64,000 nt of DNA from Halodesulfurarchaeum sp. (GTDB taxonomy: Archaea; Halobacteriota; Halobacteria; Halobacteriales; Halobacteriaceae). The stretch covers positions 81,482 to 145,481 of the forward strand of contig JAXHNL010000001.1 in assembly GCA_034520565.1 (NCBI GenBank). Direction: 5' to 3'. The notes beneath the pieces were generated by a model. That model did not search any database and was not told the DNA's origin. It saw nothing but the letters and a program-made list of their open reading frames with translations. Position 1 is the stretch's first letter. Each line of letters opens with the position of its first letter. The translations under genes were made by a program, and so were the position numbers. This document shows, piece by piece, positions 1 through 64,000 of the stretch.

Positions 1-115
1 CCACGCGTTCGAGAGAGATGGACTCGGGCCGACCATCGAGAAAGCACCCTGCGAGAGATTTCCACCCTCCACCCATTTGAGAAGCGTTAAATAAGACAGT
101 AGCATTCGGCCACTC

Positions 116-466
116 ATGTCAAAGGGACGCCGAGTTGCGGTCACAGCGGCACGAGACCTGACGGCCTTCCAGAAAAACATCCTCCGGGTTCTCGCCGAAC
201 AGCCCCGCTACGGGCTCGCGATCAAGCGCGAACTCGAGGCGTACTACGACGACGAAGTGAACCACGGTCGCCTGTATCCCAACCTCGACGACCTCGTCGA
301 TGCGGGATTCGTCGAAAAAAGCGCCCTCGATAAACGCACCAACGAGTACGGCCTGACCGAGGACGGCCTCGAAGCGGTCCGGGACGACCTGCGCTGGTCA
401 CTCGAACACTTCCTCACCGACGCGGAACGCAACGAGTTCGTCGAATCGATCCTCGACGACGAATAA
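116..466 (+). CDS. PadR-family winged-helix transcriptional regulator
   Basis: Haloarchaeal PadR motif YGLAIKRELEAYY...VNHGRLYPNLDDLV...KRTNEY. Confidence 0.85.
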   Translation: MSKGRRVAVTAARDLTAFQKNILRVLAEQPRYGLAIKRELEAYYDDEVNHGRLYPNLDDLVDAGFVEKSALDKRTNEYGLTEDGLEAVRDDLRWSLEHFLTDAERNEFVESILDDE

Positions 467-533
467 CCCCTGCCGGAGCCGATTCTGACGCCGCGTTCCG
501 TTTCGTGCTGTCGGGACTGGGACCGGGGTTTCC

Positions 534-1094
534 TCACCCGTCCCGTTCCAGTGGGAATGGTTCGCCAGCGACCGCGAACACTCGTTCGAGTGACGTCTCG
601 ACGGCGGCCGCTTCCGTACCCGAGGGCCAGGCGTTCCGTGGAAAATACTCCGCGAGAAAGTCCTCGATTTCGACCGACGTCGCCGCCTCGATTCGGGCAG
701 CGTGATGGTTGGCCATATACGTTCCAAACGCCGCGGCGTTCGCCCCGTGTGTCTCGCCGAACTGCTCGGCAACCCGCTCGGCGAGGGCCTCGTTGTGTGC
801 CTCGATAGCTGCCCAACTGTCCCCCTGGGGCAGGCTGTACAGGGGACCTTCGACCGCGTTTTCGGTCGATTCCAGGTGTTCCGGCTGGAAGGTTCCGTCC
901 GCGAGCCAGTGATCGGGATAGCAAACGAGCACCGGATCGGACTGGTCCTCGCGGACGCGGGCGGCGTATCCATAGCGGTCAAGGAGCGTGTCCCGGCGCT
1001 CTCGAATGGCTACCGGATCGGAGTGGGTCTCACGCCGGATCGTCCGGGTCATGGCCCGGACGGTTTCGAAAACCGAATCGGGGAGGTCAGGCAT
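534..1094 (-). CDS. Conserved haloarchaeal hypothetical protein (rnhA-operon protein)
   Basis: Acidic ORF starting MPDLPDSV and overlapping the rnhA stop; contains FLAEYFPRNAWP. Confidence 0.7.
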   Translation of the reverse strand: MPDLPDSVFETVRAMTRTIRRETHSDPVAIRERRDTLLDRYGYAARVREDQSDPVLVCYPDHWLADGTFQPEHLESTENAVEGPLYSLPQGDSWAAIEAHNEALAERVAEQFGETHGANAAAFGTYMANHHAARIEAATSVEIEDFLAEYFPRNAWPSGTEAAAVETSLERVFAVAGEPFPLERDG

Positions 1095-1683
1095 CGTCAA
1101 GCGCTTCGTTCGCCAGTTCGTCGGCGCGTTCGTTCGTTTCTCGGGGGACGTGTTTGATCGCGTATTCCCCAAACTCCGAGAGCAATTCGTGGACTCGGAC
1201 TCGATACTCCCGAAGGGTCGGATCGTTCGTGTTCCAGGCCCCGGAGACCTGCTTGACGATGAGTTCCGAGTCGCCTCGAATCTCGGCTTCGTCGTAGCCG
1301 TACCGAACGGCGACCTCGAGACCGCGAATTAGTGCCTCGTACTCGGCCTGGTTGTTCGTGGCGCGGCCGATCGTTTCACCCCCTTCGTCCACGATTCCGT
1401 CGCCGTCCACGAGAACCCACCCGACGGCGGATGGGCCGGGATTCCCCCGACACGCACCGTCGAAGTAGACGTAAACACGGCCGCTACCGTCCGCGGCCAG
1501 CACGGAGGTGATATCGACCGGTCGTTTCCCTTGCACCACGAGGCTGTCCTCGTAAGCGACCGCGTGGGCCTCCCCGAGGTCCGCGTGGTATCGCTCGTGC
1601 TCGGTCTTTCCCGGCAAGATGGTCGCTCCTGCGTCTTCCAGCTCCGCTCTTGCCGCCTCGACGTCGCACTCCAGGACCGGCAT
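1087..1683 (-). CDS. rnhA: Ribonuclease HI
   Basis: YFDGACRGNPG, ATNNQAEY, GDSELIVKQ and HVPRETNERADELAN motifs; start taken at MPVLECD. Confidence 0.93.
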   Translation of the reverse strand: MPVLECDVEAARAELEDAGATILPGKTEHERYHADLGEAHAVAYEDSLVVQGKRPVDITSVLAADGSGRVYVYFDGACRGNPGPSAVGWVLVDGDGIVDEGGETIGRATNNQAEYEALIRGLEVAVRYGYDEAEIRGDSELIVKQVSGAWNTNDPTLREYRVRVHELLSEFGEYAIKHVPRETNERADELANEALDDA

Positions 1684-1859
1684 CGGTTCCGAATCGGCGA
1701 CCGACACACAAGTAAGCGCCGGAACCCGAGAGCCGTTCAGCATCGGTACACGGATCGTTTCAGGGACAGCGAGTGTCGTTTCGCGATTCTGTCGCTCACC
1801 GGAGGTAACGACCGAGGCAACGGGTTTATGAAGGTCGAGACTGCTACTATAAAAGTGCA

Positions 1860-2820
1860 ATGACACGGTCCACCCGCCAGCGGGAGCGACAAGCGGCCGA
1901 GACCGAGGAGTCAAAAGAGGACGTCCGGGAGTGTCCCGAATGTGGCTCCGAGGAGCTGGTCAAAAGCTCCGACCGGGGGGAGCTCGTTTGTAACGAGTGT
2001 GGGCTCGTCCTCGAAGAGGAAAAGATCGACCCCGGCCCGGAGTGGCGCGCCTTCAACCATCAGGAGCGTCAGGAAAAGTCCCGCGTGGGGGCCCCGACGA
2101 CCCAGACGATGCACGACAAGGGGCTGACGACCACAATCGACTGGAAGGACAAGGACGCCTACGGGCGCTCGATCTCCTCGAAGAAACGAAGCCAGATGCA
2201 CCGGCTGCGAAAGTGGCAGGAACGCATCCGGACCAAGGACGCCGGCGAACGCAACCTCCAGTTCGCACTCTCGCGAGATCGACCGCATGGCGAGCGCGCT
2301 CGGGGTTCCGCGTTCGGTCCGGGAAGTCGCCTCCGTCATATATCGACGCGCCCTCAAGGAAGATCTCATTCGCGGGCGCTCGATCGAGGGTGTCGCGACG
2401 TCAGCACTGTATGCCTCCTGCCGGAAGGAAGGCATCCCCCGGAGTCTCGAGGAGATTTCCGAAGTATCACGGGTCGAGCGCAAGGAGATCGGCCGAACCT
2501 ACCGATACGTCTCCCAGGAACTCGGCCTCGAGATGGAGCCGGTCGACCCGAAGAAGTACGTCCCTCGCTTTTGCTCCGAACTCGAACTCTCCGAGGAGGT
2601 CCAGTCCAAGGCCAACGAGATCATCGAGACGACCGCGGAGAAGGGACTGCTCTCGGGCAAGTCCCCGACCGGCTACGCGGCCGCCGCGATATACGCCGCC
2701 TCGCTTCTGTGTAACGAGAAGAAGACTCAAAGGGAGGTCGCAGACGTCGCCCAGGTAACCGAGGTGACGATCCGGAATCGGTACCAGGAGCAGATCGAAG
2801 CGATGGGCATCCATCACTGA
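1860..2820 (+). CDS. tfb: Transcription initiation factor IIB (TFB); one-base frameshift near 2275
   Basis: Zn ribbon CPECGS...[15 protein letters not shown] and [10 protein letters not shown] in ORF 1860; cyclin repeats ([31 protein letters not shown]) continue in another frame to 2820. Confidence 0.93.
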
Positions 2821-2920
2821 TTCCTGGCGGGTGGATCGACACGAAGTGGCGTACTGGCTGTGGACTGGGCGGAATGCGGGAAACGAAGCCGTTTTGACGG
2901 GCCGAAGTGTCCAGTGAGCC

Positions 2921-3619
2921 ATGAGCGGGCCGTGGACACAGTGGGATCACGTCCTCAAGGTCGATCCCGACAAGGAACTCGCCGAGGGAGACACCTTCGC
3001 GGACGTCTGTACGAGTGGGACCGATGCCATCGAGATCGGCGGCACCACCGGCATGACCGAGGAGAAAATGGAACAGGTCGTTTCGGCCTGCCGGGAATAC
3101 GACATCCCGCTCTTCCAGGAGCCCTCGAATCCGGGCGTGGTCATCAGGGATCCGGGACTCGACGGCTATCTCATCCCGACGGTGTTCAACGCCGGGGACC
3201 CCTTCTGGATCACCGGCGCCCACAAGGAATGGGCGCGGATCGACGAAATCGACTGGGACCGGACCTACACCGAGGCCTATGTCGTCCTCAATCCGGAGGC
3301 CTCGGTCGCCTCTTATACGGAGGCCAACTGCGACCTCGACGACGACGAGGTGGCCGCCTACGCCTCGATCGCGGAACGGCTCTTCGGCCAGGACATCGTC
3401 TACCTCGAATATTCGGGCATGCTGGGCGATCCCGAGACCGTCGGGACCGCCGCTGAGGCGCTCGACGAGTCGACCCTCTTTTACGGTGGCGGGATTCGCG
3501 ATTACGAGTCGGCCAAGACGATGGGGGCCGTCGCTGACGTCGTCGTTGTCGGCGACCTGGTTCACGAGGAGGGCGTCGCGGCCGTCGAGGAGACGGTCCG
3601 GGGCGCCAAGGAAGCCTGA
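2921..3619 (+). CDS. Geranylgeranylglyceryl/heptaprenylglyceryl phosphate synthase (PcrB family)
   Basis: [19 protein letters not shown] and FYGGGIRD motifs. Confidence 0.9.
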
Positions 3620-3705
3620 CCGGGGCCCGATCCGACGCCACCCTCCCCGAAATCGGCCAACCGAAATACGGGCGTTTAAGAGCGATCCGGAGTGTAGTTG
3701 GGCCC

Positions 3706-5010
3706 ATGCGAGACCGGACACACGCTGCAGACGCCGAACCCGGCATGGAGGCCACGATCGCCGGGTGGGTTCACGAGATACGCGACCTCGGGGGGATCGC
3801 CTTTCTGATCCTCCGAGATCGAACGGGCAAGATTCAGGTGAAATTCGAGAAGGACGAACTGGAAGCGGACCTCGTCGACCGCGCGCTCTCCGTCCACCGC
3901 GAGAGCGTGATCCAGGTGACCGGAACGGTCTTCGAAGAAGACCGGGCGCCAACGGGCGTCGAAATCGTTCCCGAAACTTTTGACGTGATCGCCAAGGCCG
4001 ATCCCGAACTCCCGCTTGACCCCTCGGGCAAGGTCGGCGCCGAACTCTCGACCCGCCTCGACAACCGGACACTCGATCTCCGCCGGGACGAGACCCGGGC
4101 CATCTTTGAGATTCGAAGCGAAGTACTTCGAGCCGGGCGCGAGACGTTCCGCGACCTGGGCGGCACCGAGATCACGACCCCGAAGATCGTCGCCACCGGA
4201 ACCGAAGGCGGTACCGAACTCTTCCCCATCACGTACTTCGGCCGCGAAGCGTTCATGAACCAATCCCCACAGCTCTTCAAGCAGCTGCTCGCGGCCTCCG
4301 GCCTCGAACGGGTGTTCGAGATCGGACCGATCTTTCGCGCGGAGGAGCACAACACGCCACGTCACCTGAACGAGGCGACCAGCATCGACTTCGAGAGCGC
4401 CTTCATCGACGCCGACGAGGCGATGGACGTCGCCGAAACCTTCGTCAGGTCGGTGTACGAGGCAGTTGGGTCGAACTGTGCCGCTCAGCTCGAAACGCTG
4501 GGACTCGCGAATTCCTTCGAGGTCCCGGCGGACGACTTCCCGCGGATCACCTACGAGGAGGCCATCCAGCAGGCGAACGCGACAGGCGTGGTCGACGAGC
4601 AACTCGTCTGGGGTGACGACCTCCCCACCGAGGCCGAGAAGGCACTGGGCGAGGAGATCGGTCAACATTACTTCATCACGAACTGGCCATCCGAGGTCAA
4701 GCCGTTCTACATCAAGGACGAGGACGACGACCCGGACGTGTCGACTGGATTCGACCTGAACCACCCCCGGATGGAACTCGTTTCCGGGGGTCAGCGCGAA
4801 CACCGCTACGACGAGCTGGTTGAGGGCTTCGAGGCCCAGGGTCTCGACCCGGCCGCCTTCGAGTACTACACCAAGATGTTCAAGTACGGAATGCCGCCAC
4901 ACGCCGGCTGGGGAATGGGTGCCGAGCGGCTCCTCGTCACGATGCTCGATCTCGACAACATCAGGGAGGCCGTCCTCTTCCCGCGGGACCGAACGCGGCT
5001 CTCGCCGTAG
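3706..5010 (+). CDS. aspS: Aspartyl-tRNA synthetase (archaeal type)
   Basis: OB fold [11 protein letters not shown]; motifs [36 protein letters not shown]. Confidence 0.97.
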
Positions 5011-5013
5011 GAA

Positions 5014-5850
5014 ATGATCGACCGGCCCCTCGCCCGGGCGTTCGTTCCCGGGCACGTCACGGGCCTGTTCACCGTCCACCGGACTGAGGACCCGCACACC
5101 ACCGGGTCACGGGGGGCTGGATTCACCCTCCGTGATGGGGTGACGGTGTCGGTCCGGGCGGCCGACGAGACGGCGGTTTCGATCGACGGAAATGAAAGCG
5201 TTGTGGAGCCCGTAAGGCGCGTCCTCGAGGCACTTGACGTCCGGGCGTTCGTCGACGTCGAGGCCGATCTCCCGGTCGGGACGGGTTTCGGCCTCTCCGG
5301 TGGGATGGCACTGGGGACGGCCCTCGCCGCGAACGAGGGGTTCGAACTGGGCCACACCGAAAACGAGCTGATCCGGATCGCTCACGTCGCCGACGTGGAG
5401 GCCGGCACCGGACTGGGCGACGTGGTCGCACAGGCCCGGGGCGGGATCGTGCTTCGGCTCGAACCCGGTGCCCCTCCTCACGGACGGCTTGACGGAATTC
5501 CAGGGAGGGGCCGGGTCGAGTTTTTGACCTTCGGAGAACTGTCGACCCCGGACGTACTCACTGCACATCCCGAAACGATTACCCGAGCGGGAACGAGCGC
5601 CCTCGAATCGCTACGGGAAAACCCCACCGCCGCTCGATTCGTGCAGACCGCATCGGACTTCAGCTCGGAGATCGGGCTGGAAACCGAAGCCGTCGGATCG
5701 ATTCTGGATACCGTCGAAGACACAGGTAACACGGCATCGATGGCGATGTTGGGGGAGACAGTCTTCGCGTTCGGACGAGCCCTTAGCGACGCCGGCTTCG
5801 ATCCCGAGGTCTCGGCGATCGACCCGTGTGGTGCCCGGCTCCTCGAGTAG
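5014..5850 (+). CDS. Pantoate kinase (GHMP family)
   Basis: FVPGHVTGLF, PVGTGFGLSG, GTGLGDV and SMAMLGETVF; adjacent to phosphopantothenate synthetase. Confidence 0.9.
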   Translation: MIDRPLARAFVPGHVTGLFTVHRTEDPHTTGSRGAGFTLRDGVTVSVRAADETAVSIDGNESVVEPVRRVLEALDVRAFVDVEADLPVGTGFGLSGGMALGTALAANEGFELGHTENELIRIAHVADVEAGTGLGDVVAQARGGIVLRLEPGAPPHGRLDGIPGRGRVEFLTFGELSTPDVLTAHPETITRAGTSALESLRENPTAARFVQTASDFSSEIGLETEAVGSILDTVEDTGNTASMAMLGETVFAFGRALSDAGFDPEVSAIDPCGARLLE

Positions 5851-5899
5851 CGGGCCCGGAGTAGCGGGATTTTTGCCACCCCGTGGCATAGGACCGGCA

Positions 5900-6656
5900 A
5901 TGACCGACGCCGCGGAGATTCCCGCCGACCATCCGCGCCACGATTCGCTACTCACGCGACACCGAATCGAGGCCGGCGTCGAGAAGGGGATCACGAGCAA
6001 GCAGGGATTGATCGCACAGGGCCGGGGGGAGGCCTTCGATTACCTGTTGGGCGAGCGGACCATTCCCAGCGCCGACCGTGCCGAACGCGCGGCAGCCGCG
6101 ACCCTGCTCGACGCCGAAACCCCCGTACTGAGCGTCAACGGCAACGTGGCTGCACTCGTGCCGGAGGCGATCGTGGAACTCGCCTCGGTCGTGGACGCCG
6201 CCCTCGAGATCAACCTGTTCAACCGGACCGAATCCCGGATGGCCGCGATCGAGTCCCACCTCGAGGCACATGGAGCCGAGCACGTCAAGGGGCGTGCCGC
6301 CGACGCCCGAATACCCGGCCTCTCCCACGAACGAGCCAAGGTCGATGCCGACGGCATTTACGCGGCCGACGTGGTGCTCGTCCCGCTCGAGGACGGCGAT
6401 CGGGCCGAAGCCCTCGCCGAGATGGGAAAAACCGAGATCGTGATCGATCTAAACCCGCTCTCCCGGTCGGCTCAGGTCGCGGCCATCCCGATCGTCGACA
6501 ACATCATCCGGGCGATTCCCCGGATGGTCGAACACGCCGCGCGAACTCGAGGCAGCCGGCCCGGACACCCGGGAGGAAGCACGGACGGCTTTCGACAGGG
6601 ACGCCGCGCTTCGTGACGCGGAGGCGACGATCCGGGAGCACTTCGGGGCGTCCTGA
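5900..6656 (+). CDS. 4-phosphopantoate--beta-alanine ligase; frameshift near 6540
   Basis: HPRHDSL, GRGEAFDYLLGE, VPLEDGDR, DLNPLSRS; a plausible acidic C-terminus (RELEAAG...FGAS*) lies in a shifted frame ending at 6656. Confidence 0.88.
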
Positions 6657-6663
6657 GCAATTG

Positions 6664-7584
6664 TCAGCCCGGAAACCGTGCTTTCGCGACGTCCCTGGCC
6701 TTTCTGGCGACTTCGACGGCCGTCGGCCCGAGCAAGTAGACGATCGGTTCGACGCCGACGGCGCCGCGATGGTAGAGGACGGTGGTCTGGGGGGTCGCTG
6801 CGATCGCTTCGGAAACGGCAGCCTCGAGTGACTGGTTCTCGATGTGTAGTTCCACGACGGTGGTTTCCCGCTCGAGGAGCGCATCGAGTGTCTCCGGCGT
6901 GAACGCGAGGTTCAATCCCGCTTTCGCTTCGCTTCCCGCCCCGCGGGCTGCGAGCAACACGCCCCCGACGTACTCGCTGACGCCGAACTCGGGCTCCCCG
7001 GGCACTTCCACGCGGCCATTTACGTCGAGAATCCGACCGGGGACGCCCACGACGTCCTCGAGGGCCGAGGCCGATTCGAGAACTTCGACGAGATTCGACC
7101 CGACGTGGGGAACGAGCCCGGCGAACCTGGTCGCGTGTTCAAGGATTCGAAGGCCCCGACGAACCGAGGCTCTGGCCCGTTCCCGTTCGAGGGCGCCCTG
7201 ATCGGGTTCGAAGGAGTCGAGGTCGTACTCGACGGTTCTGAGTTCGGGGACGGCTTCCTCGTGGAGTTCGGCGACGAGATCGCCCGGCCCCGAAAGTGTT
7301 CCGAGGAGCCGTTCGATCTCGATGAGCGCCTGGACCGGCCGAACGTCACCGGTCGCCAGCCCTGGAGTGAGGTCGGCGACGAGTTCCTGGACGCGCTCGT
7401 CTCGGGCCACCGCGTCGCTCGTGGCGATCTCGCCCTGCGCGTACTTCGAGACCGCACTCTGGCTGAGGCCGAGCTTCTCGGCCACCTCGTGTTGGGTGAG
7501 TCCGCGTTCGCGGAGTTCGCTCGCGAGCATGGCCCTGATCGTCGGGAGCACCGACTCGGCGATGACCTCCGCGCGGAACTTCAC
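6664..7584 (-). CDS. HTH plus ThiN-like domain transcriptional regulator (ThiR-like)
   Basis: N-terminal HTH ([20 protein letters not shown]); ThiN-like [22 protein letters not shown]. Confidence 0.8.
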
Positions 7585-8180
7585 TGCTGCTCACCCGCCT
7601 CCGGGTCGAATTCGACGTCGTCTCCGATCCGCGAGGCCGCCGGGCCGCCCTGGTCCTGGTACTTCGAACCCCGCTCGGAACCGTAGGGGGATTCGGCCGG
7701 GCTGGAGAGTTCGGTAAAGACGATCTGGGAGATGCGCATGCCGGGGGTGAGCGCCACTGGAGCGGTCCCGAGATTGGAGAGTTCGAGGGTTATACGCCCT
7801 CTAAAACCCGGATCTACAAATCCGGCTGTGGCATGCACTACCACGGCAAGTCGCCCCAGCGAGGACCGCCCCTCGACTTGCGCGACCAGGTCGTCCGGAA
7901 TTTCCACCCGCTCTTTGGTCGTGCCGAGGACGAAATCTCCCGGATGAAGGATGAACTCCTCGCCCTCCTCGATGAGGGTCTCGCTGACGTAATCCCCGAC
8001 CTGATTCTCCTCCTGGGGATGAATGCTCGGGATGTTCGTTCGTCTGAATTCGAGGAACTCCGTGCCCAGCCGCACGTCGATACTCGCGGGCTGGATCTGG
8101 AGGTCGGGATCGGAGAGGGGCTCGACGACGAGGTCGCCGTCTTCGAGCCGGGAGCGGATGTCGCGGTCCGAGAGGATCAT
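7581..8180 (-). CDS. dcd: dCTP deaminase
   Basis: [42 protein letters not shown]. Confidence 0.95.
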
Positions 8181-8290
8181 GCAATGATCCCCGGGCCTGA
8201 TTGCCTTAAGGATACGTGATTGCCCCGATGTCCCCCTCGACTATTCAGCCAAAGGACACCTCTAAGGGCCCCGAATCACAGAGTGATCGC

Positions 8291-8629
8291 ATGAAGCAGG
8301 CCATCGTCGTCCGATCGGACCTGGGGATGGGCACTGGAAAACTCGCGGCCCAGGTTGCCCACGCCGCGCTTTCGGCCGTCGAACACGCCACCGACGACAC
8401 CGTGCGGCAGTGGAAACGGGCGGGACAGCGCAAGGTCGTCCTCAAAATCGACGGTGAGCGGGCGCTCTTCGAAATACAGGAGAAGGCAAAGACGGCGGGA
8501 CTCCCGACAGGCCTGATCCGTGACGCCGGCCGAACGCAACTCGACCCGGACACCCCGACCACCGTCGCCGTCGGCCCCGCGAGCGACGAGGCAGTCGACC
8601 GCATCACCGGCTCGCTCTCGCTTTACTGA
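8291..8629 (+). CDS. pth2: Peptidyl-tRNA hydrolase Pth2
   Basis: [25 protein letters not shown] and DAGRTQ. Confidence 0.93.
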
Positions 8630-8680
8630 AGAGATCGGGTAGCGAGCGTGTTTTGCCCCCTGCACTCGAAACCCGGACAA

Positions 8681-10000
8681 ATGCGCCCGGCCCACGAGGA
8701 CGAACGCCCCTACGGAATCGAGTGGTATGCGAGCGACTCGGCCGGCGTCGGCGGACGGCTCCGTGACCGGCCAGAAGATTTCCGGGTGCGCGAGCGCGAG
8801 CGGTTCGACGTGGAGCCAATCGACGCCGATCCGGGGGATTACCCCTGGATCGTGCTCCGGGTCACCCTCGAGAACACGGACACGAACGACTTCGCACGGG
8901 AACTGTCGAATCGACTCTCGATCAGTCGCGAGCGGGTTGGCTGGGCCGGCACGAAGGACAAGCGGGCGGTCTCGACCCAACTGTTCTCCGTTCGTGGAGT
9001 CGATCCCGCGGCAGTCCCCGAAATCGGCGGCGCAACGATCGACGTGGTGGGTCGGGCCGGGCGTGGACTGGGTTTCGGCGATCTTCTCGGCAACGAGTTC
9101 GAGATCGTCGTCCGGGATCCCGATGCCCCCGAGCGAGTGGCGGAGATTACCGCGGAACTCGAGGCACAGTTCGGCGGCCGGGCTGGCGTCCCGAACTACT
9201 TCGGCCATCAGCGCTTCGGCAGCTATCGCTCGATTACCCACGAGGTCGGGCTGGCGATCCTGCGACGGGACTGGGAGGGTGCCGTGATGGCCTATCTCGG
9301 AAATCCAAGCCCCGAGGAGCCCCCGGCCTCGAGTGCGGCCCGGGAGTTCGTCGAGGAAACCCGGGACTGGGAGGTCGCCCTCGACCGGTTCCCGAATCGG
9401 TTGCGCTACGAACGGGCGATGTTGCACGACTTACACGAGTCGGACGGCGAATCCGCGGCGGACTATCGATCGGCTCTGGAGACCTTTCCCGAGAACCTCC
9501 GTCGGCTCTTCGTCAACGCCGCCCAGTCCCTGCTATTCAACGAAGTGCTGAGCCGGCGGTTCGAGGCCGGACTCCCGTTCCACGAGCCGGTCGCGGGGGA
9601 CGTCGTCGCCTTCGCGGACACGGACGCTCCGGCTGATTTCCCGCTTCCCGACGTCGATCGGATCCAGCGCGTTGGGGCGGGACAAACCGACGTGTTGACA
9701 CGGCACTGCGAGCGGGACCGGGCGTTCGTCACAGCCCCGCTTGTCGGGACCGAGACCGAGCTTGCCGAAGGAGAGCCGGGTGAAATCGAGCGGGCAGTGC
9801 TCGACGAGCACGACATCGAACCCGACGATTTCGACCTCCCCGAGCCGTATCACTCCACGGGAACCCGTCGGGCGATTCTGGTTCGAATCGAGCCCACGAT
9901 CGACTTCGGGCCTCTCACCTTCGAGTTCGGCCTGCCGAAGGGGAGTTACGCGACGGTGTTCCTGCGGGAATATCTGAAGGTGTCTCCGCTGAAGATGTGA
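8681..10000 (+). CDS. truD: tRNA pseudouridine(13) synthase
   Basis: [47 protein letters not shown]. Confidence 0.95.
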
Positions 10001-10026
10001 GGAGAAGGGGTCGAAAGGAGAACCGT

Positions 10027-10115
10027 CAGCGGGATTGGGTGGAGGTGCATCAGCGGGTTGGGTGGAGGTACATCAGCGGGTTGGGTGGAGGTACATCAGC
10101 GGGTTGGGTGGGTGG
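10027..10115. repeat. G-rich 23-bp tandem repeat (~3.7 copies)
   Basis: Unit CAGCGGGTTGGGTGGAGGTACAT at 10051 and 10074, a variant at 10027 and a partial copy at 10097. Confidence 0.9.
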
Positions 10116-10144
10116 CCGGTGTAGTGGAGGGGTTAGATAAATCC

Positions 10145-10396
10145 TTAATTGGACGTCTCGGTGCCTGCGCCGGCCGCCGTTTCGGCACCCTCAGCTGCCT
10201 CCGAACCGCCCGGCGTCAGGCCGCTGATCGTCTCACCGAGACCACCTTCGCCGATCGAGCTCTTTACCGCATCGAGGATGCTGCTGACGAAGTCGGGGAC
10301 CTGTGCGGGCAGGTCGCCGGGCGGGCCAGCTTGCATGATTGTCTGTGCCGCGTCGTTTGCCATCAGCGCAATCGATAGTGGGTCTGCTTCGATCAT
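10145..10396 (-). CDS. Small haloarchaeal hypothetical protein
   Basis: GPPGDLPAQVPDFV motif recalled from haloarchaeal small proteins; acidic composition; start uncertain. Confidence 0.6.
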   Translation of the reverse strand: MIEADPLSIALMANDAAQTIMQAGPPGDLPAQVPDFVSSILDAVKSSIGEGGLGETISGLTPGGSEAAEGAETAAGAGTETSN

Positions 10397-10676
10397 CGCA
10401 TCCCGACGTATCCGAGGGGGACAGATAAGGGAGGGAGGCCCTGAACCCGATTTTGGCGGGCTTAGTGGCGCGTTAAACTCGTTTTCGCCCGGTTAACTGG
10501 GATTTGGGACGATCTGGTGGCCGTGTTGTCTCAATGTGGGCGAAAGCGGGCGTTCGGCCTCGTCCGCGGGAACCTGGGGGCTTTGCCGAGAACACCGAAC
10601 GCCGGCTTCGCTATCCCGAATCGGGCCCTTCCCTTGGGATCAGCACGCCTTTACTCGCCGCCCCGATACGGCCCGT

Positions 10677-11402
10677 ATGGCGTGTCGCCGGTGTGGGAGA
10701 CCCCTCGAACGACCGGGAGACTACTGTCTCTCCTGTGACACCGCGAACACGGACGCGGTCGTCGTCGAGATCGATGCCACCCGGGCGACGCTCACAATGC
10801 TCGACGGAGACGCTACCCTAGGCGAGACACACATCACGACGACGCCCGAAACCGAACAGACGCTTTCCGGGACCCAGCGCCGGAACTACGCGGGGCGGAT
10901 CGCGGACGAGATCCGACGCAAGCGACCCGAATCCGTCTACGTGACCGGTGACCGGGCAGTCATCCAGACCCTCCGGTCGGCGATCCACTATCCGGTCTAT
11001 CGAGTTCCCGAGGCCGATCCAGTGAAGACGGTACTCGACCGCCGAGGCGAAGCCGATCTCGAGGTGATCGAGGCACCACCACGGGAGAAGATCGGCGGCG
11101 CTCACTCCACGATCATCGGTGATCGAACGGGCATGCAGGCGGTACAAATCGTTGCGGAGCACCCGAACGTCAAGAAAGTCGTTCCGGGACCGATCGACGC
11201 CGGTGGAAGTGGGTCCCGAACGGGAATGCGAGCCAAAGTGAGTCGCGCGGACACGAACGGAAACCTCCGATTGGTTCTACGGGATGGGTCGAGCGTCCAA
11301 GAGAACCGGGTGGTCACGACCGCGCGGGACCGGGACACCGGTGAGCGGATCAGGACCGACCTGAACGAGGCTCTGGCCGAGGGCGGACTGCGAGCGGAGT
11401 GA
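10677..11402 (+). CDS. Zn-ribbon plus DUF2103-like metal-binding protein
   Basis: MACRRC...YCLSC; C-terminal KIGGAHSTIIG, HPNVKKVVPGPI, RDGSSVQE. Confidence 0.75.
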   Translation: MACRRCGRPLERPGDYCLSCDTANTDAVVVEIDATRATLTMLDGDATLGETHITTTPETEQTLSGTQRRNYAGRIADEIRRKRPESVYVTGDRAVIQTLRSAIHYPVYRVPEADPVKTVLDRRGEADLEVIEAPPREKIGGAHSTIIGDRTGMQAVQIVAEHPNVKKVVPGPIDAGGSGSRTGMRAKVSRADTNGNLRLVLRDGSSVQENRVVTTARDRDTGERIRTDLNEALAEGGLRAE

Positions 11403-11458
11403 GTCGCCGCCGGCCCGGACACAACACGTTTTTAACCGCGCTTTGACTACCACGGAGC

Positions 11459-11758
11459 ATGAGCAAATCCGATCGCCGTCGACGGACCGGGAGTGCGGGC
11501 CGATTCGGTGCCCGCTACGGCCGGCTTGCCCGCCGACGCGTCGCCGAAATCGAGTCGGACATGCACGCGGACCACGTGTGCCCGGAGTGTGGCTCCGCGG
11601 CCGTCGACCGCCAGGGAAGTGGCATCTGGGAGTGTGACAGTTGTGGCTACACGTTTACCGGCGGCGCCTACCGGCCCGAGACACCCGGTGGCCGTGCCGT
11701 GACGCGTTCGATCAGGACCGCACTCTCCGACGGCGAGGAGGAGGAGACCGAAGAATAA
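11459..11758 (+). CDS. rpl37ae: 50S ribosomal protein L37Ae (eL43)
   Basis: [26 protein letters not shown]. Confidence 0.96.
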
Positions 11759-11892
11759 TGTCCTACAAGTGCTCCCGGTGCAAGCGCGACGTCGAACTCG
11801 ACGAGTACGGCGGGGTCAGATGCCCCTACTGCGGTCACCGCGTGCTGCTCAAGGAGCGCAGTCGGGACATCAAGGAAATATCGGTCGAGTAA
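11758..11892 (+). CDS. rpoP: RNA polymerase subunit P (Rpo12)
   Basis: [34 protein letters not shown]; start overlaps the rpl37ae stop. Confidence 0.95.
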
Positions 11893-11902
11893 CCGCCGAG
11901 TC

Positions 11903-12169
11903 GTGTACCAAACGACGGTTGTTCTTTCGTATCCGTCCGGAACCGAGGCGAAGCTCGTCGAGTCGGCACTCCGCCCGGAAGTCGGCGCCATCGAGAGCGA
12001 CCGCACTGCAGTATCGATGACTCGTTCCGGAGCGGAACTCGATCTCGTCGTCGAAGCGGCCGACCCCGTGGCGCTCAGGGCCGGCCAGAACACCTGGCTG
12101 GGCCTTCTCGAAGTCGTGGAAGCGGTCGCCGCGATGGGTCGACGGTTCGAGGAGACGGCGGAGTCGTAA
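11903..12169 (+). CDS. pcc1: KEOPS complex subunit Pcc1
   Basis: Position after rpoP; ALRPE...VEAADPVALRAGQNTWL. Confidence 0.75.
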   Translation: MYQTTVVLSYPSGTEAKLVESALRPEVGAIESDRTAVSMTRSGAELDLVVEAADPVALRAGQNTWLGLLEVVEAVAAMGRRFEETAES

Positions 12170-12224
12170 GGGACCACGAGCAACCATGGTATCGCGGTCG
12201 ATCCTTCCCAGAAAAGCGAGTCGC

Positions 12225-13319
12225 TCAGGGAATGTCGTTCGGGGGCGGGCGTTCTCCCAGTTCGAGTTCGACCTGTATCCGTCGACCGTCTCTGTAGATA
12301 CTGAGCGTTACCGTCTCGCCCGGGCGGGTGTGCAAGAGGAGATACCGGGTGAGGTCCTCGTGGCTTCGAACGGGGGTGCCGTCGATACCGACGATCACGT
12401 CAGCGTCGTCGGGCACTGTTCCGTCCGCCCAGGTCCCGGCCTCGAGCACGCCGTCAGACGGGCCGTCCGGAAGAACCTCCACGACGGCGATCCCGGAGGC
12501 CTCGGGGACCTGGTTGGCGTCCGCCACGTTCGGAGTGACCGGTATCGACCGGATTCCCATGAAGGAGTGTTCGACCTCCCCGTGAGCGATCAGATCTGGG
12601 ACGACGCGTTCGAGGACCCGCGCTGAGATGGCGAACCCGACGTTATCCCCACTTTTTGCCCGATTGACCCCGACAACTGTTCCGTCCATCGAGACGAGCG
12701 GCCCGCCGCTGTTCCCCGGATTGATCGGGGCGTCGGTCTGGACGGTGTCAGGGATCGAAAACCCGTCACCGACCTCCATCGATCGGTTGACACCGCTCAC
12801 GATACCGTGAGTGATCGTTCCCTGGAGCCCGAACGGACTCCCGAATGCCGCAACGAACTGCCCGGGTCGAGGCATTCGATCGGCCACCGGGAGTGGGGTC
12901 GCGGATTCGGGGAGTGATTCGGTCCGGACGACGGCCAGATCGGTGTATACGTCGGTTCCGACGACGGTCGCCGACCGCCAGACCCCGTCCGAGAACTGCA
13001 CCGAAACGTCGGTCGCGTCGGCCACGACGTGGTGGTTGGTGACGATGTAGGTCCCCTCGGAGAGGAATCCGGACCCCTGCGAACTCCCGGTCGGCGTCTC
13101 GACTCGAAGGGTCACCATCGAGTCGGCCGTGGCCTCGTACAGGCCGGTCAGATTGCCTTCGTAAACCGACCCGTTCGACACAGCAGGGACCGTCCCCTCC
13201 GGTGCCGGCGCATCGAGTGACGGACCGGCGTCCGCGCCGAACACGACGACGCCGGCGGAAGCTCCGACGAGAGCCCCCAGAAAGACGGCCAACGCGAAGA
13301 CCCAGATCAGTGGTCGCAT
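12225..13319 (-). CDS. HtrA/DegP-like S1C serine protease with PDZ domain and N-terminal anchor
   Basis: GSGF, TNHHVV, DLAVV, QTDAPINPGNSGGPL; PDZ-like C-terminus. Confidence 0.9.
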   Translation of the reverse strand: MRPLIWVFALAVFLGALVGASAGVVVFGADAGPSLDAPAPEGTVPAVSNGSVYEGNLTGLYEATADSMVTLRVETPTGSSQGSGFLSEGTYIVTNHHVVADATDVSVQFSDGVWRSATVVGTDVYTDLAVVRTESLPESATPLPVADRMPRPGQFVAAFGSPFGLQGTITHGIVSGVNRSMEVGDGFSIPDTVQTDAPINPGNSGGPLVSMDGTVVGVNRAKSGDNVGFAISARVLERVVPDLIAHGEVEHSFMGIRSIPVTPNVADANQVPEASGIAVVEVLPDGPSDGVLEAGTWADGTVPDDADVIVGIDGTPVRSHEDLTRYLLLHTRPGETVTLSIYRDGRRIQVELELGERPPPNDIP

Positions 13320-13496
13320 CGGGTTCTCGTACACGAGCCATCCCTACAAGTGTGCCGGCACCCGGTTTGCCCACGGTGTCTCCTTGCTGAAAGGCGAGTT
13401 TCGGCCGGTTTGTGGCGGAAATCGGGCCCACGGCGTCCGTTCACACGGCGGATCAACAACCGGGGACTTTTTAGTCGGCCCCACTTCCTCACGACC

Positions 13497-13888
13497 ATGC
13501 AGGGCAACCTTCCGCCGGAAGCACGGAGAAAATCGAAGATCTCGAAGACCTTCAGGAGACCGCCCAGAAGGTTTCGATGCAGAAACAGCAGGCCGAATCC
13601 GAACTCACCGAGACCGAGACGGCACTCGAGGAACTCGAGACCATCGACGAGAACACGACCATGTACCGCGAGGTCGGCGAACTCCTCGTCGAGACCGATT
13701 ACGCCGCAGCCGAGGAAGCACTCGAAGACAAGGCCGACACACTCGAGGTCCGCGTCCAGACCCTAAAGAAGCAGGAGAACCGCGTCCGAGAGCAGTTCGA
13801 GGAGATCCAGGGCGAACTCCAGGAACTCCTCTCGGGCGGTGGCGCTGCGGGCGGCGCCGCAGGCGGGCCGCCGTCCCCCGATATGTAA
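13497..13888 (+). CDS. pfdB: Prefoldin beta subunit; frameshift near 13525
   Basis: MQGNLPPEA start, then a shifted frame with LQETAQKV...[12 protein letters not shown] and coiled coil. Confidence 0.88.
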
Positions 13889-13890
13889 AG

Positions 13891-14130
13891 ATGGCCGACG
13901 CCGACGCAGTCGTGGAAACGGCAAGCGAGGCGGCCCACGGCTACGTCTTTTCCCGCCTCAACAAATCGACCGTCGACGACATCGATCTCGCGGTCTCCTT
14001 CGAGGACGACGTCCTCGAGGTCGAGATTTCGATCGTCGCCCCCGATGCCGACGCCGACCTCGAACAGATCGCCGAGGACGCCGTTCGAGTCGCCGGCGAC
14101 GCGGCCGACGAGCTGTTCGATCAGGCGTAA
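13891..14130 (+). CDS. DUF3194-like protein
   Basis: Conserved position after pfdB; VVETASEAAHGYVFSR...AADELF. Confidence 0.7.
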   Translation: MADADAVVETASEAAHGYVFSRLNKSTVDDIDLAVSFEDDVLEVEISIVAPDADADLEQIAEDAVRVAGDAADELFDQA

Positions 14131-14171
14131 GCGACAAACAACGGGTCCGTCACCGGCAGACCCTGGTTTCC

Positions 14172-16037
14172 TCAAGTAAGCACGAAAATCAGGAGCGTAA
14201 TCGCAGCCGAGCCCACGATGACCGCGGCCAGAAGGCCCCCACCCATCGAAATGACGGCGTTTGCCTGACTCGCGAGCGTCTCGGTGCGGTCGTTGCCAAA
14301 GACCGTTACCTCGGCGGTTTCCGAGGCCATTCCCGCCTCCACGGGTTCGAGATCCGCGTGGGCCCGGTCGACGAGGTCGCTGATTCGTGAGACGAGTTCG
14401 CCGTGATCGACGGCCGCACCCACCTGGTTCGAGGACTGGACGGTGTTCACGATGTGGGTGTCCGTCGTCATTACTTCGACCTCGTCGACCCCTTCGATCG
14501 CATTGACTATCCAGTCTCGCAGCCCCGGTTCCATGTTGTTACCGTCGACGAGGACGTACGCGACGCGGGTTCCGGCGACGGCGAGCACCGCAACGCGAAT
14601 ACCAAGCGGCCCGATCCCCTCCGCCGGTTTCCAGTTCGTCGGTTCCCAGGCTATCCCGAGTTTCATCGGCCCGGACTTCGTCCCGTCGAGTTCGGAAGCG
14701 GCGTCGCTTACAGCCTGGATCAACTCGAAGGAGCGGCGGCTCCCCGGAACGACGTGTCCGAGGCCATCACCGCCCTGCAGGCCGTCGTTGCTGTTGTGTG
14801 CATCGACGATCAAGATATCCGAAAGACCTTGGACTCGGGCTTCCGCGCCGGCCGCGAGCCCCACGGCGTAGTCGATGTCGTCCGCAAACCCCGGCGCGAA
14901 GGTGGCCACGAACAGCCCGTCGCCATCAACCCGCTGCCCCAACACGGAGGCGTCGCCCTTCTCGATCCGGACCGGCGGGGTCGCCTCGTCGGTGTACTCG
15001 ATCCGCTCGGCCGCCCGTTCGGCCGCGTCGATAAGCGTGTCGACCTCGCGTTCGGTCACGAGATTGAAGTCGTGGCCAGCAGTCGCATGTGGCGGGAAGG
15101 CCAACCCGTCGGCGGACTCGGCGACCCGCTGGGGAAGGTTTCCCCCGCCGATGTCGCCCATCGGGCCGGGGTGGATCATCGGAAGGACCCAGCGGGCCTT
15201 CTCCGAACCGTCCGCTCGTCGGAACGAGAGCACCGTCACGGGAACGACGGCTTCCTCGCCGATCTTCTCGAAGAAGTCCTCGAGTTCCCGGGACCCCTCC
15301 GCGATGTGGCCGATGAAGCCTCGGAGGAAATCCAGTGCGCTGACGTCCAGGCTCCGGCGCCACGGGCGGTCGAGGACCCGAAGAAACGCGTAGGCGATGG
15401 CGGTGTAGAGTGCGGACATCCCGATCAATAGCGCAAAATCGCCCGGAACGAAGGCGTTCGTGATCTCTGGAGGGGCGTGTTCGGGCCTGGACAGCAGGGC
15501 CTGGAGGTAGGGCAGGTCCCCGAGGACGAGGAAGTTCATCGTCCCGCTGTAAACGAAGAGGAACACCCCCGCCGTCAGGGTCTGAATGCTCGCGGGCACG
15601 AGGGAGGCGAGCGGGTGGGTCCGGGAGACGGCGTGGACGACGAGGAAGCGAAACGCGAAAATGAGCGCGAGTGCCCCGATGAGGGCGTCGTACACGAAGT
15701 TCTGCCCGAGAGCGGTGATCGTCGCGACGAGCCCGGCGACGACGAGGACCGCGACCGCGATCAGCAGACTAACCGTCGCGAGCAGGGTCGAACGGTTGAA
15801 CGTGAACTGTCCGCCGAGGGCCCGGTCGAGCGGGGCCGTCAGAACGCTCGCGATCAGCGTCGGAATGCCCAGGTAAAAGAGGCCGAGCCATGCGTCCTCC
15901 AGGACGAACCGGGAGTCGAAGGCGGCGACCCCCACCAGCACGGCGATGACCATGCCGAACGCCATCGTCGCGTACCACCGCGGGGTCCGGAAGATGTACC
16001 GGGAGAGCCCGGCCAGTTCGCCCTGTGTCGTGGTCAT
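14172..16037 (-). CDS. DUF2070-family membrane protein
   Basis: Multiple TM segments; IHPGPMGDIGGGNLP, HDFN, DAHN, DGNN, TTDTH. Confidence 0.85.
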   Translation of the reverse strand: MTTTQGELAGLSRYIFRTPRWYATMAFGMVIAVLVGVAAFDSRFVLEDAWLGLFYLGIPTLIASVLTAPLDRALGGQFTFNRSTLLATVSLLIAVAVLVVAGLVATITALGQNFVYDALIGALALIFAFRFLVVHAVSRTHPLASLVPASIQTLTAGVFLFVYSGTMNFLVLGDLPYLQALLSRPEHAPPEITNAFVPGDFALLIGMSALYTAIAYAFLRVLDRPWRRSLDVSALDFLRGFIGHIAEGSRELEDFFEKIGEEAVVPVTVLSFRRADGSEKARWVLPMIHPGPMGDIGGGNLPQRVAESADGLAFPPHATAGHDFNLVTEREVDTLIDAAERAAERIEYTDEATPPVRIEKGDASVLGQRVDGDGLFVATFAPGFADDIDYAVGLAAGAEARVQGLSDILIVDAHNSNDGLQGGDGLGHVVPGSRRSFELIQAVSDAASELDGTKSGPMKLGIAWEPTNWKPAEGIGPLGIRVAVLAVAGTRVAYVLVDGNNMEPGLRDWIVNAIEGVDEVEVMTTDTHIVNTVQSSNQVGAAVDHGELVSRISDLVDRAHADLEPVEAGMASETAEVTVFGNDRTETLASQANAVISMGGGLLAAVIVGSAAITLLIFVLT

Positions 16038-16039
16038 GG

Positions 16040-16591
16040 TTACTCGCAGATGTTTCGAAAGTTCGCAAACAGTTCATCGCCGCCTTCTGTGTGAGCGACT
16101 TCCGGATGCCATTGCACCCCGTACAGGTCCCGGTCGGTGTCGGACATCGCCTCGACCCCACAGACGTCGCTCTCGGCGGTCCGGGTAAATCCTGCGGGGA
16201 CCTCGAGTACCTCGTCGGCGTGGCTCGCCCAGGTTCGAATCGAGGGCGCCAGTGAACCGACGAGTGGGTCAGTTTCGTCGAGAATCGTCACCTCGACGTC
16301 GGCGTAGCCCCCGTAGTCGCCTTCGCCGACCTCGCCGCCCAGTTCGCGGGCAATCAACTGGTGGCCGAGACAGATCCCCAGAACCGGAATATCGAGTTCG
16401 AGGTAGGCGGCCGAATTGCCCGTCTCGTCGATTGAGGGGCCCCCGGAGAGGACGAGTCCGTCGGCCTCGATCTCCGCCGGAGGCGTGGTATTATCGATCA
16501 GTTCCGTCTCCACACCCGGCAAATCCCGGAGCAACCGGTGCTCGAGATGGGTGAACTGGCCGTGGTTGTCAACCACGTGGATCTTCGTCAT
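16040..16591 (-). CDS. guaAa: GMP synthase subunit A (glutamine amidotransferase)
   Basis: DNHGQFTHL, SGGP, GICLGHQ, QWHPEV. Confidence 0.93.
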   Translation of the reverse strand: MTKIHVVDNHGQFTHLEHRLLRDLPGVETELIDNTTPPAEIEADGLVLSGGPSIDETGNSAAYLELDIPVLGICLGHQLIARELGGEVGEGDYGGYADVEVTILDETDPLVGSLAPSIRTWASHADEVLEVPAGFTRTAESDVCGVEAMSDTDRDLYGVQWHPEVAHTEGGDELFANFRNICE

Positions 16592-16650
16592 TGGCGTGGT
16601 CTATCCGTGACGGACTCAAAAACCCACCCGTTCGAACCGAGCGGCCGCCG

Positions 16651-17166
16651 TTAGTCCTCGTCCCACCGCTCGCGAGCCGTCTCGAAGGTGAGTTCGGCCA
16701 GTTCCTCGGTCCGCCGCGCCTCGGCGGCAGCGATGGCCTCGGGATCCGGGTTCACCGCGTCGTCGATCCGAGCCCAGGAGTCGTGGACGGCCGCGTGGCA
16801 CCACCGACAGAGCGTGACCGTGATCTCGTGGGAGACGTCCCGCTCGTCGGGGTAGACGAGGTGGTGTTCCTCGAGGAGCGGCCGGGAGTCGTCGAGGGCC
16901 TGGCGACGCTCCTCGAGTCCGCAGCGAGCACACGCGTGGGAGTTGCTTCTCGAGCGGTAGTGTGGACAGTCGGCCCAGTCCCAATCCGCCGTGGCGACCG
17001 GACAGGCGAAATCCGCCTCGCGCCGGCGAGCCGCGAAGTCCGGATCGCGATCCGGCAGATCGAGGGGAAACCGGCAGGTACCTTCGCTCGTGACGTGATC
17101 GCAGCGACCCGCAACCGCGTAGGGATCGGACACACCCACGCTCGTCCCGGTCGGCGTTCGCTTCAC
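16651..17166 (-). CDS. Cys-rich hypothetical protein with an HNH-like Zn-binding region
   Basis: GTG start (MKRTPTGTSVGV); CARC...EEHH...LCRWCHAAVH. Confidence 0.7.
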   Translation of the reverse strand: MKRTPTGTSVGVSDPYAVAGRCDHVTSEGTCRFPLDLPDRDPDFAARRREADFACPVATADWDWADCPHYRSRSNSHACARCGLEERRQALDDSRPLLEEHHLVYPDERDVSHEITVTLCRWCHAAVHDSWARIDDAVNPDPEAIAAAEARRTEELAELTFETARERWDED

Positions 17167-17188
17167 AGTCGGGCAAAACAGCCGAGTC

Positions 17189-17303
17189 GGGGAATCGTTT
17201 TCGGCCATCCCAATGCGGAGCACGACCACCGGATGGGGAATCGTTTTCGGGCATTCCAGACCGGAGCACGACCGCCGGATTGGGGAATCCTTTTCGACAC
17301 CCC
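17189..17303. repeat. 46-bp imperfect tandem repeat (~2.4 copies) in a divergent intergenic region
   Basis: GGGGAATCGTTTTCGG...GGAGCACGACC.CCGGAT at 17189 and 17235; partial copy at 17282. Confidence 0.85.
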
Positions 17304-17319
17304 GGTCCCACCGGTGCTC

Positions 17320-17688
17320 GTGCAGATCGTTCACGGGCCTGTGGAGAAACGAACCGGTTCTGCAGCCGAGGAGCAGGTGCTCGCGACAGACGTCTCGATC
17401 GCCGAAACAACCCTGGAAAAGTTGAAAGGGGTGATGTTCCAGCAGTCCCTTCCACCCGACTATGGACTCGTCTTTCCCTTCGAGACGGCCACGAAACGGG
17501 GCGTTCACATGCTCTTTGTTCGCGTTCCCATCGACGTCGTCTGGACTGTAGAGGGGACGGTGACGGCCGTAAAGACCCTCGAACCGTGGACGGGCTACGG
17601 ACGCGAGCGTGCAGACGAGATCATCGAACTGCCAGCAGGTGCGGCTGCACGGGTTTCGGTGGGCGATCGGGTCTGCCGCCAGAAGTGA
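17320..17688 (+). CDS. DUF192-family protein
   Basis: GVMFQ, GLVFPF, HMLFVRVPIDVVW, IIELPAG. Confidence 0.85.
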   Translation: MQIVHGPVEKRTGSAAEEQVLATDVSIAETTLEKLKGVMFQQSLPPDYGLVFPFETATKRGVHMLFVRVPIDVVWTVEGTVTAVKTLEPWTGYGRERADEIIELPAGAAARVSVGDRVCRQK

Positions 17689-17818
17689 ACGGCTCGCCGG
17701 TCCGGGCTGCCCGGCAGGGGAGCCGGACTGGAGCAGAAGTCCCGCCCACGACTGGAGTGATTTAAATAGGAGCGCCTCATTCGAAGATGTGTGGCAGCGA
17801 TGACCACGGATCGATTTA

Positions 17819-19336
17819 TTGCGGGTGCAAACTAGCGCACCCCCCGACGACGACGTACAGCTCCTCGATACCACGCTGCGGGACGGCGAACAAGCCCCGG
17901 GAGTCTCGCTTACGGCCGAGCAGAAAGTCGAGATCGCTCGCGCGCTCTCGAAGGCGGGGGTTTCCGTCATCGAGGCGGGGAGCGCCTGCACCGGGCCGGG
18001 CGAACAGCGGGCGATCGAACGGGTCACGGAACTCGACCTCGATGCGACGGTCACCAGTTTCGCCCGCGGGGTGAAACACGACGTCGACCTCGCGATCGAC
18101 GCCGGCGTCGACGGGATCAACCTCGTCGTGCCGGCCAGCGATCGCCATATCGAGACGAAAGTCGGCACGTCGAAGGCCGGTGTGCGAGAGACGACGGCCG
18201 AACTCGTCGAGTACACAAAAGTTCACGACCTCTGGGTCGAGGTGATCGGCGAGGACGGCAGTCGCGCGGAACCCGCATTCCTCGAAGATCTCGCGAAGGT
18301 TTCCCACGACGCGGGCGCCGACCGGTTCGCCTACGCGGACACGGTCGGGCACGCTACTCCCGACCAGGTCGCCGAGTCCATCGAGCGCCTCGCTGAACTG
18401 GGGCCGGTGAGCGTCCACACCCACGACGACCTCGGTCTCGCGCTCATGAACGCCCTCGCGGGTGTGGGCGCGGGCGCCGATCTGGTTCACGCGACCGTCA
18501 ACGGTATCGGCGAGCGGGCCGGAAACGTGGCCCTCGAAGAGGTCGTCATCTCGCTTTTCCACGGCTACGACATCGAGACCGTGGAAACCGAGTCCCTCTA
18601 CGGACTCGCCACGCTCGTCTCCGACGCGATGGGTCTCGAATTGCCCCCGAACAAGGCGGTGAGCGGTCAGAACGCCTTCGCCCACGAGAGCGGCATCCAC
18701 ACCGACGGCACGCTCAAGGACGAACGGATGTACGAACCCTACCCGCCGGAGACAGTGGGTCGGGAGCGCCGGCTCGTCCTCGGCAAACACGCCGGAAGAG
18801 CCGGGGTGCGAGCCGCCCTCGAGGAACAGAACGTCTCGGTCGACGAGGACCAACTCGACGAGATCGCCTCCCGAGTCAAGGCCCTCGGCGAACGGGGCAA
18901 GCGGGTCACCGACACCGACCTCATGGCCATCGCGGAGGACGTCACGGACGTCGACCGCGAACGCCAGGTCGAACTCCTCGACCTCACCGCCGCCAGCGGT
19001 TCGGGGACTCCCACCGCGAGCGTCAGACTGCGTGTCGGCGACGAGGAACGGGTCGCCAGCGGCACCGGAAGCGGCCCGGTCGACGCCGGAATGACGGCGG
19101 TCCGAAAGGCCCTGGGGAATCTCACGTTCCACCTCCAGGAGTACCACGTCGACGCCATCACGGGTGGGACCGACGCCGTCGTCACCGTCGAGGTTACCCT
19201 TTCGCGGGGGGACCGGTCGGTCACCGCCACGGGCAGCGAGGCCGACATCACCCTCGGCAGCGTCCACGCCATCGTCGACGGCCTGGACCGGTTACTGGCG
19301 GACGAGAACGGAGAATCGCTCCCGGCCGACGACTGA
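17819..19336 (+). CDS. cimA: (R)-citramalate synthase / 2-isopropylmalate synthase family
   Basis: DTTLRDGEQ, HTHDDLG, GERAGN, HESGIH, GKHAG, GSGPVDA; start uncertain. Confidence 0.8.
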   Translation: MRVQTSAPPDDDVQLLDTTLRDGEQAPGVSLTAEQKVEIARALSKAGVSVIEAGSACTGPGEQRAIERVTELDLDATVTSFARGVKHDVDLAIDAGVDGINLVVPASDRHIETKVGTSKAGVRETTAELVEYTKVHDLWVEVIGEDGSRAEPAFLEDLAKVSHDAGADRFAYADTVGHATPDQVAESIERLAELGPVSVHTHDDLGLALMNALAGVGAGADLVHATVNGIGERAGNVALEEVVISLFHGYDIETVETESLYGLATLVSDAMGLELPPNKAVSGQNAFAHESGIHTDGTLKDERMYEPYPPETVGRERRLVLGKHAGRAGVRAALEEQNVSVDEDQLDEIASRVKALGERGKRVTDTDLMAIAEDVTDVDRERQVELLDLTAASGSGTPTASVRLRVGDEERVASGTGSGPVDAGMTAVRKALGNLTFHLQEYHVDAITGGTDAVVTVEVTLSRGDRSVTATGSEADITLGSVHAIVDGLDRLLADENGESLPADD

Positions 19337-19419
19337 ACGGCGTTTCCCGTGCTCCGGGACCCCCTGATCGAGAGACGAAGACCGACTAGTCGTTGTACTG
19401 CCGGGACTGCAAAGAAAAG

Positions 19420-19504
19420 CGCCGAGGGTGCGATTTGAACGCACGAGTCCTGACGGACAGTTGCTCTCGAAGCAACCGCCTTGGCCGGGCTAGGCTACCT
19501 CGGC
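19420..19504 (-). tRNA. tRNA-Ser (anticodon CGA)
   Basis: Reverse complement reads GCCGAGGTAGCCTAGCCCGGCCAAGGCG-GTTGC-TT-CGA-GA-GCAAC, long variable arm, then GTTCAAATC...CCTCGGCG. Confidence 0.93.
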
Positions 19505-19705
19505 GCAGGTAGTTCTTACCGACAGACGGCATTTGTCCGTTTCGGTTCCCGGTCGGCCGAACCGAACGATTGGATTCCCGACCAATTTCCACAGTGTGCA
19601 TATTTCCACACTCGGGTCCGTCGATTCGAAACCGGGAAAACAGGTTAGAAATCATATGGTTTTGCGCGGATGTGCGAGCGTTTACAAACAGGGACGAGGC
19701 AAAGG

Positions 19706-21826
19706 ATGGACATGGAGAGCGAGTTGCCGGCGAGCGTCCCGGGCCCGGTCCCCCCTGACGACCGGCGGGCCTGGTACGCCCCGGCAGTCAGATCGCAGTA
19801 TCCCGTGACACACGGGATCGTCGCGACCGTCGTGGAGGACGAGGATGGGTACCGATACCGGGTTCGAGAGCCACGGCTGAGCGACAGCGAGGCTGCGGCT
19901 CTCGAACAGGTCGAATCCAGATTCGATGACGTCCCGCTCTCCAGGCCCCGGACCCGGGCCGGGGCGGTCGAGCGAGTAGAAGACGGGCTTCCAGAGCGGC
20001 TCCGAAACCGAATCAACCACATCGAGAATCGGAGCCCGGCCGGTCGACGTCGATTGTCGTATCATCTTCTGGCCTCGTTGCGATCACTCGGCCAGCTGAC
20101 ACCCCTCGCGCTGGACGACCGGGTCAGAATCGCCGACACGGCGGCGGATCGGCTGGCGGTCCACACCCGCGATTTCGCCCCTGCAATTACCGACCTCCCC
20201 GCCGAGACGCCCTATCTCGAGCGGTTTCTCGGCGAACGGGTCACGCGAAAAGAAGTCGACGTCTTCGGTTTCGAGATCCCTGTGACGATCGTTCGGGGGC
20301 ATCTCCTCGGGAGTGACGACTTCGACCTGAGCTACGTCGTCGGTGAGCCTGATCTGCTCCCCGGGGACCGGGAGCTGATCGAGACGGTCAAAGAGCGGAT
20401 CCTCGAAGCACCACCGAACGGCGTGCTCGAAGGCGAGTACGCCGGCGTCACCGAGCGAGCGCGAACGCTCCTCCGTCGACGGTTCGGGTATCGGCCACTC
20501 CTTCGCCTGACCGAACTGTTTCCGGGACAGGGGCGCCGGCGTGTTCGGCCTCGATTCGGCCGAGATACAGCCGAATCGACGTCGCGGACCGGGCGACTCG
20601 ATGCCCTCGCATACTACGTGACCCGGGACCTGGTCGGGGACGGCAAGTTGACGGTGCCGCTCCGCGATTCCGGCATTCGGGCCATCGAGGCGGACAACAC
20701 CGGAGGAAAGATCAGCGTCGTGTCTCGCCGCGAGGGAGCGGTCGCAGATACCCGGTTGCACACGACGCTTTCGATCAACGAGACCGACGAGTTCGTCGAT
20801 CTCGCACGGTCCCTCGCCGCCGAAGGGGGCGTGGAGTTGAGCGTCGATCGGCCGACTGCCACGGTTTCGCTCGAGCGGAACACCGACGGTGGGCAGCGGA
20901 CCATGCACTGCTCGATCGCCCTTCCGGGAACAGACGATCGTGGCCACGTTTCGATCGCCACCGGGCGCGAGACGCCCCCGACGCCAATCGCCCTCGTCGA
21001 GCGGGGCCAATTGACCGCCGAACTCGTCGCCGCGATCTGGACCGCAGCCGCGGCGGGCGGCTCGGTCGTGTTTCTCGGACCGGTCGACGCGGAACCGGCC
21101 GCTGTCCTCGGGGCCCACGCACCGTTCATTCCCGCCACCGAACGGCCCGTGGCAATCGGCCCCGGGGCCACGCAGGTCGACCTGCCCCAGGAAACGGCCC
21201 TCGCGCTCCCCCAGGAAAGCGGGAGCCACGATGAACACCGGTGGGCGACTCGGATCGAGCGGGACGCGTTACACCCGGACGTGGCGGTAATCGCGGAACT
21301 GAATTCTCCCGGCGGGCTCGAGCGGTTCGGAACGATCCTGGCCAGCGGCCGGCAGGTCTTTGCCGCGGGACGCATCGCGAGCCGATCGCTCTTTGCCACC
21401 AGTCTCGCCCGGGCCGAAATCGAGCACCAGATCCGGTCGGGCGTCGACCTCGTGGTGGAACTCCCCCTTCCCGGTGCCGAGACGGTAGCGACGGGATGGC
21501 GCCCGGTAGAACCGGCGGCAACCGAGGCGCCGGAGGAACGGTCACATGCAGAATCCAACGGTCGGGTCGCCTGGGAGCGCCTGTTCGATCCGGAGGAGGC
21601 GGCCGACCAGCAATCCCTTTCGAGCCGATTCGTGGACGGCCTGCGTGGGTTCCGGTCGGCTTCGGATCTGTCCCTCGAGAGCGCGTTTTCCCGAAGGAAG
21701 CGGTACGTCCAGTACCTTCTCTCCGAGGGGGCGACCGACCGGGAGAGTCTCATGCGCTTCCTGGCCGACCTCCGGACCGACGAGGCAGCGACCATCGAAC
21801 GCATCCGGGACCGGAACGAGCGATGA
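19706..21826 (+). CDS. PilB/FlaI-like secretion ATPase homolog with degenerate Walker motifs
   Basis: Two FlaI-type N-terminal blocks (YRVREP / YVVGEP; RDLVGDGKLTVPLRD); TPIALVERG; RRKRYVQYL tail; translationally coupled to a T2SSF-like gene. Confidence 0.7.
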   Translation: MDMESELPASVPGPVPPDDRRAWYAPAVRSQYPVTHGIVATVVEDEDGYRYRVREPRLSDSEAAALEQVESRFDDVPLSRPRTRAGAVERVEDGLPERLRNRINHIENRSPAGRRRLSYHLLASLRSLGQLTPLALDDRVRIADTAADRLAVHTRDFAPAITDLPAETPYLERFLGERVTRKEVDVFGFEIPVTIVRGHLLGSDDFDLSYVVGEPDLLPGDRELIETVKERILEAPPNGVLEGEYAGVTERARTLLRRRFGYRPLLRLTELFPGQGRRRVRPRFGRDTAESTSRTGRLDALAYYVTRDLVGDGKLTVPLRDSGIRAIEADNTGGKISVVSRREGAVADTRLHTTLSINETDEFVDLARSLAAEGGVELSVDRPTATVSLERNTDGGQRTMHCSIALPGTDDRGHVSIATGRETPPTPIALVERGQLTAELVAAIWTAAAAGGSVVFLGPVDAEPAAVLGAHAPFIPATERPVAIGPGATQVDLPQETALALPQESGSHDEHRWATRIERDALHPDVAVIAELNSPGGLERFGTILASGRQVFAAGRIASRSLFATSLARAEIEHQIRSGVDLVVELPLPGAETVATGWRPVEPAATEAPEERSHAESNGRVAWERLFDPEEAADQQSLSSRFVDGLRGFRSASDLSLESAFSRRKRYVQYLLSEGATDRESLMRFLADLRTDEAATIERIRDRNER

Positions 21827-23754
21827 CCGGCGAACAGGGCAGCACGGGTGCGGGAGACCAACCCGAGCGGACGGTACACGCGATCAGTCGGAACGTTTCC
21901 TCGACGTGGGAGTTGGGCGGACACCTCCGCGATCGACTCGACGAACTCGCGTATCTGCTGTTCGGGCGGCACGTCGACTCCAGCCGGCACGCTGAGGATC
22001 GGGCCCGCTTTTCGGGACTCGATTTCGAAATCCCGTTCGAAACCCTCCTGATCAGACAGTACGTTCTCTCGTGGGTCCTCGCCCTCGCCGTCGGGGGCTG
22101 GGCGGCAGTGGACCTCCACGCCGAAATCCAGTCACAGTGGAGTCATGTCCCCACTCCAGCGTTCCTTGCCAGTCCGCCGCCAAATTGGTGGCTCGTCCTC
22201 GTGGCGCTGACGGTGGGTGGGGCCGTCGGTCTCGGAGCGAAATACCTGTTCGGACGACTCGTCAGTGGCACACTCGGCTATCTCGAACGACGGCGTCGAG
22301 TCCGAATCGAGCAGACCCTCCCCGGTGCGGTGAGATACCTCCACGTCGCCTCGGCTGGAACGACCGACCCGCGCCAACTGCTCGAACGCGTGGCCAAGCG
22401 AAAGCGGGTTCACGGTGCCACTGCCGAGACGTTTGAAACGGCTTGCAAGCGCCAGACACTGGCCGGCAGCATGGAATCCGCGATTAGGCAGGTCGCACGG
22501 GACACGCCAGCCAGGGACACGCTCGCGCCGTTTCTCCTGACCTTCATCGAGCGTCGTCGGGAAGGAAGCCCGGCCCTCCGGGAGTTTCTGGCCGACGAGA
22601 GCCGAGTGCTTGCCGTCGAAGACGAGCGCCGGCACCGGCAGACCGGAACCTACCTCCGGGCCGTCGTGGGCCTGTTCGTCCTCTTGCTCGTGGGGCCGGT
22701 CGTCCTGGGACTGGGTCTTGCCGGCGGCCTGATCCTGTTTCCCGGAGTCGCCGGCCCGAAATCGGCGTTACAGGTTCCCGAGGTGACCGAAACGATCACC
22801 GCGATCGGTGCCGGTGGGATCCTCCTGTTGGGTGCCGGAGCGGCGCTGTTCGCGTTCCTTCTCCGGCCGAGCGGACTCCGCTGGGCTGGCCCACCACCGG
22901 CTCAGAGCCTCCGGGAGGCGCTTCGAACCAGCACCACAAACCCGACAAACGCGCTTTTGGTACTGCTCCCGATCGGCATCGCGATTCTGAGCGGAGGAAT
23001 CTGGGCCGGCATGGAGTATCAAACGGCGCTACTCGCTGCCTACGTGGTGGTGGGAGTTCCAGCGGGGCTCGTCGACGTCCGACGGGCGAGGCGTCGGAAC
23101 CGCCTCGACCGGGCGCTCCCGAAGTTCGTTCACAGCCTCGCCGAACGGCTCGAACGCGGCCGTCCCCTTCGCAACGCTGTCGCAGAAATCGCCCGAGAGG
23201 AAACATACGGGTCACTCGACGGTCCGGTTCGAAAGCTCGCGGCCGATCTACAACTGATACAGGATCCGTCTGGCGGACGTAAACGCGCTCTCGAGCGGTT
23301 CGTCGGTCGAATTGGCACCCCCTTTGCGGGGCGGACGATCGGAATTGCGGTCGGTGCCATCGAGGCCGGGGCCGCCGCCCAATCGGCCGTCGCCCATCTG
23401 CAGACCGAAACCGGTCGGCTCGTTCACGCGGACCGGGCCCGCCGAAGTCGTTTTCCAGTGGTACTGCTCGTGGGGTGGACCGTCGCGCTTCTGATCGTCG
23501 CCATCGTAATCGTGGTGAACCTGATGGTTCTCGAAACGGCCACGCCGACCGGCCCCATCGCTGGGGTGGCGATCGAGCCTCTCGAGGGCGTCACCCGTGA
23601 GCGCCCGCTCTTTTATGCACTCACCCAGGCCACCATGCTCGCAAGCGGCTGGTTTGCCGGTCTCACTGGTCGTGGCGTCTACGAGGCGCTCCTCCATTCG
23701 GGGGTGTTGCTCGCGATCACCTGGACCGGATTCCGGCTCGCGGGCCTGGGCTAA
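21823..23754 (+). CDS. PilC/FlaJ-like (T2SS F domain) membrane platform protein
   Basis: IEQTLPGAVRYL and LDRALPKFVHSLAE...YGSL T2SSF-like repeats; many TM segments; FYALTQATMLASGWFAG. Confidence 0.8.
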   Translation: MTGEQGSTGAGDQPERTVHAISRNVSSTWELGGHLRDRLDELAYLLFGRHVDSSRHAEDRARFSGLDFEIPFETLLIRQYVLSWVLALAVGGWAAVDLHAEIQSQWSHVPTPAFLASPPPNWWLVLVALTVGGAVGLGAKYLFGRLVSGTLGYLERRRRVRIEQTLPGAVRYLHVASAGTTDPRQLLERVAKRKRVHGATAETFETACKRQTLAGSMESAIRQVARDTPARDTLAPFLLTFIERRREGSPALREFLADESRVLAVEDERRHRQTGTYLRAVVGLFVLLLVGPVVLGLGLAGGLILFPGVAGPKSALQVPEVTETITAIGAGGILLLGAGAALFAFLLRPSGLRWAGPPPAQSLREALRTSTTNPTNALLVLLPIGIAILSGGIWAGMEYQTALLAAYVVVGVPAGLVDVRRARRRNRLDRALPKFVHSLAERLERGRPLRNAVAEIAREETYGSLDGPVRKLAADLQLIQDPSGGRKRALERFVGRIGTPFAGRTIGIAVGAIEAGAAAQSAVAHLQTETGRLVHADRARRSRFPVVLLVGWTVALLIVAIVIVVNLMVLETATPTGPIAGVAIEPLEGVTRERPLFYALTQATMLASGWFAGLTGRGVYEALLHSGVLLAITWTGFRLAGLG

Positions 23755-24281
23755 TCTTCCGGGGCCGTCGCCCCGAACCCCCACTCCTCGGCCCGCTTTC
23801 GAGCCTCCATGGCAGCCCGCTGCTGAATCGCCTCGATCTTCTCTTCATCGGCGAGAAAAGCCTCGACGGCATCCAGTTCGGTGCCGGACGCTGCGGGTTT
23901 CTCGGGAGTCGCGAGTTCACGCGTCCGGCGGGCCAGTTCCGCATCACCGAGAACCTCTTCGGCAGGGACGGCCGGTGAGAGATCGCCGTTGCGGATTTCC
24001 GTCCGATCGGCCGTTTCGACAAGCCGGGCACGATAGGGGCCCGTCTCGGCGATATCCGCGACTGCAGCCGAATCAGTGTGCCCCGTTGCCGTGTGCGTGG
24101 CCCCGACCGGCACCCCGCCGTCGAACCACAGCACGCAGTGACCCGCCTCGTCTCCCAGTAATCCGGCCTGCGGGACGATTTCCCCGTATCCCCGAAGTTC
24201 GGTCTCCAGTGCCTCCCGCAGGGGGGTTTCGAGGGTCATGACGACGCGGTCGAATCGCGTCTGGCCCTCGGGCCGGCTCAT
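23751..24281 (-). CDS. Conserved hypothetical protein coupled to MinD
   Basis: Overlaps the minD stop; AVEAFLADEEKIEAIQ...EEWGF C-terminus. Confidence 0.7.
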   Translation of the reverse strand: MSRPEGQTRFDRVVMTLETPLREALETELRGYGEIVPQAGLLGDEAGHCVLWFDGGVPVGATHTATGHTDSAAVADIAETGPYRARLVETADRTEIRNGDLSPAVPAEEVLGDAELARRTRELATPEKPAASGTELDAVEAFLADEEKIEAIQQRAAMEARKRAEEWGFGATAPED

Positions 24282-25051
24282 GGCGAATCCGGAATGACCG
24301 CGTTCCGGAACCGGTCGGCGACGCCGTCGGCCGGGGACGGTCTGACGTCGAGATTTGCAGCGACCGAGGTAAAGGCCTGTCCGGCCGAGCTATCGGGCGC
24401 ATGCGCCAAAAGCGGGGTGCCTGCTTTGCGCGCCTCGCGAGCCGCCTCGTCCATCGGTACCGAGCCGAGGACCGGACCTACGAGGTACTCCCCGGCTCGA
24501 TCGGCGATCCGGGTGACTGACTCGGGATCGTGTACTTTGTTGAAAAGCAGGCCGGCAACGCCAGTCCCGTAGGCGGTGGCGTACTCCTGGACTTTCAGGC
24601 CGTCGGTGATCGCCGGAATCGTGGGCTGAACCACCAGCACGATCCGATCCGCGATGACGATCGGCAGGACGGCATCCCGGCTCCCCAGGGTCGCCGGCGA
24701 GTCGAGCAGGAGGACGTCAGTCCGTGCGGCCAGATCGGCGATGACCGACTGAAGTCGGCTCGGGTCGGCGTCCCGGAAGGCGTCGAGGCTGGTCCCACAC
24801 GGAACGATATCCATCCCGTAGCGGTGGTAGACTGCCTCCGAGACGGGGACTGTAGCGCCCTCCCGAAGCAGGTCGTGTAGCGTCACCGGGACGTCTTCAA
24901 GACCGGCGTGAAAGAGGAGATTTGCCATCCCGGTGTCGGTGTCGATTACGGTGACGTCGTGCTGTTCGGCCAGGCCCATCCCGAGGGCCAGCGTTGCGGT
25001 CGTCTTGCCGGTACCGCCCTTTCCCGAGGCGACCGCGAGGACTTCTACCAT
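24278..25051 (-). CDS. minD: MinD/ParA-family ATPase
   Basis: ASGKGGTGKTT deviant Walker A; DTDTGMANL; LLLDSP; FNK. Confidence 0.88.
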   Translation of the reverse strand: MVEVLAVASGKGGTGKTTATLALGMGLAEQHDVTVIDTDTGMANLLFHAGLEDVPVTLHDLLREGATVPVSEAVYHRYGMDIVPCGTSLDAFRDADPSRLQSVIADLAARTDVLLLDSPATLGSRDAVLPIVIADRIVLVVQPTIPAITDGLKVQEYATAYGTGVAGLLFNKVHDPESVTRIADRAGEYLVGPVLGSVPMDEAAREARKAGTPLLAHAPDSSAGQAFTSVAANLDVRPSPADGVADRFRNAVIPDSP

Positions 25052-25275
25052 CGCGGCCTCCCCGATCGGGCACAGCTGCGTGATCGGCGTCGAGTTCGCG
25101 TTCCGGACACAAATCCACAGGCGGCCCCGTCCTTGATTTATGTTACGAGCCGCGGGGACGTGCTGACACGATACTAACAACTCTTCCCGGTTTCCTCCAC
25201 ACAACGACCGGTGAAAACCGGCCAGGCACTCATACAGAGCGTGCAATTATGATGGGTGGGGCCGAAAAGAGACGT

Positions 25276-26031
25276 ATGAATCGCTCCGATCCGGCCACCT
25301 TCGAGCGGACCGGCGACGTCGATCTCGATCGACCGACGCTGATCGAGGGATTGCCGGGCCACGGGCTCGTAGCTTCGATCGCAGTCGACCAGATCTCCGA
25401 GCAGCTCGGCCTCGACCTGTACGGAACCCTCTATGACGAAACGTTCCCGCAGGTCGTCACCTTCGAGGAGGGAATGGCGCGGGACCCGGTACGCGTGTAC
25501 GCGGCCCGCGACCCGTCCATCCTTACTCTGCAGAGTGACCTTGCGATCCCGTATCCTGCCTTTCGACCCCTCGCAAAGGGGTTGTTCGGGGCGGTCGAGG
25601 CGTTCGAGCAGGCGATCTTTCTGGCCGGCGCACCGGCCCAGTCCGAGTCCCAGCGCGGGGAAGTGATGGGCGTGGCGACGACCTCGGAGATGCGGGACCA
25701 ACTCGAGGCGGCGGGAATCGAACTCGCGGCCGATCCGGGGGTGATCGGGGGCGTTACGGGTGCGCTCGCCCAGGCCTGCCATCACGAGTCGATCCCGACG
25801 GCAGTCCTCATTGTGAAGTCCCACCCGTACCTGCCGGACCCGGGGGCCGCCCAGGAGTTGATCGAGAGCGCCCTCGAGCCGCTGGTCGATTTCGATATCG
25901 ACACGACCGAACTCGAACAGCAAGCCGCCGAGATCCAGGAGCGGATGCACCAGATCGCCGAGCAGTACGAACAGATGATCGAAAGCGAGCGGCCCTACCC
26001 CGATTCCGGCATGCCGGGCATGTACCAGTAA
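25276..26031 (+). CDS. PAC2-family proteasome assembly chaperone
   Basis: LIEGLPGHGLVASIAVD, PDPGAA, C-terminal MYQ. Confidence 0.85.
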   Translation: MNRSDPATFERTGDVDLDRPTLIEGLPGHGLVASIAVDQISEQLGLDLYGTLYDETFPQVVTFEEGMARDPVRVYAARDPSILTLQSDLAIPYPAFRPLAKGLFGAVEAFEQAIFLAGAPAQSESQRGEVMGVATTSEMRDQLEAAGIELAADPGVIGGVTGALAQACHHESIPTAVLIVKSHPYLPDPGAAQELIESALEPLVDFDIDTTELEQQAAEIQERMHQIAEQYEQMIESERPYPDSGMPGMYQ

Positions 26032-26117
26032 GTGTCGCGAGAACGTCCCGGCGGCCGCCGGGATCTCGCGGACGCCGAACCGTCACGACTTTTGCCTAGG
26101 GCCACGAATTCCGCGAC

Positions 26118-26315
26118 ATGGATACCGTCACCCCGCCCACGCCCGGGCACTTCGCACCGGAAATGACGGCCTTTGGCTGGATGATGGCCGCCGGAATCGC
26201 GCTGGTCCTCATGCCGCTCTGGCCACTGCTGGCGATCATGTGGATCGTCGGTAAACAGGGCGACCGAGGCAAAGAAAAGGGGACCAAACACCCCGACGAC
26301 GAGATCCCGATCTGA
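26118..26315 (+). CDS. Small membrane hypothetical protein
   Basis: TVTPP...EM..FGW followed by a hydrophobic segment. Confidence 0.55.
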   Translation: MDTVTPPTPGHFAPEMTAFGWMMAAGIALVLMPLWPLLAIMWIVGKQGDRGKEKGTKHPDDEIPI

Positions 26316-26413
26316 AAGCTGGACGAAACGAACTGACCGGCCGGCTTCCCGAGACGATCGCCTGTTTCGTTCGGTCCGAAACGATATCCACGAGACACAC
26401 CCACTACTGACCA

Positions 26414-27172
26414 ATGGACGCGCTTGGCTGGATCCTTCTCACCACGTTTCTGATCAGTTTGCTCGCGTGGATCGGGATTCTGACGCTTTTCCTGACCGAG
26501 GAGCTGCTGGATCGGATCCTCCTCGTGCTCGTTGCACTCGCGGCCGGGGCGCTCATTGGGAGCGCCTTTCTTCACCTGCTCCCGCGGGCCATCCAGGAGT
26601 ACGGGGCCGACAATACGATCCCGATGTTCCTGTATCTGATCGCCGGGTTCTGCCTGTTTTACGTCCTCGAACAGTTCATCCACTGGCACCATCACCACGG
26701 CGCGACCCACGACAGGGACGCTGTCTCCTACCTGGTACTCATCTCGGATACGGTCCACAACTTCATCGACGGTCTGGTCATCGCCGGCTCCTTCCTGGTC
26801 GGCGTGGACGTCGGACTCGTGACCGCGGCGGCCATCGCGCTTCACGAAATTCCCCAGGAGATCGGCGACTTCGGCGTGCTTGTCTACGGCGGATTCGAGC
26901 GCTTCCCGGCACTCGTGCTCAACTACCTCACCCAGGCGACGGTCATCCTCGGCGGCATCGTCGGGTACGGGTTCGCGAGCGTGATCGGTGGGACCCCGAC
27001 CTTCCTCCTGCCCTTCGCGGCCGGGACCTTCATCTACATCGCGAGTTCGGACCTGATTCCCGAGATCAAACACGAGACGGACCATCGCAAGGCCGCCGTC
27101 TACTTCGGGGTCTTCCTCTCCGGTATTCTGCTCATGTACGGAATCAAGGTGCTCCGTCACGCATTCGCGTAG
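26414..27172 (+). CDS. ZIP-family metal transporter
   Basis: HLLP, His-rich loop WHHHH, HNFIDG, HEIPQEIGDF. Confidence 0.93.
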   Translation: MDALGWILLTTFLISLLAWIGILTLFLTEELLDRILLVLVALAAGALIGSAFLHLLPRAIQEYGADNTIPMFLYLIAGFCLFYVLEQFIHWHHHHGATHDRDAVSYLVLISDTVHNFIDGLVIAGSFLVGVDVGLVTAAAIALHEIPQEIGDFGVLVYGGFERFPALVLNYLTQATVILGGIVGYGFASVIGGTPTFLLPFAAGTFIYIASSDLIPEIKHETDHRKAAVYFGVFLSGILLMYGIKVLRHAFA

Positions 27173-27251
27173 ACCAGTGTCACCGGGGGAGAATCGCCGG
27201 GGGAGGTAGATTCATCCGGCCGGGACTGCAAATTTATGTGAGGAATTAACA

Positions 27252-27674
27252 ATGCCAGTACGACACGCGGATGCGACCTGGGAAGGAGACCTGCGCGACG
27301 GAAACGGTTCGATGGCACTCGGAAGCGGGGCGTTCGAGGGGGCGTACTCCTTCGCATCGCGGTTCGAAGACGGCACTGGAACCAACCCGGAGGAGCTGAT
27401 CGGAGCCGCACACGCGGGCTGTTTCTCGATGGCGCTGGCGAACGAACTCGCGGAAGCGGGCTATGATCCCCAGCAAATCGACACCGAAGCCGCCGTCAAT
27501 CTGAACGCCGACTCACTCGAGATCGACCACGTCGAATTGACCCTCGAGGCACGGATTGCCGACATCGACGAGGAGACGTTCCACGAGTTCGCGAACGGAG
27601 CGAAGGAGAACTGTCCGGTTTCGAAGGCTCTCGCCGGCGTCGAAATCACGCTTTCGGCGACACTGGTGGACTGA
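27252..27674 (+). CDS. osmC: OsmC-family peroxiredoxin
   Basis: GTNPEELIGAAHAGCFSMAL and CPVSKAL. Confidence 0.93.
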   Translation: MPVRHADATWEGDLRDGNGSMALGSGAFEGAYSFASRFEDGTGTNPEELIGAAHAGCFSMALANELAEAGYDPQQIDTEAAVNLNADSLEIDHVELTLEARIADIDEETFHEFANGAKENCPVSKALAGVEITLSATLVD

Positions 27675-27713
27675 GCCCGAACCGTTTTTGCCCGGGGTCG
27701 CGTGGGCTCGACA

Positions 27714-28064
27714 ATGCCCGGCATCGTCTTCTTCGGCAGTGCGGACCGCGAGGACACAGTGGCGTTTTACACGGAGCGAGTCGGGGCCGAAGTGTGGCTC
27801 GAACAGTCCGGGTGTACGATCCTCCAGTACGACACCCTGCTGTTCGGGTTCTGCGACCGGGATGGGGCGGAGACGGAGGGGGTGCTAACCTTCGTCACCG
27901 ACACCCGCGATGGCGTGGACGCGTTTTACGACACGTTTGCGGATCGTGCCCGGAGCAAGCCTAGAGTGAACGACGAGTACGACATCTACCAGTTCTTCGC
28001 CGAGGACCCGGAGGGCCGGACGATCGAGTTCCAGACGTTTCTCCACGAGACCGATCCGGTGTAA
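27714..28064 (+). CDS. VOC/glyoxalase-family protein
   Basis: FYTERVG...FFAEDPEGRTIEFQ. Confidence 0.85.
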   Translation: MPGIVFFGSADREDTVAFYTERVGAEVWLEQSGCTILQYDTLLFGFCDRDGAETEGVLTFVTDTRDGVDAFYDTFADRARSKPRVNDEYDIYQFFAEDPEGRTIEFQTFLHETDPV

Positions 28065-28369
28065 AACGGCAAGTGACAGTTCCTCGTTGGCTCATCGGTA
28101 GGGTCGTCAGCGTGACGCCGCTTGCTCCCCCCATACCTTCGTCGAAGCGTCCGGGATCGAAACGCTCATCGAGGGGCTCAACGGTAGCAAGCGCTGATAT
28201 CGTTCGAATAACCCAGAGTTGTGGACGTTTTTCCGAAATTCATCGGTCCACCGCCGACTGTTGTTATGACTGTTGAAGAGTGCGGAATGGGCACAGTTTC
28301 TACGACCCTGTGCCACGGAGGTGGCGAACGGCCACAGTATTATCTCGGTTGCGTCCCTATGGAGCAGGG

Positions 28370-28663
28370 ATGACAGACGCGGAAACCGATCGCATGACCC
28401 TCGCAGACGGTGGAGACCGACGCGAGGACGTGGTTGCTGAATCGCTTCCGGAGTGCCACCGTCGCGGTTGCAGCGAGCGAGCGACGTTCGTCGCCCTCGA
28501 GCGATATCAGGAAGAAACCGGGCACGGGGCCGTCGAGGCGGAGGCCAAGCTCTGTCAAGAACATGCCAGAGAAGAGAGTCCCGCGAATCTCGATGGCAGT
28601 TACCCGGAGTACGTGTTTCGAGTGGAGCCGCTCCAGGCGGCCGTGGACAGCGACGTCACGTAA
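28370..28663 (+). CDS. Hypothetical protein with a putative Zn-binding motif
   Basis: Acidic ORF MTDAETD; CHRRGC...LCQEH. Confidence 0.55.
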   Translation: MTDAETDRMTLADGGDRREDVVAESLPECHRRGCSERATFVALERYQEETGHGAVEAEAKLCQEHAREESPANLDGSYPEYVFRVEPLQAAVDSDVT

Positions 28664-28765
28664 TCGATCGGATGGAGTCCGATTCTGGCCACGGAACAGA
28701 TCGATCGACGAGCGGTTCTTGACCGGCCCACACGGCTATGGGGATACGGACCGTAGTGGGGAACG

Positions 28766-29008
28766 ATGCCTGAAGAAGTCCTATTCAAGATCGAGGAACG
28801 ACGATCGAGAACGAAGATCGCAGCCGTGCTACGCGACGCAGCCGAGCAGATCGAATCCGGGACCGTGCAGTTACGGGGTGAAACAGCAACACGAGACGTT
28901 ACCATTCCAGAAAATCCTCGATTCGAAGTCGAACTCGAACGGCTCACCGATTCGGAAACCGGCGAACAGCGGTACGAACTCGAGTACGAGATCAGGTGGA
29001 CCGAGTGA
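28766..29008 (+). CDS. Amphi-Trp domain protein
   Basis: MPEEVLFK...FEVELER...ELEYEIRW. Confidence 0.8.
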   Translation: MPEEVLFKIEERRSRTKIAAVLRDAAEQIESGTVQLRGETATRDVTIPENPRFEVELERLTDSETGEQRYELEYEIRWTE

Positions 29009-29160
29009 GACGCCACTCCCGGCAAGTTCCACCCACTCAACAGCCCGGTTCGGGTGTTCTGACTGCTTACTTCGTTCGCAGGCACGCAGCTCGCGGCTCA
29101 CTCGTTTCATTCGTTCACCGCTCGCACAAAATCGAGACCGCACTACGTTCGGTCTCGCAG

Positions 29161-29246
29161 TCCGCTTCCCGATTTGAACGCCGGTAGACAGTCTGCTCGC
29201 TACGCTGCGCGAACTGTAACTACCGAGCTCGAATCGGGAAGGCGGA
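29161..29246. repeat. Long imperfect palindrome with tRNA-3'-end-like termini
   Basis: TCCGCTTCCCGATTTGAAC ... GCTCGAATCGGGAAGGCGGA, with internal arms CGGTAG/CTACCG and ACAGT/ACTGT. Confidence 0.75.
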
Positions 29247-29305
29247 TTTGCGGAGCAAATCCAACCGAGCCGATTTAGAGTCGACTGGGAATCGGCTTGA
29301 AAGAA

Positions 29306-29327
29306 AATCCGCCCTCCCCGATTTGAA
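29306..29327 (-). repeat. 22-bp direct repeat of the tRNA-Tyr 3' end
   Basis: AATCCGCCCTCCCCGATTTGAA is identical at 29306 and 29456. Confidence 0.9.
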
Positions 29328-29457
29328 GCGCACGAGACGGTCCGGGCGTGCGCCCCTTCGGGCCGTTCCGGGCTGCGCCTCGCTGATTCAAATCGTGTCG
29401 AGGAATGTACTTCACGCTCACCGCTCTCACTTCGTTCGAGGGTTCGCGCAGAAGTAA

Positions 29458-29531
29458 TCCGCCCTCCCCGATTTGAACGGGGGGCAAGCCGATCTACAGT
29501 CGGCTGCTCTACCAGGCTGAGCTAAGGGCGG
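29458..29531 (-). tRNA. tRNA-Tyr (anticodon GTA)
   Basis: Reverse complement CCGCCCTTAGCTCAGCCTGGTAGAGCAGCCGACTGTAGATCGGC...GTTCAAATCGGGGAGGGCGGA; archaeal C1-G72/A73 identity. Confidence 0.95.
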
Positions 29532-29932
29532 TTGCACTCGAACGTAGCGCTCCATCCGAATTTAAGGATTGTCATTCCATCGGACCAGACCAGCACACCC
29601 AAAACGAGCTTCCTGGTCGTCAGGTTCGAACGCGTGTACACAATCGGTTCGCTCACTCTCGGACCGCGCGCCGACTGCATCAGTAGTGGCTTTCGAACCG
29701 CATCCGTATCGCGGGATTTGCCGAAAGTTGTCCGTTAGCCTTGGTTCACCATCCCAATGTTGGCCCAATTGTTTACGCGACGTGTTACATTCGCCGTTAA
29801 TTATATATGGTAGGGGGGTGTCGGTCAAGCTACGTAAGACGCGGGTCTTACAGACCGGCAATCGTCGGCGAAGACCCACGTAACCCGTCGGGGACGTCGG
29901 GGATCCGTCTTACGGGAACGGGGAATACAAAC

Positions 29933-30106
29933 ATGGAGCGTGTGACACTCCGAATACCGGAACAGCAGATCGAGGCCGTCGAGCGGATGGTCGAGACGGG
30001 GAAATACCCCAATCGCAGCGAAGCCATCCGATCGGCGGTTCGCGAGATGCTCGAGGAGAACAGGGGAGAACAAACGAACAGTCCGCGGAACTACGTGAAG
30101 GTGTAA
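29933..30106 (+). CDS. cdrS: Ribbon-helix-helix cell-division regulator CdrS
   Basis: MERVTLRIP...[13 protein letters not shown] immediately upstream of ftsZ. Confidence 0.88.
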
Positions 30107-30108
30107 CA

Positions 30109-31278
30109 ATGCAAGATATCGTTCAAGACGCCCTTGACAACGCAGAAGAGGAAGCGAGGGAAATGCCGGAAACGGACGGCGACGACGCGGCCGAATTCGG
30201 GGATCCGCGGATCGTCATCGTCGGGGCCGGCGGCGCGGGGAACAACACGGTCAACCGACTGTACAACATCGGTGTCGACGGCGCCGACACGGTCGCCGTC
30301 AACACGGACAAACAGCACCTGAAGATGGTCGAGGCCGACACCAAGATCCTGGTGGGCAAGTCGCTCACGAACGGCCTCGGCGCCGGTGGCGACCCCAACA
30401 TGGGCGAGCGCGCGACCGAGATGGCCCAGGGGACGATCAAGGAGGTCCTCGGTGACGCCGACCTCGTCTTCGTCACCGCCGGCATGGGTGGCGGGACCGG
30501 TACCGGGGCCGCCCCGGTCATCTCGCAGATCGCCAAAGAGCAGGGTGCGATCGTCGTGGGGATGGTTTCGACGCCGTTCAACGTCGAGCGCGCCCGGACC
30601 GTGAAGGCCGAAGAGGGCCTCGAGCGCCTCCGCAACGAGGCCGACTCGATCATCGTCCTCGACAACAACCGACTGCTGGATTACGTCCCGAACCTGCCCA
30701 TCGGAAAGGCCTTCTCGGTGATGGACCAGATCATCGCCGAAACGGTCAAGGGCATCTCCGAGACGATTACCCAGCCCTCGCTGATCAACCTCGACTACGC
30801 GGACATGACCGCCATCATGAACCAGGGCGGCGTGGCCGTCATGCTCGTCGGGGAGACCCAGGACAAGAACAAGACCCAGGAAGTCGTCAAGGACGCGATG
30901 AACCACCCGCTCCTGGACGTCGATTACCGCGGCGCCTCCGGTGGCCTCGTCCACATCACCGGTGGCCCCGACCTCACGCTCAAAGAGGCCGAGGGCATCG
31001 CAGACAACATCACCGAACGCCTGGACGCGTCCGCGAACGTCATCTGGGGCGCGCGGATTCAGGAGAATTACAAGGGCAAGGTCCGCGTGATGGCCATCAT
31101 GACCGGCGTGCAGAGCGCCCAGGTCCTCGGGCCGTCCACGCAAGAGCAAGCCGACCGCTCCCGGGCGGAGATCGAGAACCCCAGCAGCGCCGAGAGCGGC
31201 TCGCAGGCCTTCGGTGCCCACTCCGACGGGGGCCAGAACGAACTCGAACAGGAGAACGGACTCGACGTCATCCGGTGA
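30109..31278 (+). CDS. ftsZ2: Cell division protein FtsZ (FtsZ2 type)
   Basis: [17 protein letters not shown] tubulin signature, NLDYAD; follows cdrS; GLDVIR tail. Confidence 0.93.
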
Positions 31279-31308
31279 AATGGAAGTCGGTCGAGTTATC
31301 TGACTATT

Positions 31309-32268
31309 TTACTCGAGTGCGGTTCGGAGTTCGCAGGCGCGACACACCGCCCGATCAGTCGGCGCACCGCAGTTCTCACAGACTCCCGACGGGCCAGTCT
31401 CGCCGTGACGCCGGTTCTCGGCAGCCAGACGTGCGGTTTCCTCGTAACCCGCCATGATCGAGTGACGGGTTCCGGGATGCTCGTCCTCGAGCGCGAGGAG
31501 GATATCCCTGACCGTGCCGCGGAAGGACTCGCTGGCGTAGGGACACTCCGCGATGTGAGCGGGGATCCCCGCCGTCCGAGCGTATAGCGCGACCTCCGAT
31601 TCCGGAACTTCCCGGAGCGGTTTCGCCCGGGGGACGAAGGCCTCGCCGTCCTGTCTCGCCGAGAGCGGGGCCAAACTGGCGTCGTACTGTTGGGCCATCT
31701 GGTCGATATCCCCTTCGAGTACGTTCATCAGTGCCGTCTCGGCCTCGTCGTCGAGGTTGTGCCCGGTCAGTAAGACATCGGCGTCGTACTCCCGGGCCGC
31801 CTCCGCGAGCACGTCCCGACGGAGTACCCCACAGTACGCACAGGGAGCCATCTCCCAGGGATCGTCCTCAACGATGTCGTCCATCTGCAGGTCGAACTTC
31901 GACTCGTAGCCTGTTTCGACGTACTCGACGAGGCGGTCAGCGACGAGCGCCTCGGCCGCCGAGAGGCTCTCGTCCCGGTACCCCTCGATACCCTCGTGAA
32001 CCGAAATAGCGACCAGTTCGACGCGAGGGTCCTGACCGAAGGTATCCGAAAGGATGTGGGTGAGGACGGCGCTGTCTTTCCCCCCAGAAAGCCCGATCAA
32101 CCAGGTGACGGGATCGGCCGGCGTGGCGTCTCGCGGCAGCAAATCGTCCGCCCGAATCCGCCGGCGGACGCGACGCTCGACTGACTGCTGGAGGTGGTCC
32201 TCGCACAGATGCGCGCCGGAATAGGCCGCGTAATGCACCGCATCCCGGCCACACCGGTCACACTTCAT
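31309..32268 (-). CDS. ncsA: tRNA 2-thiolation protein NcsA (TtcA/Ctu1 family)
   Basis: CDRC, SGGKDS PP-loop, CAYCGVLRR, TGHNLDD, C-terminal Zn finger. Confidence 0.88.
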   Translation of the reverse strand: MKCDRCGRDAVHYAAYSGAHLCEDHLQQSVERRVRRRIRADDLLPRDATPADPVTWLIGLSGGKDSAVLTHILSDTFGQDPRVELVAISVHEGIEGYRDESLSAAEALVADRLVEYVETGYESKFDLQMDDIVEDDPWEMAPCAYCGVLRRDVLAEAAREYDADVLLTGHNLDDEAETALMNVLEGDIDQMAQQYDASLAPLSARQDGEAFVPRAKPLREVPESEVALYARTAGIPAHIAECPYASESFRGTVRDILLALEDEHPGTRHSIMAGYEETARLAAENRRHGETGPSGVCENCGAPTDRAVCRACELRTALE

Positions 32269-32313
32269 CGCGTTGGCTTTGCCGACTCGGGGATTTCACC
32301 GTTTCGGCCCGAG

Positions 32314-33405
32314 TTAGTTCTCGAACTCGTCCTCGAAGGCGAAGGTGCCGTTTCGCTGGACGACCTCATCGTCGACCTCGATGCGTGAGTTCTCGCTCAT
32401 GTCGACGATCATGTCCATGTGGATGGCCGAATCGTTGCGCTCGCGGTCCGGCCCGACCGTATCATCGTAGGCCCGGCCGAGGGCGAGGTGGACGGTGTCA
32501 CCCATTTTCTCGTCGAAGAGCATGTTATACGTGAACTGGTCGATGGCACGGTTCATTCCGATCCCGAGTTCCCCGATACGTCTGGCCCCCTCGTCAGTCT
32601 CGAGGACGGCCGAAAGCACGTCCTCGTTTTTCTCGGCAGCGTGGTCTACGACCTGGCCGTCCTCGAATTCGAGGGCCACGTCCGTGACCTCCCGACCCTG
32701 GGCCATCAGCGGCATGTCGAACAGAACCGTTCCCTCGACCGAATCCGGAACCGGGGCCGTAAACACCTCGCCGCCGGGGAGGTTGTGTTCGGCGTCGTCG
32801 TTCTCGGTGATCATCCCGTCGACGCTCATGGTGAGGTCCGTCTCCTCGCCGCTCACGATCCGGACCGTCGAGCCCTCGTCGAGTATTTCGACCATCTGGG
32901 CCTGGTGGGCGCGCTGGGCCTCCCAATCCTTGTTGATGGCGTCGTACACGAAGTCTTCGTAGGCTTCGGTACTCATCTCGGCGTCCTGGGCGTTCCCGGG
33001 TGCGGGAAACTGCGTGAGGACCCAGCGCTTCTCCATCATCTCCTCGGAGACCGGCTGGTTTACCTTCTGATAGGCAGTGTTGACCGCGGGGTCCACGTCG
33101 CCCCGTTCGTTCGTGTTTCGATCCGCACGGACTCGAATCGCTGCGTCGGCCTCCGAAACCGCCGCATGCGTGTGTTCCGGCAACTCGAAGGCATCCGGAT
33201 CAGCGGCCTTGAGAAAGGCCCGACTGGCCCGGGAACTCCCGCCCATCTGCATCGGATTCGCGTCGCGTTTCCCGAGTTCCTCGTACACGGCGACGACCAG
33301 GTCTTCGGCGACCGACGGCGCCGTCACGATGACGTTGTCGCCTGCTTCGATTTCCGCCGAGTGATCCACGAGAATTCGTGCGTGTTCCCGGATACGGGGA
33401 TCCAT
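32314..33405 (-). CDS. M29-family aminopeptidase
   Basis: NLPGGEVFTAP, GELGIG, LFDEKMGDTVHLALG, SAIHMD. Confidence 0.9.
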   Translation of the reverse strand: MDPRIREHARILVDHSAEIEAGDNVIVTAPSVAEDLVVAVYEELGKRDANPMQMGGSSRASRAFLKAADPDAFELPEHTHAAVSEADAAIRVRADRNTNERGDVDPAVNTAYQKVNQPVSEEMMEKRWVLTQFPAPGNAQDAEMSTEAYEDFVYDAINKDWEAQRAHQAQMVEILDEGSTVRIVSGEETDLTMSVDGMITENDDAEHNLPGGEVFTAPVPDSVEGTVLFDMPLMAQGREVTDVALEFEDGQVVDHAAEKNEDVLSAVLETDEGARRIGELGIGMNRAIDQFTYNMLFDEKMGDTVHLALGRAYDDTVGPDRERNDSAIHMDMIVDMSENSRIEVDDEVVQRNGTFAFEDEFEN

Positions 33406-33447
33406 GCCCAGCGGTTGGGGCCAGGGCACCTTAAAAAGTGAGTTCGA

Positions 33448-34239
33448 TCAGCCGACGTGACCGACGGCAACGTAAAACGGGACCGTCTCCCGGCGACGGT
33501 AGGTTTCGGATTGTACCTGTTCGACGATCGATCGGCCCATCGACTGCCACTCGTCCCGGAACCGACCGAATTCCGCCGACGTAAGCCCACCGTCGAGCAT
33601 CGTCTCTCGATGGCCGTCGAGCCGGCTCGCAGTAACTTTTCGTCTGGCCGACTCGATCGCCGCCGCGGAGTAGGGCGGTTCAACCACCCGTTCGTGGACC
33701 ATCCGAGAGACGGTAATCTCGGTGGACCCAGCTGCCTCGAAGAGCGCTCGCAGGTCGCGCCCGAGTCGGGAATCGGTCTCGAGTCCGGCCATGTAATACG
33801 AGCGGGCGCGGTTCGAGAGACGGGGCTCCTCCTCGACCGTGGATTCGACCGTTACTTCGCCGTTGTCAGGTTCGACGGCCGCGATTCGGTCGGACGCAAC
33901 TCGAGTGAATTCTCCGAGGACCGCACGTGGATCGGGAACGTTTACGAGCAGGGCCTGACACGCCGCGAGGTCGACTGTGTCGTCCGAAAACGGGAGTTGC
34001 GTCGCTGCCCCCTGAAACGCGTCGGGCATGGCCCCCGCCTGAAGGAGTTCCCGATCAGCGTCGAGTGCGAGCACCTGCGCGGTGGATTCCTCGCGTAAGA
34101 CGGCAGTGAACTCGCCAGTGCCGGCCCCAACGTCGAGAATCCGTTCCGGATCGCCGCGGACGACGGGGCCGAGGGGCGATCGATCGTCCCAGAGCCCGCG
34201 TCGGGTTTCGCGCAAGTACTCCGGCGTAAACTGCCGCAC
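33448..34239 (-). CDS. Class I SAM-dependent methyltransferase
   Basis: ILDVGAGTG motif I; LPFSDDTVD. Confidence 0.85.
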   Translation of the reverse strand: MRQFTPEYLRETRRGLWDDRSPLGPVVRGDPERILDVGAGTGEFTAVLREESTAQVLALDADRELLQAGAMPDAFQGAATQLPFSDDTVDLAACQALLVNVPDPRAVLGEFTRVASDRIAAVEPDNGEVTVESTVEEEPRLSNRARSYYMAGLETDSRLGRDLRALFEAAGSTEITVSRMVHERVVEPPYSAAAIESARRKVTASRLDGHRETMLDGGLTSAEFGRFRDEWQSMGRSIVEQVQSETYRRRETVPFYVAVGHVG

Positions 34240-34263
34240 AGGCGTGCTGGGATTCGTGTGAGG

Positions 34264-35094
34264 TTAAGCCTCCCGGAGTTCCGTGGCGCGCTCGATGTTC
34301 CACGCGAATCCACGGCCGTCCTCAGTCGGCGTTTCGAGGACGAAGGGACGGTCTCGCAGGGCCTCGTGGGAGAGGACTGCTCGGATCCCCTCGACGCCGA
34401 TCTCGCCCTCGCCGAGGTGTGCGTGCTCGTCTTTGTTGGTGCCTACGCCGTGTTTGGAGTCGTTGAGGTGGATGCAGGCAAGCGATTTGAGGCCGATGAC
34501 CTCGTCGAAGGCCGCGACGGTCTCGTCCACGGCTTCCGGGGTTGAGAGGTCGTAGCCGGCCGCAAACGCGTGTGCGGTGTCCAGGCAAACCTCGAGGTCC
34601 TGTTCGGACTGATCCAGCACGCCGGCGAGGTGCTCGAAGTCACCCCCGAGCTTGGTCCCACTTCCCGCGTCCGATTCCACGAGGACGGAGACCCCATCCG
34701 GCACGTCGAGTTCGTCGAGCACGCTCGCGGCGTTCGCGATGCCGTCCTCGACGCCGGCCCCGGTATGGGCCCCGAGATGGACGTTTACGTACGGAATGTC
34801 GAGTTTCGCGGCCGCGTCGACCTCCGCCTGCATCGAATCGACGGACTTCGCTCGAAGGTCGTCTTTCGGCGTCGCCAGATTGACCAGATAGGACGCGTGG
34901 ATGACCCAGGGCCCCACCAACTCGGCTGCGGTCTCTTCGACAAAGGTCGCTGCCTCGTCGTCGCCGATGTTCGGGTCCTGCCAGACCTGTGGAGAGTGCG
35001 TGAAGATTTGTCCACAGTTCCCACCCACCTCGAGTTGCCGACCCACCGCGTTGTCGACGCCGCCCGCGATAGAGACGTGTGCACCGATTCGCAT
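34264..35094 (-). CDS. nfo: Endonuclease IV (AP endonuclease)
   Basis: [37 protein letters not shown]. Confidence 0.93.
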
Positions 35095-35275
35095 ACACCG
35101 TGTATTTGGGCCCGCAATAAGGCCCTTTCCCGTGAGGAAGTTCGTGCCGCGAGTCAAAGAAGGCGTTTCAACGGTGCCGCCAAAATTTTATATAGCGATA
35201 TAGAGTGTATTATCGGGTGGTATCGTCCCCTTTTCGGGTCCATGTCCTTAAATGGGCGAAGTTTCTACCCATCCC

Positions 35276-36178
35276 ATGACCGAGCCAGTCGCCCGTCTGA
35301 TGGCGGACCTCGAACCCGAGGATTTCCACCTCCTCTCGGGGGTCGAACACGGGATGCGGTTTTCGGAATGGGTGAATCGGAAGAAACTACCCAGGTTTTC
35401 CGGGCTCACATCGGAGAACGTCGATTTTTACCTGAATCGGATGCTGGATTTCGAGCTGGTCGAACGCAAAACCATCCAATACGAGGGACTCAAGCTAACC
35501 AAAAAAGGATATGACGCCCTCGCACTGCACACGTTTGCCGAACGGGACACCGTCGAAGGTTTCGGCGCGCCGCTCGGGGTCGGCAAGGAAAGTGACGTCT
35601 ACGAGGTCCAATCCTACAAGCCGCTCGCGTTGAAATTCCACCGAGAAGGGTTCGCGAATTTCCGTGAAGTCCATCGGGGACGAGAGTACACGGCCGACCG
35701 GGACCACGTGTCCTGGCTGTACACCGCCAGGAAAGCGGCCGAGCGTGAATTCGAAGTCCTCGAAGCGCTGTATCCGGACGTTTCGGTACCCCAGCCGATC
35801 GATCAGAACCGCCACGCGATCGTGATGGAGAAAGTCCCTGGCGTCGAACTTGCGAAGGCGAAATTACCAAACGAGCAGGTCTCAGGGGTTCTCGAGCTGG
35901 TTTTGCGGGAAATTCAGTCCGCCTACGAGGCAGGCTACGTACACGCGGACATCAGCGAGTACAACGTCATCGTCGCGGAAAGCGGGATCACGCTTTTCGA
36001 CTGGCCCCAGGCGGTTGGGACCGATCACGAGAACAGCGAGGAATTCCTCAGGCGCGATATCGAAAACATCACGAACTACTTCGAGCGCAAATACCCAGGG
36101 CAAGTGGGGTCGGTTAATCTCGACCGAGTCACGACATCGATCGTCGCGGGCCAATTTTCCCAGTTGCCGGTCGAATAA
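35276..36178 (+). CDS. rio2: RIO2 serine/threonine kinase
   Basis: N-terminal wHTH (VEHGMR), GVGKESDVY, KFHR, HADISEYN, DWPQ. Confidence 0.92.
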   Translation: MTEPVARLMADLEPEDFHLLSGVEHGMRFSEWVNRKKLPRFSGLTSENVDFYLNRMLDFELVERKTIQYEGLKLTKKGYDALALHTFAERDTVEGFGAPLGVGKESDVYEVQSYKPLALKFHREGFANFREVHRGREYTADRDHVSWLYTARKAAEREFEVLEALYPDVSVPQPIDQNRHAIVMEKVPGVELAKAKLPNEQVSGVLELVLREIQSAYEAGYVHADISEYNVIVAESGITLFDWPQAVGTDHENSEEFLRRDIENITNYFERKYPGQVGSVNLDRVTTSIVAGQFSQLPVE

Positions 36179-36305
36179 GGCAAATTGTGGCCGAAACCAC
36201 CGAATCCAGATGGATGTACGGCAAGGTATATACCACATATCGCTATAGCAAATGGGGGCCGACGAACAGAGTCTCTCGATTGGTGAAAACGGAAGCAACC
36301 AAAAC

Positions 36306-36497
36306 TTACAACTCGAGAACGTCGAAACGCTTCTCCCGACACCGGTGGCACTCCCGGAGCCCCTCTTCCTCGGCGAGCGAGCGGTCGAGGACTTGATAGG
36401 CGCCAGGAAGCACCGGACACTGCACCGCCGTGTGATAGACCTGTAGATTGGTCCCTTCGGCCTGAGAGATGTAGACGCGGTCGGGTCGTCGGGACAC
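36306..36497 (-). CDS. Small hypothetical protein with a His/Cys Zn-binding pattern
   Basis: YHTAVQC...GLRECHRC; GTG start. Confidence 0.45.
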   Translation of the reverse strand: MSRRPDRVYISQAEGTNLQVYHTAVQCPVLPGAYQVLDRSLAEEEGLRECHRCREKRFDVLEL

Positions 36498-36536
36498 GTG
36501 TCACCCTGCACGCGGCTTCGAATTAAGGTTATTCCA

Positions 36537-37937
36537 CTAGAGGCCGCCGAAGGCGAAGAGGAGCAACAGGATAATGAGCAACACGAGGACGCCGAGAATG
36601 CGAATCGCGAACCGGGAGGGGGCCGCCCGTGACCCAGCATCGTCGACCGAAAGCGGGCCCAGCCTGTCCGCCGGTTTCGAATGTCCCATGAGTCGGGCGT
36701 ACGCGACCCGGAGCCCATACGTGATCGAGCCGATCGACCGAACCAACACGTAGGTGACGAACTGACCGAGTTCCCACAGCGTTTCTGCCGCCGGTTCCTC
36801 CGGCGGTTCCTCGGCGTGATTCTCGGGTCGGCTGGTCGAATTGGCCAGCTGCTCACTTCCCTCGTTCCGATCGGGCTCGGTGGGCTCGGGAGGGGACGGT
36901 GGATCCGGTTCCGCGAGTTCGGGACTCGATTCCGATTCGTTTCCGGGCTCTTCGAGAACGGTCGGGGATCCGGCATCCAGTGGCTCGACCGTTTCGGCGT
37001 CCGTCCAATCGGTCTCGGATGCGGGCGTATCCGAATCATCTTCGGGTTCAGCCTCCGTTTTTTCCCCGGAGGAAACGTGATCGACCGTCCTCTCAGCGGA
37101 GGCTCCCATCTCCTTCGTCGACGCGGTCAAATCGCGACGATTCGAGGCCGAAAGCGAGGGCGTCTCCCCGGCGTCAGCGGTCTTTTTCTCTCTGAATCGG
37201 ACCTCACGAACCGTCTCCTCCCAGTCGGCGAGGAGGTACGCCGACCCGGTGTCCAGGTCCTTGACGTCCTCCGCGTATTCACTGCCGAGGATCGATCTGA
37301 CGACACGAGTGTCGTTCTCCCAGGTCAATCGATGAAAGACGAGCCAGTCACACTGGGTGATGAAGTTCTTGTCGACGGAGGCAGGGCGCTGGGACATACC
37401 AAGGAGACCAAGACCACGTTTGCGACCCCGCTTGGCGATGCGGATGAGCATGTCACCGAGATCGTCGAGACCGCCCTGCTGGGGCAAGAACTCGTGAATT
37501 TCCTCGACGATCACCAGGAACGGTTTGTTCTCACGCTTCTCGCGGGAGAACAACAGCTGTAAGACGTCAGTGACGACCCGCTCGGCCCGTTCGATTTCGA
37601 GGACTTCGGAAATGTCGATAACCACGGGCCGGTGTTGATCGAGACAGAAGTCGACGACCTGACCAGGGTCGACTTCGAAGAGGCCGTGGTCGTAGTCGTC
37701 ACCGTCCCCGATGTGAACGACTTCGTACCGCTCGGAGAGGGTCGCGTATTCGCCCTCGATATCGACGATGAGGACCGGGAATCCCGTTTCCAGTAGCTCC
37801 TCGACGACGACACTCGCCGTATTGCTCTTCCCGGAACCACTCTTGCCGAAGATGGCACCGCGCCCGGTGAGCACCTCGATCACGGGGAGGGAGAGCCCGT
37901 CCCGGGACACGACGATCCGTTCCGTTTCGCCAGCCAT
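36537..37937 (-). CDS. HerA/FtsK-like (DUF87) ATPase with acidic linker and C-terminal TM helix
   Basis: GKSGSGKS, VDIEGEY, VIVEEIHEF, GRKRG, SQRP; C-terminal ILGVLVLLIILLLLFAF. Confidence 0.85.
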   Translation of the reverse strand: MAGETERIVVSRDGLSLPVIEVLTGRGAIFGKSGSGKSNTASVVVEELLETGFPVLIVDIEGEYATLSERYEVVHIGDGDDYDHGLFEVDPGQVVDFCLDQHRPVVIDISEVLEIERAERVVTDVLQLLFSREKRENKPFLVIVEEIHEFLPQQGGLDDLGDMLIRIAKRGRKRGLGLLGMSQRPASVDKNFITQCDWLVFHRLTWENDTRVVRSILGSEYAEDVKDLDTGSAYLLADWEETVREVRFREKKTADAGETPSLSASNRRDLTASTKEMGASAERTVDHVSSGEKTEAEPEDDSDTPASETDWTDAETVEPLDAGSPTVLEEPGNESESSPELAEPDPPSPPEPTEPDRNEGSEQLANSTSRPENHAEEPPEEPAAETLWELGQFVTYVLVRSIGSITYGLRVAYARLMGHSKPADRLGPLSVDDAGSRAAPSRFAIRILGVLVLLIILLLLFAFGGL

Positions 37938-38082
37938 TCGGACGGGGATTTGGTGGCCGGCGGTAAATACCTGCCGCGGTCGAACCGTTCGTGTCGGGTC
38001 CTCTCCTCCGGACTGCAGTCCCAACCCCCGATCACACGGTCGCTGTCAGTAGACTTTTGCCGGGGCCACGTCATCTTCGTGC

Positions 38083-38508
38083 ATGGCCTCCGGTCCAGAC
38101 TGGCTGAATCGACACACCCTTCTCCGGGTCGTGGGCCCGATCCTGGGGTCGACGATCGTCCTGACTGCCACGTTTCTCGGCGCATTGGCACTGCTCGTCG
38201 GCGGAGTCGAAGGATTCAGCACCCGATTTCCGTACTACGTCCTGATTATGGCCCTTGGATTCGTCGGCGCACTGTTCGTCCTCGAACGACCCCGGATCGA
38301 GGGCAGCCAGGTGCTCATGGCAACGATCGGCGTCACTGTCACGGTATTCGTGGTGGTGACCCTCGCTGGTGAGGGGCTCGCCTACGCGGTTTCCTACCCA
38401 GCGGCGGTCTTTCAGCCGGATTTTATCCTCTACCTTCTCGCAGCCGGACTTATCGGCAGCGGGCTGGCCTACTGGACGATTTCCCACTGGCGGGAGTTCA
38501 CGAGGTAG
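38083..38508 (+). CDS. Four-TM hypothetical membrane protein
   Basis: Four hydrophobic segments; HWREF C-terminus. Confidence 0.7.
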   Translation: MASGPDWLNRHTLLRVVGPILGSTIVLTATFLGALALLVGGVEGFSTRFPYYVLIMALGFVGALFVLERPRIEGSQVLMATIGVTVTVFVVVTLAGEGLAYAVSYPAAVFQPDFILYLLAAGLIGSGLAYWTISHWREFTR

Positions 38509-39429
38509 TCACTTTTCGTGTTCGGTGAGATCGCCAGCGGGGCGGTCGATCCGGTCGAATGCGTCCCTGACACCCGAGAGCTGCCGGTCGACGTCGTCAG
38601 CCTTCTTCGCGGCGTTATCGACGTGTCGTTCGAGCGTGGCCCACTCGTCCTCGACTTCCTCGAATCTGGCACCGAGTTCGGTCAGGTGATCGAGGACGGC
38701 CTCGGCCTCCTCGGAGAGCTTTCGGGCTTGGGCACCGGTCTTCAGAAGTTCGAGTTTGTGGCCCAGCGTGAGGGGCGAAACAACCTGGACGCCGCGTTTC
38801 GTGTACTCCCGGAGGAGATCGTACTCCTCGGTGATGAGGTGGTAATAGACGCTTTCGGATGGGATATAGGCGAAGGCGAAGTCCGTCGTGCCCGCTTCAG
38901 GGCTGACGTAATCGCGCTCGATTTTCGCCAGTTGCTCCTCGACGGCGTTCCGAAACGCCGTCTTGTGTCGGGCCCGATTCGACGGGTCCTCGCTCTCGAG
39001 GAACCGTTCGTATCGATCGAGCGGGAACTTCGAGTCGATCGCCACGATGCCGTCGGGAGTCTCGACGTGTGCATCCGGGGTTTTCGACCCGACGACCTGC
39101 TCTCTGATGCCGTACATCCCCGGATGGAGGTGATCGGACAGCATCGCCTCGAGCTGCACTTCGCCGAACTCGCCGCGTTCCCGCGGCGCCCGAAGGAGTC
39201 GGTCGAAATCATCGTGAAGGGTCTCAATTTTCCCGGCCCGGTCCTCGATGCGGGAGACCGTCTCCCCGAAGTCCATCGAGGAGAGGCTTCTGGAAAGTGC
39301 CGCAGTGAGCTGATCGGTCTCCACGCCGGAGTCGGACTCGGAGACTGCCCGACGGACCTGAAAGAGCAGGGCGATCACCAAGAGGAGCCCGAGAAGCACG
39401 CCGCCGAGGAGAATCTCGCTGAGGGCCAT
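38509..39429 (-). CDS. rmuC: RmuC-family DNA recombination protein
   Basis: N-terminal TM; RGEFGEVQLE, PDAHV, AIDSKFP, YIPSE, VSPLTL. Confidence 0.88.
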   Translation of the reverse strand: MALSEILLGGVLLGLLLVIALLFQVRRAVSESDSGVETDQLTAALSRSLSSMDFGETVSRIEDRAGKIETLHDDFDRLLRAPRERGEFGEVQLEAMLSDHLHPGMYGIREQVVGSKTPDAHVETPDGIVAIDSKFPLDRYERFLESEDPSNRARHKTAFRNAVEEQLAKIERDYVSPEAGTTDFAFAYIPSESVYYHLITEEYDLLREYTKRGVQVVSPLTLGHKLELLKTGAQARKLSEEAEAVLDHLTELGARFEEVEDEWATLERHVDNAAKKADDVDRQLSGVRDAFDRIDRPAGDLTEHEK

Positions 39430-39533
39430 GCTCCCGACTTGCGGGCCCCGAGCCATGAATGTTCGTCCCCCTCGCATGAAAGCCGACGCCGGGGTTCGAA
39501 GGCTTATGTCCGGGCAAGCCAAAGCGACAGGCA

Positions 39534-41216
39534 ATGGAGTATGGCGCCCTCGTCGATCTCTACGCGGAACTCGAGGCGACCGACGCCGACACGGAACTGA
39601 TCGATCGGATCGCGACGGAACTCGAAGCGACCGATCCGTCTGTGCTTCCATTGCTCGTTACCTTATTGCAGGGCCGGCCGTTCGTCGCGTGGGACGACCG
39701 GGACCTGGGGGTCTCATCGAGTCTCACGCGAACGGCCATCGCGAAGGCAACGGGCCAGCCCGAGGACAAGATCGAGAACTGGTGGCGCGAGACCGGAGAT
39801 CTGGGGAGTGCGGCCGCCAAGGCGGTCGAAAACGAGCGCCAACAAACCCTCTTCGGCCAATCGCTCACGGTAAAACGGGTTCAGGAGACCCTCGAAGCCA
39901 TCGCGTCATACGAAGGGGCCGGGAGCCAAGAGCGGAAGATCGACGCGATCGCCGGCCTGCTTTCCGACGCCGACCCGGAAACGGCAACATACCTCGTCAG
40001 AACGGTACTCGGCCACCTCCGGATCGGCGTGGGCGAGGGGGTGATTCGGGACGCCATAGCACAGGCCTTCCTGTCGGACACCGATGAAGACCGGAACGCT
40101 GTCGAGCGAGCCTTCCAGGTGACAAACGACTACCGCCTGGTAGCCGAAACCGCCCGGGGGGCGGGACGGGCTGGACTCGACGAGCTCGAGGTGGAAGTCG
40201 GCCGGCCGATCGACGTAATGCTCGCGGAAAAAGTCGAGTCGATCGAGGCGGGCGTCGAACACGTCACAGCGGAGCCGACGACCGTGCTCGCAGAGTACAA
40301 GTACGACGGCGTCCGCGCACAGATCCACGTGGACGACGAGGAGGTACGCCTGTTTACCCGACGATTGACGGAGGTCACCGACCAGTTCCCCGACGTCGTC
40401 GCGGCCGTCGAGGCGGGGATCGACGCCGAGCGGGCGATTCTGGAGGGCGAAATCGTCGGCTACGATCCCGAAACGGGCGAAATGGTCCCGTTTCAAACGC
40501 TGTCGAAGCGAATCAAACGCAAGTACGACATCGGGGCGGTCATCGAGGAAATTCCGGTCACCCTCGAGCTATTCGATGCGATGTACGTTGACGAATCGCT
40601 CCTCGACTGGCCACTCGAGAAGCGGCTCGGGGCCCTCGAATCGGTGCTGACCGAATCGAGGACCGACATCGAGCGGGCCGCAAACCGACGGTCGGGCGAT
40701 CCGACCGAACTCGAATCGTTTTACGAGGATGCCCTCGAGGCGGGACAGGAGGGGCTGATGCTGAAAAACGCCCAGGCAACCTATCAGCCGGGAACCAGGG
40801 TGGGATACATGGTGAAAGTCAAGCCAACCCTCGAGACGCTCGATTTGGCCGTCGTCCGGGCGACCTACAGCGAGGGGCGGCGTTCGAACCAGTTGGGACG
40901 GCTGTATCTGGGGTGTCGAGACGAGGCGGCCGGGGAGTTCAGGGAGATCGGTCGGGTCTCGACCGGCTTCACCGACGAGGAGCTGGCGACGGTTACCGAG
41001 CGACTGGAACCACTGATCGTCGAAACCGACGGCCGGGACGTGACCCTCGAACCGGAGCTCGTTCTCGAGGTCGAGTTCGAGGAACTCCAGCAGTCTCCCG
41101 AGTACAGCTCGGGCTATGCGCTTCGCTTCCCGCGCTTCGTAAACTTCCGGGACGATCTCTCCCTCGAGGACGTCGACACGCTCTCGCGGGTCGAAAGACT
41201 CGCCGAATCACAATGA
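39534..41216 (+). CDS. lig: ATP-dependent DNA ligase
   Basis: EYKYDGVRAQIH, LEGEIV, EGLMLK, ALRFPRF. Confidence 0.96.
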   Translation: MEYGALVDLYAELEATDADTELIDRIATELEATDPSVLPLLVTLLQGRPFVAWDDRDLGVSSSLTRTAIAKATGQPEDKIENWWRETGDLGSAAAKAVENERQQTLFGQSLTVKRVQETLEAIASYEGAGSQERKIDAIAGLLSDADPETATYLVRTVLGHLRIGVGEGVIRDAIAQAFLSDTDEDRNAVERAFQVTNDYRLVAETARGAGRAGLDELEVEVGRPIDVMLAEKVESIEAGVEHVTAEPTTVLAEYKYDGVRAQIHVDDEEVRLFTRRLTEVTDQFPDVVAAVEAGIDAERAILEGEIVGYDPETGEMVPFQTLSKRIKRKYDIGAVIEEIPVTLELFDAMYVDESLLDWPLEKRLGALESVLTESRTDIERAANRRSGDPTELESFYEDALEAGQEGLMLKNAQATYQPGTRVGYMVKVKPTLETLDLAVVRATYSEGRRSNQLGRLYLGCRDEAAGEFREIGRVSTGFTDEELATVTERLEPLIVETDGRDVTLEPELVLEVEFEELQQSPEYSSGYALRFPRFVNFRDDLSLEDVDTLSRVERLAESQ

Positions 41217-42187
41217 GCGGGGTTCGCGCGGCTGACGGGATCCACATCCAAACCGAGGACGGCCGAGCAATCGCGGCCGACGCCAGCGATCCCTGCGGGG
41301 AGGTGCCAGTGCTCAGCCACGCCCACGGCGATCACCTCTATTCGAAGCCGCCGGAAGCGGTCGTCACCTCGCCGCTGACGAGAGAACTGGCCGCAGTTCG
41401 ACGGGATGGGCCTGTTCCCGACCGACTGGACCCGTCGTGGATCGAAACCCTACCGGCCGGGCACGTCCCCGGCTCCCGGGCGTTCCTGATCGAGGGTGAA
41501 AAACGAATCCTCTACACCGGGGACTGCTCGACCCGCGACCGATTCGGGATGACGGGCTTCGAGCCGGTCCGCGCTGACATACTGATCGTCGAATCCACCT
41601 ACGGAAAACCGACCTATCGATTGCCGCCACAGGACGAGGTCGAAGCGGAAATCGTCGACTGGTTGGCGGACACCCGGGATCGGCCGGTGGTGCTTCTTGG
41701 CTACGCACTCGGTCGCGCCCAGGAACTCCTCGCACTGGCCGACCGGGCAGGGCGGAGTCGGATCCGGTATTCCCCTGCGATCGAGGCGCTCAACGGGCCA
41801 ATCGAGGCCGCCCGGGGCGAGCCGTTTCCCGGGCAGGTCGGAACCGATAGCAAGCCAGAGCCGGGGGACGCGTTGGTGTTGCCCGCCCAGACAGGGTCGC
41901 TGTCCTTCGTCGACCGGCTTCGCCGGAATCACGACGCGCACCTCGCCGGCTTCTCGGGGTGGGCAATCGACGAGAGTTATCGCTACGCACGGGATCTGGA
42001 CGTGGCGTTCCCGCTCTCGGATCACTGCGACTTCGAGGAGTTGCTCGAAGTGGTCCGGGCGGTCGACCCCGAGCAGGTGTATACCGTCCACGGGTTCGTC
42101 GACGAACTCGCCGCTGCGATCCAGTCGCGGCTCGGAATCCGGGCACAGTCGCTCAAGCCAAATCAGGCAACCCTCGGAGCGTTCTGA
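41213..42187 (+). CDS. Metallo-beta-lactamase/beta-CASP-like nuclease
   Basis: SHAHGDH, AGHVPGS, YTGD, ESTYG, LGRAQE, SDHCDF, VHG; overlaps the lig stop. Confidence 0.85.
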   Translation: MSGVRAADGIHIQTEDGRAIAADASDPCGEVPVLSHAHGDHLYSKPPEAVVTSPLTRELAAVRRDGPVPDRLDPSWIETLPAGHVPGSRAFLIEGEKRILYTGDCSTRDRFGMTGFEPVRADILIVESTYGKPTYRLPPQDEVEAEIVDWLADTRDRPVVLLGYALGRAQELLALADRAGRSRIRYSPAIEALNGPIEAARGEPFPGQVGTDSKPEPGDALVLPAQTGSLSFVDRLRRNHDAHLAGFSGWAIDESYRYARDLDVAFPLSDHCDFEELLEVVRAVDPEQVYTVHGFVDELAAAIQSRLGIRAQSLKPNQATLGAF

Positions 42188-42281
42188 ACCGACCTGACGT
42201 GGGATGTTTTATACCAGACGGGACCCCAGTGTGGGGTGATGGATCGGAGTCGCGGCCGCGATCCGCCCGGGGTGTGCTGAG

Positions 42282-43400
42282 ATGGTCGCGGATCTCGAGG
42301 ACCGTGAGTTCGCCGAAATGCTCGCGGCCATCTGGGAGCGTCACGGCTGGACCACCGAGGTCACCGACAGGGGCGGGGTGTTCATGGTGGCCGGCGAAAA
42401 GCCGACGGGTCGGCGCGGGCTCATCCTCGTCGCCCCGGGCGATTCTGGCCCGGTGAGTGCCGACCGACTCGAGACCCTCGACTCGCTGCGAACCGATCGG
42501 GGAATCGACGTGCCGGTGGCCGCGACGCGAGGTTCCTTCGACGAGGGGGCCCAGGAAATGGCCGAAATCAACGGGCTTCATCTGGTGGATCCACGAACCC
42601 TCGAGGAGTCGGCCTCGGCAGAAGGCTTCGAGGACCTGTTGAAGAAGTACTCGAAACGGGGACTCGTCGGTCGCCTGTTCGGACCCGTCCCCACCATTCC
42701 GCTCGGATCGATTCCCAGACCGGGGGTATCCTCGATGGGCGTCGGCGGGAACGTGGGGATGGTCGTGGCGGCGGCAGTCGCGGTACTCGTCCTCGTCGTC
42801 CTGGGTGCCGGAACCGTCGGGGGCGGCGGCGGGAGTCTCCTGGCCGGATTACCGATTCCCGACTTCGGGGCAATCGGTGGACGACTGGGTGGCCTCCCGA
42901 TCCCGGATTTCGGGCTGTTCGACGCCATCGGCGGGCTGCTCGGGGCACTGCCCCTCCCGGATATCGGACTCGGTGGCGGCGAGTACAGCGTCACGGCCGT
43001 CTCGTTGACACAAGGCGACGCCGTGCCCGTGACCGTGGGCTGGGACGCAAAGCGCCAGGATGATATCGTCGGTCCAAACCGCACGGCCTTCGAGGCGCCC
43101 GAGAACCACACCTTCGTCGTCGTCCAGCTGAACGCCACGAACCCGGGCACCGACACCCGAATTCTCGAACCGTCGGCGTTTGCGTTCGCCACGGGTCAGA
43201 CCCGCTATGGCCCCCAGCCACTCGAGGGGGCCGAAGGCGAGTTGCCGATCATCCTGCCACCGCTCTCCTCGACGGAGGGATATCTGGTCTTCTCGGTACC
43301 CGCCGAGTCCGAATCGGGAACGCTGCTTGCACTTCCCGGACAGGAGACGGTCCCGATGGAGTTCGATCGGGACCGATCCATCGAGTATCAGGTCCAGTAG
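42282..43400 (+). CDS. Mrr-like restriction-endonuclease-fold domain, TM helix and DUF4352-like domain
   Basis: EFAEMLAAIWERHGW and TRGSFDEGAQEMA...LHLVD; TM VVAAAVAVLVLVVLG; FVVVQLNATN...EGYLVFSVP. Confidence 0.6.
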   Translation: MVADLEDREFAEMLAAIWERHGWTTEVTDRGGVFMVAGEKPTGRRGLILVAPGDSGPVSADRLETLDSLRTDRGIDVPVAATRGSFDEGAQEMAEINGLHLVDPRTLEESASAEGFEDLLKKYSKRGLVGRLFGPVPTIPLGSIPRPGVSSMGVGGNVGMVVAAAVAVLVLVVLGAGTVGGGGGSLLAGLPIPDFGAIGGRLGGLPIPDFGLFDAIGGLLGALPLPDIGLGGGEYSVTAVSLTQGDAVPVTVGWDAKRQDDIVGPNRTAFEAPENHTFVVVQLNATNPGTDTRILEPSAFAFATGQTRYGPQPLEGAEGELPIILPPLSSTEGYLVFSVPAESESGTLLALPGQETVPMEFDRDRSIEYQVQ

Positions 43401-43560
43401 TACTGGACGGGAACGCGGTAACGGGCCTTTCGAAGTGTTTTTCCCCGTTCACGATGGAGTTCGAGTAACTCGCTGGCAGGCGGGCGCCAGCGGGCTCCCG
43501 ATCACTCGGGACGGGATGTGACCCTCACGGGTTGAACCACCAACGCCCGCGGCAACCAGC

Positions 43561-44139
43561 ATGACACGAAGCGCCTATTCGTACATCAAGGAAGCGTGGC
43601 GGGATCCCGACGACGGGAAGCTCGCCGAACTGCAGTGGCAGCGAAAACAGGAGTGGCGAGACCAGGGTGCCATCGAACGGATCGAGCGCCCCACCCGCCT
43701 CGATAAAGCCCGGGACCTCGGCTACAAGGCCAAACAGGGCGTCGTTCTCGCTCGCGTGAGCGTCCGGAAAGGGACAGCCCGGAAGTCCCGCTTTACCGCC
43801 GGCCGGCGCTCCAAGCGCACCGGCGTGAACCGGATCGGCCGGGGCAAGAACCTCCAGCGGATCGCCGAAGAGCGGGCCACCCGGAAGTTCCGGAACCTCC
43901 GCGTGCTCAACTCCTACTGGGTCGGCGAGGACGGCAGCCAGAAGTGGTTCGAAGTGATCCTTCTGGACCCGAACCACCCGGCCATCGAGAACGACGACGA
44001 CCTGAACTGGATCTGCGAGGATACCCACGAGAACCGCGCCCTTCGCGGGCTCACGACCGCCGGCGACCGCGCTCGCGGGATGCTCAAGCGCGGTACCGGG
44101 TCGGAACACACCCGACCGAGCGTCGGCTCCCGGGACTGA
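43561..44139 (+). CDS. rpl15e: 50S ribosomal protein L15e
   Basis: RPTRLDKARDLGYKAKQG, LNSYWVGED, RGLT. Confidence 0.97.
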   Translation: MTRSAYSYIKEAWRDPDDGKLAELQWQRKQEWRDQGAIERIERPTRLDKARDLGYKAKQGVVLARVSVRKGTARKSRFTAGRRSKRTGVNRIGRGKNLQRIAEERATRKFRNLRVLNSYWVGEDGSQKWFEVILLDPNHPAIENDDDLNWICEDTHENRALRGLTTAGDRARGMLKRGTGSEHTRPSVGSRD

Positions 44140-44239
44140 GGGGGAGTCAGGTTTTCCGGTTCAAAACGCCGCAGAGCCGATCGGCCGGAGCCGTGCCCCT
44201 ACGTGGACGTTTATCAGGGCCCGAGTCATTAGTTGGCAT

Positions 44240-45337
44240 ATGACAACTGCGGACGGACCGCTCGCTGACGTCGCTCCGGAGAACCTGGCATCCCTCGTTC
44301 GGTCGGCCGGAGTCTCCGGCGCCGGTGGCGCCGGGTTTCCCGCCTACGCGAAGTGGGAGCGAATCGACGAGATCGACGCGATCCTGATCAATCACCAGGA
44401 GAGCGAGCCAAACTTCCTCAAGGACCGATATCTCGGCCGGGAACACGCGTCGGAACTCGCCGATCTGATCGATTGGCTGCTCGAATCGGTCGTCTCGACG
44501 GTCGTCATCGGAACGAAGGAGGCCTATCGGGGGGTCTGGCTCGGGGCTCTCGAGGAACAAACCGACGCGGCCGTCGTGGCGCCTGGGGAGTTACCGCTTT
44601 CCGTCGAATCAGGCCCCGAGGTGGTCATCGCCTGCACGGAGGACCGCTACGAGTTCGGCATGGAGAGCGTGCTCCTGCGCGCGGCCGCCGACGTGACGAT
44701 CGGCCGGGATCTGCCGCTCGATCACGGCTGGCTCGTCCAGAACACCGAGTCGATGTACAACATCTCCCGGGCCCTCGCCGACGGTAAACCGGTGACGAGG
44801 AAACTGGTTCACGTCGACGGGGACACGCCCAGACACCGGTTCCTCGACGTTCCCGTCGGCACGCCGGCGACCACGCTCCTGGCCAAAGCAGGAAGACCGG
44901 GTGGTCCGGGTGGAACGGAGATTCTTGCGGACGGGGGGCCGGGCTGGAGTTTCGAAATCGAGGAGCGGCCGGACCGCTTCGGCGTCCGAAAGCGGACGAA
45001 CAGCCTCCTCATCGTCGACGAGGAGCTGGCGGCGGAAAACACGCTTGGCGGGGGTCGAATCAACATTCTCGGACCGCAGGCCTGGAAGAAGCGGAAGTTC
45101 GAGACCGAGCCCGAGCGAGTCGAGCCACCGTACGTCCGAATTCCCCTGCTGACGAACGAATCGCTCGCGGATGTGGTCTCTCGGAGCCAGCCGATCGTCT
45201 CGCCGGGCGACCGTGTCGAGCGGGGCGAGCGGATCGCCGATCCGGCCCAGGAGGGGATCAGCATCCCACAGCACGCCTCCATCGACGGCAGCGTGACCGA
45301 GGTAACGGCGACCCACGTCACAATAGAACAAGCCTGA
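44240..45337 (+). CDS. RnfC/PduS/NuoF-like flavoprotein lacking Fe-S motifs
   Basis: AGVSGAGGAGFP, ESEP, SLBB-like VPVGTP, C-terminal PIVSPGDRV...HASIDG. Confidence 0.7.
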   Translation: MTTADGPLADVAPENLASLVRSAGVSGAGGAGFPAYAKWERIDEIDAILINHQESEPNFLKDRYLGREHASELADLIDWLLESVVSTVVIGTKEAYRGVWLGALEEQTDAAVVAPGELPLSVESGPEVVIACTEDRYEFGMESVLLRAAADVTIGRDLPLDHGWLVQNTESMYNISRALADGKPVTRKLVHVDGDTPRHRFLDVPVGTPATTLLAKAGRPGGPGGTEILADGGPGWSFEIEERPDRFGVRKRTNSLLIVDEELAAENTLGGGRINILGPQAWKKRKFETEPERVEPPYVRIPLLTNESLADVVSRSQPIVSPGDRVERGERIADPAQEGISIPQHASIDGSVTEVTATHVTIEQA

Positions 45338-45432
45338 ACTGAGGTAGCGAGAGTCGGGGAAATTCCGGCCACTCTCCGAATCGAGTGCGCCAAACAGGTT
45401 TCGTGGTTTGGCCGAAACGAACGCGGACCGAT

Positions 45433-46107
45433 TTATAACACGTCCGCGAAGTCCTCGTGGCTGTGGATGTCCACGCCCTCCTCGGTCACTTCGGCGACCG
45501 TCACGCCGTTCCCGCTTGCCGTGTCCCGTTCGGTGGCACTCTGGACCGCACGGGTGGCGAGTTCGATGCCCGCCTCGTGGGAGAGGTCCGCCTCGTACTC
45601 CTGTTCGAGCACCCCGAGCGCGAACTGCATTCCGCTGCCGGTGACGACGTAGTCGTCTTCGCTCAGTCCACCCATCGGATCGATGCTGTACACGTGGGGC
45701 CCGGTTTCATCGACGCCACCGAGGATCGGGTTGATCATGAAGAAGGGGCCGCCACGGAGGAAGTTCGAGGCGAGCGTCGCGAGGGCGTTGATCTTCATCG
45801 TCACGCCCCGGCGTGCCTCATAGAGGCTCGCTTCCGCCCGGATGGAGCGGATGAACGATTGCGCGCCGCCGACCGAGCCAACCATGGTCAAAGCGGCTCT
45901 GTCGTGAATCTGCTCGACTTTGATCACGTTCTTGTTCGAGACGATCCGGCCGCCCAGGCTCGCCCGCCGATCGGTCGCGATCACGACGGAATCGGCCGTC
46001 GTGACCCCGACCGACGTGGTGCCGGTCTCGGTGTGCTGGACCTCGCTCCCCCCGGCTTCCTCGGGCACTGAGCCAAGCTCGGGTTCGTACGGGTCCTGCA
46101 GGTTCAT
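45433..46107 (-). CDS. psmB: Proteasome subunit beta
   Basis: Propeptide followed by G|TTSVG; DRRAS, GSG, RDTASG. Confidence 0.95.
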   Translation of the reverse strand: MNLQDPYEPELGSVPEEAGGSEVQHTETGTTSVGVTTADSVVIATDRRASLGGRIVSNKNVIKVEQIHDRAALTMVGSVGGAQSFIRSIRAEASLYEARRGVTMKINALATLASNFLRGGPFFMINPILGGVDETGPHVYSIDPMGGLSEDDYVVTGSGMQFALGVLEQEYEADLSHEAGIELATRAVQSATERDTASGNGVTVAEVTEEGVDIHSHEDFADVL

Positions 46108-46838
46108 TCCTCGTCCTCCTCCTCGATCGCTTCGAGGTGGGTCGCGATCTCGGATTCGGCGAGCCGCGCGTAGGTCGCCGTCTCGGTCTCGATCGCACCC
46201 ATCGCCAGTTCGGCGGCTTCGAGGGGTTCGTCCCGAGTCTGAGCGAGTGCCGAAAGCGCCAGTTCGATGCCCTCATCGAGGGAGAGGTCCGGCGTCCAGT
46301 GCTCTTCGAGGTAGTCCTGGATTTCGGCCCGGTCGTCGCCGATGGCGACGGCCTTCCACTCGTTGGGGGTGCCACTCGGGTCGGTCTCGAAGAGGCGTGG
46401 TTCGCCGTTCGAAACCCCACCGATCAGGAGGGCGGCACCGAAGGGGCGCACGCCTCCCATCTGAGTGTACTGCTGAATGTTGTCCGTGACCGCCTTGGTT
46501 AGGACCTCGGTGTCGATCGGCTCCTCGTAACGGAGCTCCTCGACCTGAGCCCGGCGACGGGCGAAGTCGATCAGGCGGCGGGCGTCGGCCACGTGACCGG
46601 CGCTGGCGATGCCGACGTGATTGGCGACCTTGTGGAGCTTCTCGATGGAGTCAGCCTCCATGAGCGGCGAGCGGGACCGCTTGTCGACAGCGAGGACGAC
46701 GCCTTCGGGCGTCCGAACCCCCACGGACGGCGTGCCTCGTTTGACTGCTTCGCGTGCGTATTCGACCTGATAAAGGCGTCCGTCCGGGGAGAAGATGGTA
46801 ATCCCCCGGTCGTAGGCCTGTTGCTGTTGACCCTGCAT
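46104..46838 (-). CDS. psmA: Proteasome subunit alpha
   Basis: YDRGITIFSPDGRLYQVEYA, RPFG, TDPSG. Confidence 0.96.
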   Translation of the reverse strand: MQGQQQQAYDRGITIFSPDGRLYQVEYAREAVKRGTPSVGVRTPEGVVLAVDKRSRSPLMEADSIEKLHKVANHVGIASAGHVADARRLIDFARRRAQVEELRYEEPIDTEVLTKAVTDNIQQYTQMGGVRPFGAALLIGGVSNGEPRLFETDPSGTPNEWKAVAIGDDRAEIQDYLEEHWTPDLSLDEGIELALSALAQTRDEPLEAAELAMGAIETETATYARLAESEIATHLEAIEEEDEE

Positions 46839-46919
46839 AGGTTCGTTCGCACGAACGTTGCCCCGCGTCGGGTAAAGGCCTGCCGGACGCAGTTCGAATC
46901 CCCGAATCTCGAGGGGCGC

Positions 46920-49106
46920 TTAGAAGTAGTTGATGCTCTCGGGAAGCTCGGTCTTCATGCCCTTGCGCTCGCGGATCTCGGTGATCTTCTCGGGCTGGAG
47001 GTTGTCGACGAGCACGCGGAAGCCGGCGTTCTCCGTGTTCCAGGAGGCCCGGCCCTCGGTCGCCGACCGGATGTCCGAGGAGAACCCGATCATTTCCCCG
47101 ACCGGTGCGATCCCCTCGACGACCATCAGGTCGCCCTCCTGATACATGTCGTCGACGCGGCCACGTCGACCCTGAATCTCGCCGGAGGCCGCGCCCATGT
47201 GCTCGGACGGAACGTCGATGCGGACGTCCTGGATCGGCTCGAGCAGCCGGATCTGGCCGTCGATCAGGGCGCGGTGAACCGCCTCGCGCATCGCCGGGAT
47301 GACCTGGGCCGGCCCGCGGTGGATGGCGTCTTCGTGGAGTCGGGCGTCGTGCAGCCGCACCAGCGCACCTTCGACCGGCTCTGCGGCGAGCGGGCCGTCT
47401 TCGAGCGCCTCTTCGAGGCCCTCGATGATGAGTTCCATCGTCTCGTTGAGGTGCTGAATCCCCTTCGTGTCGTCGATGAAGACGTTGGTGCCGATGATGT
47501 CCTCGACGTCCTGGGAGGTCTCTTTCTCCATCCCTGCCTCCTGGAGGGCCTCACGGCGCTCCTGCTCGGGCATGTCCATGGAGGCTTCGCCGAGTTTGAT
47601 CGTGTCGACGATCTCCTCGCCGAGGGGCTCGACCGTGACGTAGAAGCGGTTGTGGCGGTTCGGCGAAATGCCCTGCACTTCCTCGGACTCCTGGGTCGGG
47701 GCCTCGCGGTAGACGACGATCGGTTCACCGGTGCGGACCGGAATGCCCTGGTTGCGCTCGATGCGCTGGGTGATGACCTCGAGGTGGAGTTCGCCCTGTC
47801 CGGAGATGAGGTGCTCGCCGGTGTCCTCGTTGATCTCCACGCCGATGGTCGGGTCCTCCTTCGAGACCTGCTGGAGGACCTCGATCAACTTCGGGAGGTC
47901 GTCCATCTTCTGGGCCTCGATGGACTTCGTAATGACCGGCTCGGAGATGTGTTCGATGGACTCGAACGGTGTCATCTCGACGGAGGAGACCGTCGAACCG
48001 GCGATGGCGTCTTTCAGGCCGGTGACGGACGCGACGTTCCCGGCCGGAACTTCGGCGACCTCCTCTCGCTCGCCGCCCATGAAGACCCCGACCGACTGCA
48101 AACGGTTTTTCCCGGCGGTCCCGGAGACGTAGAGTTCCTGGCCTTCCTGAAGCGTTCCGGAGAAGACCCGGCCCGTGGCGATCTCGCCGGCGTGCGGGTC
48201 CATGGAGATGTCCGTGACCATGAACACGACCTCGCCGTCCTTGTTGACGTGCTGCATGTCCTTGGCGAGCTGGGAGTCGGGGTCGCCACGCCAGATAGTG
48301 GGAATCCGGTCGGGTTGCGCGTCGACCGGGTTCGGGAAGTGCTCGGCGACCATGTCGAGGACGACGTTCGAGAGCGGGGACTGCTCGTGCAGCTCCACGC
48401 GCTTGTCGTTTCGCTCCATCTTGATGACGTCCCCGAAGTCGATGCCCGTCGCGGCCATCGAGGGGGCGCTGATCGCCCAGTTGTACAGGGCCGACCCGAA
48501 CGCGACGGTACCGTCCTGGACGCTGACCTTCCAGTTGTCCTCCTCGTAGCGTTCCTCTGCCATCCCACGGATGAGCTCGTTGACGTCTCGGATGACGTTC
48601 TGGAGGCGCTCCTGCATCTCCTCGGGGCCCTCCTGCAGCTCGTTGATCAGGCGGTCGACCTTGTTGATGAACAGGGCCGGTTTGACGTTCTCCCGCAGGG
48701 CCTGCCGGACGACCGTCTCGGTCTGGGGCATCGTCCCCTCGACGGCGTCGACGACCACGAGCGCCCCGTCAACCGCGCGCATCGCCCGCGTGACGTCGCC
48801 ACCGAAGTCGACGTGACCGGGGGTGTCGATGAGGTTGACGAGGTAGTTGGTGTCCTGGTACTCGTGGGTCATCGAGACGTTCGCCGCGTCGATGGTGATG
48901 CCACGTTCCTGTTCGTCCTCCTCGGTGTCCATCGCCAGTTGCTCGCCGGCGAGGTCGTCGGAGATCATGCCGGCCCCCGCGAGAAGGTTGTCGGTCAGCG
49001 TGGTTTTGCCGTGATCGATGTGAGCGGCGATCGCGATGTTCCGGATCTGGTCCGGATGATCCATGAGCCGCTCACACTGTTCGACGATTTTCTTGCGTCG
49101 GCCCAT
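46920..49106 (-). CDS. fusA: Elongation factor 2 (aEF-2)
   Basis: [45 protein letters not shown]. Confidence 0.98.
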
Positions 49107-49310
49107 TGTTAACCCGTAGTTCCCCGCGCCGGTTCAAAAGGGTAGTGTTTCCTGCTGAGGCGCCGGTATGGGTACACGCACCAAAGACCGCCAGCACGCA
49201 CAGGGCAATGGCGGGCCGGGCTGGAGTCGGTTCACTGCTATTGCAAGAGATCGGTTTCGGGATTTCTCGCTGGTTGTATAGAAACGTATTAGATCGAATA
49301 CATGTGTCAA

Positions 49311-49337
49311 TGCTGAATAGAACGCGCATATCTTGCG
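49311..49337 (-). repeat. 27-bp putative recombination site L1
   Basis: TGCTGAATA-gaacgcgca-TATCTTGCG. Confidence 0.7.
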
Positions 49338-49440
49338 CAGTCTTCTATGGTGTGCTTGTCGAACTATAGCAGTTTAGTAGTCACAAGCGAAATCAGGAAA
49401 AGCCAATTACTAACCCTAGAAACATACGGCGGTCACTCTA

Positions 49441-51201
49441 TCACTCCTCAGATCCCTTTTCGTCATTTGAAGTACCGACTGGTAGCCAAAACGTTACCAC
49501 ACACCCACGGGGCTTGTTGTCGGTAATCGCCAATTCCCCGCCGAGTGTTTTTGCGGACCACTCCATTATCCACAGGCCAACCCCGAGACTGTGACCCAGA
49601 GGGGTTTGCTCGGCTGACTGGATTGCCTTCCGTTCGAATTCGGACATCCCCGGACCATTGTCAGCGATAGTTATTTGAATTTGATCGCCGTCCCGGTCTC
49701 GTTGGACCGTGATCGACACTTTCGGTGGGGACTGGTCAGTGTGTTGGATTGCGTTTGAGACGGCCTCATCCATCGCATTCTTGAACAACGCTGTGTTTCG
49801 AATCTGAATGTCTCCGATATCCCCAACCGTACAGCTGATTTCTGCCCCCGGATACTGTCGCTGATATGTTTCGAAAAATGACACCATATCGGGCCGTTCC
49901 CACTTCTCACGAACTTTGGCCAAATCCCTGATTGAGCTGATCTTCCCCGTCTTCTCACCGATCTTTTGCATCGATGCGGCCTGGTCTCGAATCGCCGCGA
50001 CCGACGCCCTGCGAGCATTCGGGTCCAACTCCCCGTCTTCCAATAACGCTGCGTGCCCGTCGATGACGGTAATCGCGCTTCGCAAGTTGTGGCGTATCAC
50101 ACGATTCATAACGTCAAGTGCCTTCCTCGTGAGCACGTTCTCAGTGACGTCTTCAATAATTCCCACAAAGTGGGTTATTTCGTCGTCCACATCCCAAACC
50201 GGGGTGATGGTTTGTTTGGCCTCGTATAATTCACCGTATTTCGTCTTGTTCACAATTTCTGCGTCCCAAACATCACCCGCGGTAATCGTTTCCCATAGCT
50301 CCGCGTAGAATTCGTCGTCCTGCTGGCCAGATTTGAGGATTCTCGGGTTCCGACCGATTGCTTCGGCAGCCGTATATTCGTTCAATCGCTCGAAGGTGGG
50401 ATTAACGTATTGGATCGTTCCATCCAAGTCGGTAATCACGATAGCTTTCTCGGACTCCTCGGCATGTGCTTTGAACAAGGAGAGATCCTGTTCCTGTTGC
50501 TTTTTAGCGGTGATGTCCTGTTGGTAGCCGAGATAGTTCGTGACTGTTCCGGAGTCGTCCCGGACCGGGATAATAGTGACACGGTTCCAGAACATCGAGC
50601 CGTCTTTTCGATAGTTTCGTAACTCGACAGAGACGGGCTCTTCAGCATCAATTGATTCTCGCATTTGCGCCACTGGCTCCTCACGTGTGGCTTCACCCTG
50701 GAGAAACCGACAGTTCCGGCCCAGGATTTCCTCACGGTCGTAACCGGTTATCTTGCAGAACCCATCGTTAACATGGATGAGTGGATTGTGGGGCTGGGAT
50801 GGGTCCGAAACTGTGATACCGATGGGGGCTTCGTCTATTTCCTCACCCTGGAGTAGTTGCTCTGGGCTCGCATATCTATCGGTCAGCGGAAACACTGAGG
50901 TTTGGACGTGTTGACTGCCCTCCCACGTGGTCATCGAACTCACGGCGATGACTTCAGTTGGGTCGGGAGCCGTGTCGAGTTTGAGAGTGAGGCCACGGGC
51001 AGAAGCCTCCCCGTTTTCGATTACCGAAATCTGTTCGCGGAGTGGAGTATGATAGTCAGTGTCAACTATATCCAGCAAAGACATGCCGACAAGTTCTGCC
51101 GGTGAATCTACATCGATAAATGAACAAAATGTGGAGTTAGCATAGACGATCTCAGTCCCGGAATGTACGAGAAATGAATCGGGCATAGAATTAGAGCCCA
51201 T
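49441..51201 (-). CDS. PAS/LOV/PAS sensor histidine kinase
   Basis: LOV signature GRNCRFLQG and NYRKDG; further PAS with GRNPRILKSG; H-box RHNLR; N-box EAVSNAIQH; DNGPG; GVGLW; start uncertain. Confidence 0.92.
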   Translation of the reverse strand: MGSNSMPDSFLVHSGTEIVYANSTFCSFIDVDSPAELVGMSLLDIVDTDYHTPLREQISVIENGEASARGLTLKLDTAPDPTEVIAVSSMTTWEGSQHVQTSVFPLTDRYASPEQLLQGEEIDEAPIGITVSDPSQPHNPLIHVNDGFCKITGYDREEILGRNCRFLQGEATREEPVAQMRESIDAEEPVSVELRNYRKDGSMFWNRVTIIPVRDDSGTVTNYLGYQQDITAKKQQEQDLSLFKAHAEESEKAIVITDLDGTIQYVNPTFERLNEYTAAEAIGRNPRILKSGQQDDEFYAELWETITAGDVWDAEIVNKTKYGELYEAKQTITPVWDVDDEITHFVGIIEDVTENVLTRKALDVMNRVIRHNLRSAITVIDGHAALLEDGELDPNARRASVAAIRDQAASMQKIGEKTGKISSIRDLAKVREKWERPDMVSFFETYQRQYPGAEISCTVGDIGDIQIRNTALFKNAMDEAVSNAIQHTDQSPPKVSITVQRDRDGDQIQITIADNGPGMSEFERKAIQSAEQTPLGHSLGVGLWIMEWSAKTLGGELAITDNKPRGCVVTFWLPVGTSNDEKGSEE

Positions 51202-51307
51202 ATGTGACTTTATGTCACCCAACGGGATATAGTTTTAGCAGTCCACCCTGGAAAATGTGTCTAACCATGTGCGAAAGATAGGGCCTCTGTGCTGCATACA
51301 CACTCTA

Positions 51308-52286
51308 GGCCTTGTTTAGACGACTGAAATCACTGGGTAGAACCCTCAATGCCGCGTTCGATGTTTCGGACCGCGGATTTCATGACAAGTTCGCGGAATT
51401 GACCGAACCAGGTTCTCGACCAGAGCGTGTCTCCATATCTGCGCCGGAGACCGAAAAACACCGATTCAGCGTTCGAGCGTTGGTGATACGCCCGATCATG
51501 GATGAGCAAGTTTCTCGCCCATCCCCGCATCCCAGGGTCTCGCTGCGGAATCAACGGTGTGATATGTTCCGCACGCAACCGCGTGCGAAGCTCCTCCCAG
51601 TCGTAGCCCTTATCGGCCGCGAGAGTGCTCAATGCGTCGAGATTCCGGGTTAGCACCTGCCAGCCAACCTGTGTATCGTGTGGTTGTTTCATCGAACAGT
51701 GTATATCTAGGATCGCACTCGTCTCACAATCGACCAGCAGCGTCGTCTTCACCGCTTCGAACGTGTAGTCCGTCCGTTTCGCGTAATGCTGGCTGGCCTG
51801 GACGCGATCCACGCCGGTTGCGTCGATCGCCTGAACATCTCCGAGTTCGTACAGTTCGACCGACGAATCGAGCATCGCTCGCCACCGCTTCATCGGGATC
51901 TCCTGCTTTCTCGCACAGACCGTCGAGAAGTGAGGCAGTGTCTCAACGGTTAATCCAAGCGAATTCGCGACTCTCGGCATCTCACGGAGGACATCCATCA
52001 GCTTCCGGTAATCGTGGTTGAGATACTCTTTGAGCCCTTGAATGGCGAGAATGACCCAGTCGGCATACCCTTCTTCGCCCGGCCGGTATGCCGGCGCTGG
52101 CTGGCCAGCGACGGCTTTTTGAGCGAACGACACGACTGTCTTCGCGAAGCGGGCGGTCTTCGTGAGCACACCGAAACCGTCCCGCTTCACTTCCTAGTAA
52201 ATTTGGTACTTCTCAATATTTACTAGAATGACGATAATAGTTAGATGGGTCCTAACCTCCCCGAATTCAATCGTCTAAACAAGGCC
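51308..52286 (-). mobile_element. IS5-family insertion sequence (ISH1-like group), 979 bp
   Basis: TIR GGCCTTGTTTAGACGA / TCGTCTAAACAAGGCC; 9-bp TSD CACACTCTA at 51299-51307 and 52287-52295. Confidence 0.92.
51330..52190 (-). CDS. IS5-family DDE transposase
   Basis: AIDATG, ADKGYD, YHQRSNAESVF. Confidence 0.92.
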   Translation of the reverse strand: MKRDGFGVLTKTARFAKTVVSFAQKAVAGQPAPAYRPGEEGYADWVILAIQGLKEYLNHDYRKLMDVLREMPRVANSLGLTVETLPHFSTVCARKQEIPMKRWRAMLDSSVELYELGDVQAIDATGVDRVQASQHYAKRTDYTFEAVKTTLLVDCETSAILDIHCSMKQPHDTQVGWQVLTRNLDALSTLAADKGYDWEELRTRLRAEHITPLIPQRDPGMRGWARNLLIHDRAYHQRSNAESVFFGLRRRYGDTLWSRTWFGQFRELVMKSAVRNIERGIEGSTQ

Positions 52287-52343
52287 CACACTCTATATTC
52301 AGCAGTCGGTTTCTGACAAACTTTGAGTAGAACTCAGCGAGCG

Positions 52344-52370
52344 TGCTGAATACAACGCGCGTATGTCGCA
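52344..52370 (-). repeat. 27-bp putative recombination site L2
   Basis: TGCTGAATA-caacgcgcg-TATGTCGCA. Confidence 0.75.
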
Positions 52371-52426
52371 AACCGGGGGGATTAACTCGTGGGATCCGTA
52401 TGTAACGGTAGAGAGGCGATGCACGA

Positions 52427-52783
52427 TTGACGCGGATGTGGGGAATTGATCCTCAGCTGCTCTGTGACCAGCATTTGCTTGGCGAACACACCGAAATGCA
52501 CCAGGCGGTCGGGACGCTCCGGAACCACCCACATGGTGAGGCGATCGTCCGTGGGCATGCCGAGCGACAGCAACTCGATACATCGAAGCTACAGGCCCGA
52601 CATGATGATCTGGCGGACGAACTCGAACGCAGAGGAATGACCCACGACTCGCCAATGAACTACGAAGACACCCACGAGTTGGGCAGCATCAATCCGGAAC
52701 GCAACCGTGCGAACATCCGAAACCGGTGTGACGATTGCCAAAACCGAATCGAAGCAGCGAAAACGGACTCTACTAACAGCTGA
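52427..52783 (+). CDS. Pyrimidine-dimer DNA glycosylase / T4 endonuclease V-like protein
   Basis: MTRMW...LCDQHLLGEHTE aligns with the DenV N-terminus (DQHLxxExxE); RHDDLADELERRGMTH. Confidence 0.75.
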   Translation: MTRMWGIDPQLLCDQHLLGEHTEMHQAVGTLRNHPHGEAIVRGHAERQQLDTSKLQARHDDLADELERRGMTHDSPMNYEDTHELGSINPERNRANIRNRCDDCQNRIEAAKTDSTNS

Positions 52784-52973
52784 TTCGTCGGTCGCCCGGA
52801 ATTGCTGGGATGATTCACCGCCTGGATTCAGGCCTGATAGTTAAACCGGACCGGGACTTTGCCGAGGACACGCACGTCGAGTTTTCGACTCAGGTAGTGC
52901 CCACCAGGCACGTACTCGTTTGGAATCCAAACGCCGGACGAACAGATGACCGCTCAGATTAGCTTGGTTGAAC

Positions 52974-53000
52974 TGCTGCATACAAAGTCTATATTCAGCA
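52974..53000 (+). repeat. 27-bp putative recombination site R2
   Basis: TGCTGCATA-caaagtcta-TATTCAGCA. Confidence 0.8.
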
Positions 53001-53197
53001 TAGTTGAAAATCCATTTGGAATTTGACAATAGATTTGGGTATTACCACTCATCATCCCTCGGAGCGGATGAGTGCTACTACGATCCTAGTGGACTCTAGA
53101 TCAGTTGATCATGCGCCGCAAATTGCTGAATTCGACATTTAATGTCTCCGATTAGCCAACACATTGATTGCACTCGCTTCAGTGTGTCCTACTATAT

Positions 53198-54280
53198 ATG
53201 GCAGGTACTATACAACTCAACGAGGATGAAGGATGCGTAGAGATCCAGAACCTCACCATCGAGGACTCCGACGTCTTCCGGTATCTCCAGGATGTCGAAC
53301 CCGAGGGCCGTGAGGCAGAGGTCCGGAGTATGCTCGCGATGGGTGTTGTCGCCCTTCGAGCTAGTCAGACTGCCGGAGAGATCGATTACGTCGAACGGCG
53401 GTTCTCAGAACTACAGTATAACTTGGAGGGAAAGTTCGAGGACACATTCGGGGAAGAAGGCCATATACGGGAGTACCTCGAGGGTCAGATAGGTGAAGAT
53501 GGCCGGCTCGTGGACGAGCTGTTGAATCCGAATGAGCCAGACTCGCCGATGTACCGACTCAAGAAAGCGATCTCTGACGAATTCGACGAATTGGAGAAGA
53601 ACATCTTCGGGGAGGAGGTCCGGGAGGGGATGGTCGAGAAGACGCCACTCAAAGGCGGAAAATTCGAGGAAGAACTGGAGGACCTACTCGGCGAAGTCGC
53701 CAAAATCCACGGGGACAAACTTACGTTCACGGGAGAGGAACACGGCGAACTCGAGTCAAGCAAGAAGGGTGATTTCGTGGTCGACCTGGGTCGGCCTAAG
53801 GGTCGAATAGCCGTCGAGGCGAAGAACATGTCCTACAACCTCCCTGACATCGAGTCGGAGATGAAGGAGGCAATCCGGAATCGAGAGGCGGATTATGGTC
53901 TCTTCGTAGCACGGTCCATCGACCAGTTACCGAACAAGGTGGGCTGGTTCAACGAATACGATGGAGAATATCTCGTGGTGGCGTTAAGCGAAGGAGATGA
54001 GGCGGAGTCTGCGGATGAGTTGCTGAAGGTTGCCTATCGATGGTCGCGGATGCGGCTTCTCGAGGAGCTGACGCCGACTGGTGAGGATATCGATGTCTCC
54101 GAGATTCAGTCCAAAGTGAAGGCGGCTGAGCGGACGATGGAGGACTTCCGGAATATCCGGACAAAGCTGACGAATATCGAGAAATCGTCGCAGAGTATCC
54201 GGGACATCCTCGGGGAAATTGAATCGGATCTCGATGAGCAGTTGCGGGCGATCAATTCGGAAATCGAAGCCAATGTGTGA
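53198..54280 (+). CDS. Coiled-coil PD-(D/E)XK nuclease-like protein (DUF2130/RmuC-like)
   Basis: KGGKFEE...KKGDFVV...IAVEAKN...NREADYGLFV, flanked by coiled coils. Confidence 0.65.
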   Translation: MAGTIQLNEDEGCVEIQNLTIEDSDVFRYLQDVEPEGREAEVRSMLAMGVVALRASQTAGEIDYVERRFSELQYNLEGKFEDTFGEEGHIREYLEGQIGEDGRLVDELLNPNEPDSPMYRLKKAISDEFDELEKNIFGEEVREGMVEKTPLKGGKFEEELEDLLGEVAKIHGDKLTFTGEEHGELESSKKGDFVVDLGRPKGRIAVEAKNMSYNLPDIESEMKEAIRNREADYGLFVARSIDQLPNKVGWFNEYDGEYLVVALSEGDEAESADELLKVAYRWSRMRLLEELTPTGEDIDVSEIQSKVKAAERTMEDFRNIRTKLTNIEKSSQSIRDILGEIESDLDEQLRAINSEIEANV

Positions 54281-54442
54281 TTTATCCTCCTGGGAGTAGA
54301 AATCACAATTCCCCGTCTGAGCATGGTTAATAGTGTTAGCCCGTTGGGCTATGTTGTGACGAATAGAATTGATTCAAGGCGCCAATCTGGACAGTCATAG
54401 ACCTGTAGAATGCTTATTAGTATCCCATGGTTTGGCTAAGAC

Positions 54443-55075
54443 ATGGAAATCAACGAGGAAATTCAATCTATAGTCAATGACTTCAAGGGAGATCATTGGA
54501 TTATTTCCACGGTCCCGAACAATGGGATAATATTAGCAAATACTGATTTTTCTGAGGTCCTTGAACGAATTTCGGACCTTGGAATTGACGAGATCTACAT
54601 CGTCGTAGACGAATCAATGACTCCGATTGGATTGGCATTTCATCATAATGGGATATTCCATTTGTCAATGGAAAGTGAACCATTCATTAGCTCATCAGCA
54701 TCAACCGAATCCAGATCCAGGCTTGCTTTTGATTCAGACGACAATATAGAGCAGAAACGAGAGATTGCCTCGGAAATAATTGATAGGTATGAGGAGCTAA
54801 TGTCCGATGTACAAGTGGCTGAATTAGAGGGGGACCTTCAATATATGTCGATGAGTCGACTCTACCGTCTGAAGGAGAAGATGGAGGAAAAGCAGAGAAT
54901 TGACGAAAACTTGGAAAAAGAGGCCGCGAAATGGCTTGCAGAGGATGACCGATTCAACCACAATTGCAACGAAACAGATTCTGAAACTCTACTTGAGGCC
55001 AGTGGTGATTTCGCCCTCGATGAAATCCGCATTGAAGAGGTTCACAAGAAGGCTAAGAGTTATCTGAAATTGTGA
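54443..55075 (+). CDS. Hypothetical acidic protein
   Basis: 210-aa ORF with AT-rich codon usage; no recognised motif. Confidence 0.6.
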   Translation: MEINEEIQSIVNDFKGDHWIISTVPNNGIILANTDFSEVLERISDLGIDEIYIVVDESMTPIGLAFHHNGIFHLSMESEPFISSSASTESRSRLAFDSDDNIEQKREIASEIIDRYEELMSDVQVAELEGDLQYMSMSRLYRLKEKMEEKQRIDENLEKEAAKWLAEDDRFNHNCNETDSETLLEASGDFALDEIRIEEVHKKAKSYLKL

Positions 55076-55162
55076 TCTCAATGGTAAAGCGTTTCAAGAA
55101 CTTGCGCCCATTCCATTAATACGAGGGCATCGCATGGGGAGGCCAACTGTTAGGTCTCATCC

Positions 55163-55189
55163 TGCGCGATCCACGCTCTATATTCAGCA
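55163..55189 (+). repeat. 27-bp putative recombination site R3
   Basis: TGCGCGATC-cacgctcta-TATTCAGCA. Confidence 0.7.
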
Positions 55190-55292
55190 CCAACCTAGAG
55201 CCCCTGTCAGTTCTATATTAATTCGTCAGGGACCGAACTGTCCGGGTGAGACGGCCACTGCGATAGAGCCCCAGTGCAGGCTCCCACTTGAT

Positions 55293-55308
55293 GAAAGCGA
55301 AAAAGAAC
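55293..55308 (-). terminator. Putative T-rich archaeal terminator downstream of rps7
   Basis: Minus strand reads GTTCTTTTTCGCTTTC about 20 nt after the stop. Confidence 0.4.
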
Positions 55309-55327
55309 CGAGTTCGAACGGCAGTAC

Positions 55328-55963
55328 TTAGCGAGCCGCGGCCGCGACGCGCTCTTTCTCCTCTTTCTGGTTGACGGCGTAGGTGCTGCACGTCACCCTC
55401 CGCCGCGCCGATGAGCTGCTGGGCGAGTGCCTCCTCGACGTCGGTGGGCGTCTTGAACGAGGCGCTGTAGGTGCCCTCCGCGAGGAACTTCAGCGCCTGG
55501 TCGACCCGGCGCTGAGGGCCCGTATCGACGGCCTTCGGGACCGAGATCCCGCCGTACTTCAGGCGAACGGTCTCCTCGCGAGGGGCGGCGTTCTCGATCG
55601 CACGGACGAGGACCTGCACCGGGTTCTCGCCAGTCCGCTCGTGAACGATTTCGAAGGCCTCGCGGACGATCCTGAGGCGTTTGCTGCTTCTTGCCGGTGT
55701 TCTCCTCGGTCTGCATCAGCCGGTTGATGAGGCGCTCGACCACGCTGATCTCGGACTTCTTGAACTGCTTTGCCGGCGTGGCGGCCCATCGTGTGGGCGA
55801 CCGGTGTCACGGTGATGTACCGACGAGTGCTCGGATCCGTGTACTGGATGCCCGTGACGTCCCAACGACCGAACAACTGGGCGACGGCCGCTTCTTCCTC
55901 TTCGACCGCCTCGGCATCGGACTCCGTTTCCTCGACGTCGGCCTCGGGTTCTTCCTCGGCCAT
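55328..55963 (-). CDS. rps7: 30S ribosomal protein S7; three apparent single-base frameshifts (~55770, ~55676, ~55385)
   Basis: [43 protein letters not shown] and the C-terminal ERVAAAAR* are distributed across frames. Confidence 0.9.
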
Positions 55964-55964
55964 G

Positions 55965-56393
55965 TTATCGCACCGGTTTCTCCGCGTTGCCCCGGACCAG
56001 TTCGATCATCGAGACGCCGTTGACCTTCTCGACCTTGTAGTTGACACCGGAAAGGTCGCCCATCGAGCCACCCTTGGCACCGCCGATGCCGGCGATGGTG
56101 ACCTCGTCGTGCTCGTCGATGAAGGAGATCGCGCCGTCGCCTGGGGCGAAGGCCGTCACCTGTTTGCCGTTCTTGATCAACTGGACCCGAACGCACTTCC
56201 GGATCGCCGAGTTGGGCTGTTTGGCTTCGATGCCGACTTTCTCGAGGACGATGCCACGGGCCTGGGGCGCACCCTCCAGTGGATCAGACTGGGTGCGAAG
56301 GCCCCGCTCCCGCCGCGCGTACTCGGAGTCGGACCACCGATGGTTCTGGCGGTCTCGCTTGAGTTTGCGGGCGGCGTACTTGCCGTTCGACAT
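55965..56393 (-). CDS. rps12: 30S ribosomal protein S12
   Basis: [21 protein letters not shown]. Confidence 0.98.
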
Positions 56394-56593
56394 ACGCCGG
56401 AATTACCTACCCACGTACTTAAACTCCGTCTTTCGCACCCACCGTGTGCGCGGGAGGCCTGCACGCCGCTTGCAAAAGCTGGACCGAAAAGACGGTCCAT
56501 CGACGAAGCACAGGTGCCTTGCAAAATAGACCGATACCGGCCCCTCCGTGAGGCTTCGGACGAAAGACCGGCAATCCCGCACGGCGATTCCGC

Positions 56594-57016
56594 TCACGTC
56601 AGCTGGATGTCGTCCACGCCAAAATGTCGTGAAGCCAACTTCTTTGCGGCCTCGATGTTCTGTCCGTTCGTCCCAATTGCCGCACCGTGATCGGCCCGAT
56701 CAACCTCGGCGTAGGCGACGAGGTCGCCGTTCTCCGAAATGGTAACGTTGTAAACCGCCGCGGGCGCGAGCGCGTTCGCGACGAATCCCTCGGCCGTCGG
56801 GGCGTCTTCGACCAGCTCGACGTCCTCGTTGATTCGCTCCTCGAGCCGCTTGACTCGACGGCCGTCGGGACCGATCGCCTGTCCCATCTCGCCGGCGGTA
56901 ACGACGAAAAGCACCTGATCGTGATCCTCGTCGATGACACAATCGACGGCCGTCGCTCCCGTTACGTCCTCGAAAAGCGCGATGTAGCGGCGTGCCTCGT
57001 CTGTGAGGGACAACAT
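56594..57016 (-). CDS. nusA: Archaeal NusA (KH domains)
   Basis: [19 protein letters not shown]; conserved position between rpoA2 and rps12. Confidence 0.92.
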
Positions 57017-57017
57017 C

Positions 57018-59679
57018 TCAGTCCGAACGGTGGGCCTGCATCCGGAGGTCCACGTCGCCGGTGCCGAGCTTGATCGGCTTGCCGACGATGACGTTCTCGA
57101 TGACGCCGTCGAGGTCGTCGACTTCGCCGTGGACCGCCGCGTCGAGCAGGTGGTTGACCGTCACCTCGAAGGCCGCCCGGGCGAGCACGCTCTTCTTGTT
57201 GCCCGAGATGCCGTGCCGGCCGATCGACTGGATCGTCCCGTCGTTGGTCATGATGTCGGCCACGAGCATGAGGTGGCGAATGTTCACGTCGCCGAGCCCC
57301 TGCTCCTCCAGGGTGTCTCATCGTCTCATCGATTATTCGTTCTCTCGCTGCCTCGACTCCGAGCACCTCGAAAATCTCGTGGATGTTGTTACAGGTCGTC
57401 CGGGAGGCGTCGACGCCCTCGATGTCGAGGACGTCCTTGAACGCCGATCCCTCGGTGTAGAGGACGAACTCCTCGCCGTCCTCGCCTTCCTCCTTCCGGA
57501 TGACGACTCGGGAGATCTCCTCGATCCCCTTGAACACGATCTCCCGGAGCTCCTCGACGAGCTGCAGGAGTTCTCGGTAACTGGGCCGTTCGGGACCGAA
57601 CTCGAGCACGAGTCCCTGTCGGTTGACCTCCACGCCGAGTGACTCGCGGATCGTGTCCGCGATTTCGCCGACGACCTCCTCGGTGTTGGTCGCGGTCGGC
57701 CACCGCTCGCGGAGGGTGTCCTCGTTCAGGTCGATGCGGACGATCATGTCCGCGACGTTCGTCGAGATGTCGCCCAGCGCGAGGATCTTCGTCGCCTCGA
57801 TCTGCCAGACGACCTCGTGGGCGCGGTCGCGGTCCGTGGCGTACTCCTCGTCCAGATGAACCGTCATCATCGGCGTGTCCGGTTCCTTCCGGGCGTCCAC
57901 CAGTTCGATGAGCCGTGGAAGCCCCTGGGTGACGTCGATCTCCGCGACGCCCGCGTAGTGGAAGGTGTTCATCGTGTTGTGCGTAATGACACCCTGAGCG
58001 GTCGTGAAAGTCTCCAGTCCGGCGACCGAAACGTCGTAGACGAACTCGTGTTCCGGATCGACGGTCTCGACGGACTCGATTCGCTCCCAGACGACGTCAC
58101 CTTCGACGGCCCGCTCGAGAACGTCGAATTCCGGGGGACGGTCATCCACGTTCGCCTCGATGTCCTCGAGGAGCGACCCGAGACGGTTACGGCCGATCCG
58201 CTGGCGCTGGTGGGCCGCGTTGATCTGTCGGCCGGGAATCCCGGCAGCGCTCGCGGTCGTTTTCAGCGCATCGCCGAAATTGGGGATCTGATCCGTGGCA
58301 TCCGGACCGGTCGGGTCCGTCTCGGCCGCGAGTTCGTGCAGTTCCGTCCCGCGATCGCCAACCATGCCGATCCGGTCTTCGAACGCGGGCACGTACTTCT
58401 TCGGGATTCGAAGCGTCGTCGACGCTCCTTGCGTGCCAAAGCGGGCATAGATGTCAAATCGGGAGAGAAGGAGGGCGATCCCTTCGAGCAACTCCCGCGA
58501 CCGCGAACTTGCTCTGATGGCATTCGTCCCAACGTTTCCATCGCCGCTGAAGTATCCCCGGAGCAAGCCACGTGCGAACGCCCCAGCGGCGCCAAAGGCC
58601 TGATCGGGGACGGTTTTCTGTCCGTCTTCGAGACACAGCGCCTCGCAGAGATCTGCGAGGATCGTCCCGTTTACCCGAATGTCGTGCCCCACGGCGAAGC
58701 CGCTCTCGTTGTCGTATTCGTTGTACGAGAGGCCGAACCGATCTGCGAAGGCGCGAATTCGTCGCTGAAAAGCCGGATCGACGTTCGAAATGGAGACGTA
58801 ATGGTCGGTCAGATTCCCCTCGGCGAGGAATGCACCGACGAAGAAGCCGGTTTCACGGTCCAACGGGAATCGCTCCGGCAGTCCCACCGTCCCCTGGACG
58901 GGATAGACGGCGTTCTCCTGAAGCCGGCCCGACTTCAGCGCGTCGCGCTTGTTTCGAAGCTGGTCCGGGCCGCCCGGCGTGGCAGTTTGCACGCCCCCAT
59001 CCGTCAGCGTGGACGTGTACCAGTATTCAGTTGCCGGCAGGACCGACCGCAGGTCGAGCGAATCGGACTCGCCACCGTCCATAGATCGGACGACCGGCAG
59101 CCAGTCCCCTTCGTCGAGTGCTGCACCGGTCACCGGAACCACCGCATTGTCCTGGCGGGTGACAAAGGAGTGTGATTTCGTCGCTCGAATCGTTCTGCCC
59201 GATTCGAGTTCGAAACACAAGAGTTCGTCCGGGGACTCGTGGCGACTGACCTCCTCGACCGGTTTCCACTCGCTTCGTTCATCCTCGCGAAGCGAGAGGA
59301 CCGAGAGATCAGCCGGCGCTTTCGAGACTTCGTGGCCGTCTAGGTCCCGGGTTTCACCGGTTTCCAGCAGATCGTCGACGAGCGGCCCGATTTCGGTCAC
59401 GGCCGTTTCGCCCTGCCGACGGATCAAAATCCGCTCGTCGGCGGGCACCGACATCTGGGTTCCGGGTTCCCCGATCGACTGTGCCGAGACCGTCCCGACC
59501 GGGTCGAGCGGGTCGACCCGATTGTCGAGGTACTGTGCCTCGACGGCGTCGACGATCTCCTGAACCTCTTCGATGGTGACCGACCGGTTCTCGATCGTCT
59601 CGTAGACGTCGTCTTTGAGCCGTCGGGTGAGTTCGGTGTCCTCGACGATCGCCTCGATGTCGTCGTCGACGGCCGTCAT
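57018..59679 (-). CDS. rpoA2: RNA polymerase subunit A'' (Rpo1C) with intein; frameshift near 57318
   Basis: [11 protein letters not shown]|intein|TMNTFHYAG and GLPRLIE; C-terminal [11 protein letters not shown]...ARAAFE...GTG lies in a shifted frame. Confidence 0.95.
57976..59451 (-). mobile_element. Intein (492 aa) with LAGLIDADG homing endonuclease in rpoA2
   Basis: Starts SVPADE, block B TKSHSF, endonuclease motifs VGAFLAEG and [15 protein letters not shown], ends THN followed by Thr. Confidence 0.93.
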
Positions 59680-62588
59680 TGGTTCACCTCCCAGGCCTCG
59701 CCGTGTTCAGACAGGTTCGTTACCTCGTCGCGTTCGCCGAGGAAGGCGGCCTTTTCGGCCTCGTCCTCGAACTCGGCGTCGATGACCCGGTCGGCGATCT
59801 CGTCGACGTCGATCTCGTGATCGACCGACGATGAGACGGTGACCGGGCTGGTGCCGTCCTCGCCGAACTCGAACTGGACGATCGTGTCACTCGTGTCCCG
59901 GACGGTGCCGTCGTACTGGGTCTCGAGTTCGGAGAGCGCGTTGATGAGCCGACGCTGGAGGTAGCCGGACTTCGAGGTCCGGACCGCCGTGTCGACCAGC
60001 CCTTCACGACCACCCATCGCGTGGAAGAAGAACTCCTTGGGCGTGAGCCCACCCGTATACGAGTTCTCCACGAACCCGTGGGCGTCCGCGGAGAGGTCGT
60101 TCGGTTTGAAGTGCGAGAGGGTGCGGTCCTCGTACCCACGATTGATCCGCTCGCCCCGAACCGCCTGCTGACCGACCGCACCGGCCATCTGGGTCAGGTT
60201 CAGCATCGATCCCCGTGCCCCGGAGCGTGCCATAATGACCGCCGGGTTCTCGTCGTCGAAGTGCTCCTCGGCGATGTCACCGGCGGAGTCACGCGCCTTG
60301 CCCAGGGTCTGCATGATCTTCATCTCGAGGGTCTCGTCGATCGTCCGCCCGGGAAGACTCTCGAGTTCGCCCCGGTCGTAGGTATCGATGAGTTCCTGGA
60401 CCCGCTCTTCGGCGTTTGTCACCGCCTCGTCGATCTGCTCCTCGGCAGCCTCGGGGATCGTCTCGTCGTCGATCCCGATCGAGAACCCGAAGTGCATGAT
60501 CGAGCGGATCGCAAGTGACGAAATCTCGTTGATCAGTATCCGGGCACGAGTCTTGCCGAACTGCTTTGCGACCGTGTCGACGACCTCGCCGCCGAACGCA
60601 CCGATGGCGTCCTCGTCGATCGTTCCGTCGAGCAATTGGCCGTCCTCGATGACGACCGTGTCGCCCGCCGAGCTGGTGAACTCGAGGTTCAATCCGGCCG
60701 GAAGGAGTTCGCTGAAGAGCTGTCTACCGGTCCAGGCCGGCCGACCCTCGTCGTCCTCGGTGGCCGGGTCGGGCAACTGATCGATGCTCGTCTGCCGGAG
60801 CAGGTCGAGGGCCTGAGTCTCGTTGAACGTCGGGTTGCTATTGGTAAGCAGGTAGGTGGCAGTGATGTGGTCCTGAATGGAACCGACGATGTTCTCCCCG
60901 AACCGCGGGCTCAACATCTGCTCCTGCACGCGCATGAGGACGCGGGCCTCCGCACGCGCCTCCTCGTTCTGGAGGGCGTGCATGTTCATCTCGTCGCCGT
61001 CGAAGTCGGCGTTGTACGGCGGACAGACCGTCGTGTTCAGCCGGAACGTCTTGTACGGCATCACCACGACCTCGTGGGCCATGATCGACATCCGGTGCAG
61101 CGACGGCTGCCGATTGAAAATCACGATGTCCCCGTCGACGAGGTGACGCTGGACCTCCCAGCCCGGTTCGACGCGCTCGGCGAGTTCCTCCGAGACTTTC
61201 TCGGTGACCCGGACGCGTCTGCCGTCGGGCCGCTTCACGTAGTTCGCTCCTGGGTGGGTTTCCGGACCGTTCGACACGTACCGGCGGGCCCGTTCGAGGT
61301 TGTTCTCGTTGACGACCATCGTCTGGGTCATTTCGGTCGCGACCCGGTCCGGAACACCGACCTCGTTGAGCGAGAGCGTCGGGTCCGGACTGATGACGGT
61401 TCGCGAGGAGAAGTTCACGCGCTTCCCCGAGAGCGAACCGCGGAATCGACCCTCCTTGCCCTTGAGACGCTGTGAGAGCGTCTTAAGTGGGCGACCGGAG
61501 CGGTGTCGGGCCGGCGGCGTCCCACTGATCTCGTTGTCCATGAACGTCGTGACGTGGTACTGGAGGAGTTCCCAGAGGTCCTCGATGATCAGCTGTGGCG
61601 CCCCTGCCTCACGATTCTCCATGAATCGCTGATTGATGCGAATGATGTCGACGAGTTTGTGGGTCAGGTCGTCTTCGGAGCGCTGGCCGTTGTCGAGCGT
61701 GATCGATGGCCGTGCGGTCACCGGCGGCACCGGCAGGACCGTGAGAATCATCCACTCCGGGCGGGAGTGCTCGGCGTCGATGCCGAGGATGTCGAGGTCC
61801 TCGTCGGGGATGTCCTCGAACCAGTCCCGGATGTCCGAGGGCATCAGTTTGTTCATGTCCTCGACCGTGAGGTCCGTCGAAAGGGCACGCTCGATGGCCT
61901 TCCGGTCCTCTTTGCGTGGCCGAAACTCGCCGGACATGATCTCGTTGATCCGGTCGAGGGCGATGCCGGTGTCGTCGGCCAGATAGTTCGGCGATATCGG
62001 TTCGTCCTCCTCGTCCTCCGGGTCTGGTTGCATGGCCATCGCCATGCGTTCGGAGTAGTCCTCGGCCAGGACCTGCTGGACTTCGTAATAGGTCGTCGGT
62101 TTCTCGTGTTTGATGTCGTACTGCTTTTCCCCGCAGTGTGGGCAGACATCCGTTTTCCGGGCCTCCCGGATCGCCGCCTTGGTCACGTCGTCGACGTCCT
62201 GATCGAGGCTTCGGGTGCGCTCGAGTTCGTCCTGATATTTGCCTCGGGCCTCCTCGTCGAGCAGCAACCGGGAGCACTCCCGGCAGGTGCCTCGAAGGAG
62301 GCGGCGGATGAGCTTGGAGAAGCCGACGTGGATGACGGGCGCGGCGAGTTCGATGTGACCGAAGTGACCGTTGCAGGAGCCCGAGCGTTGGCCGCAGGTC
62401 TTACACTCGAGTCCAGGGTCGATCACGCCCAGCCGCGGGTCCATCAGACCCATGTCGATGGGGAACCCGTCGTCGTCGTAGGTGTCGGCCGTGATGACCT
62501 TCGTTGCGCTCATGTCGCGATACTCCTCCGGGTCCATCAGCCCGAAGCTGATCGTACCGATCGACTTGGGGCTCTGTCCAGTTGACAT
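59676..62588 (-). CDS. rpoA1: RNA polymerase subunit A' (Rpo1N)
   Basis: CKTCG...[35 protein letters not shown]. Confidence 0.98.
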
Positions 62589-64000
62589 TTATACGGCGTC
62601 CTCCAGTTCGAGGCGGGGGGCGATTCCAAGCGCCTTCATTTCGTCGAGCAGGAGTTTGAAGGCGTAACTCATCTCGATCTCGTGAACGTCTGTCTCCTCT
62701 CCACAGTTCGGACAGTAGACGCGACGTTCGTTGACGTTCTCCACGGCGGCCATGCCACAGTTCCCACAGATGTGGATGTACTCCTTGTCGGAGGAATCCA
62801 CGAGGCGCTCTTTGAGCACCATCGCGGCCCCGTGGCCGATGACCGTGTCCCGCTCCATCTCACCGAGACGCAGGCCACCCTCGCGGGCTCGGCCTTCCGT
62901 CGGCTGGCGGGTGAGCACCTGCACCGGTCCCTTCGACCGGGCGTGGATCTTGTTCGACACCATGTGGTAGAGTTTGTGGTAGTAGATGGTGCCGACGAAG
63001 ATCTCGGCCTCGATCTTCTCCCCGGTGATTCCCGAGTACAGGACCTCCTTCCCCGAGGACTTGAAGCCGTGTTCCTCGAGGGATTCGCGGAGTTCGCTCT
63101 CGTCCTCGCCGGTGAAGGGCGTGCCGTCGACGCGTCGCCCCTCGAGCGAGCCGACCTTGCCGCCGAGCATCTCCAGCACGTGGCCGACCGTCATCCGCGA
63201 CGGGAGCGCGTGTGGATTCAAGACGAGGTCCGGCACGACGCCCTGTTCGGTGAAGGGCATGTCCTGCTGTGGGGCGAGGTGGCCGACGACCCCCTTCTGG
63301 CCGTGGCGGGACGCGAACTTGTCCCCGAGTTCGGGGATCCGTTCGTCACGCACCGAAACCTTCGCGAGTTTCGAGCCGTCCTCGCCCTCCATGAGCGTGA
63401 CCGTGTCCACGACGCCGTCTTCGCCAGAACGCATGGTGACTGAAGTCTCCCGGCGCTTCTGCGGGGAGAGCCCGCCCATGTCGTCCGGTTCTTCGAGGAA
63501 CCGTGGCGGCGAGGTCTTCCCGAGAAGGACGCTGTTCTCGTCGACGACCGTCTCCGGGTTGACGAGCCCGTCCTCGTCGAGGTGGGTGTAGGCGTCCTCG
63601 CCGCGGGATCCGCGTACATCCGTGTCGGGGATCTCGAACCGGTCCTCCTGACCGCCCGGATAGCGGCGCTCCTCGCCCTCGTAGGTCCGGAAGAAATGGG
63701 ACCGTGCGAGGCCACGTTCGACCGAGCCCTTGTTCATGACCAGGGCGTCCTCGATGTTGAACCCCTCGTAGGACATGACCGCGACGACGAAGTTCTGCCC
63801 GGCCGGGCGGTCGTCGTAGCCGATCTGCTCGGTGGTCTGGGTCTTGACCATCCCCTTCTGGGGATAGTGCAGGAGGTGCGCTCGGGTGTCCGGGCGAATG
63901 CGGTAGTTCGCAGCCGGCAGCCCGAGTGACTGCTTCATCATCCCAGCGCCCATCGTGATACGTGGCGAGGCGTTGTGCTCGGGGTAGGGAAGCCGATCGT
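62589..64000 (-). CDS. rpoB1: RNA polymerase subunit B' (Rpo2C), 5'-partial
   Basis: [49 protein letters not shown]. Confidence 0.97.

Follow-up and report, generated by a model that had tools for sequence, protein, structure and literature searches.

The fusA and rps7 genes of the genome analysed here are separated by a 5.9-kb island of ~50% GC in a genome of ~65% GC, bounded by five short sites, which raises the question of what these sites are and whether they delimit DNA that moves. Within the window, i.e., the whole 64-kb stretch of DNA that was analysed, GC runs at ~40-57% inside the island versus 61-67% in its flanks. The arm sequence TATTCAGCA occurs five times in the window (at 49311 and 52344 on the minus strand and at 52296, 52992 and 55181 on the plus strand), where dinucleotide shuffles give an expectation of 0.03 and five or more copies in 0 of 100 shuffles, and 14 times in the whole 1.86-Mb genome (G000, 81% complete). 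The original prediction held that gene cassettes are shuffled here at dif-like sites by a host XerA-like enzyme. We found that mobile units bounded by the sites are indeed present, whereas the link to dif and XerA, the alternating orientation of the sites and the lack of a dedicated integrase did not hold up. The island is probably a three-cassette array belonging to a site-specific gene-cassette system of Halobacteria; its parts are listed in Table 1.

Table 1. Parts of the array and flanking host genes, in window coordinates.
Feature	Coordinates	Strand	Basis
fusA (EF-2), host gene flanking the island	46920..49106	-	Pfam GTP_EFTU, EFG_IV and related domains
L1, class-L 27-bp site, array end on the fusA side	49311..49337	-	PWM 37.2 as class L
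Cassette 1 cargo: 593-aa sensor histidine kinase with PAS domains	49441..51222	-	Pfam PAS_9, PAS, HisKA, HATPase_c
R1, one half: arm and 9-bp spacer copy, separated by the IS	51290..51307	-	
979-bp IS inside R1	51308..52286	-	ends GGCCTTGTTTAGACG; Pfam DDE_Tnp_1
R1, other half: spacer copy and arm TATTCAGCA	52287..52304	-	
39-bp linker of the R1/L2 junction, linker type A	52305..52343	-	aligns with 8 other junctions of the genome
L2, class-L site	52344..52370	-	PWM 38.1
Cassette 2 cargo: 118-aa pyrimidine-dimer DNA glycosylase (DenV-like)	52427..52783	+	Pfam Pyr_excise, E 5e-14
R2, class-R site	52974..53000	-	PWM 31.4 as class R; exact fit to motif pattern
Long degenerate linker (123 bp), then L3 at 53124-53150	53001..53150	-	
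Cassette 3 cargo, two ORFs	53168..55075	+	370 aa (53168-54280); 210 aa (54443-55075)
R3, class-R site, array end on the rps7 side	55163..55189	-	PWM 22.3 as class R
rps7 (3' part), host gene flanking the island	55329..55619	-	Pfam Ribosomal_S7; comparison with relatives

The sites are quasi-palindromes of 27 bp, TGCnnnATA-N9-TATnnnGCA, in which two inverted half-sites TGCnnnATA surround a 9-bp spacer (readable as 9-9-9 or 10-7-10); with inverted arms and a short spacer, the sites are built like the core sites of tyrosine recombinases, as had been proposed. The spacers form two classes, L (YGCGCnnTS) and R (TAGAS.. or CAGAS..), and an L and an R site separated by 39 bp make up a ~93-bp junction, such junctions lying between cassettes in direct orientation. 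Elsewhere in the genome, nine junction copies can be aligned over ~95 columns; an nhmmer search of the genome recovered 10 strong copies (E < 1e-6), along with additional half sites. The copies fall in six clusters, each a 45-57% GC block in the ~65% GC background, and the genome holds at least six low-GC islands of this kind, with a varied accessory cargo that comprises five His kinases, DenV, PNPOx, MFS, CAAX proteases, LiaF-like, Fic, glyoxalase and unknowns. Cassettes carry one to three genes in either orientation, with sites at both unit ends regardless of gene orientation; a cassette has spacers of unlike class on its two sides, and flanking duplications are absent. When oriented by their spacers, the sites run in a uniform direction throughout an array, and every junction of a cluster lies on one strand, in this genome and in its relatives. 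The strict alternation described earlier results from orienting the sites by their better-conserved arm; L and R, standing 39 bp apart, make up one conserved junction. We also observed solo sites and one R-39-R pair, which the model does not predict in detail.

In the window, L1 reads CGCAAGATA-TGCGCGTTC-TATTCAGCA and L2 reads TGCGACATA-CGCGCGTTG-TATTCAGCA on the minus strand, and all the 9-9-9 layouts quoted in the original prediction are present as written, R1 being split by the IS. The two spacer classes that it distinguished were recovered by PWM, which calls L1 and L2 class L (37-38) and R2 and R3 class R (31 and 22), while the degenerate L3 placed at 53124 proved degenerate at best, with its outer arm alone recognisable and no PWM match of 9 or above. 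L1 is a half junction that matches positions 3-35 only of the junction HMM, and the R1/L2 junction yields a CM match at 52287-52371 with 57.9 bits. The IS, which encodes a 286-aa DDE transposase (51330-52190), interrupts R1 precisely at the spacer, which it has duplicated as its 9-bp target, CACACTCTA (duplication 9/9, both arms 6/6); the IS recurs in a different site of the window's genome (second copy) and in genome G181 (third copy). Altogether, the 9-bp spacer is the exact insertion point of two DDE IS families. The terminal inverted repeats and target duplication of a DDE transposon were found at this IS and not at the cassettes, and, as stated in the original prediction, no target duplications flanking the units were seen at the window array. 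Homologues of the cassette 1 kinase occur in three genomes of other families (75-78% nucleotide identity), copies of the DenV cassette that are 91% identical lie at two other places, both in genome G008, and the cassette 3 ORFs gave zero matches in Pfam, PADLOC and NCBIfam. The ends of the island are not clean, additional non-homologous stretches separating the end sites from the host genes, and the same was observed at a second island of this genome (G000:C2:1288960-1296950).

The junction CM matches 29 of 61 related genomes, from many families, and the bare motif 24 of 61 (reversed control, 0 of 61), all spacers listed for the bare-motif matches being of class L or class R. Full junctions occur in the named cultured strains Haloferax profundi, Natronolimnohabitans innermongolicus and Saliphagus sp. 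At the rps7-fusA locus, comparison with relatives showed the two genes directly adjoining, without an insert, in G001 and G010, and inserts of differing sizes in four more genomes of the genus. A 3477-bp cassette segment is 99% identical between the G001 chromosome and a 170-kb contig of G010, with unrelated neighbours on both sides. The identity starts within an R site, with mismatches concentrated in its left arm, its spacer and the first base of its right arm (a breakpoint on the R side that represents one comparison), and stops after base 5 of an L spacer. Three more comparisons, two of the DenV cassette and one of a PHO4 cassette, break in or just after the L spacer, as had been anticipated; the homology of the window's DenV cassette with its two G008 copies ends in or just after L2. 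Since the G001 and G010 cargo is 99% identical and its neighbours differ on both sides, the comparison shows that cargo moved relative to its surroundings, with breakpoints inside the sites; comparison likewise shows the sites, the junctions, the array organisation and their spread across genomes. A circular or excised form was not seen. An alternative joint of the window island was found in none of the contigs of four public runs, although contigs cannot show rare forms.

These breakpoints bear on whether the palindromes act as folded DNA. It is highly improbable that the units are IS200/IS605- or PATE-like single-strand or rolling-circle elements, with L and R as near-end hairpins cut by an HUH enzyme. 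In its favour stand similar palindromes in direct orientation at both unit ends, with neither terminal inverted repeats of the unit nor target duplication; with the linker assigned to R, the 5' distance exceeds the 3' distance, one R site carries a double compensatory change, and other elements enter the palindromes, as for the haloarchaeal IS605-type elements in the excerpted text of PMC3119063. However, the breakpoints lie in the spacer and not outside the palindromes, and searches for the Y1 transposase (PF01797) found none in G000 (81% complete), G008 (98% complete, 33 junctions) and G042 (99% complete, 18 junctions). Nor did we see meaningful arm covariation: pairing within sites reaches 68.1% versus 66.9% in column shuffles, the outer arms of junctions pair at 67.1% versus 66.1%, pairing across the linker does not rise above that of shuffles, and about half of the sites have mismatched stem centres. 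Because arm pairing does not exceed that of column shuffles, the substrate would probably be double-stranded DNA rather than hairpins. A folded single strand of the attC kind was likewise rejected, with pairing within sites, across the linker and between outer arms all at shuffle level.

We then considered which enzyme could act on the sites. Pfam searches of the five main ORFs of the island returned a DDE transposase and no recombinase, and every PF00589 match of the window's genome lies on another contig, so the statement that no integrase is encoded in the island stands for the window, together with its corollary that the island would need an enzyme in trans; it fails elsewhere, where the gene of a 234-aa recombinase lies between L and R. 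The original prediction assigned the sites to host XerA, as dif- or pdif-like sites of the sort used by Xer-exploiting elements and the pdif modules of Acinetobacter, a reading that we regard as very unlikely. In its favour, inverted arms flank a short spacer, the window island is without a recombinase, an XerA orthologue is present in the window's genome (and in 55 of 61 genomes, including 35 of 35 of high quality), the nearest structures to the recombinase described below are Xer proteins, and the excerpted text of a 2026 paper (PMC13532300) describes many xerA homologues in Halobacteriales whose sites are unknown. Yet the motif was not found in 37 of the 61 genomes, nearly all of which have XerA, which argues against a mimic of a chromosomal dif accompanying host Xer (motif in 24 of 61). 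The sites measure 27 bp (9-9-9) versus the 28-bp dif format (11-6-11), variants with 4-8 bp spacers were not found as a single host site in five complete genomes (one match, unrelated-looking), and a dedicated recombinase gene lies between L and R elsewhere.

This gene, sInt, which in other genomes and in metagenomes replaces the 39-bp linker, encodes a 234-aa tyrosine recombinase with a catalytic domain only. Among seven close homologues in relatives (>=63% identity), six are accompanied by a site, 67-86 bp ahead of the start, 44 bp past the stop or both; within 5 kb of four distant homologues (40-52% identity), there is none. Of 38 metagenome loci, we examined 29, dropping nine short partial matches, and 25 were testable: a site lies <=150 bp past the sInt stop in 23 of the 25 and 20-200 bp ahead of its start in 18. 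At the threshold used, the site PWM matches by chance at ~8 hits per 600 kb of strand. Across these loci, comparison shows a physical linkage of sInt to the sites at the level of sequence. Moreover, the match of the junction HMM next to the sInt gene covers L and the first ~10-30 nt of the linker at 16 of 26 loci, and the R-side matches include the last linker bases. Because the junction matches beside the gene keep both linker ends, the linker looks like an internal deletion of an sInt module.

The protein matches PF00589 (E 2e-14) and presents the tyrosine recombinase residues R-K-H-R-(H/W)-Y and a catalytic-domain fold, with R61, K124, H181, R184, W207 and Y216 and a Cys cluster (C92, C94 and C97) invariant (residues counted over 27 sequences). 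The best structural matches of its model (pLDDT 82.7) in Foldseek are XerA (E 3e-6) and integron integrase (E 1e-4), and sInt looks like an active tyrosine recombinase. FimB and FimE are similarly small recombinases (~200 aa) without a separate N-terminal core-binding domain that act on short inverted repeats; they invert a promoter segment, unlike sInt with its Cys cluster and its tie to cassette arrays. We did not find sInt in the window's genome at its 81% completeness, nor in G001, G019 and G042 (each 99% complete, with 3 to 18 junctions), and, since such junction-bearing genomes have none found, arrays persist without it. Junctions are present in 7 of 14 sInt-positive genomes, a phyletic link that is weak at the family level, and sInt itself could be cargo or could belong to a separate element that merely targets these sites. 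The linkage to a recombinase gene also weakens the proposal that the palindromes are transcription-factor operators or terminators of imported genes, with islands acquired by homologous recombination through conserved flanks. Although the palindromes are intergenic, an R site 60-67 bp upstream of the sInt start could serve as an operator and the rps7 and fusA flanks are strongly conserved, this proposal is extremely unlikely, as shared-cassette identity breaks inside the sites, which occupy both unit ends whatever the gene orientation and are confined to low-GC islands.

The retention of both module ends in the linker lends itself to another explanation, namely that what moves is the junction module, comprising between the inner arms either the sInt gene or its 39-bp miniature. 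The module would be a small tyrosine-recombinase transposon that inserts into pre-existing palindromic sites, with the miniatures as non-autonomous derivatives, and the cargo between copies would be passive or move only as a composite. In favour of this explanation, the miniature retains the module ends in the way that a MITE retains those of its IS, and the inner arms are inverted repeats, without a mismatch at the R1/L2 junction of the window. An element of this kind may already be described in Haloquadratum walsbyi, as the ~110-bp SMR-A repeats: in the excerpted text of Dyall-Smith et al. 2011 (PMC3119063), these have prominent inverted terminal repeats, lack target duplication and insert within palindromes, which other elements also enter, and their mobilisation is termed enigmatic. 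An L half site also occurs in a Haloquadratum record. In the same excerpt, however, SMR-A is reported as insertions into transposon ends, not as cassette boundaries, and no recombinase is linked to it. Furthermore, the cargo shared by G001 and G010 moved between different neighbours, the spacers fall into two conserved classes, L and R, rather than being duplicated or random target sequence, and the outer arms do not covary as expected of one former palindrome. We therefore hold this explanation to be unlikely.

Returning to the cassette reading, the arrays resemble integrons in that cassettes of diverse accessory genes alternate with imperfectly palindromic sites of ~60-140 bp, all facing one way, and in that sInt falls in the Xer/IntI structural neighbourhood. 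Clusters of attC sites without an integrase exist and are comparable to arrays without a nearby recombinase. The arrays differ from integrons in that sInt lacks an IntI signature (21 bits, where the NCBIfam integron-integrase model has a cut-off of 265), its gene lies inside the attachment site instead of beside a fixed attI, cassettes hold one to three genes in either orientation, and two core sites of double-strand type replace the folded attC. An integron with an IntI-type integrase beside attI was rejected on the score under that model and because no recombinase lies in or beside the window island. A paper on archaeal integrons contains no word starting with 'Halobacter'. The pdif modules, or IMEX, are gene modules between short core sites with one arm better conserved, often without a recombinase inside; the units here share such sites with one conserved and one variable arm, but these are not copies of host dif, have a 9-bp (or 7-bp) centre and come in two spacer classes in direct orientation with a dedicated recombinase. 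In cassette exchange with heterospecific lox or FRT sites, shared arms carry different spacers, and two like-with-like crossovers swap a segment. This matches the cargo-only identity of G001 and G010, although it is a laboratory design rather than a natural family, and the incompatibility of L and R here is putative. The novelty claimed in the original prediction agrees with the literature searched, in which we found no description of this cassette system.

With moderate confidence, we propose that cassettes undergo site-specific exchange by sInt, acting in trans at the window island; that sInt is the acting enzyme, and which site pairs react, we infer from sequence. Dimers of sInt would bind the sites and exchange strands in or beside the spacer, and the two spacer classes should not recombine with each other. 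Integration by a single, simple crossover would leave identical spacers at both sides; as the L and R spacers differ, the pathway would require either two events or some unusual reaction. Events of L with L and R with R would move or swap the DNA lying between R and the next L, and the junction would be a gene-less miniature of the sInt-carrying L/R module. As the window island encodes no recombinase, its cassettes would be either fixed or moved by sInt arriving on another replicon. Any existing site could let an array grow there, and arrays on chromosomes and plasmids would exchange cassettes, in what looks like an integron-like, hitherto undescribed system of gene exchange among salt-loving archaea.

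Five copies of the nonamer TATTCAGCA lie in the window, where shuffled sequence would yield 0.03, and the whole 1.86-Mb source genome (G000, 81% complete) has 14. The 9-bp arm, 9-bp spacer, 9-bp arm layout described in the original prediction is present at all five sites; of the additional site it had named L3, a position-weight scan finds only a barely recognisable remnant. Every site is a quasi-palindrome of the form TGCnnnATA-N9-TATnnnGCA, and two spacer classes can be told apart: class L (YGCGCnnTS), in which the GCGC core is conserved as well as the arms, and class R (TAGAS.. or CAGAS..). The arms themselves come in flavours that differ at positions 4-6 (AAG, TGA or TGC). Moreover, the conserved repeat exceeds the single site: with all genome copies put in one register, a 39-bp linker is seen to connect class L to class R in a junction of ~93 bp. 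The strictly alternating orientation originally ascribed to the sites proved to be a product of orienting them by their better-conserved arm; when oriented by spacer, they point in one direction throughout the array. Read on the minus strand, the array thus comprises R3, cargo, the degenerate L3 with a long linker and R2, cargo, the L2-linker-R1 junction (with an insertion sequence, IS, in R1), cargo and L1. The island has a GC content of 40-57%, compared to 61-67% around it, and is placed between fusA and rps7. As had been noted from the outset, no recombinase is encoded among its genes, and the cargo ORFs of the third cassette matched no family in Pfam, PADLOC or NCBIfam.

Coordinates of the sites, islands and genes considered here (L followed by three digits, extracted locus; C, contig; G, genome)
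Feature	Location	Coordinates	Remark
Island	window	49311-55189	ORFs: PAS histidine kinase; DDE transposase; DenV-like glycosylase; two ORFs without family
TATTCAGCA copies	window	49311(-), 52296(+), 52344(-), 52992(+), 55181(+)	
Degenerate L3	window	53124	
fusA	window	46920-49106	
rps7-fusA gap	window	49107-55328	
Additional base in rps7	window	55380-55390	GGTGCTGCAC against GGTCTGCAC in relatives
Low-GC stretch	L001 (G000:C1)	1000-4000 (6000-9000)	~26% GC; genome 62%, cassettes ~50%
Adjoining cassette island	G000:C1	9500-12900	
Second island	G000:C2	1288960-1296950	empty sites in G005 and G008
Island of ~40% GC	G000:C2	517500-532500	15 kb
Integrase gene therein	G000:C2	524701-525843	
Recombinase fragment therein	G000:C2	530086-530277	189-aa type
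Palindrome therein	G000:C2	527678	near-perfect, of related build, between convergent genes
Second Xer-like recombinase gene	L103 (G000:C2)	2138-3134 (709137-710133)	in-frame TAG leaves ORFs of 179 and 143 aa; top PF00589 score in genome
Class-R site pair	L099 (G008:C38)	7596-7688	
G019 array cargo	L036	11210-11964	
2.1-kb IS	L038	13788-15897	
2.1-kb IS	L040	11157-13266	
Empty site of 2.1-kb IS	L039 (G019)	~1090-1120	
Larger integrase	G019:C2	100003-101010	
Second small recombinase	G008:C32		189 aa
sInt with Cys cluster	L104	3416-4120	

In G000 as a whole, a profile of the junction found 10 strong copies and several half sites. The copies form six clusters, each confined to one strand and coinciding with a low-GC block, and their cargo is a mixture of accessory genes among which sensor kinases recur most often. 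Across the arrays of G000 and its relatives G008, G010 and G019, sensor histidine kinases (PAS, GAF, 7TM) are by far the commonest cargo, amounting to 16 related ORFs (5 in G000). One cassette island of G000 adjoins a stretch of very low GC content (table).

A sequence-only covariance model of the junction has matches in 29 of 61 related genomes, including 17 of the 35 high-quality ones, covering 20/39 genera and many families. The relatives' arrays also keep a single orientation, with R-only matches first and L-only matches last. The bare motif was detected in 24/61 genomes, and its reversed control in 0/61; all spacers listed for these matches belong to class L or class R. Full junctions are present in the named strains Haloferax profundi SB29, Natronolimnohabitans innermongolicus and a Saliphagus sp. 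A genome-collection scan for GCGCNNTNTATTCAGCA returned at least 80 loci, and among the matches listed most were chance matches in bacteria; only the 14 haloarchaeal ones were used. A BLAST search of the plasmid collection with one junction gave no match, the query being just 99 nt long and hence little informative. Of note, at one locus of G008 two class-R sites follow each other at 66 bp (R-39 bp-R) without intervening cargo; the model proposed below does not predict this in detail, and a cassette once present there may have been lost.

Pairs of related cassettes place the limits of exchange at the sites. A 3477-bp cassette is 99% identical between the chromosome of G001 and a 170-kb contig of G010, yet its surroundings are without any match. 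On its R side, mismatches are concentrated in a stretch from the left arm over the spacer to the first base of the right arm, inward of which identity is perfect; on its L side, the left arm and five bases of the spacer are identical throughout, and the match ends there. Two copies of the window's DenV cassette, each 91% identical to it, occur in G008; homology stops just past the L site in one and within the L spacer in the other. Similarly, the match between the PHO4 cassettes of G019 and G010 stops after five L-spacer bases.

As for the insertion locus itself, rps7 and fusA are neighbours in both G001 and G010, where the matched parts are ~106 bp apart, while the gap measures 164 bp in G008, 0.9-1.3 kb in G006, G004 and G002, and >1.5 kb in G011 (loci L057-L066). 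Since the gap is empty in two genomes and variously filled in the others, this comparison of sequences identifies it as a recurrent insertion point in the genus. The G011 insert includes a segment that shares 90% identity with cargo of a G019 array. No base-exact insertion boundary between rps7 and fusA was found against the relatives, as their intergenic DNA is too diverged. At a second island of G000, empty sites in G005 and G008 indicate that the inserted DNA extends past the outermost recognised sites.

Among contigs from four public runs, the best holder of the window's island shows no alternative joint of it. In another public run, 52308 or 52317 is joined back to ~49311 across 28-37 other letters; these are R-linker-L junctions of other organisms. 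Run X2, which shares its sample with the best holder, contains one low-depth contig in which 53557 is linked to 49311 via 19 other letters. A separate observation concerns rps7, which carries one additional base compared to relatives, so that its last ~22 codons are frameshifted; the true stop would fall near 55329. A contig of the best-holding run is without the base (at 55385), so that an assembly error or a minor variant is the probable cause.

The spacers are also targets of IS elements. The 979-bp IS that splits R1 has duplicated a 9-bp target identical to the spacer, and two unrelated DDE families insert into the spacer with such a duplication. Of 10 copies of the window's ~0.98-kb IS for which both flanks are available, 3 sit in complete sites with a perfect duplication, and some others have one arm-like flank. 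The second family, a 2.1-kb IS with a 623-aa transposase (DDE_Tnp_1_6/DUF772), occupies class-R spacers in G019 and G010, which represent two genera, and its uninterrupted empty site is found in G019. These insertions mark the sites as structurally special targets, and do not thereby indicate the enzyme that moves the cassettes.

The palindromic build of the sites could be read as a conserved hairpin. However, the arms were complementary at 67-68%, whether they were paired inside one site, over the linker or as the outer arms of a junction, compared to 66-67% in column shuffles, the arm centre is mismatched in about half of the sites, and none of three pairing schemes used as hairpin models scored clearly above shuffles. 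Pairing no better than shuffles and mismatched arm centres argue, at the level of sequence, that the palindromy is the shared half-site expected of a dimer on duplex DNA rather than a conserved hairpin.

Which enzyme might act on these sites? The original prediction favoured a dif-like link with a host XerA-like recombinase. An XerA orthologue is universal, yet 37 of the 61 genomes gave no match to the sites, and a search of five complete genomes for a host site with these arms around a shorter spacer found none; the sites are thus not copies of a host dif. G000 itself encodes four tyrosine recombinases, all on the other contig, and no serine recombinase (PF00239) was found in it. One of its Xer-like genes is interrupted by an in-frame stop, and a 15-kb island, which looks like a different integrated element, holds an integrase gene and a recombinase fragment (table). 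A larger multi-copy integrase family lies near some arrays, but it occurs in 20/29 junction-positive and 21/32 junction-negative genomes, and was rejected for want of a phyletic link to the junctions. A second small recombinase type is widespread and unassociated with the sites; Y1 transposases were not found in array-rich genomes, and TnpB genes lie near some sites in no constant arrangement.

The candidate that fits is a 234-aa tyrosine recombinase consisting of a PF00589 domain only, which we termed sInt. Six of its 7 close homologues in the relatives are flanked by sites, located 67-86 bp ahead of the start and/or, as an L site, 44 bp past the stop, and four distant homologues have none within 5 kb. 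Of 38 metagenome contigs encoding sInt, 29 were examined and 9 short matches dropped; a site lies within 150 bp past the stop in 23/25 testable loci and 20-200 bp ahead of the start in 18/25. The gene, in either orientation, sits between the L and R of one junction: in 16/26 loci, the junction profile matched L and the linker's beginning at one flank of the gene; at the opposite flank, it matched R and the last linker bases. As these flanks resemble both ends of the 39-bp linkers, the common junction appears to have arisen from the sInt module by deletion.

All catalytic residues are kept in sInt, and its predicted model folds confidently (pLDDT 82.7), the nearest solved structures being XerA and an integron integrase. 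It also has an invariant Cys cluster (C92 and C94, with C97 in at least 90%; alignment A3), preceded by His-Glu and located between the first catalytic Arg and Lys, which may be a metal site replacing the absent N-terminal DNA-binding domain. The ~390 homologues, which include proteins of Halorientalis regularis, Halogranum amylolyticum and Natronomonas marina, are constant in length and named only 'integrase'. sInt was not found in G000, nor in several complete genomes carrying arrays.

These data fit a recombinase that acts on like sites, with sInt as the putative enzyme. It would exchange strands in or beside the spacer of like sites; L and R, held apart by their spacers, would protect a gene between them from loss, and a segment from R to the next L would be swapped through two like-with-like events. 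The system would belong with site-specific cassette systems. Its working resembles that of integrons and pdif modules, although it lacks the defining features of both, and in form it is similar to the engineered method in which cassettes are exchanged between heterospecific sites. The closest published observation is SMR-A of Haloquadratum, likened here by description and not by sequence: these, among them HqIRS42, HqIRS43 and HqIRS55, are ~110-bp repeats with inverted ends and no target duplication, inserted in palindromes, with 'enigmatic' mobilisation (PMC3119063). According to a 2026 paper, it is not known which sites the Xer-like recombinases of haloarchaea recognise (PMC13532300). Our literature search returned no description of the sites, the junction, the cassette arrays or a role for the sInt family; the supplementary SMR/PATE sequences of PMC3119063, outside that search, might include the junction.

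We thus arrived at a proposal that we hold to be a serious possibility, if slightly short of probable: that Halobacteria own a counterpart of the integron, a natural form of cassette exchange in which a 234-aa recombinase lies inside a two-part L/R site with incompatible spacers, and cassettes of one to three genes, often sensor kinases, are swapped among chromosomes and plasmids and across families. The ~93-bp junctions would then be its gene-less miniatures, as may be the small mobile repeats of Haloquadratum.

Gene exchange is known to be rampant among haloarchaea, but to our knowledge no dedicated cassette-capture machinery has been described in them. If true, the proposal would supply a mechanism for this exchange, with defined sites and a candidate enzyme of a size suited to testing in Haloferax, and possibly, for archaeal genetics, a compact recombinase that has two orthogonal sites. 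It also offers a testable account of how the so far unexplained Haloquadratum repeats move, and the system could explain the small low-GC islands of these genomes and perhaps the expansion of their sensor kinases.

Follow-up and report, generated by a model that had tools for sequence, protein, structure and literature searches.

Introduction

Target-specific insertion sequences (ISs) and symmetric target motifs are by now well established. IS5-family elements often insert with little specificity, and ISH1 is reported to have struck the bop gene repeatedly at a single position. A 9-bp duplication is generated by IS903, whose target motif is given as WTTYA-N9-TRAAW in Table 1 of PMC2577343, where a paper by Hu and Derbyshire is also cited whose title announces an orientation preference. 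Several other elements (ISPpu9/10, ISPa11, ISPsy8 and ISRm19/22) are described as entering short repeated extragenic palindromes, the REPs (PMC1525189, PMC12288879), while IS1111-attC elements and group IIC-attC introns are described as targeting integron cassette sites. For Haloquadratum walsbyi, 30 of the 31 MITEs nested inside another mobile element were reported to be situated in PATEs or IS605-type transposons, as were most of the small mobile repeats nested in this way, these repeats being placed within the near-terminal palindromes of the host elements (Dyall-Smith et al. 2011, PMC3119063).

The element described here lies in a 64,000-nt stretch of DNA from Halodesulfurarchaeum sp. (the whole stretch being referred to as the window), and we consider it highly probable that its lineage, which is related to ISH9 and produces IS903-like 9-bp duplications, has a strong and oriented preference for the spacer of a 27-bp imperfect palindrome. 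It shares with IS903 a DDE transposase of the same family, a 9-bp duplication and specific bases that are symmetric outside the duplication (TGCTGAATA-N9-TATTCAGCA). Unlike those of IS903, its target arms are 9 bp long (as compared to 5), the duplication has a consensus of its own (CAnnCTCTG) and conservation continues past one arm; and where IS903 accepts any AT-rich near-match, the targets here constitute a discrete, repeated, class-wide site family. The likeness to the IS903 subgroup is confined to the 9-bp duplication and the target geometry, and the named relative is ISH9: an element on a Halobacterium salinarum plasmid, at a position labelled ISH9 in a strain comparison (PMC7002104), shows ~70% nucleotide identity to the window IS over 612 nt. 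The REP-targeting ISs differ in being bacterial and, for ISPpu9 at least, in belonging to the IS110 family, with a different chemistry; furthermore, REPs number hundreds per genome, whereas the haloarchaeal sites occur at 0-15 places per genome and border gene modules. With IS1111-attC elements and group IIC-attC introns the present lineage would have in common the specialisation of a mobile element on cassette recombination sites, if the sites are such, but the former are described as using an RNA-guided DEDD transposase and the latter are introns, whereas the enzyme here is a DDE transposase of the IS5 family. Term searches of one literature collection returned no class-wide, oriented, 27-bp-specific IS5-family lineage in archaea.

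An IS5-family element within a 27-bp site

A preliminary description of this DNA, made from the sequence alone, had placed an IS5-family element exactly in the 9-bp spacer of a 27-bp site, and reading of the plus strand gives precisely this order (arm, CACACTCTA, IS, CACACTCTA, arm; Table 1). The 9-bp duplication CACACTCTA is perfect and fills exactly the gap that separates the left arm, TGCTGCATA, from the right arm, TATTCAGCA. Equally perfect is the 16-bp terminal inverted repeat, GGCCTTGTTTAGACGA, which has no occurrences in the window other than these two and is followed inward by weak similarity between the IS ends. As for the family, the sources agree with the earlier assignment: the transposase matches Pfam PF01609 (DDE_Tnp_1; E 1.4e-14) and reaches 207 bits against the NCBIfam model NF033579 (IS5 family transposase; cut-off 140, i.e. 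130+10), models of other IS families score far under their cut-offs, and close copies of the IS in PLSDB records (haloarchaeal plasmids) carry the annotation 'IS5 family transposase'. The single transposase ORF, the short inverted ends, a length within 0.8-1.5 kb and a short target duplication of fixed length (9 bp, perfect in 16 of the 30 two-ended copies treated below) complete the picture of an IS5-family insertion sequence, a classification that is thus supported. Since the perfect duplication, the perfect 16-bp ends and the intact transposase gene, all noted earlier, are confirmed, a recent (if undated) insertion is plausible. The IS splits a site with a CTCT-type spacer 68 bp upstream of the start codon of a histidine kinase gene, towards which its transposase gene is oriented. 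In four metagenome runs no contig joins position 51307 to 52296, as an empty allele would, and contigs cannot show the absence of such an allele.

Table 1. Features of the interrupted site and of the surrounding island (window coordinates)
Feature	Position	Strand	Basis
Uninterrupted type I site, fusA-side island edge, downstream of the kinase gene	49311..49337	+	
PAS/PAS histidine kinase, sole gene of the module between site 49311 and the interrupted site	49441..51222	-	
Left arm of the interrupted 27-bp site, TGCTGCATA	51290..51298	+	direct sequence reading
Target-site duplication copy 1, CACACTCTA (site spacer)	51299..51307	+	direct sequence reading
IS5-family insertion sequence, 979 bp	51308..52286	- (strand of transposase gene)	
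Left terminal inverted repeat, 16 bp, GGCCTTGTTTAGACGA	51308..51323	+	
DDE transposase gene, 286 aa, intact	51330..52190	-	ORF, PF01609 and NF033579
Right terminal inverted repeat, perfect complement of the left	52271..52286	-	
Target-site duplication copy 2, CACACTCTA	52287..52295	+	direct sequence reading
Right arm of the interrupted site, TATTCAGCA	52296..52304	+	direct sequence reading
Linker, 39 nt, GTCGGT then TTCTGACA..., from interrupted site to next site	52305..52343	+	
Uninterrupted type I site (GCGC-type spacer), head of Pyr_excise module	52344..52370	+	
Type II site without insertion; CTCT-type spacer CAAAGTCTA, conserved type of arm on both sides	52974..53000	+	
Site with degenerate left arm, rps7-side island edge	55163..55189	+	

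The host genome (G000) holds two copies of the IS in total (blastn), the second of which is located on contig C2 (C2:1295251-1296234) and is 84% identical to the first. This copy has become a pseudogene through a frameshift some 100 codons into the gene; its duplication and ends are still perfect, and it is flanked in the order TGCTGAATA, CATCCTCTG, IS, CATCCTCTG, TATTCAGCA, that is, by the same type of site with a different spacer. As the spacers (CACACTCTA vs CATCCTCTG) differ and the outer flanks are unrelated, and as the C2 copy is 84% identical and frameshifted, we regard the two insertions as independent events that differ in age; the flawless duplication and ends of the window copy, together with its intact gene, fit with its being the younger. 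That the IS landed in the spacer by chance could be argued from the single case and from nothing beyond it. Given that both copies of the genome lie in sites, though the exact pattern is found uninterrupted at just 6 places in 1.86 Mb, and that the pattern holds class-wide, we consider chance already refuted and attach practically no probability to it.

Many related copies lie in the same type of site

A class-wide search with the whole IS against 401 genomes (E<=1e-100) recovered copies 75-90% identical in 37 other genomes; at most two candidates were scored per genome, so the counts given here are not copy numbers. The set of loci used for the flanks (45 loci, at least 75% identical) comprised the two own copies, 37 class-wide loci (78-90% identical) and six loci from the search for relatives (L001-L006); its copies are not phylogenetically independent, one locus (L200) has no usable flank, and effects of sub-lineage are described by identity bands. 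Within this set, left arms with at most 2 mismatches to the arm consensus were present at 25 of the 36 readable ends and right arms at 25 of 38 (21 of 38 at one mismatch or fewer), and among the 30 two-ended copies 16 had a perfect 9-bp duplication and 15 had both arms within 2 mismatches. At 2,000,000 random positions of contig C2 the corresponding background was 0.088% and 0.084% for a single arm and 5e-6 for both. The suggestion that the IS targets such sites, which had been put forward from the window alone, is thus upheld by the collected relatives: the motif proved strongly enriched in their flanks (2/2 copies in the genome and the above-mentioned ends, vs about 0.09% at random), and unrelated flanks were seen in a minority only.

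The sequence enriched around the copies is TGCTG(A/C)ATA-N9-TAT(T/G)CAGCA, with the 9-bp duplication as its spacer, and the flanks yield, at a level of at least 50% (36 left and 38 right ends), the consensus TGCTGAATA CAnnCTCTG / CAnnCTCTG TATTCAGCA nnCnnnTTnTGnC. The target consensus is therefore TGCTGAATA-CAnnCTCTG-TATTCAGCA together with conserved bases past the right arm, the duplicated 9 bp having the consensus CAnnCTCTG themselves. The left arm is the more degenerate of the two and nothing is conserved beyond it, while past the right arm six variable positions are followed by TTCTRWCA and more. Relative to the IS, the CTCT-type spacers were found in forward orientation in 23 cases and in reverse in 5 (n=28). 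The staggered cuts lie 9 bp apart at the inner edges of the arms, as had been deduced from the window, and they do so in independent insertions across many haloarchaeal genera; with cuts at these edges, repair duplicates exactly the spacer. The occupation of the same type of site by relatives in many haloarchaea points to homing and not to random landing.

The preference is strong without being an absolute rule, as can be seen from the 16 copies whose duplication is perfect, four of which (L001, L195, L197, L203) lack the arms and belong to three genomes with zero canonical sites; when a genome has no such site, the element still transposes into ordinary DNA. Moreover, many arms carry 1-3 mismatches, and the target is best viewed as a graded consensus. 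In three loci (L184, L186, L194) both flanks are site-like and the spacers unequal, a hybrid arrangement that is expected from recombination between two site-borne copies.

In many copies about 50 nt past the right arm are conserved, a stretch that could pass for part of the element, so that the IS and the arms might have spread as one larger unit or through homologous recombination between sites. We find such hitch-hiking very hard to reconcile with the data and grant it only a very small probability. The 9 bp vary between copies and yet match across each copy (perfectly in 16/30), a hallmark of target duplication, and the left flanks are unrelated; furthermore, sites that are uninterrupted and free of the IS carry the same right-hand extension, and MITEs with unrelated interiors have the same flanks.

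These MITEs (139-141 bp, with the ends of the IS) occupy the same sites and have 9-bp duplications: at least one exact arm was present in 8 of 10, and both arms with at most one mismatch in 6 of 10. Neither this shared use of the target by MITEs nor the bias in orientation nor the extension past the right arm had been noticed in the preliminary description. Some of them, together with some other relatives of the IS, use the sister site with the GCGC-type spacer. The left-arm sequence also recurs 9 nt outside IS and MITE ends in many genomes. A scan for the 15-nt end across the genomes of 185,579 species (one per species) gave at least 128 stretches and, among the matches listed, 90 unique haloarchaeal ends (which include unrelated element families merely sharing the end) and 35 non-haloarchaeal chance matches; among the same matches, an exact arm 9 nt outside the end accompanied 14 of the 90 vs 0 of the 35, and an arm with at most 2 mismatches 22 of the 90 vs 0 of the 35. 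In metagenomes of hypersaline lakes, 28 contigs of run X2 (22+6) and 24 of run X19 match the window from the IS end across the duplication and the whole right arm, and part from it at 52304/52305, where the consensus of their continuations resembles the conserved right-hand extension.

More distantly, the ISH9/ISH1 group has similar end sequences, and its 934-bp ISH9-like members (~70% identical to the window IS) have 8-9-bp duplications; unlike the present IS, they were found outside sites throughout (0/13 in sites). The same holds for the 141-bp MITE family of Halomicrobium katesii, which belongs with these ~70% identical relatives (0/12 in sites). Two site-bearing genomes (G008 and G052) each contain one ~70% relative outside sites (L020 and L017, respectively), and as most hosts of such relatives have few sites or none, these figures separate the effects of lineage and host only in part.

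Several further observations were made on copies and derivatives. L004 (in G019) and L005 (in G010), which show 76% identity to the window IS, have a common altered left end, in which the first five bases are replaced and a shared TTCATAG lies outside; their right flanks differ, one being in a site and the other not. More than 1,400 contigs per run in X2 and X19 match the IS at 90-99% identity (window 50900-52700), and a few of the contigs of these runs join both IS ends while skipping about 940-950 nt, and may represent MITE-like derivatives. Contig C2 additionally bears a 245-bp MITE (C2:1291464-1291708; L151:6464-6708) with the ends GGCCTTGTTTAGACG and GGCCGTGTTTAGACG and an 8-bp duplication with one mismatch, which is situated outside sites, 284 bp from the site at C2:1291154.

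How the target may be recognised

In the mechanism that we favour, a transposase dimer in the target-capture complex would recognise the two arms, along with part of the spacer, in duplex form, and the asymmetric spacer and the right-hand extension would set the orientation of the insertion. The geometry is that of IS903, where 5-bp symmetric flanks surround a 9-bp duplication of unspecified sequence, with a motif that is longer here and far more specific. The insertion cuts the site into two halves. The 23:5 bias could also have been produced by selection after insertion.

For some REP-targeting elements insertion into a loop has been reported, and the target here is likewise a palindrome with a 9-nt centre, whose perfect versions fold better than shuffled sequences (the site at L176: -6.7 kcal/mol, z -4.9). 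One might accordingly picture the IS entering the loop of a hairpin or cruciform extruded by the palindrome. Hairpins were, however, weak in all but the perfect palindromes: the empty equivalent of the target in the window reaches only -2.9 kcal/mol (z -0.7) and type I sites form no hairpin at all. Furthermore, the arms show no compensatory changes and many targets have imperfect arms. We therefore hold entry through an extruded structure to be quite improbable; the weak folding, the lack of compensating arm changes and the tolerance of degenerate arms argue for a protein that reads the duplex rather than a hairpin.

This protein is probably the transposase, which would contact the arms, but a host protein bound to the site could recruit it instead, much as Tn7 uses TnsD at attTn7. 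The transposase would then be drawn to a site-bound recombinase or regulator, for instance, or to DNA bent by that protein. Recruitment would be in keeping with arms that resemble protein half-sites and are conserved class-wide to the base, with an A/C variant position that is never accompanied by the compensating C...G combination in the listed sites (as judged by eye) and with the weak hairpin energies; and an asymmetric complex bound at the site would supply the asymmetry that the orientation bias calls for. Set against this, no candidate protein was found and no recombinase recurs next to the site clusters, direct reading (as for IS903) accounts more simply for the CAnnCTCTG consensus of the duplication and for cuts in so exact a register, and insertions at degenerate arms suggest a graded preference for DNA. 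On balance, we deem recruitment unlikely and retain direct reading by the transposase as our preferred explanation.

Sites, islands and gene modules

Apart from the interrupted site, the window has four more matches to the pattern TGCNNNATA-N9-TATNNNGCA at up to one mismatch, all of them uninterrupted (49311, 52344, 52974, 55163). Shuffled sequences gave an expectation of 0.03 matches and reached four in 0 of 100 cases, from which we conclude that the site family is real and that the duplication constitutes exactly the spacer of one of its members. The site at 52974 is the empty equivalent of the IS target. Of 151 near-complete genomes from the class Halobacteria, 72 contained the strict form of the pattern (0-15 places per genome), and none contained the reversed pattern, used as a control. 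The family comprises two classes of spacer (..GCGC. and ..CTCT.) and has one conserved arm (TGCTGAATA), the other being variable (e.g. TATCTTGCA, TATCGGTCA). The two spacer classes are often paired in a composite of ~93 bp (CTCT-type site, 39 nt, GCGC-type site), and the interrupted site forms one such pair with the site at 52344; part of the linker between them (N6-TTCTRWCA) is conserved next to other copies of the IS too. A search of Rfam over 49000-55600 (E up to 1) gave no match.

The five 27-bp sites divide an island (49100-55330; about 50% GC, with a range of about 42-58%, vs about 64%), which is inserted between fusA (46920-49106) and rps7 (true stop near 55329), into modules of one or two genes. 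In three relatives of the genus the two core genes lie next to each other and their junction is free of sites. A second island lies on C2 between TmcA and the Glu/Gln-tRNA synthetase gene (gltX), which abut without a site in two relatives; as the empty rps7-fusA and TmcA-gltX loci of the relatives are free of sites, no attB-like site can be defined from them. In other genomes the site clusters also flank small accessory modules, often with PAS histidine kinases. No uninterrupted copy of the kinase module of the window was found in 41 genomes of the family, the best match being 139 nt at 73%. The Pyr_excise (pyrimidine-dimer glycosylase) module (52344-52834) has two copies of 91% identity in G008 (L222, L223), in other contexts and each with a two-site composite ahead. 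Their homology to the window sets in within the GCGC-type site: the right arm and the final bases of the spacer are common to both, while the left arm and the upstream sequence differ. A boundary of this kind would be the trace expected of a crossover within the site. Elsewhere in the window (56962-59679, minus strand) we observed an RNA polymerase subunit gene (Rpb1 domain 5) containing an intein with a LAGLIDADG homing-endonuclease domain.

The sites were also considered as near-terminal palindromes of IS605-type transposons or PATEs, and this identity was rejected on position (distance from TnpB), though one of the PATE families of PMC3119063 may carry the same palindrome. None of the three TnpB loci of the host genome has a site within 1.8 kb, and a strict site within ~2 kb was present for just one of the 48 TnpB hits in five site-rich genomes; unlike the targets described in H. 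walsbyi, the sites are thus not associated with TnpB. The modules between them hold kinases and other cargo instead, and no Y1 transposase was found in the host genome (81% complete).

In their geometry the sites consist of two inverted arms and a spacer (27 bp) and border low-GC modules of one or two genes. For archaeal dif a layout of 11-6-11 is given in PMC8371274. As regards a cognate recombinase, none recurs beside the site clusters. In G159, a 198-aa tyrosine recombinase consisting of the catalytic domain only (L215:2336-2932) lies 218 bp from a site (L215:2092-2118), the two being part of a repeat of >4 kb present in three copies (99.9% identity), and in G010 a tyrosine recombinase of 234 aa lies 0.8 kb from a site; the two proteins are unrelated by BLASTP, that of G159 has no match in the host genome, and the four PF00589 loci of the latter are all far from sites. 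The three identical sites of G159 were dismissed as borders of a small element, since the repeat that holds them exceeds 4 kb at 99.9% identity.

We put forward, tentatively and as a possibility about which we have considerable doubt, that the sites and their ~93-bp composites are the recombination sites of an undescribed, class-wide gene-cassette system (integron-like or pdif-module-like) that moves individual accessory genes, in many cases for PAS histidine kinases, into the spaces separating core genes, and on which the IS5 lineage and its MITEs have specialised. If the sites do recombine, as their position at the borders of modules suggests, the insertion would disable the interrupted one; it may also hold the kinase module in place, as had been proposed from the sequence, or alter expression of the kinase.

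Implications

Should a cassette system of this kind exist, it would insert genes even between rps7 and fusA, the IS and the MITEs would be its parasites or antagonists (an archaeal counterpart of the IS1111-attC elements), and copies of the IS would serve as ready markers for cassette sites in any haloarchaeal genome. The preference of the IS lineage for its target has implications of its own: the element offers a compact system, found in nature, that would recognise a long target by protein alone, and its targeting of the sites accounts for part of the haloarchaeal pattern in which mobile elements land in mobile elements. Moreover, the flanks of the IS expose a conserved family of sites that border accessory-gene modules, even inside a cluster of ribosomal-protein and elongation-factor genes, and this family makes the shuffling of single genes in haloarchaea directly testable.
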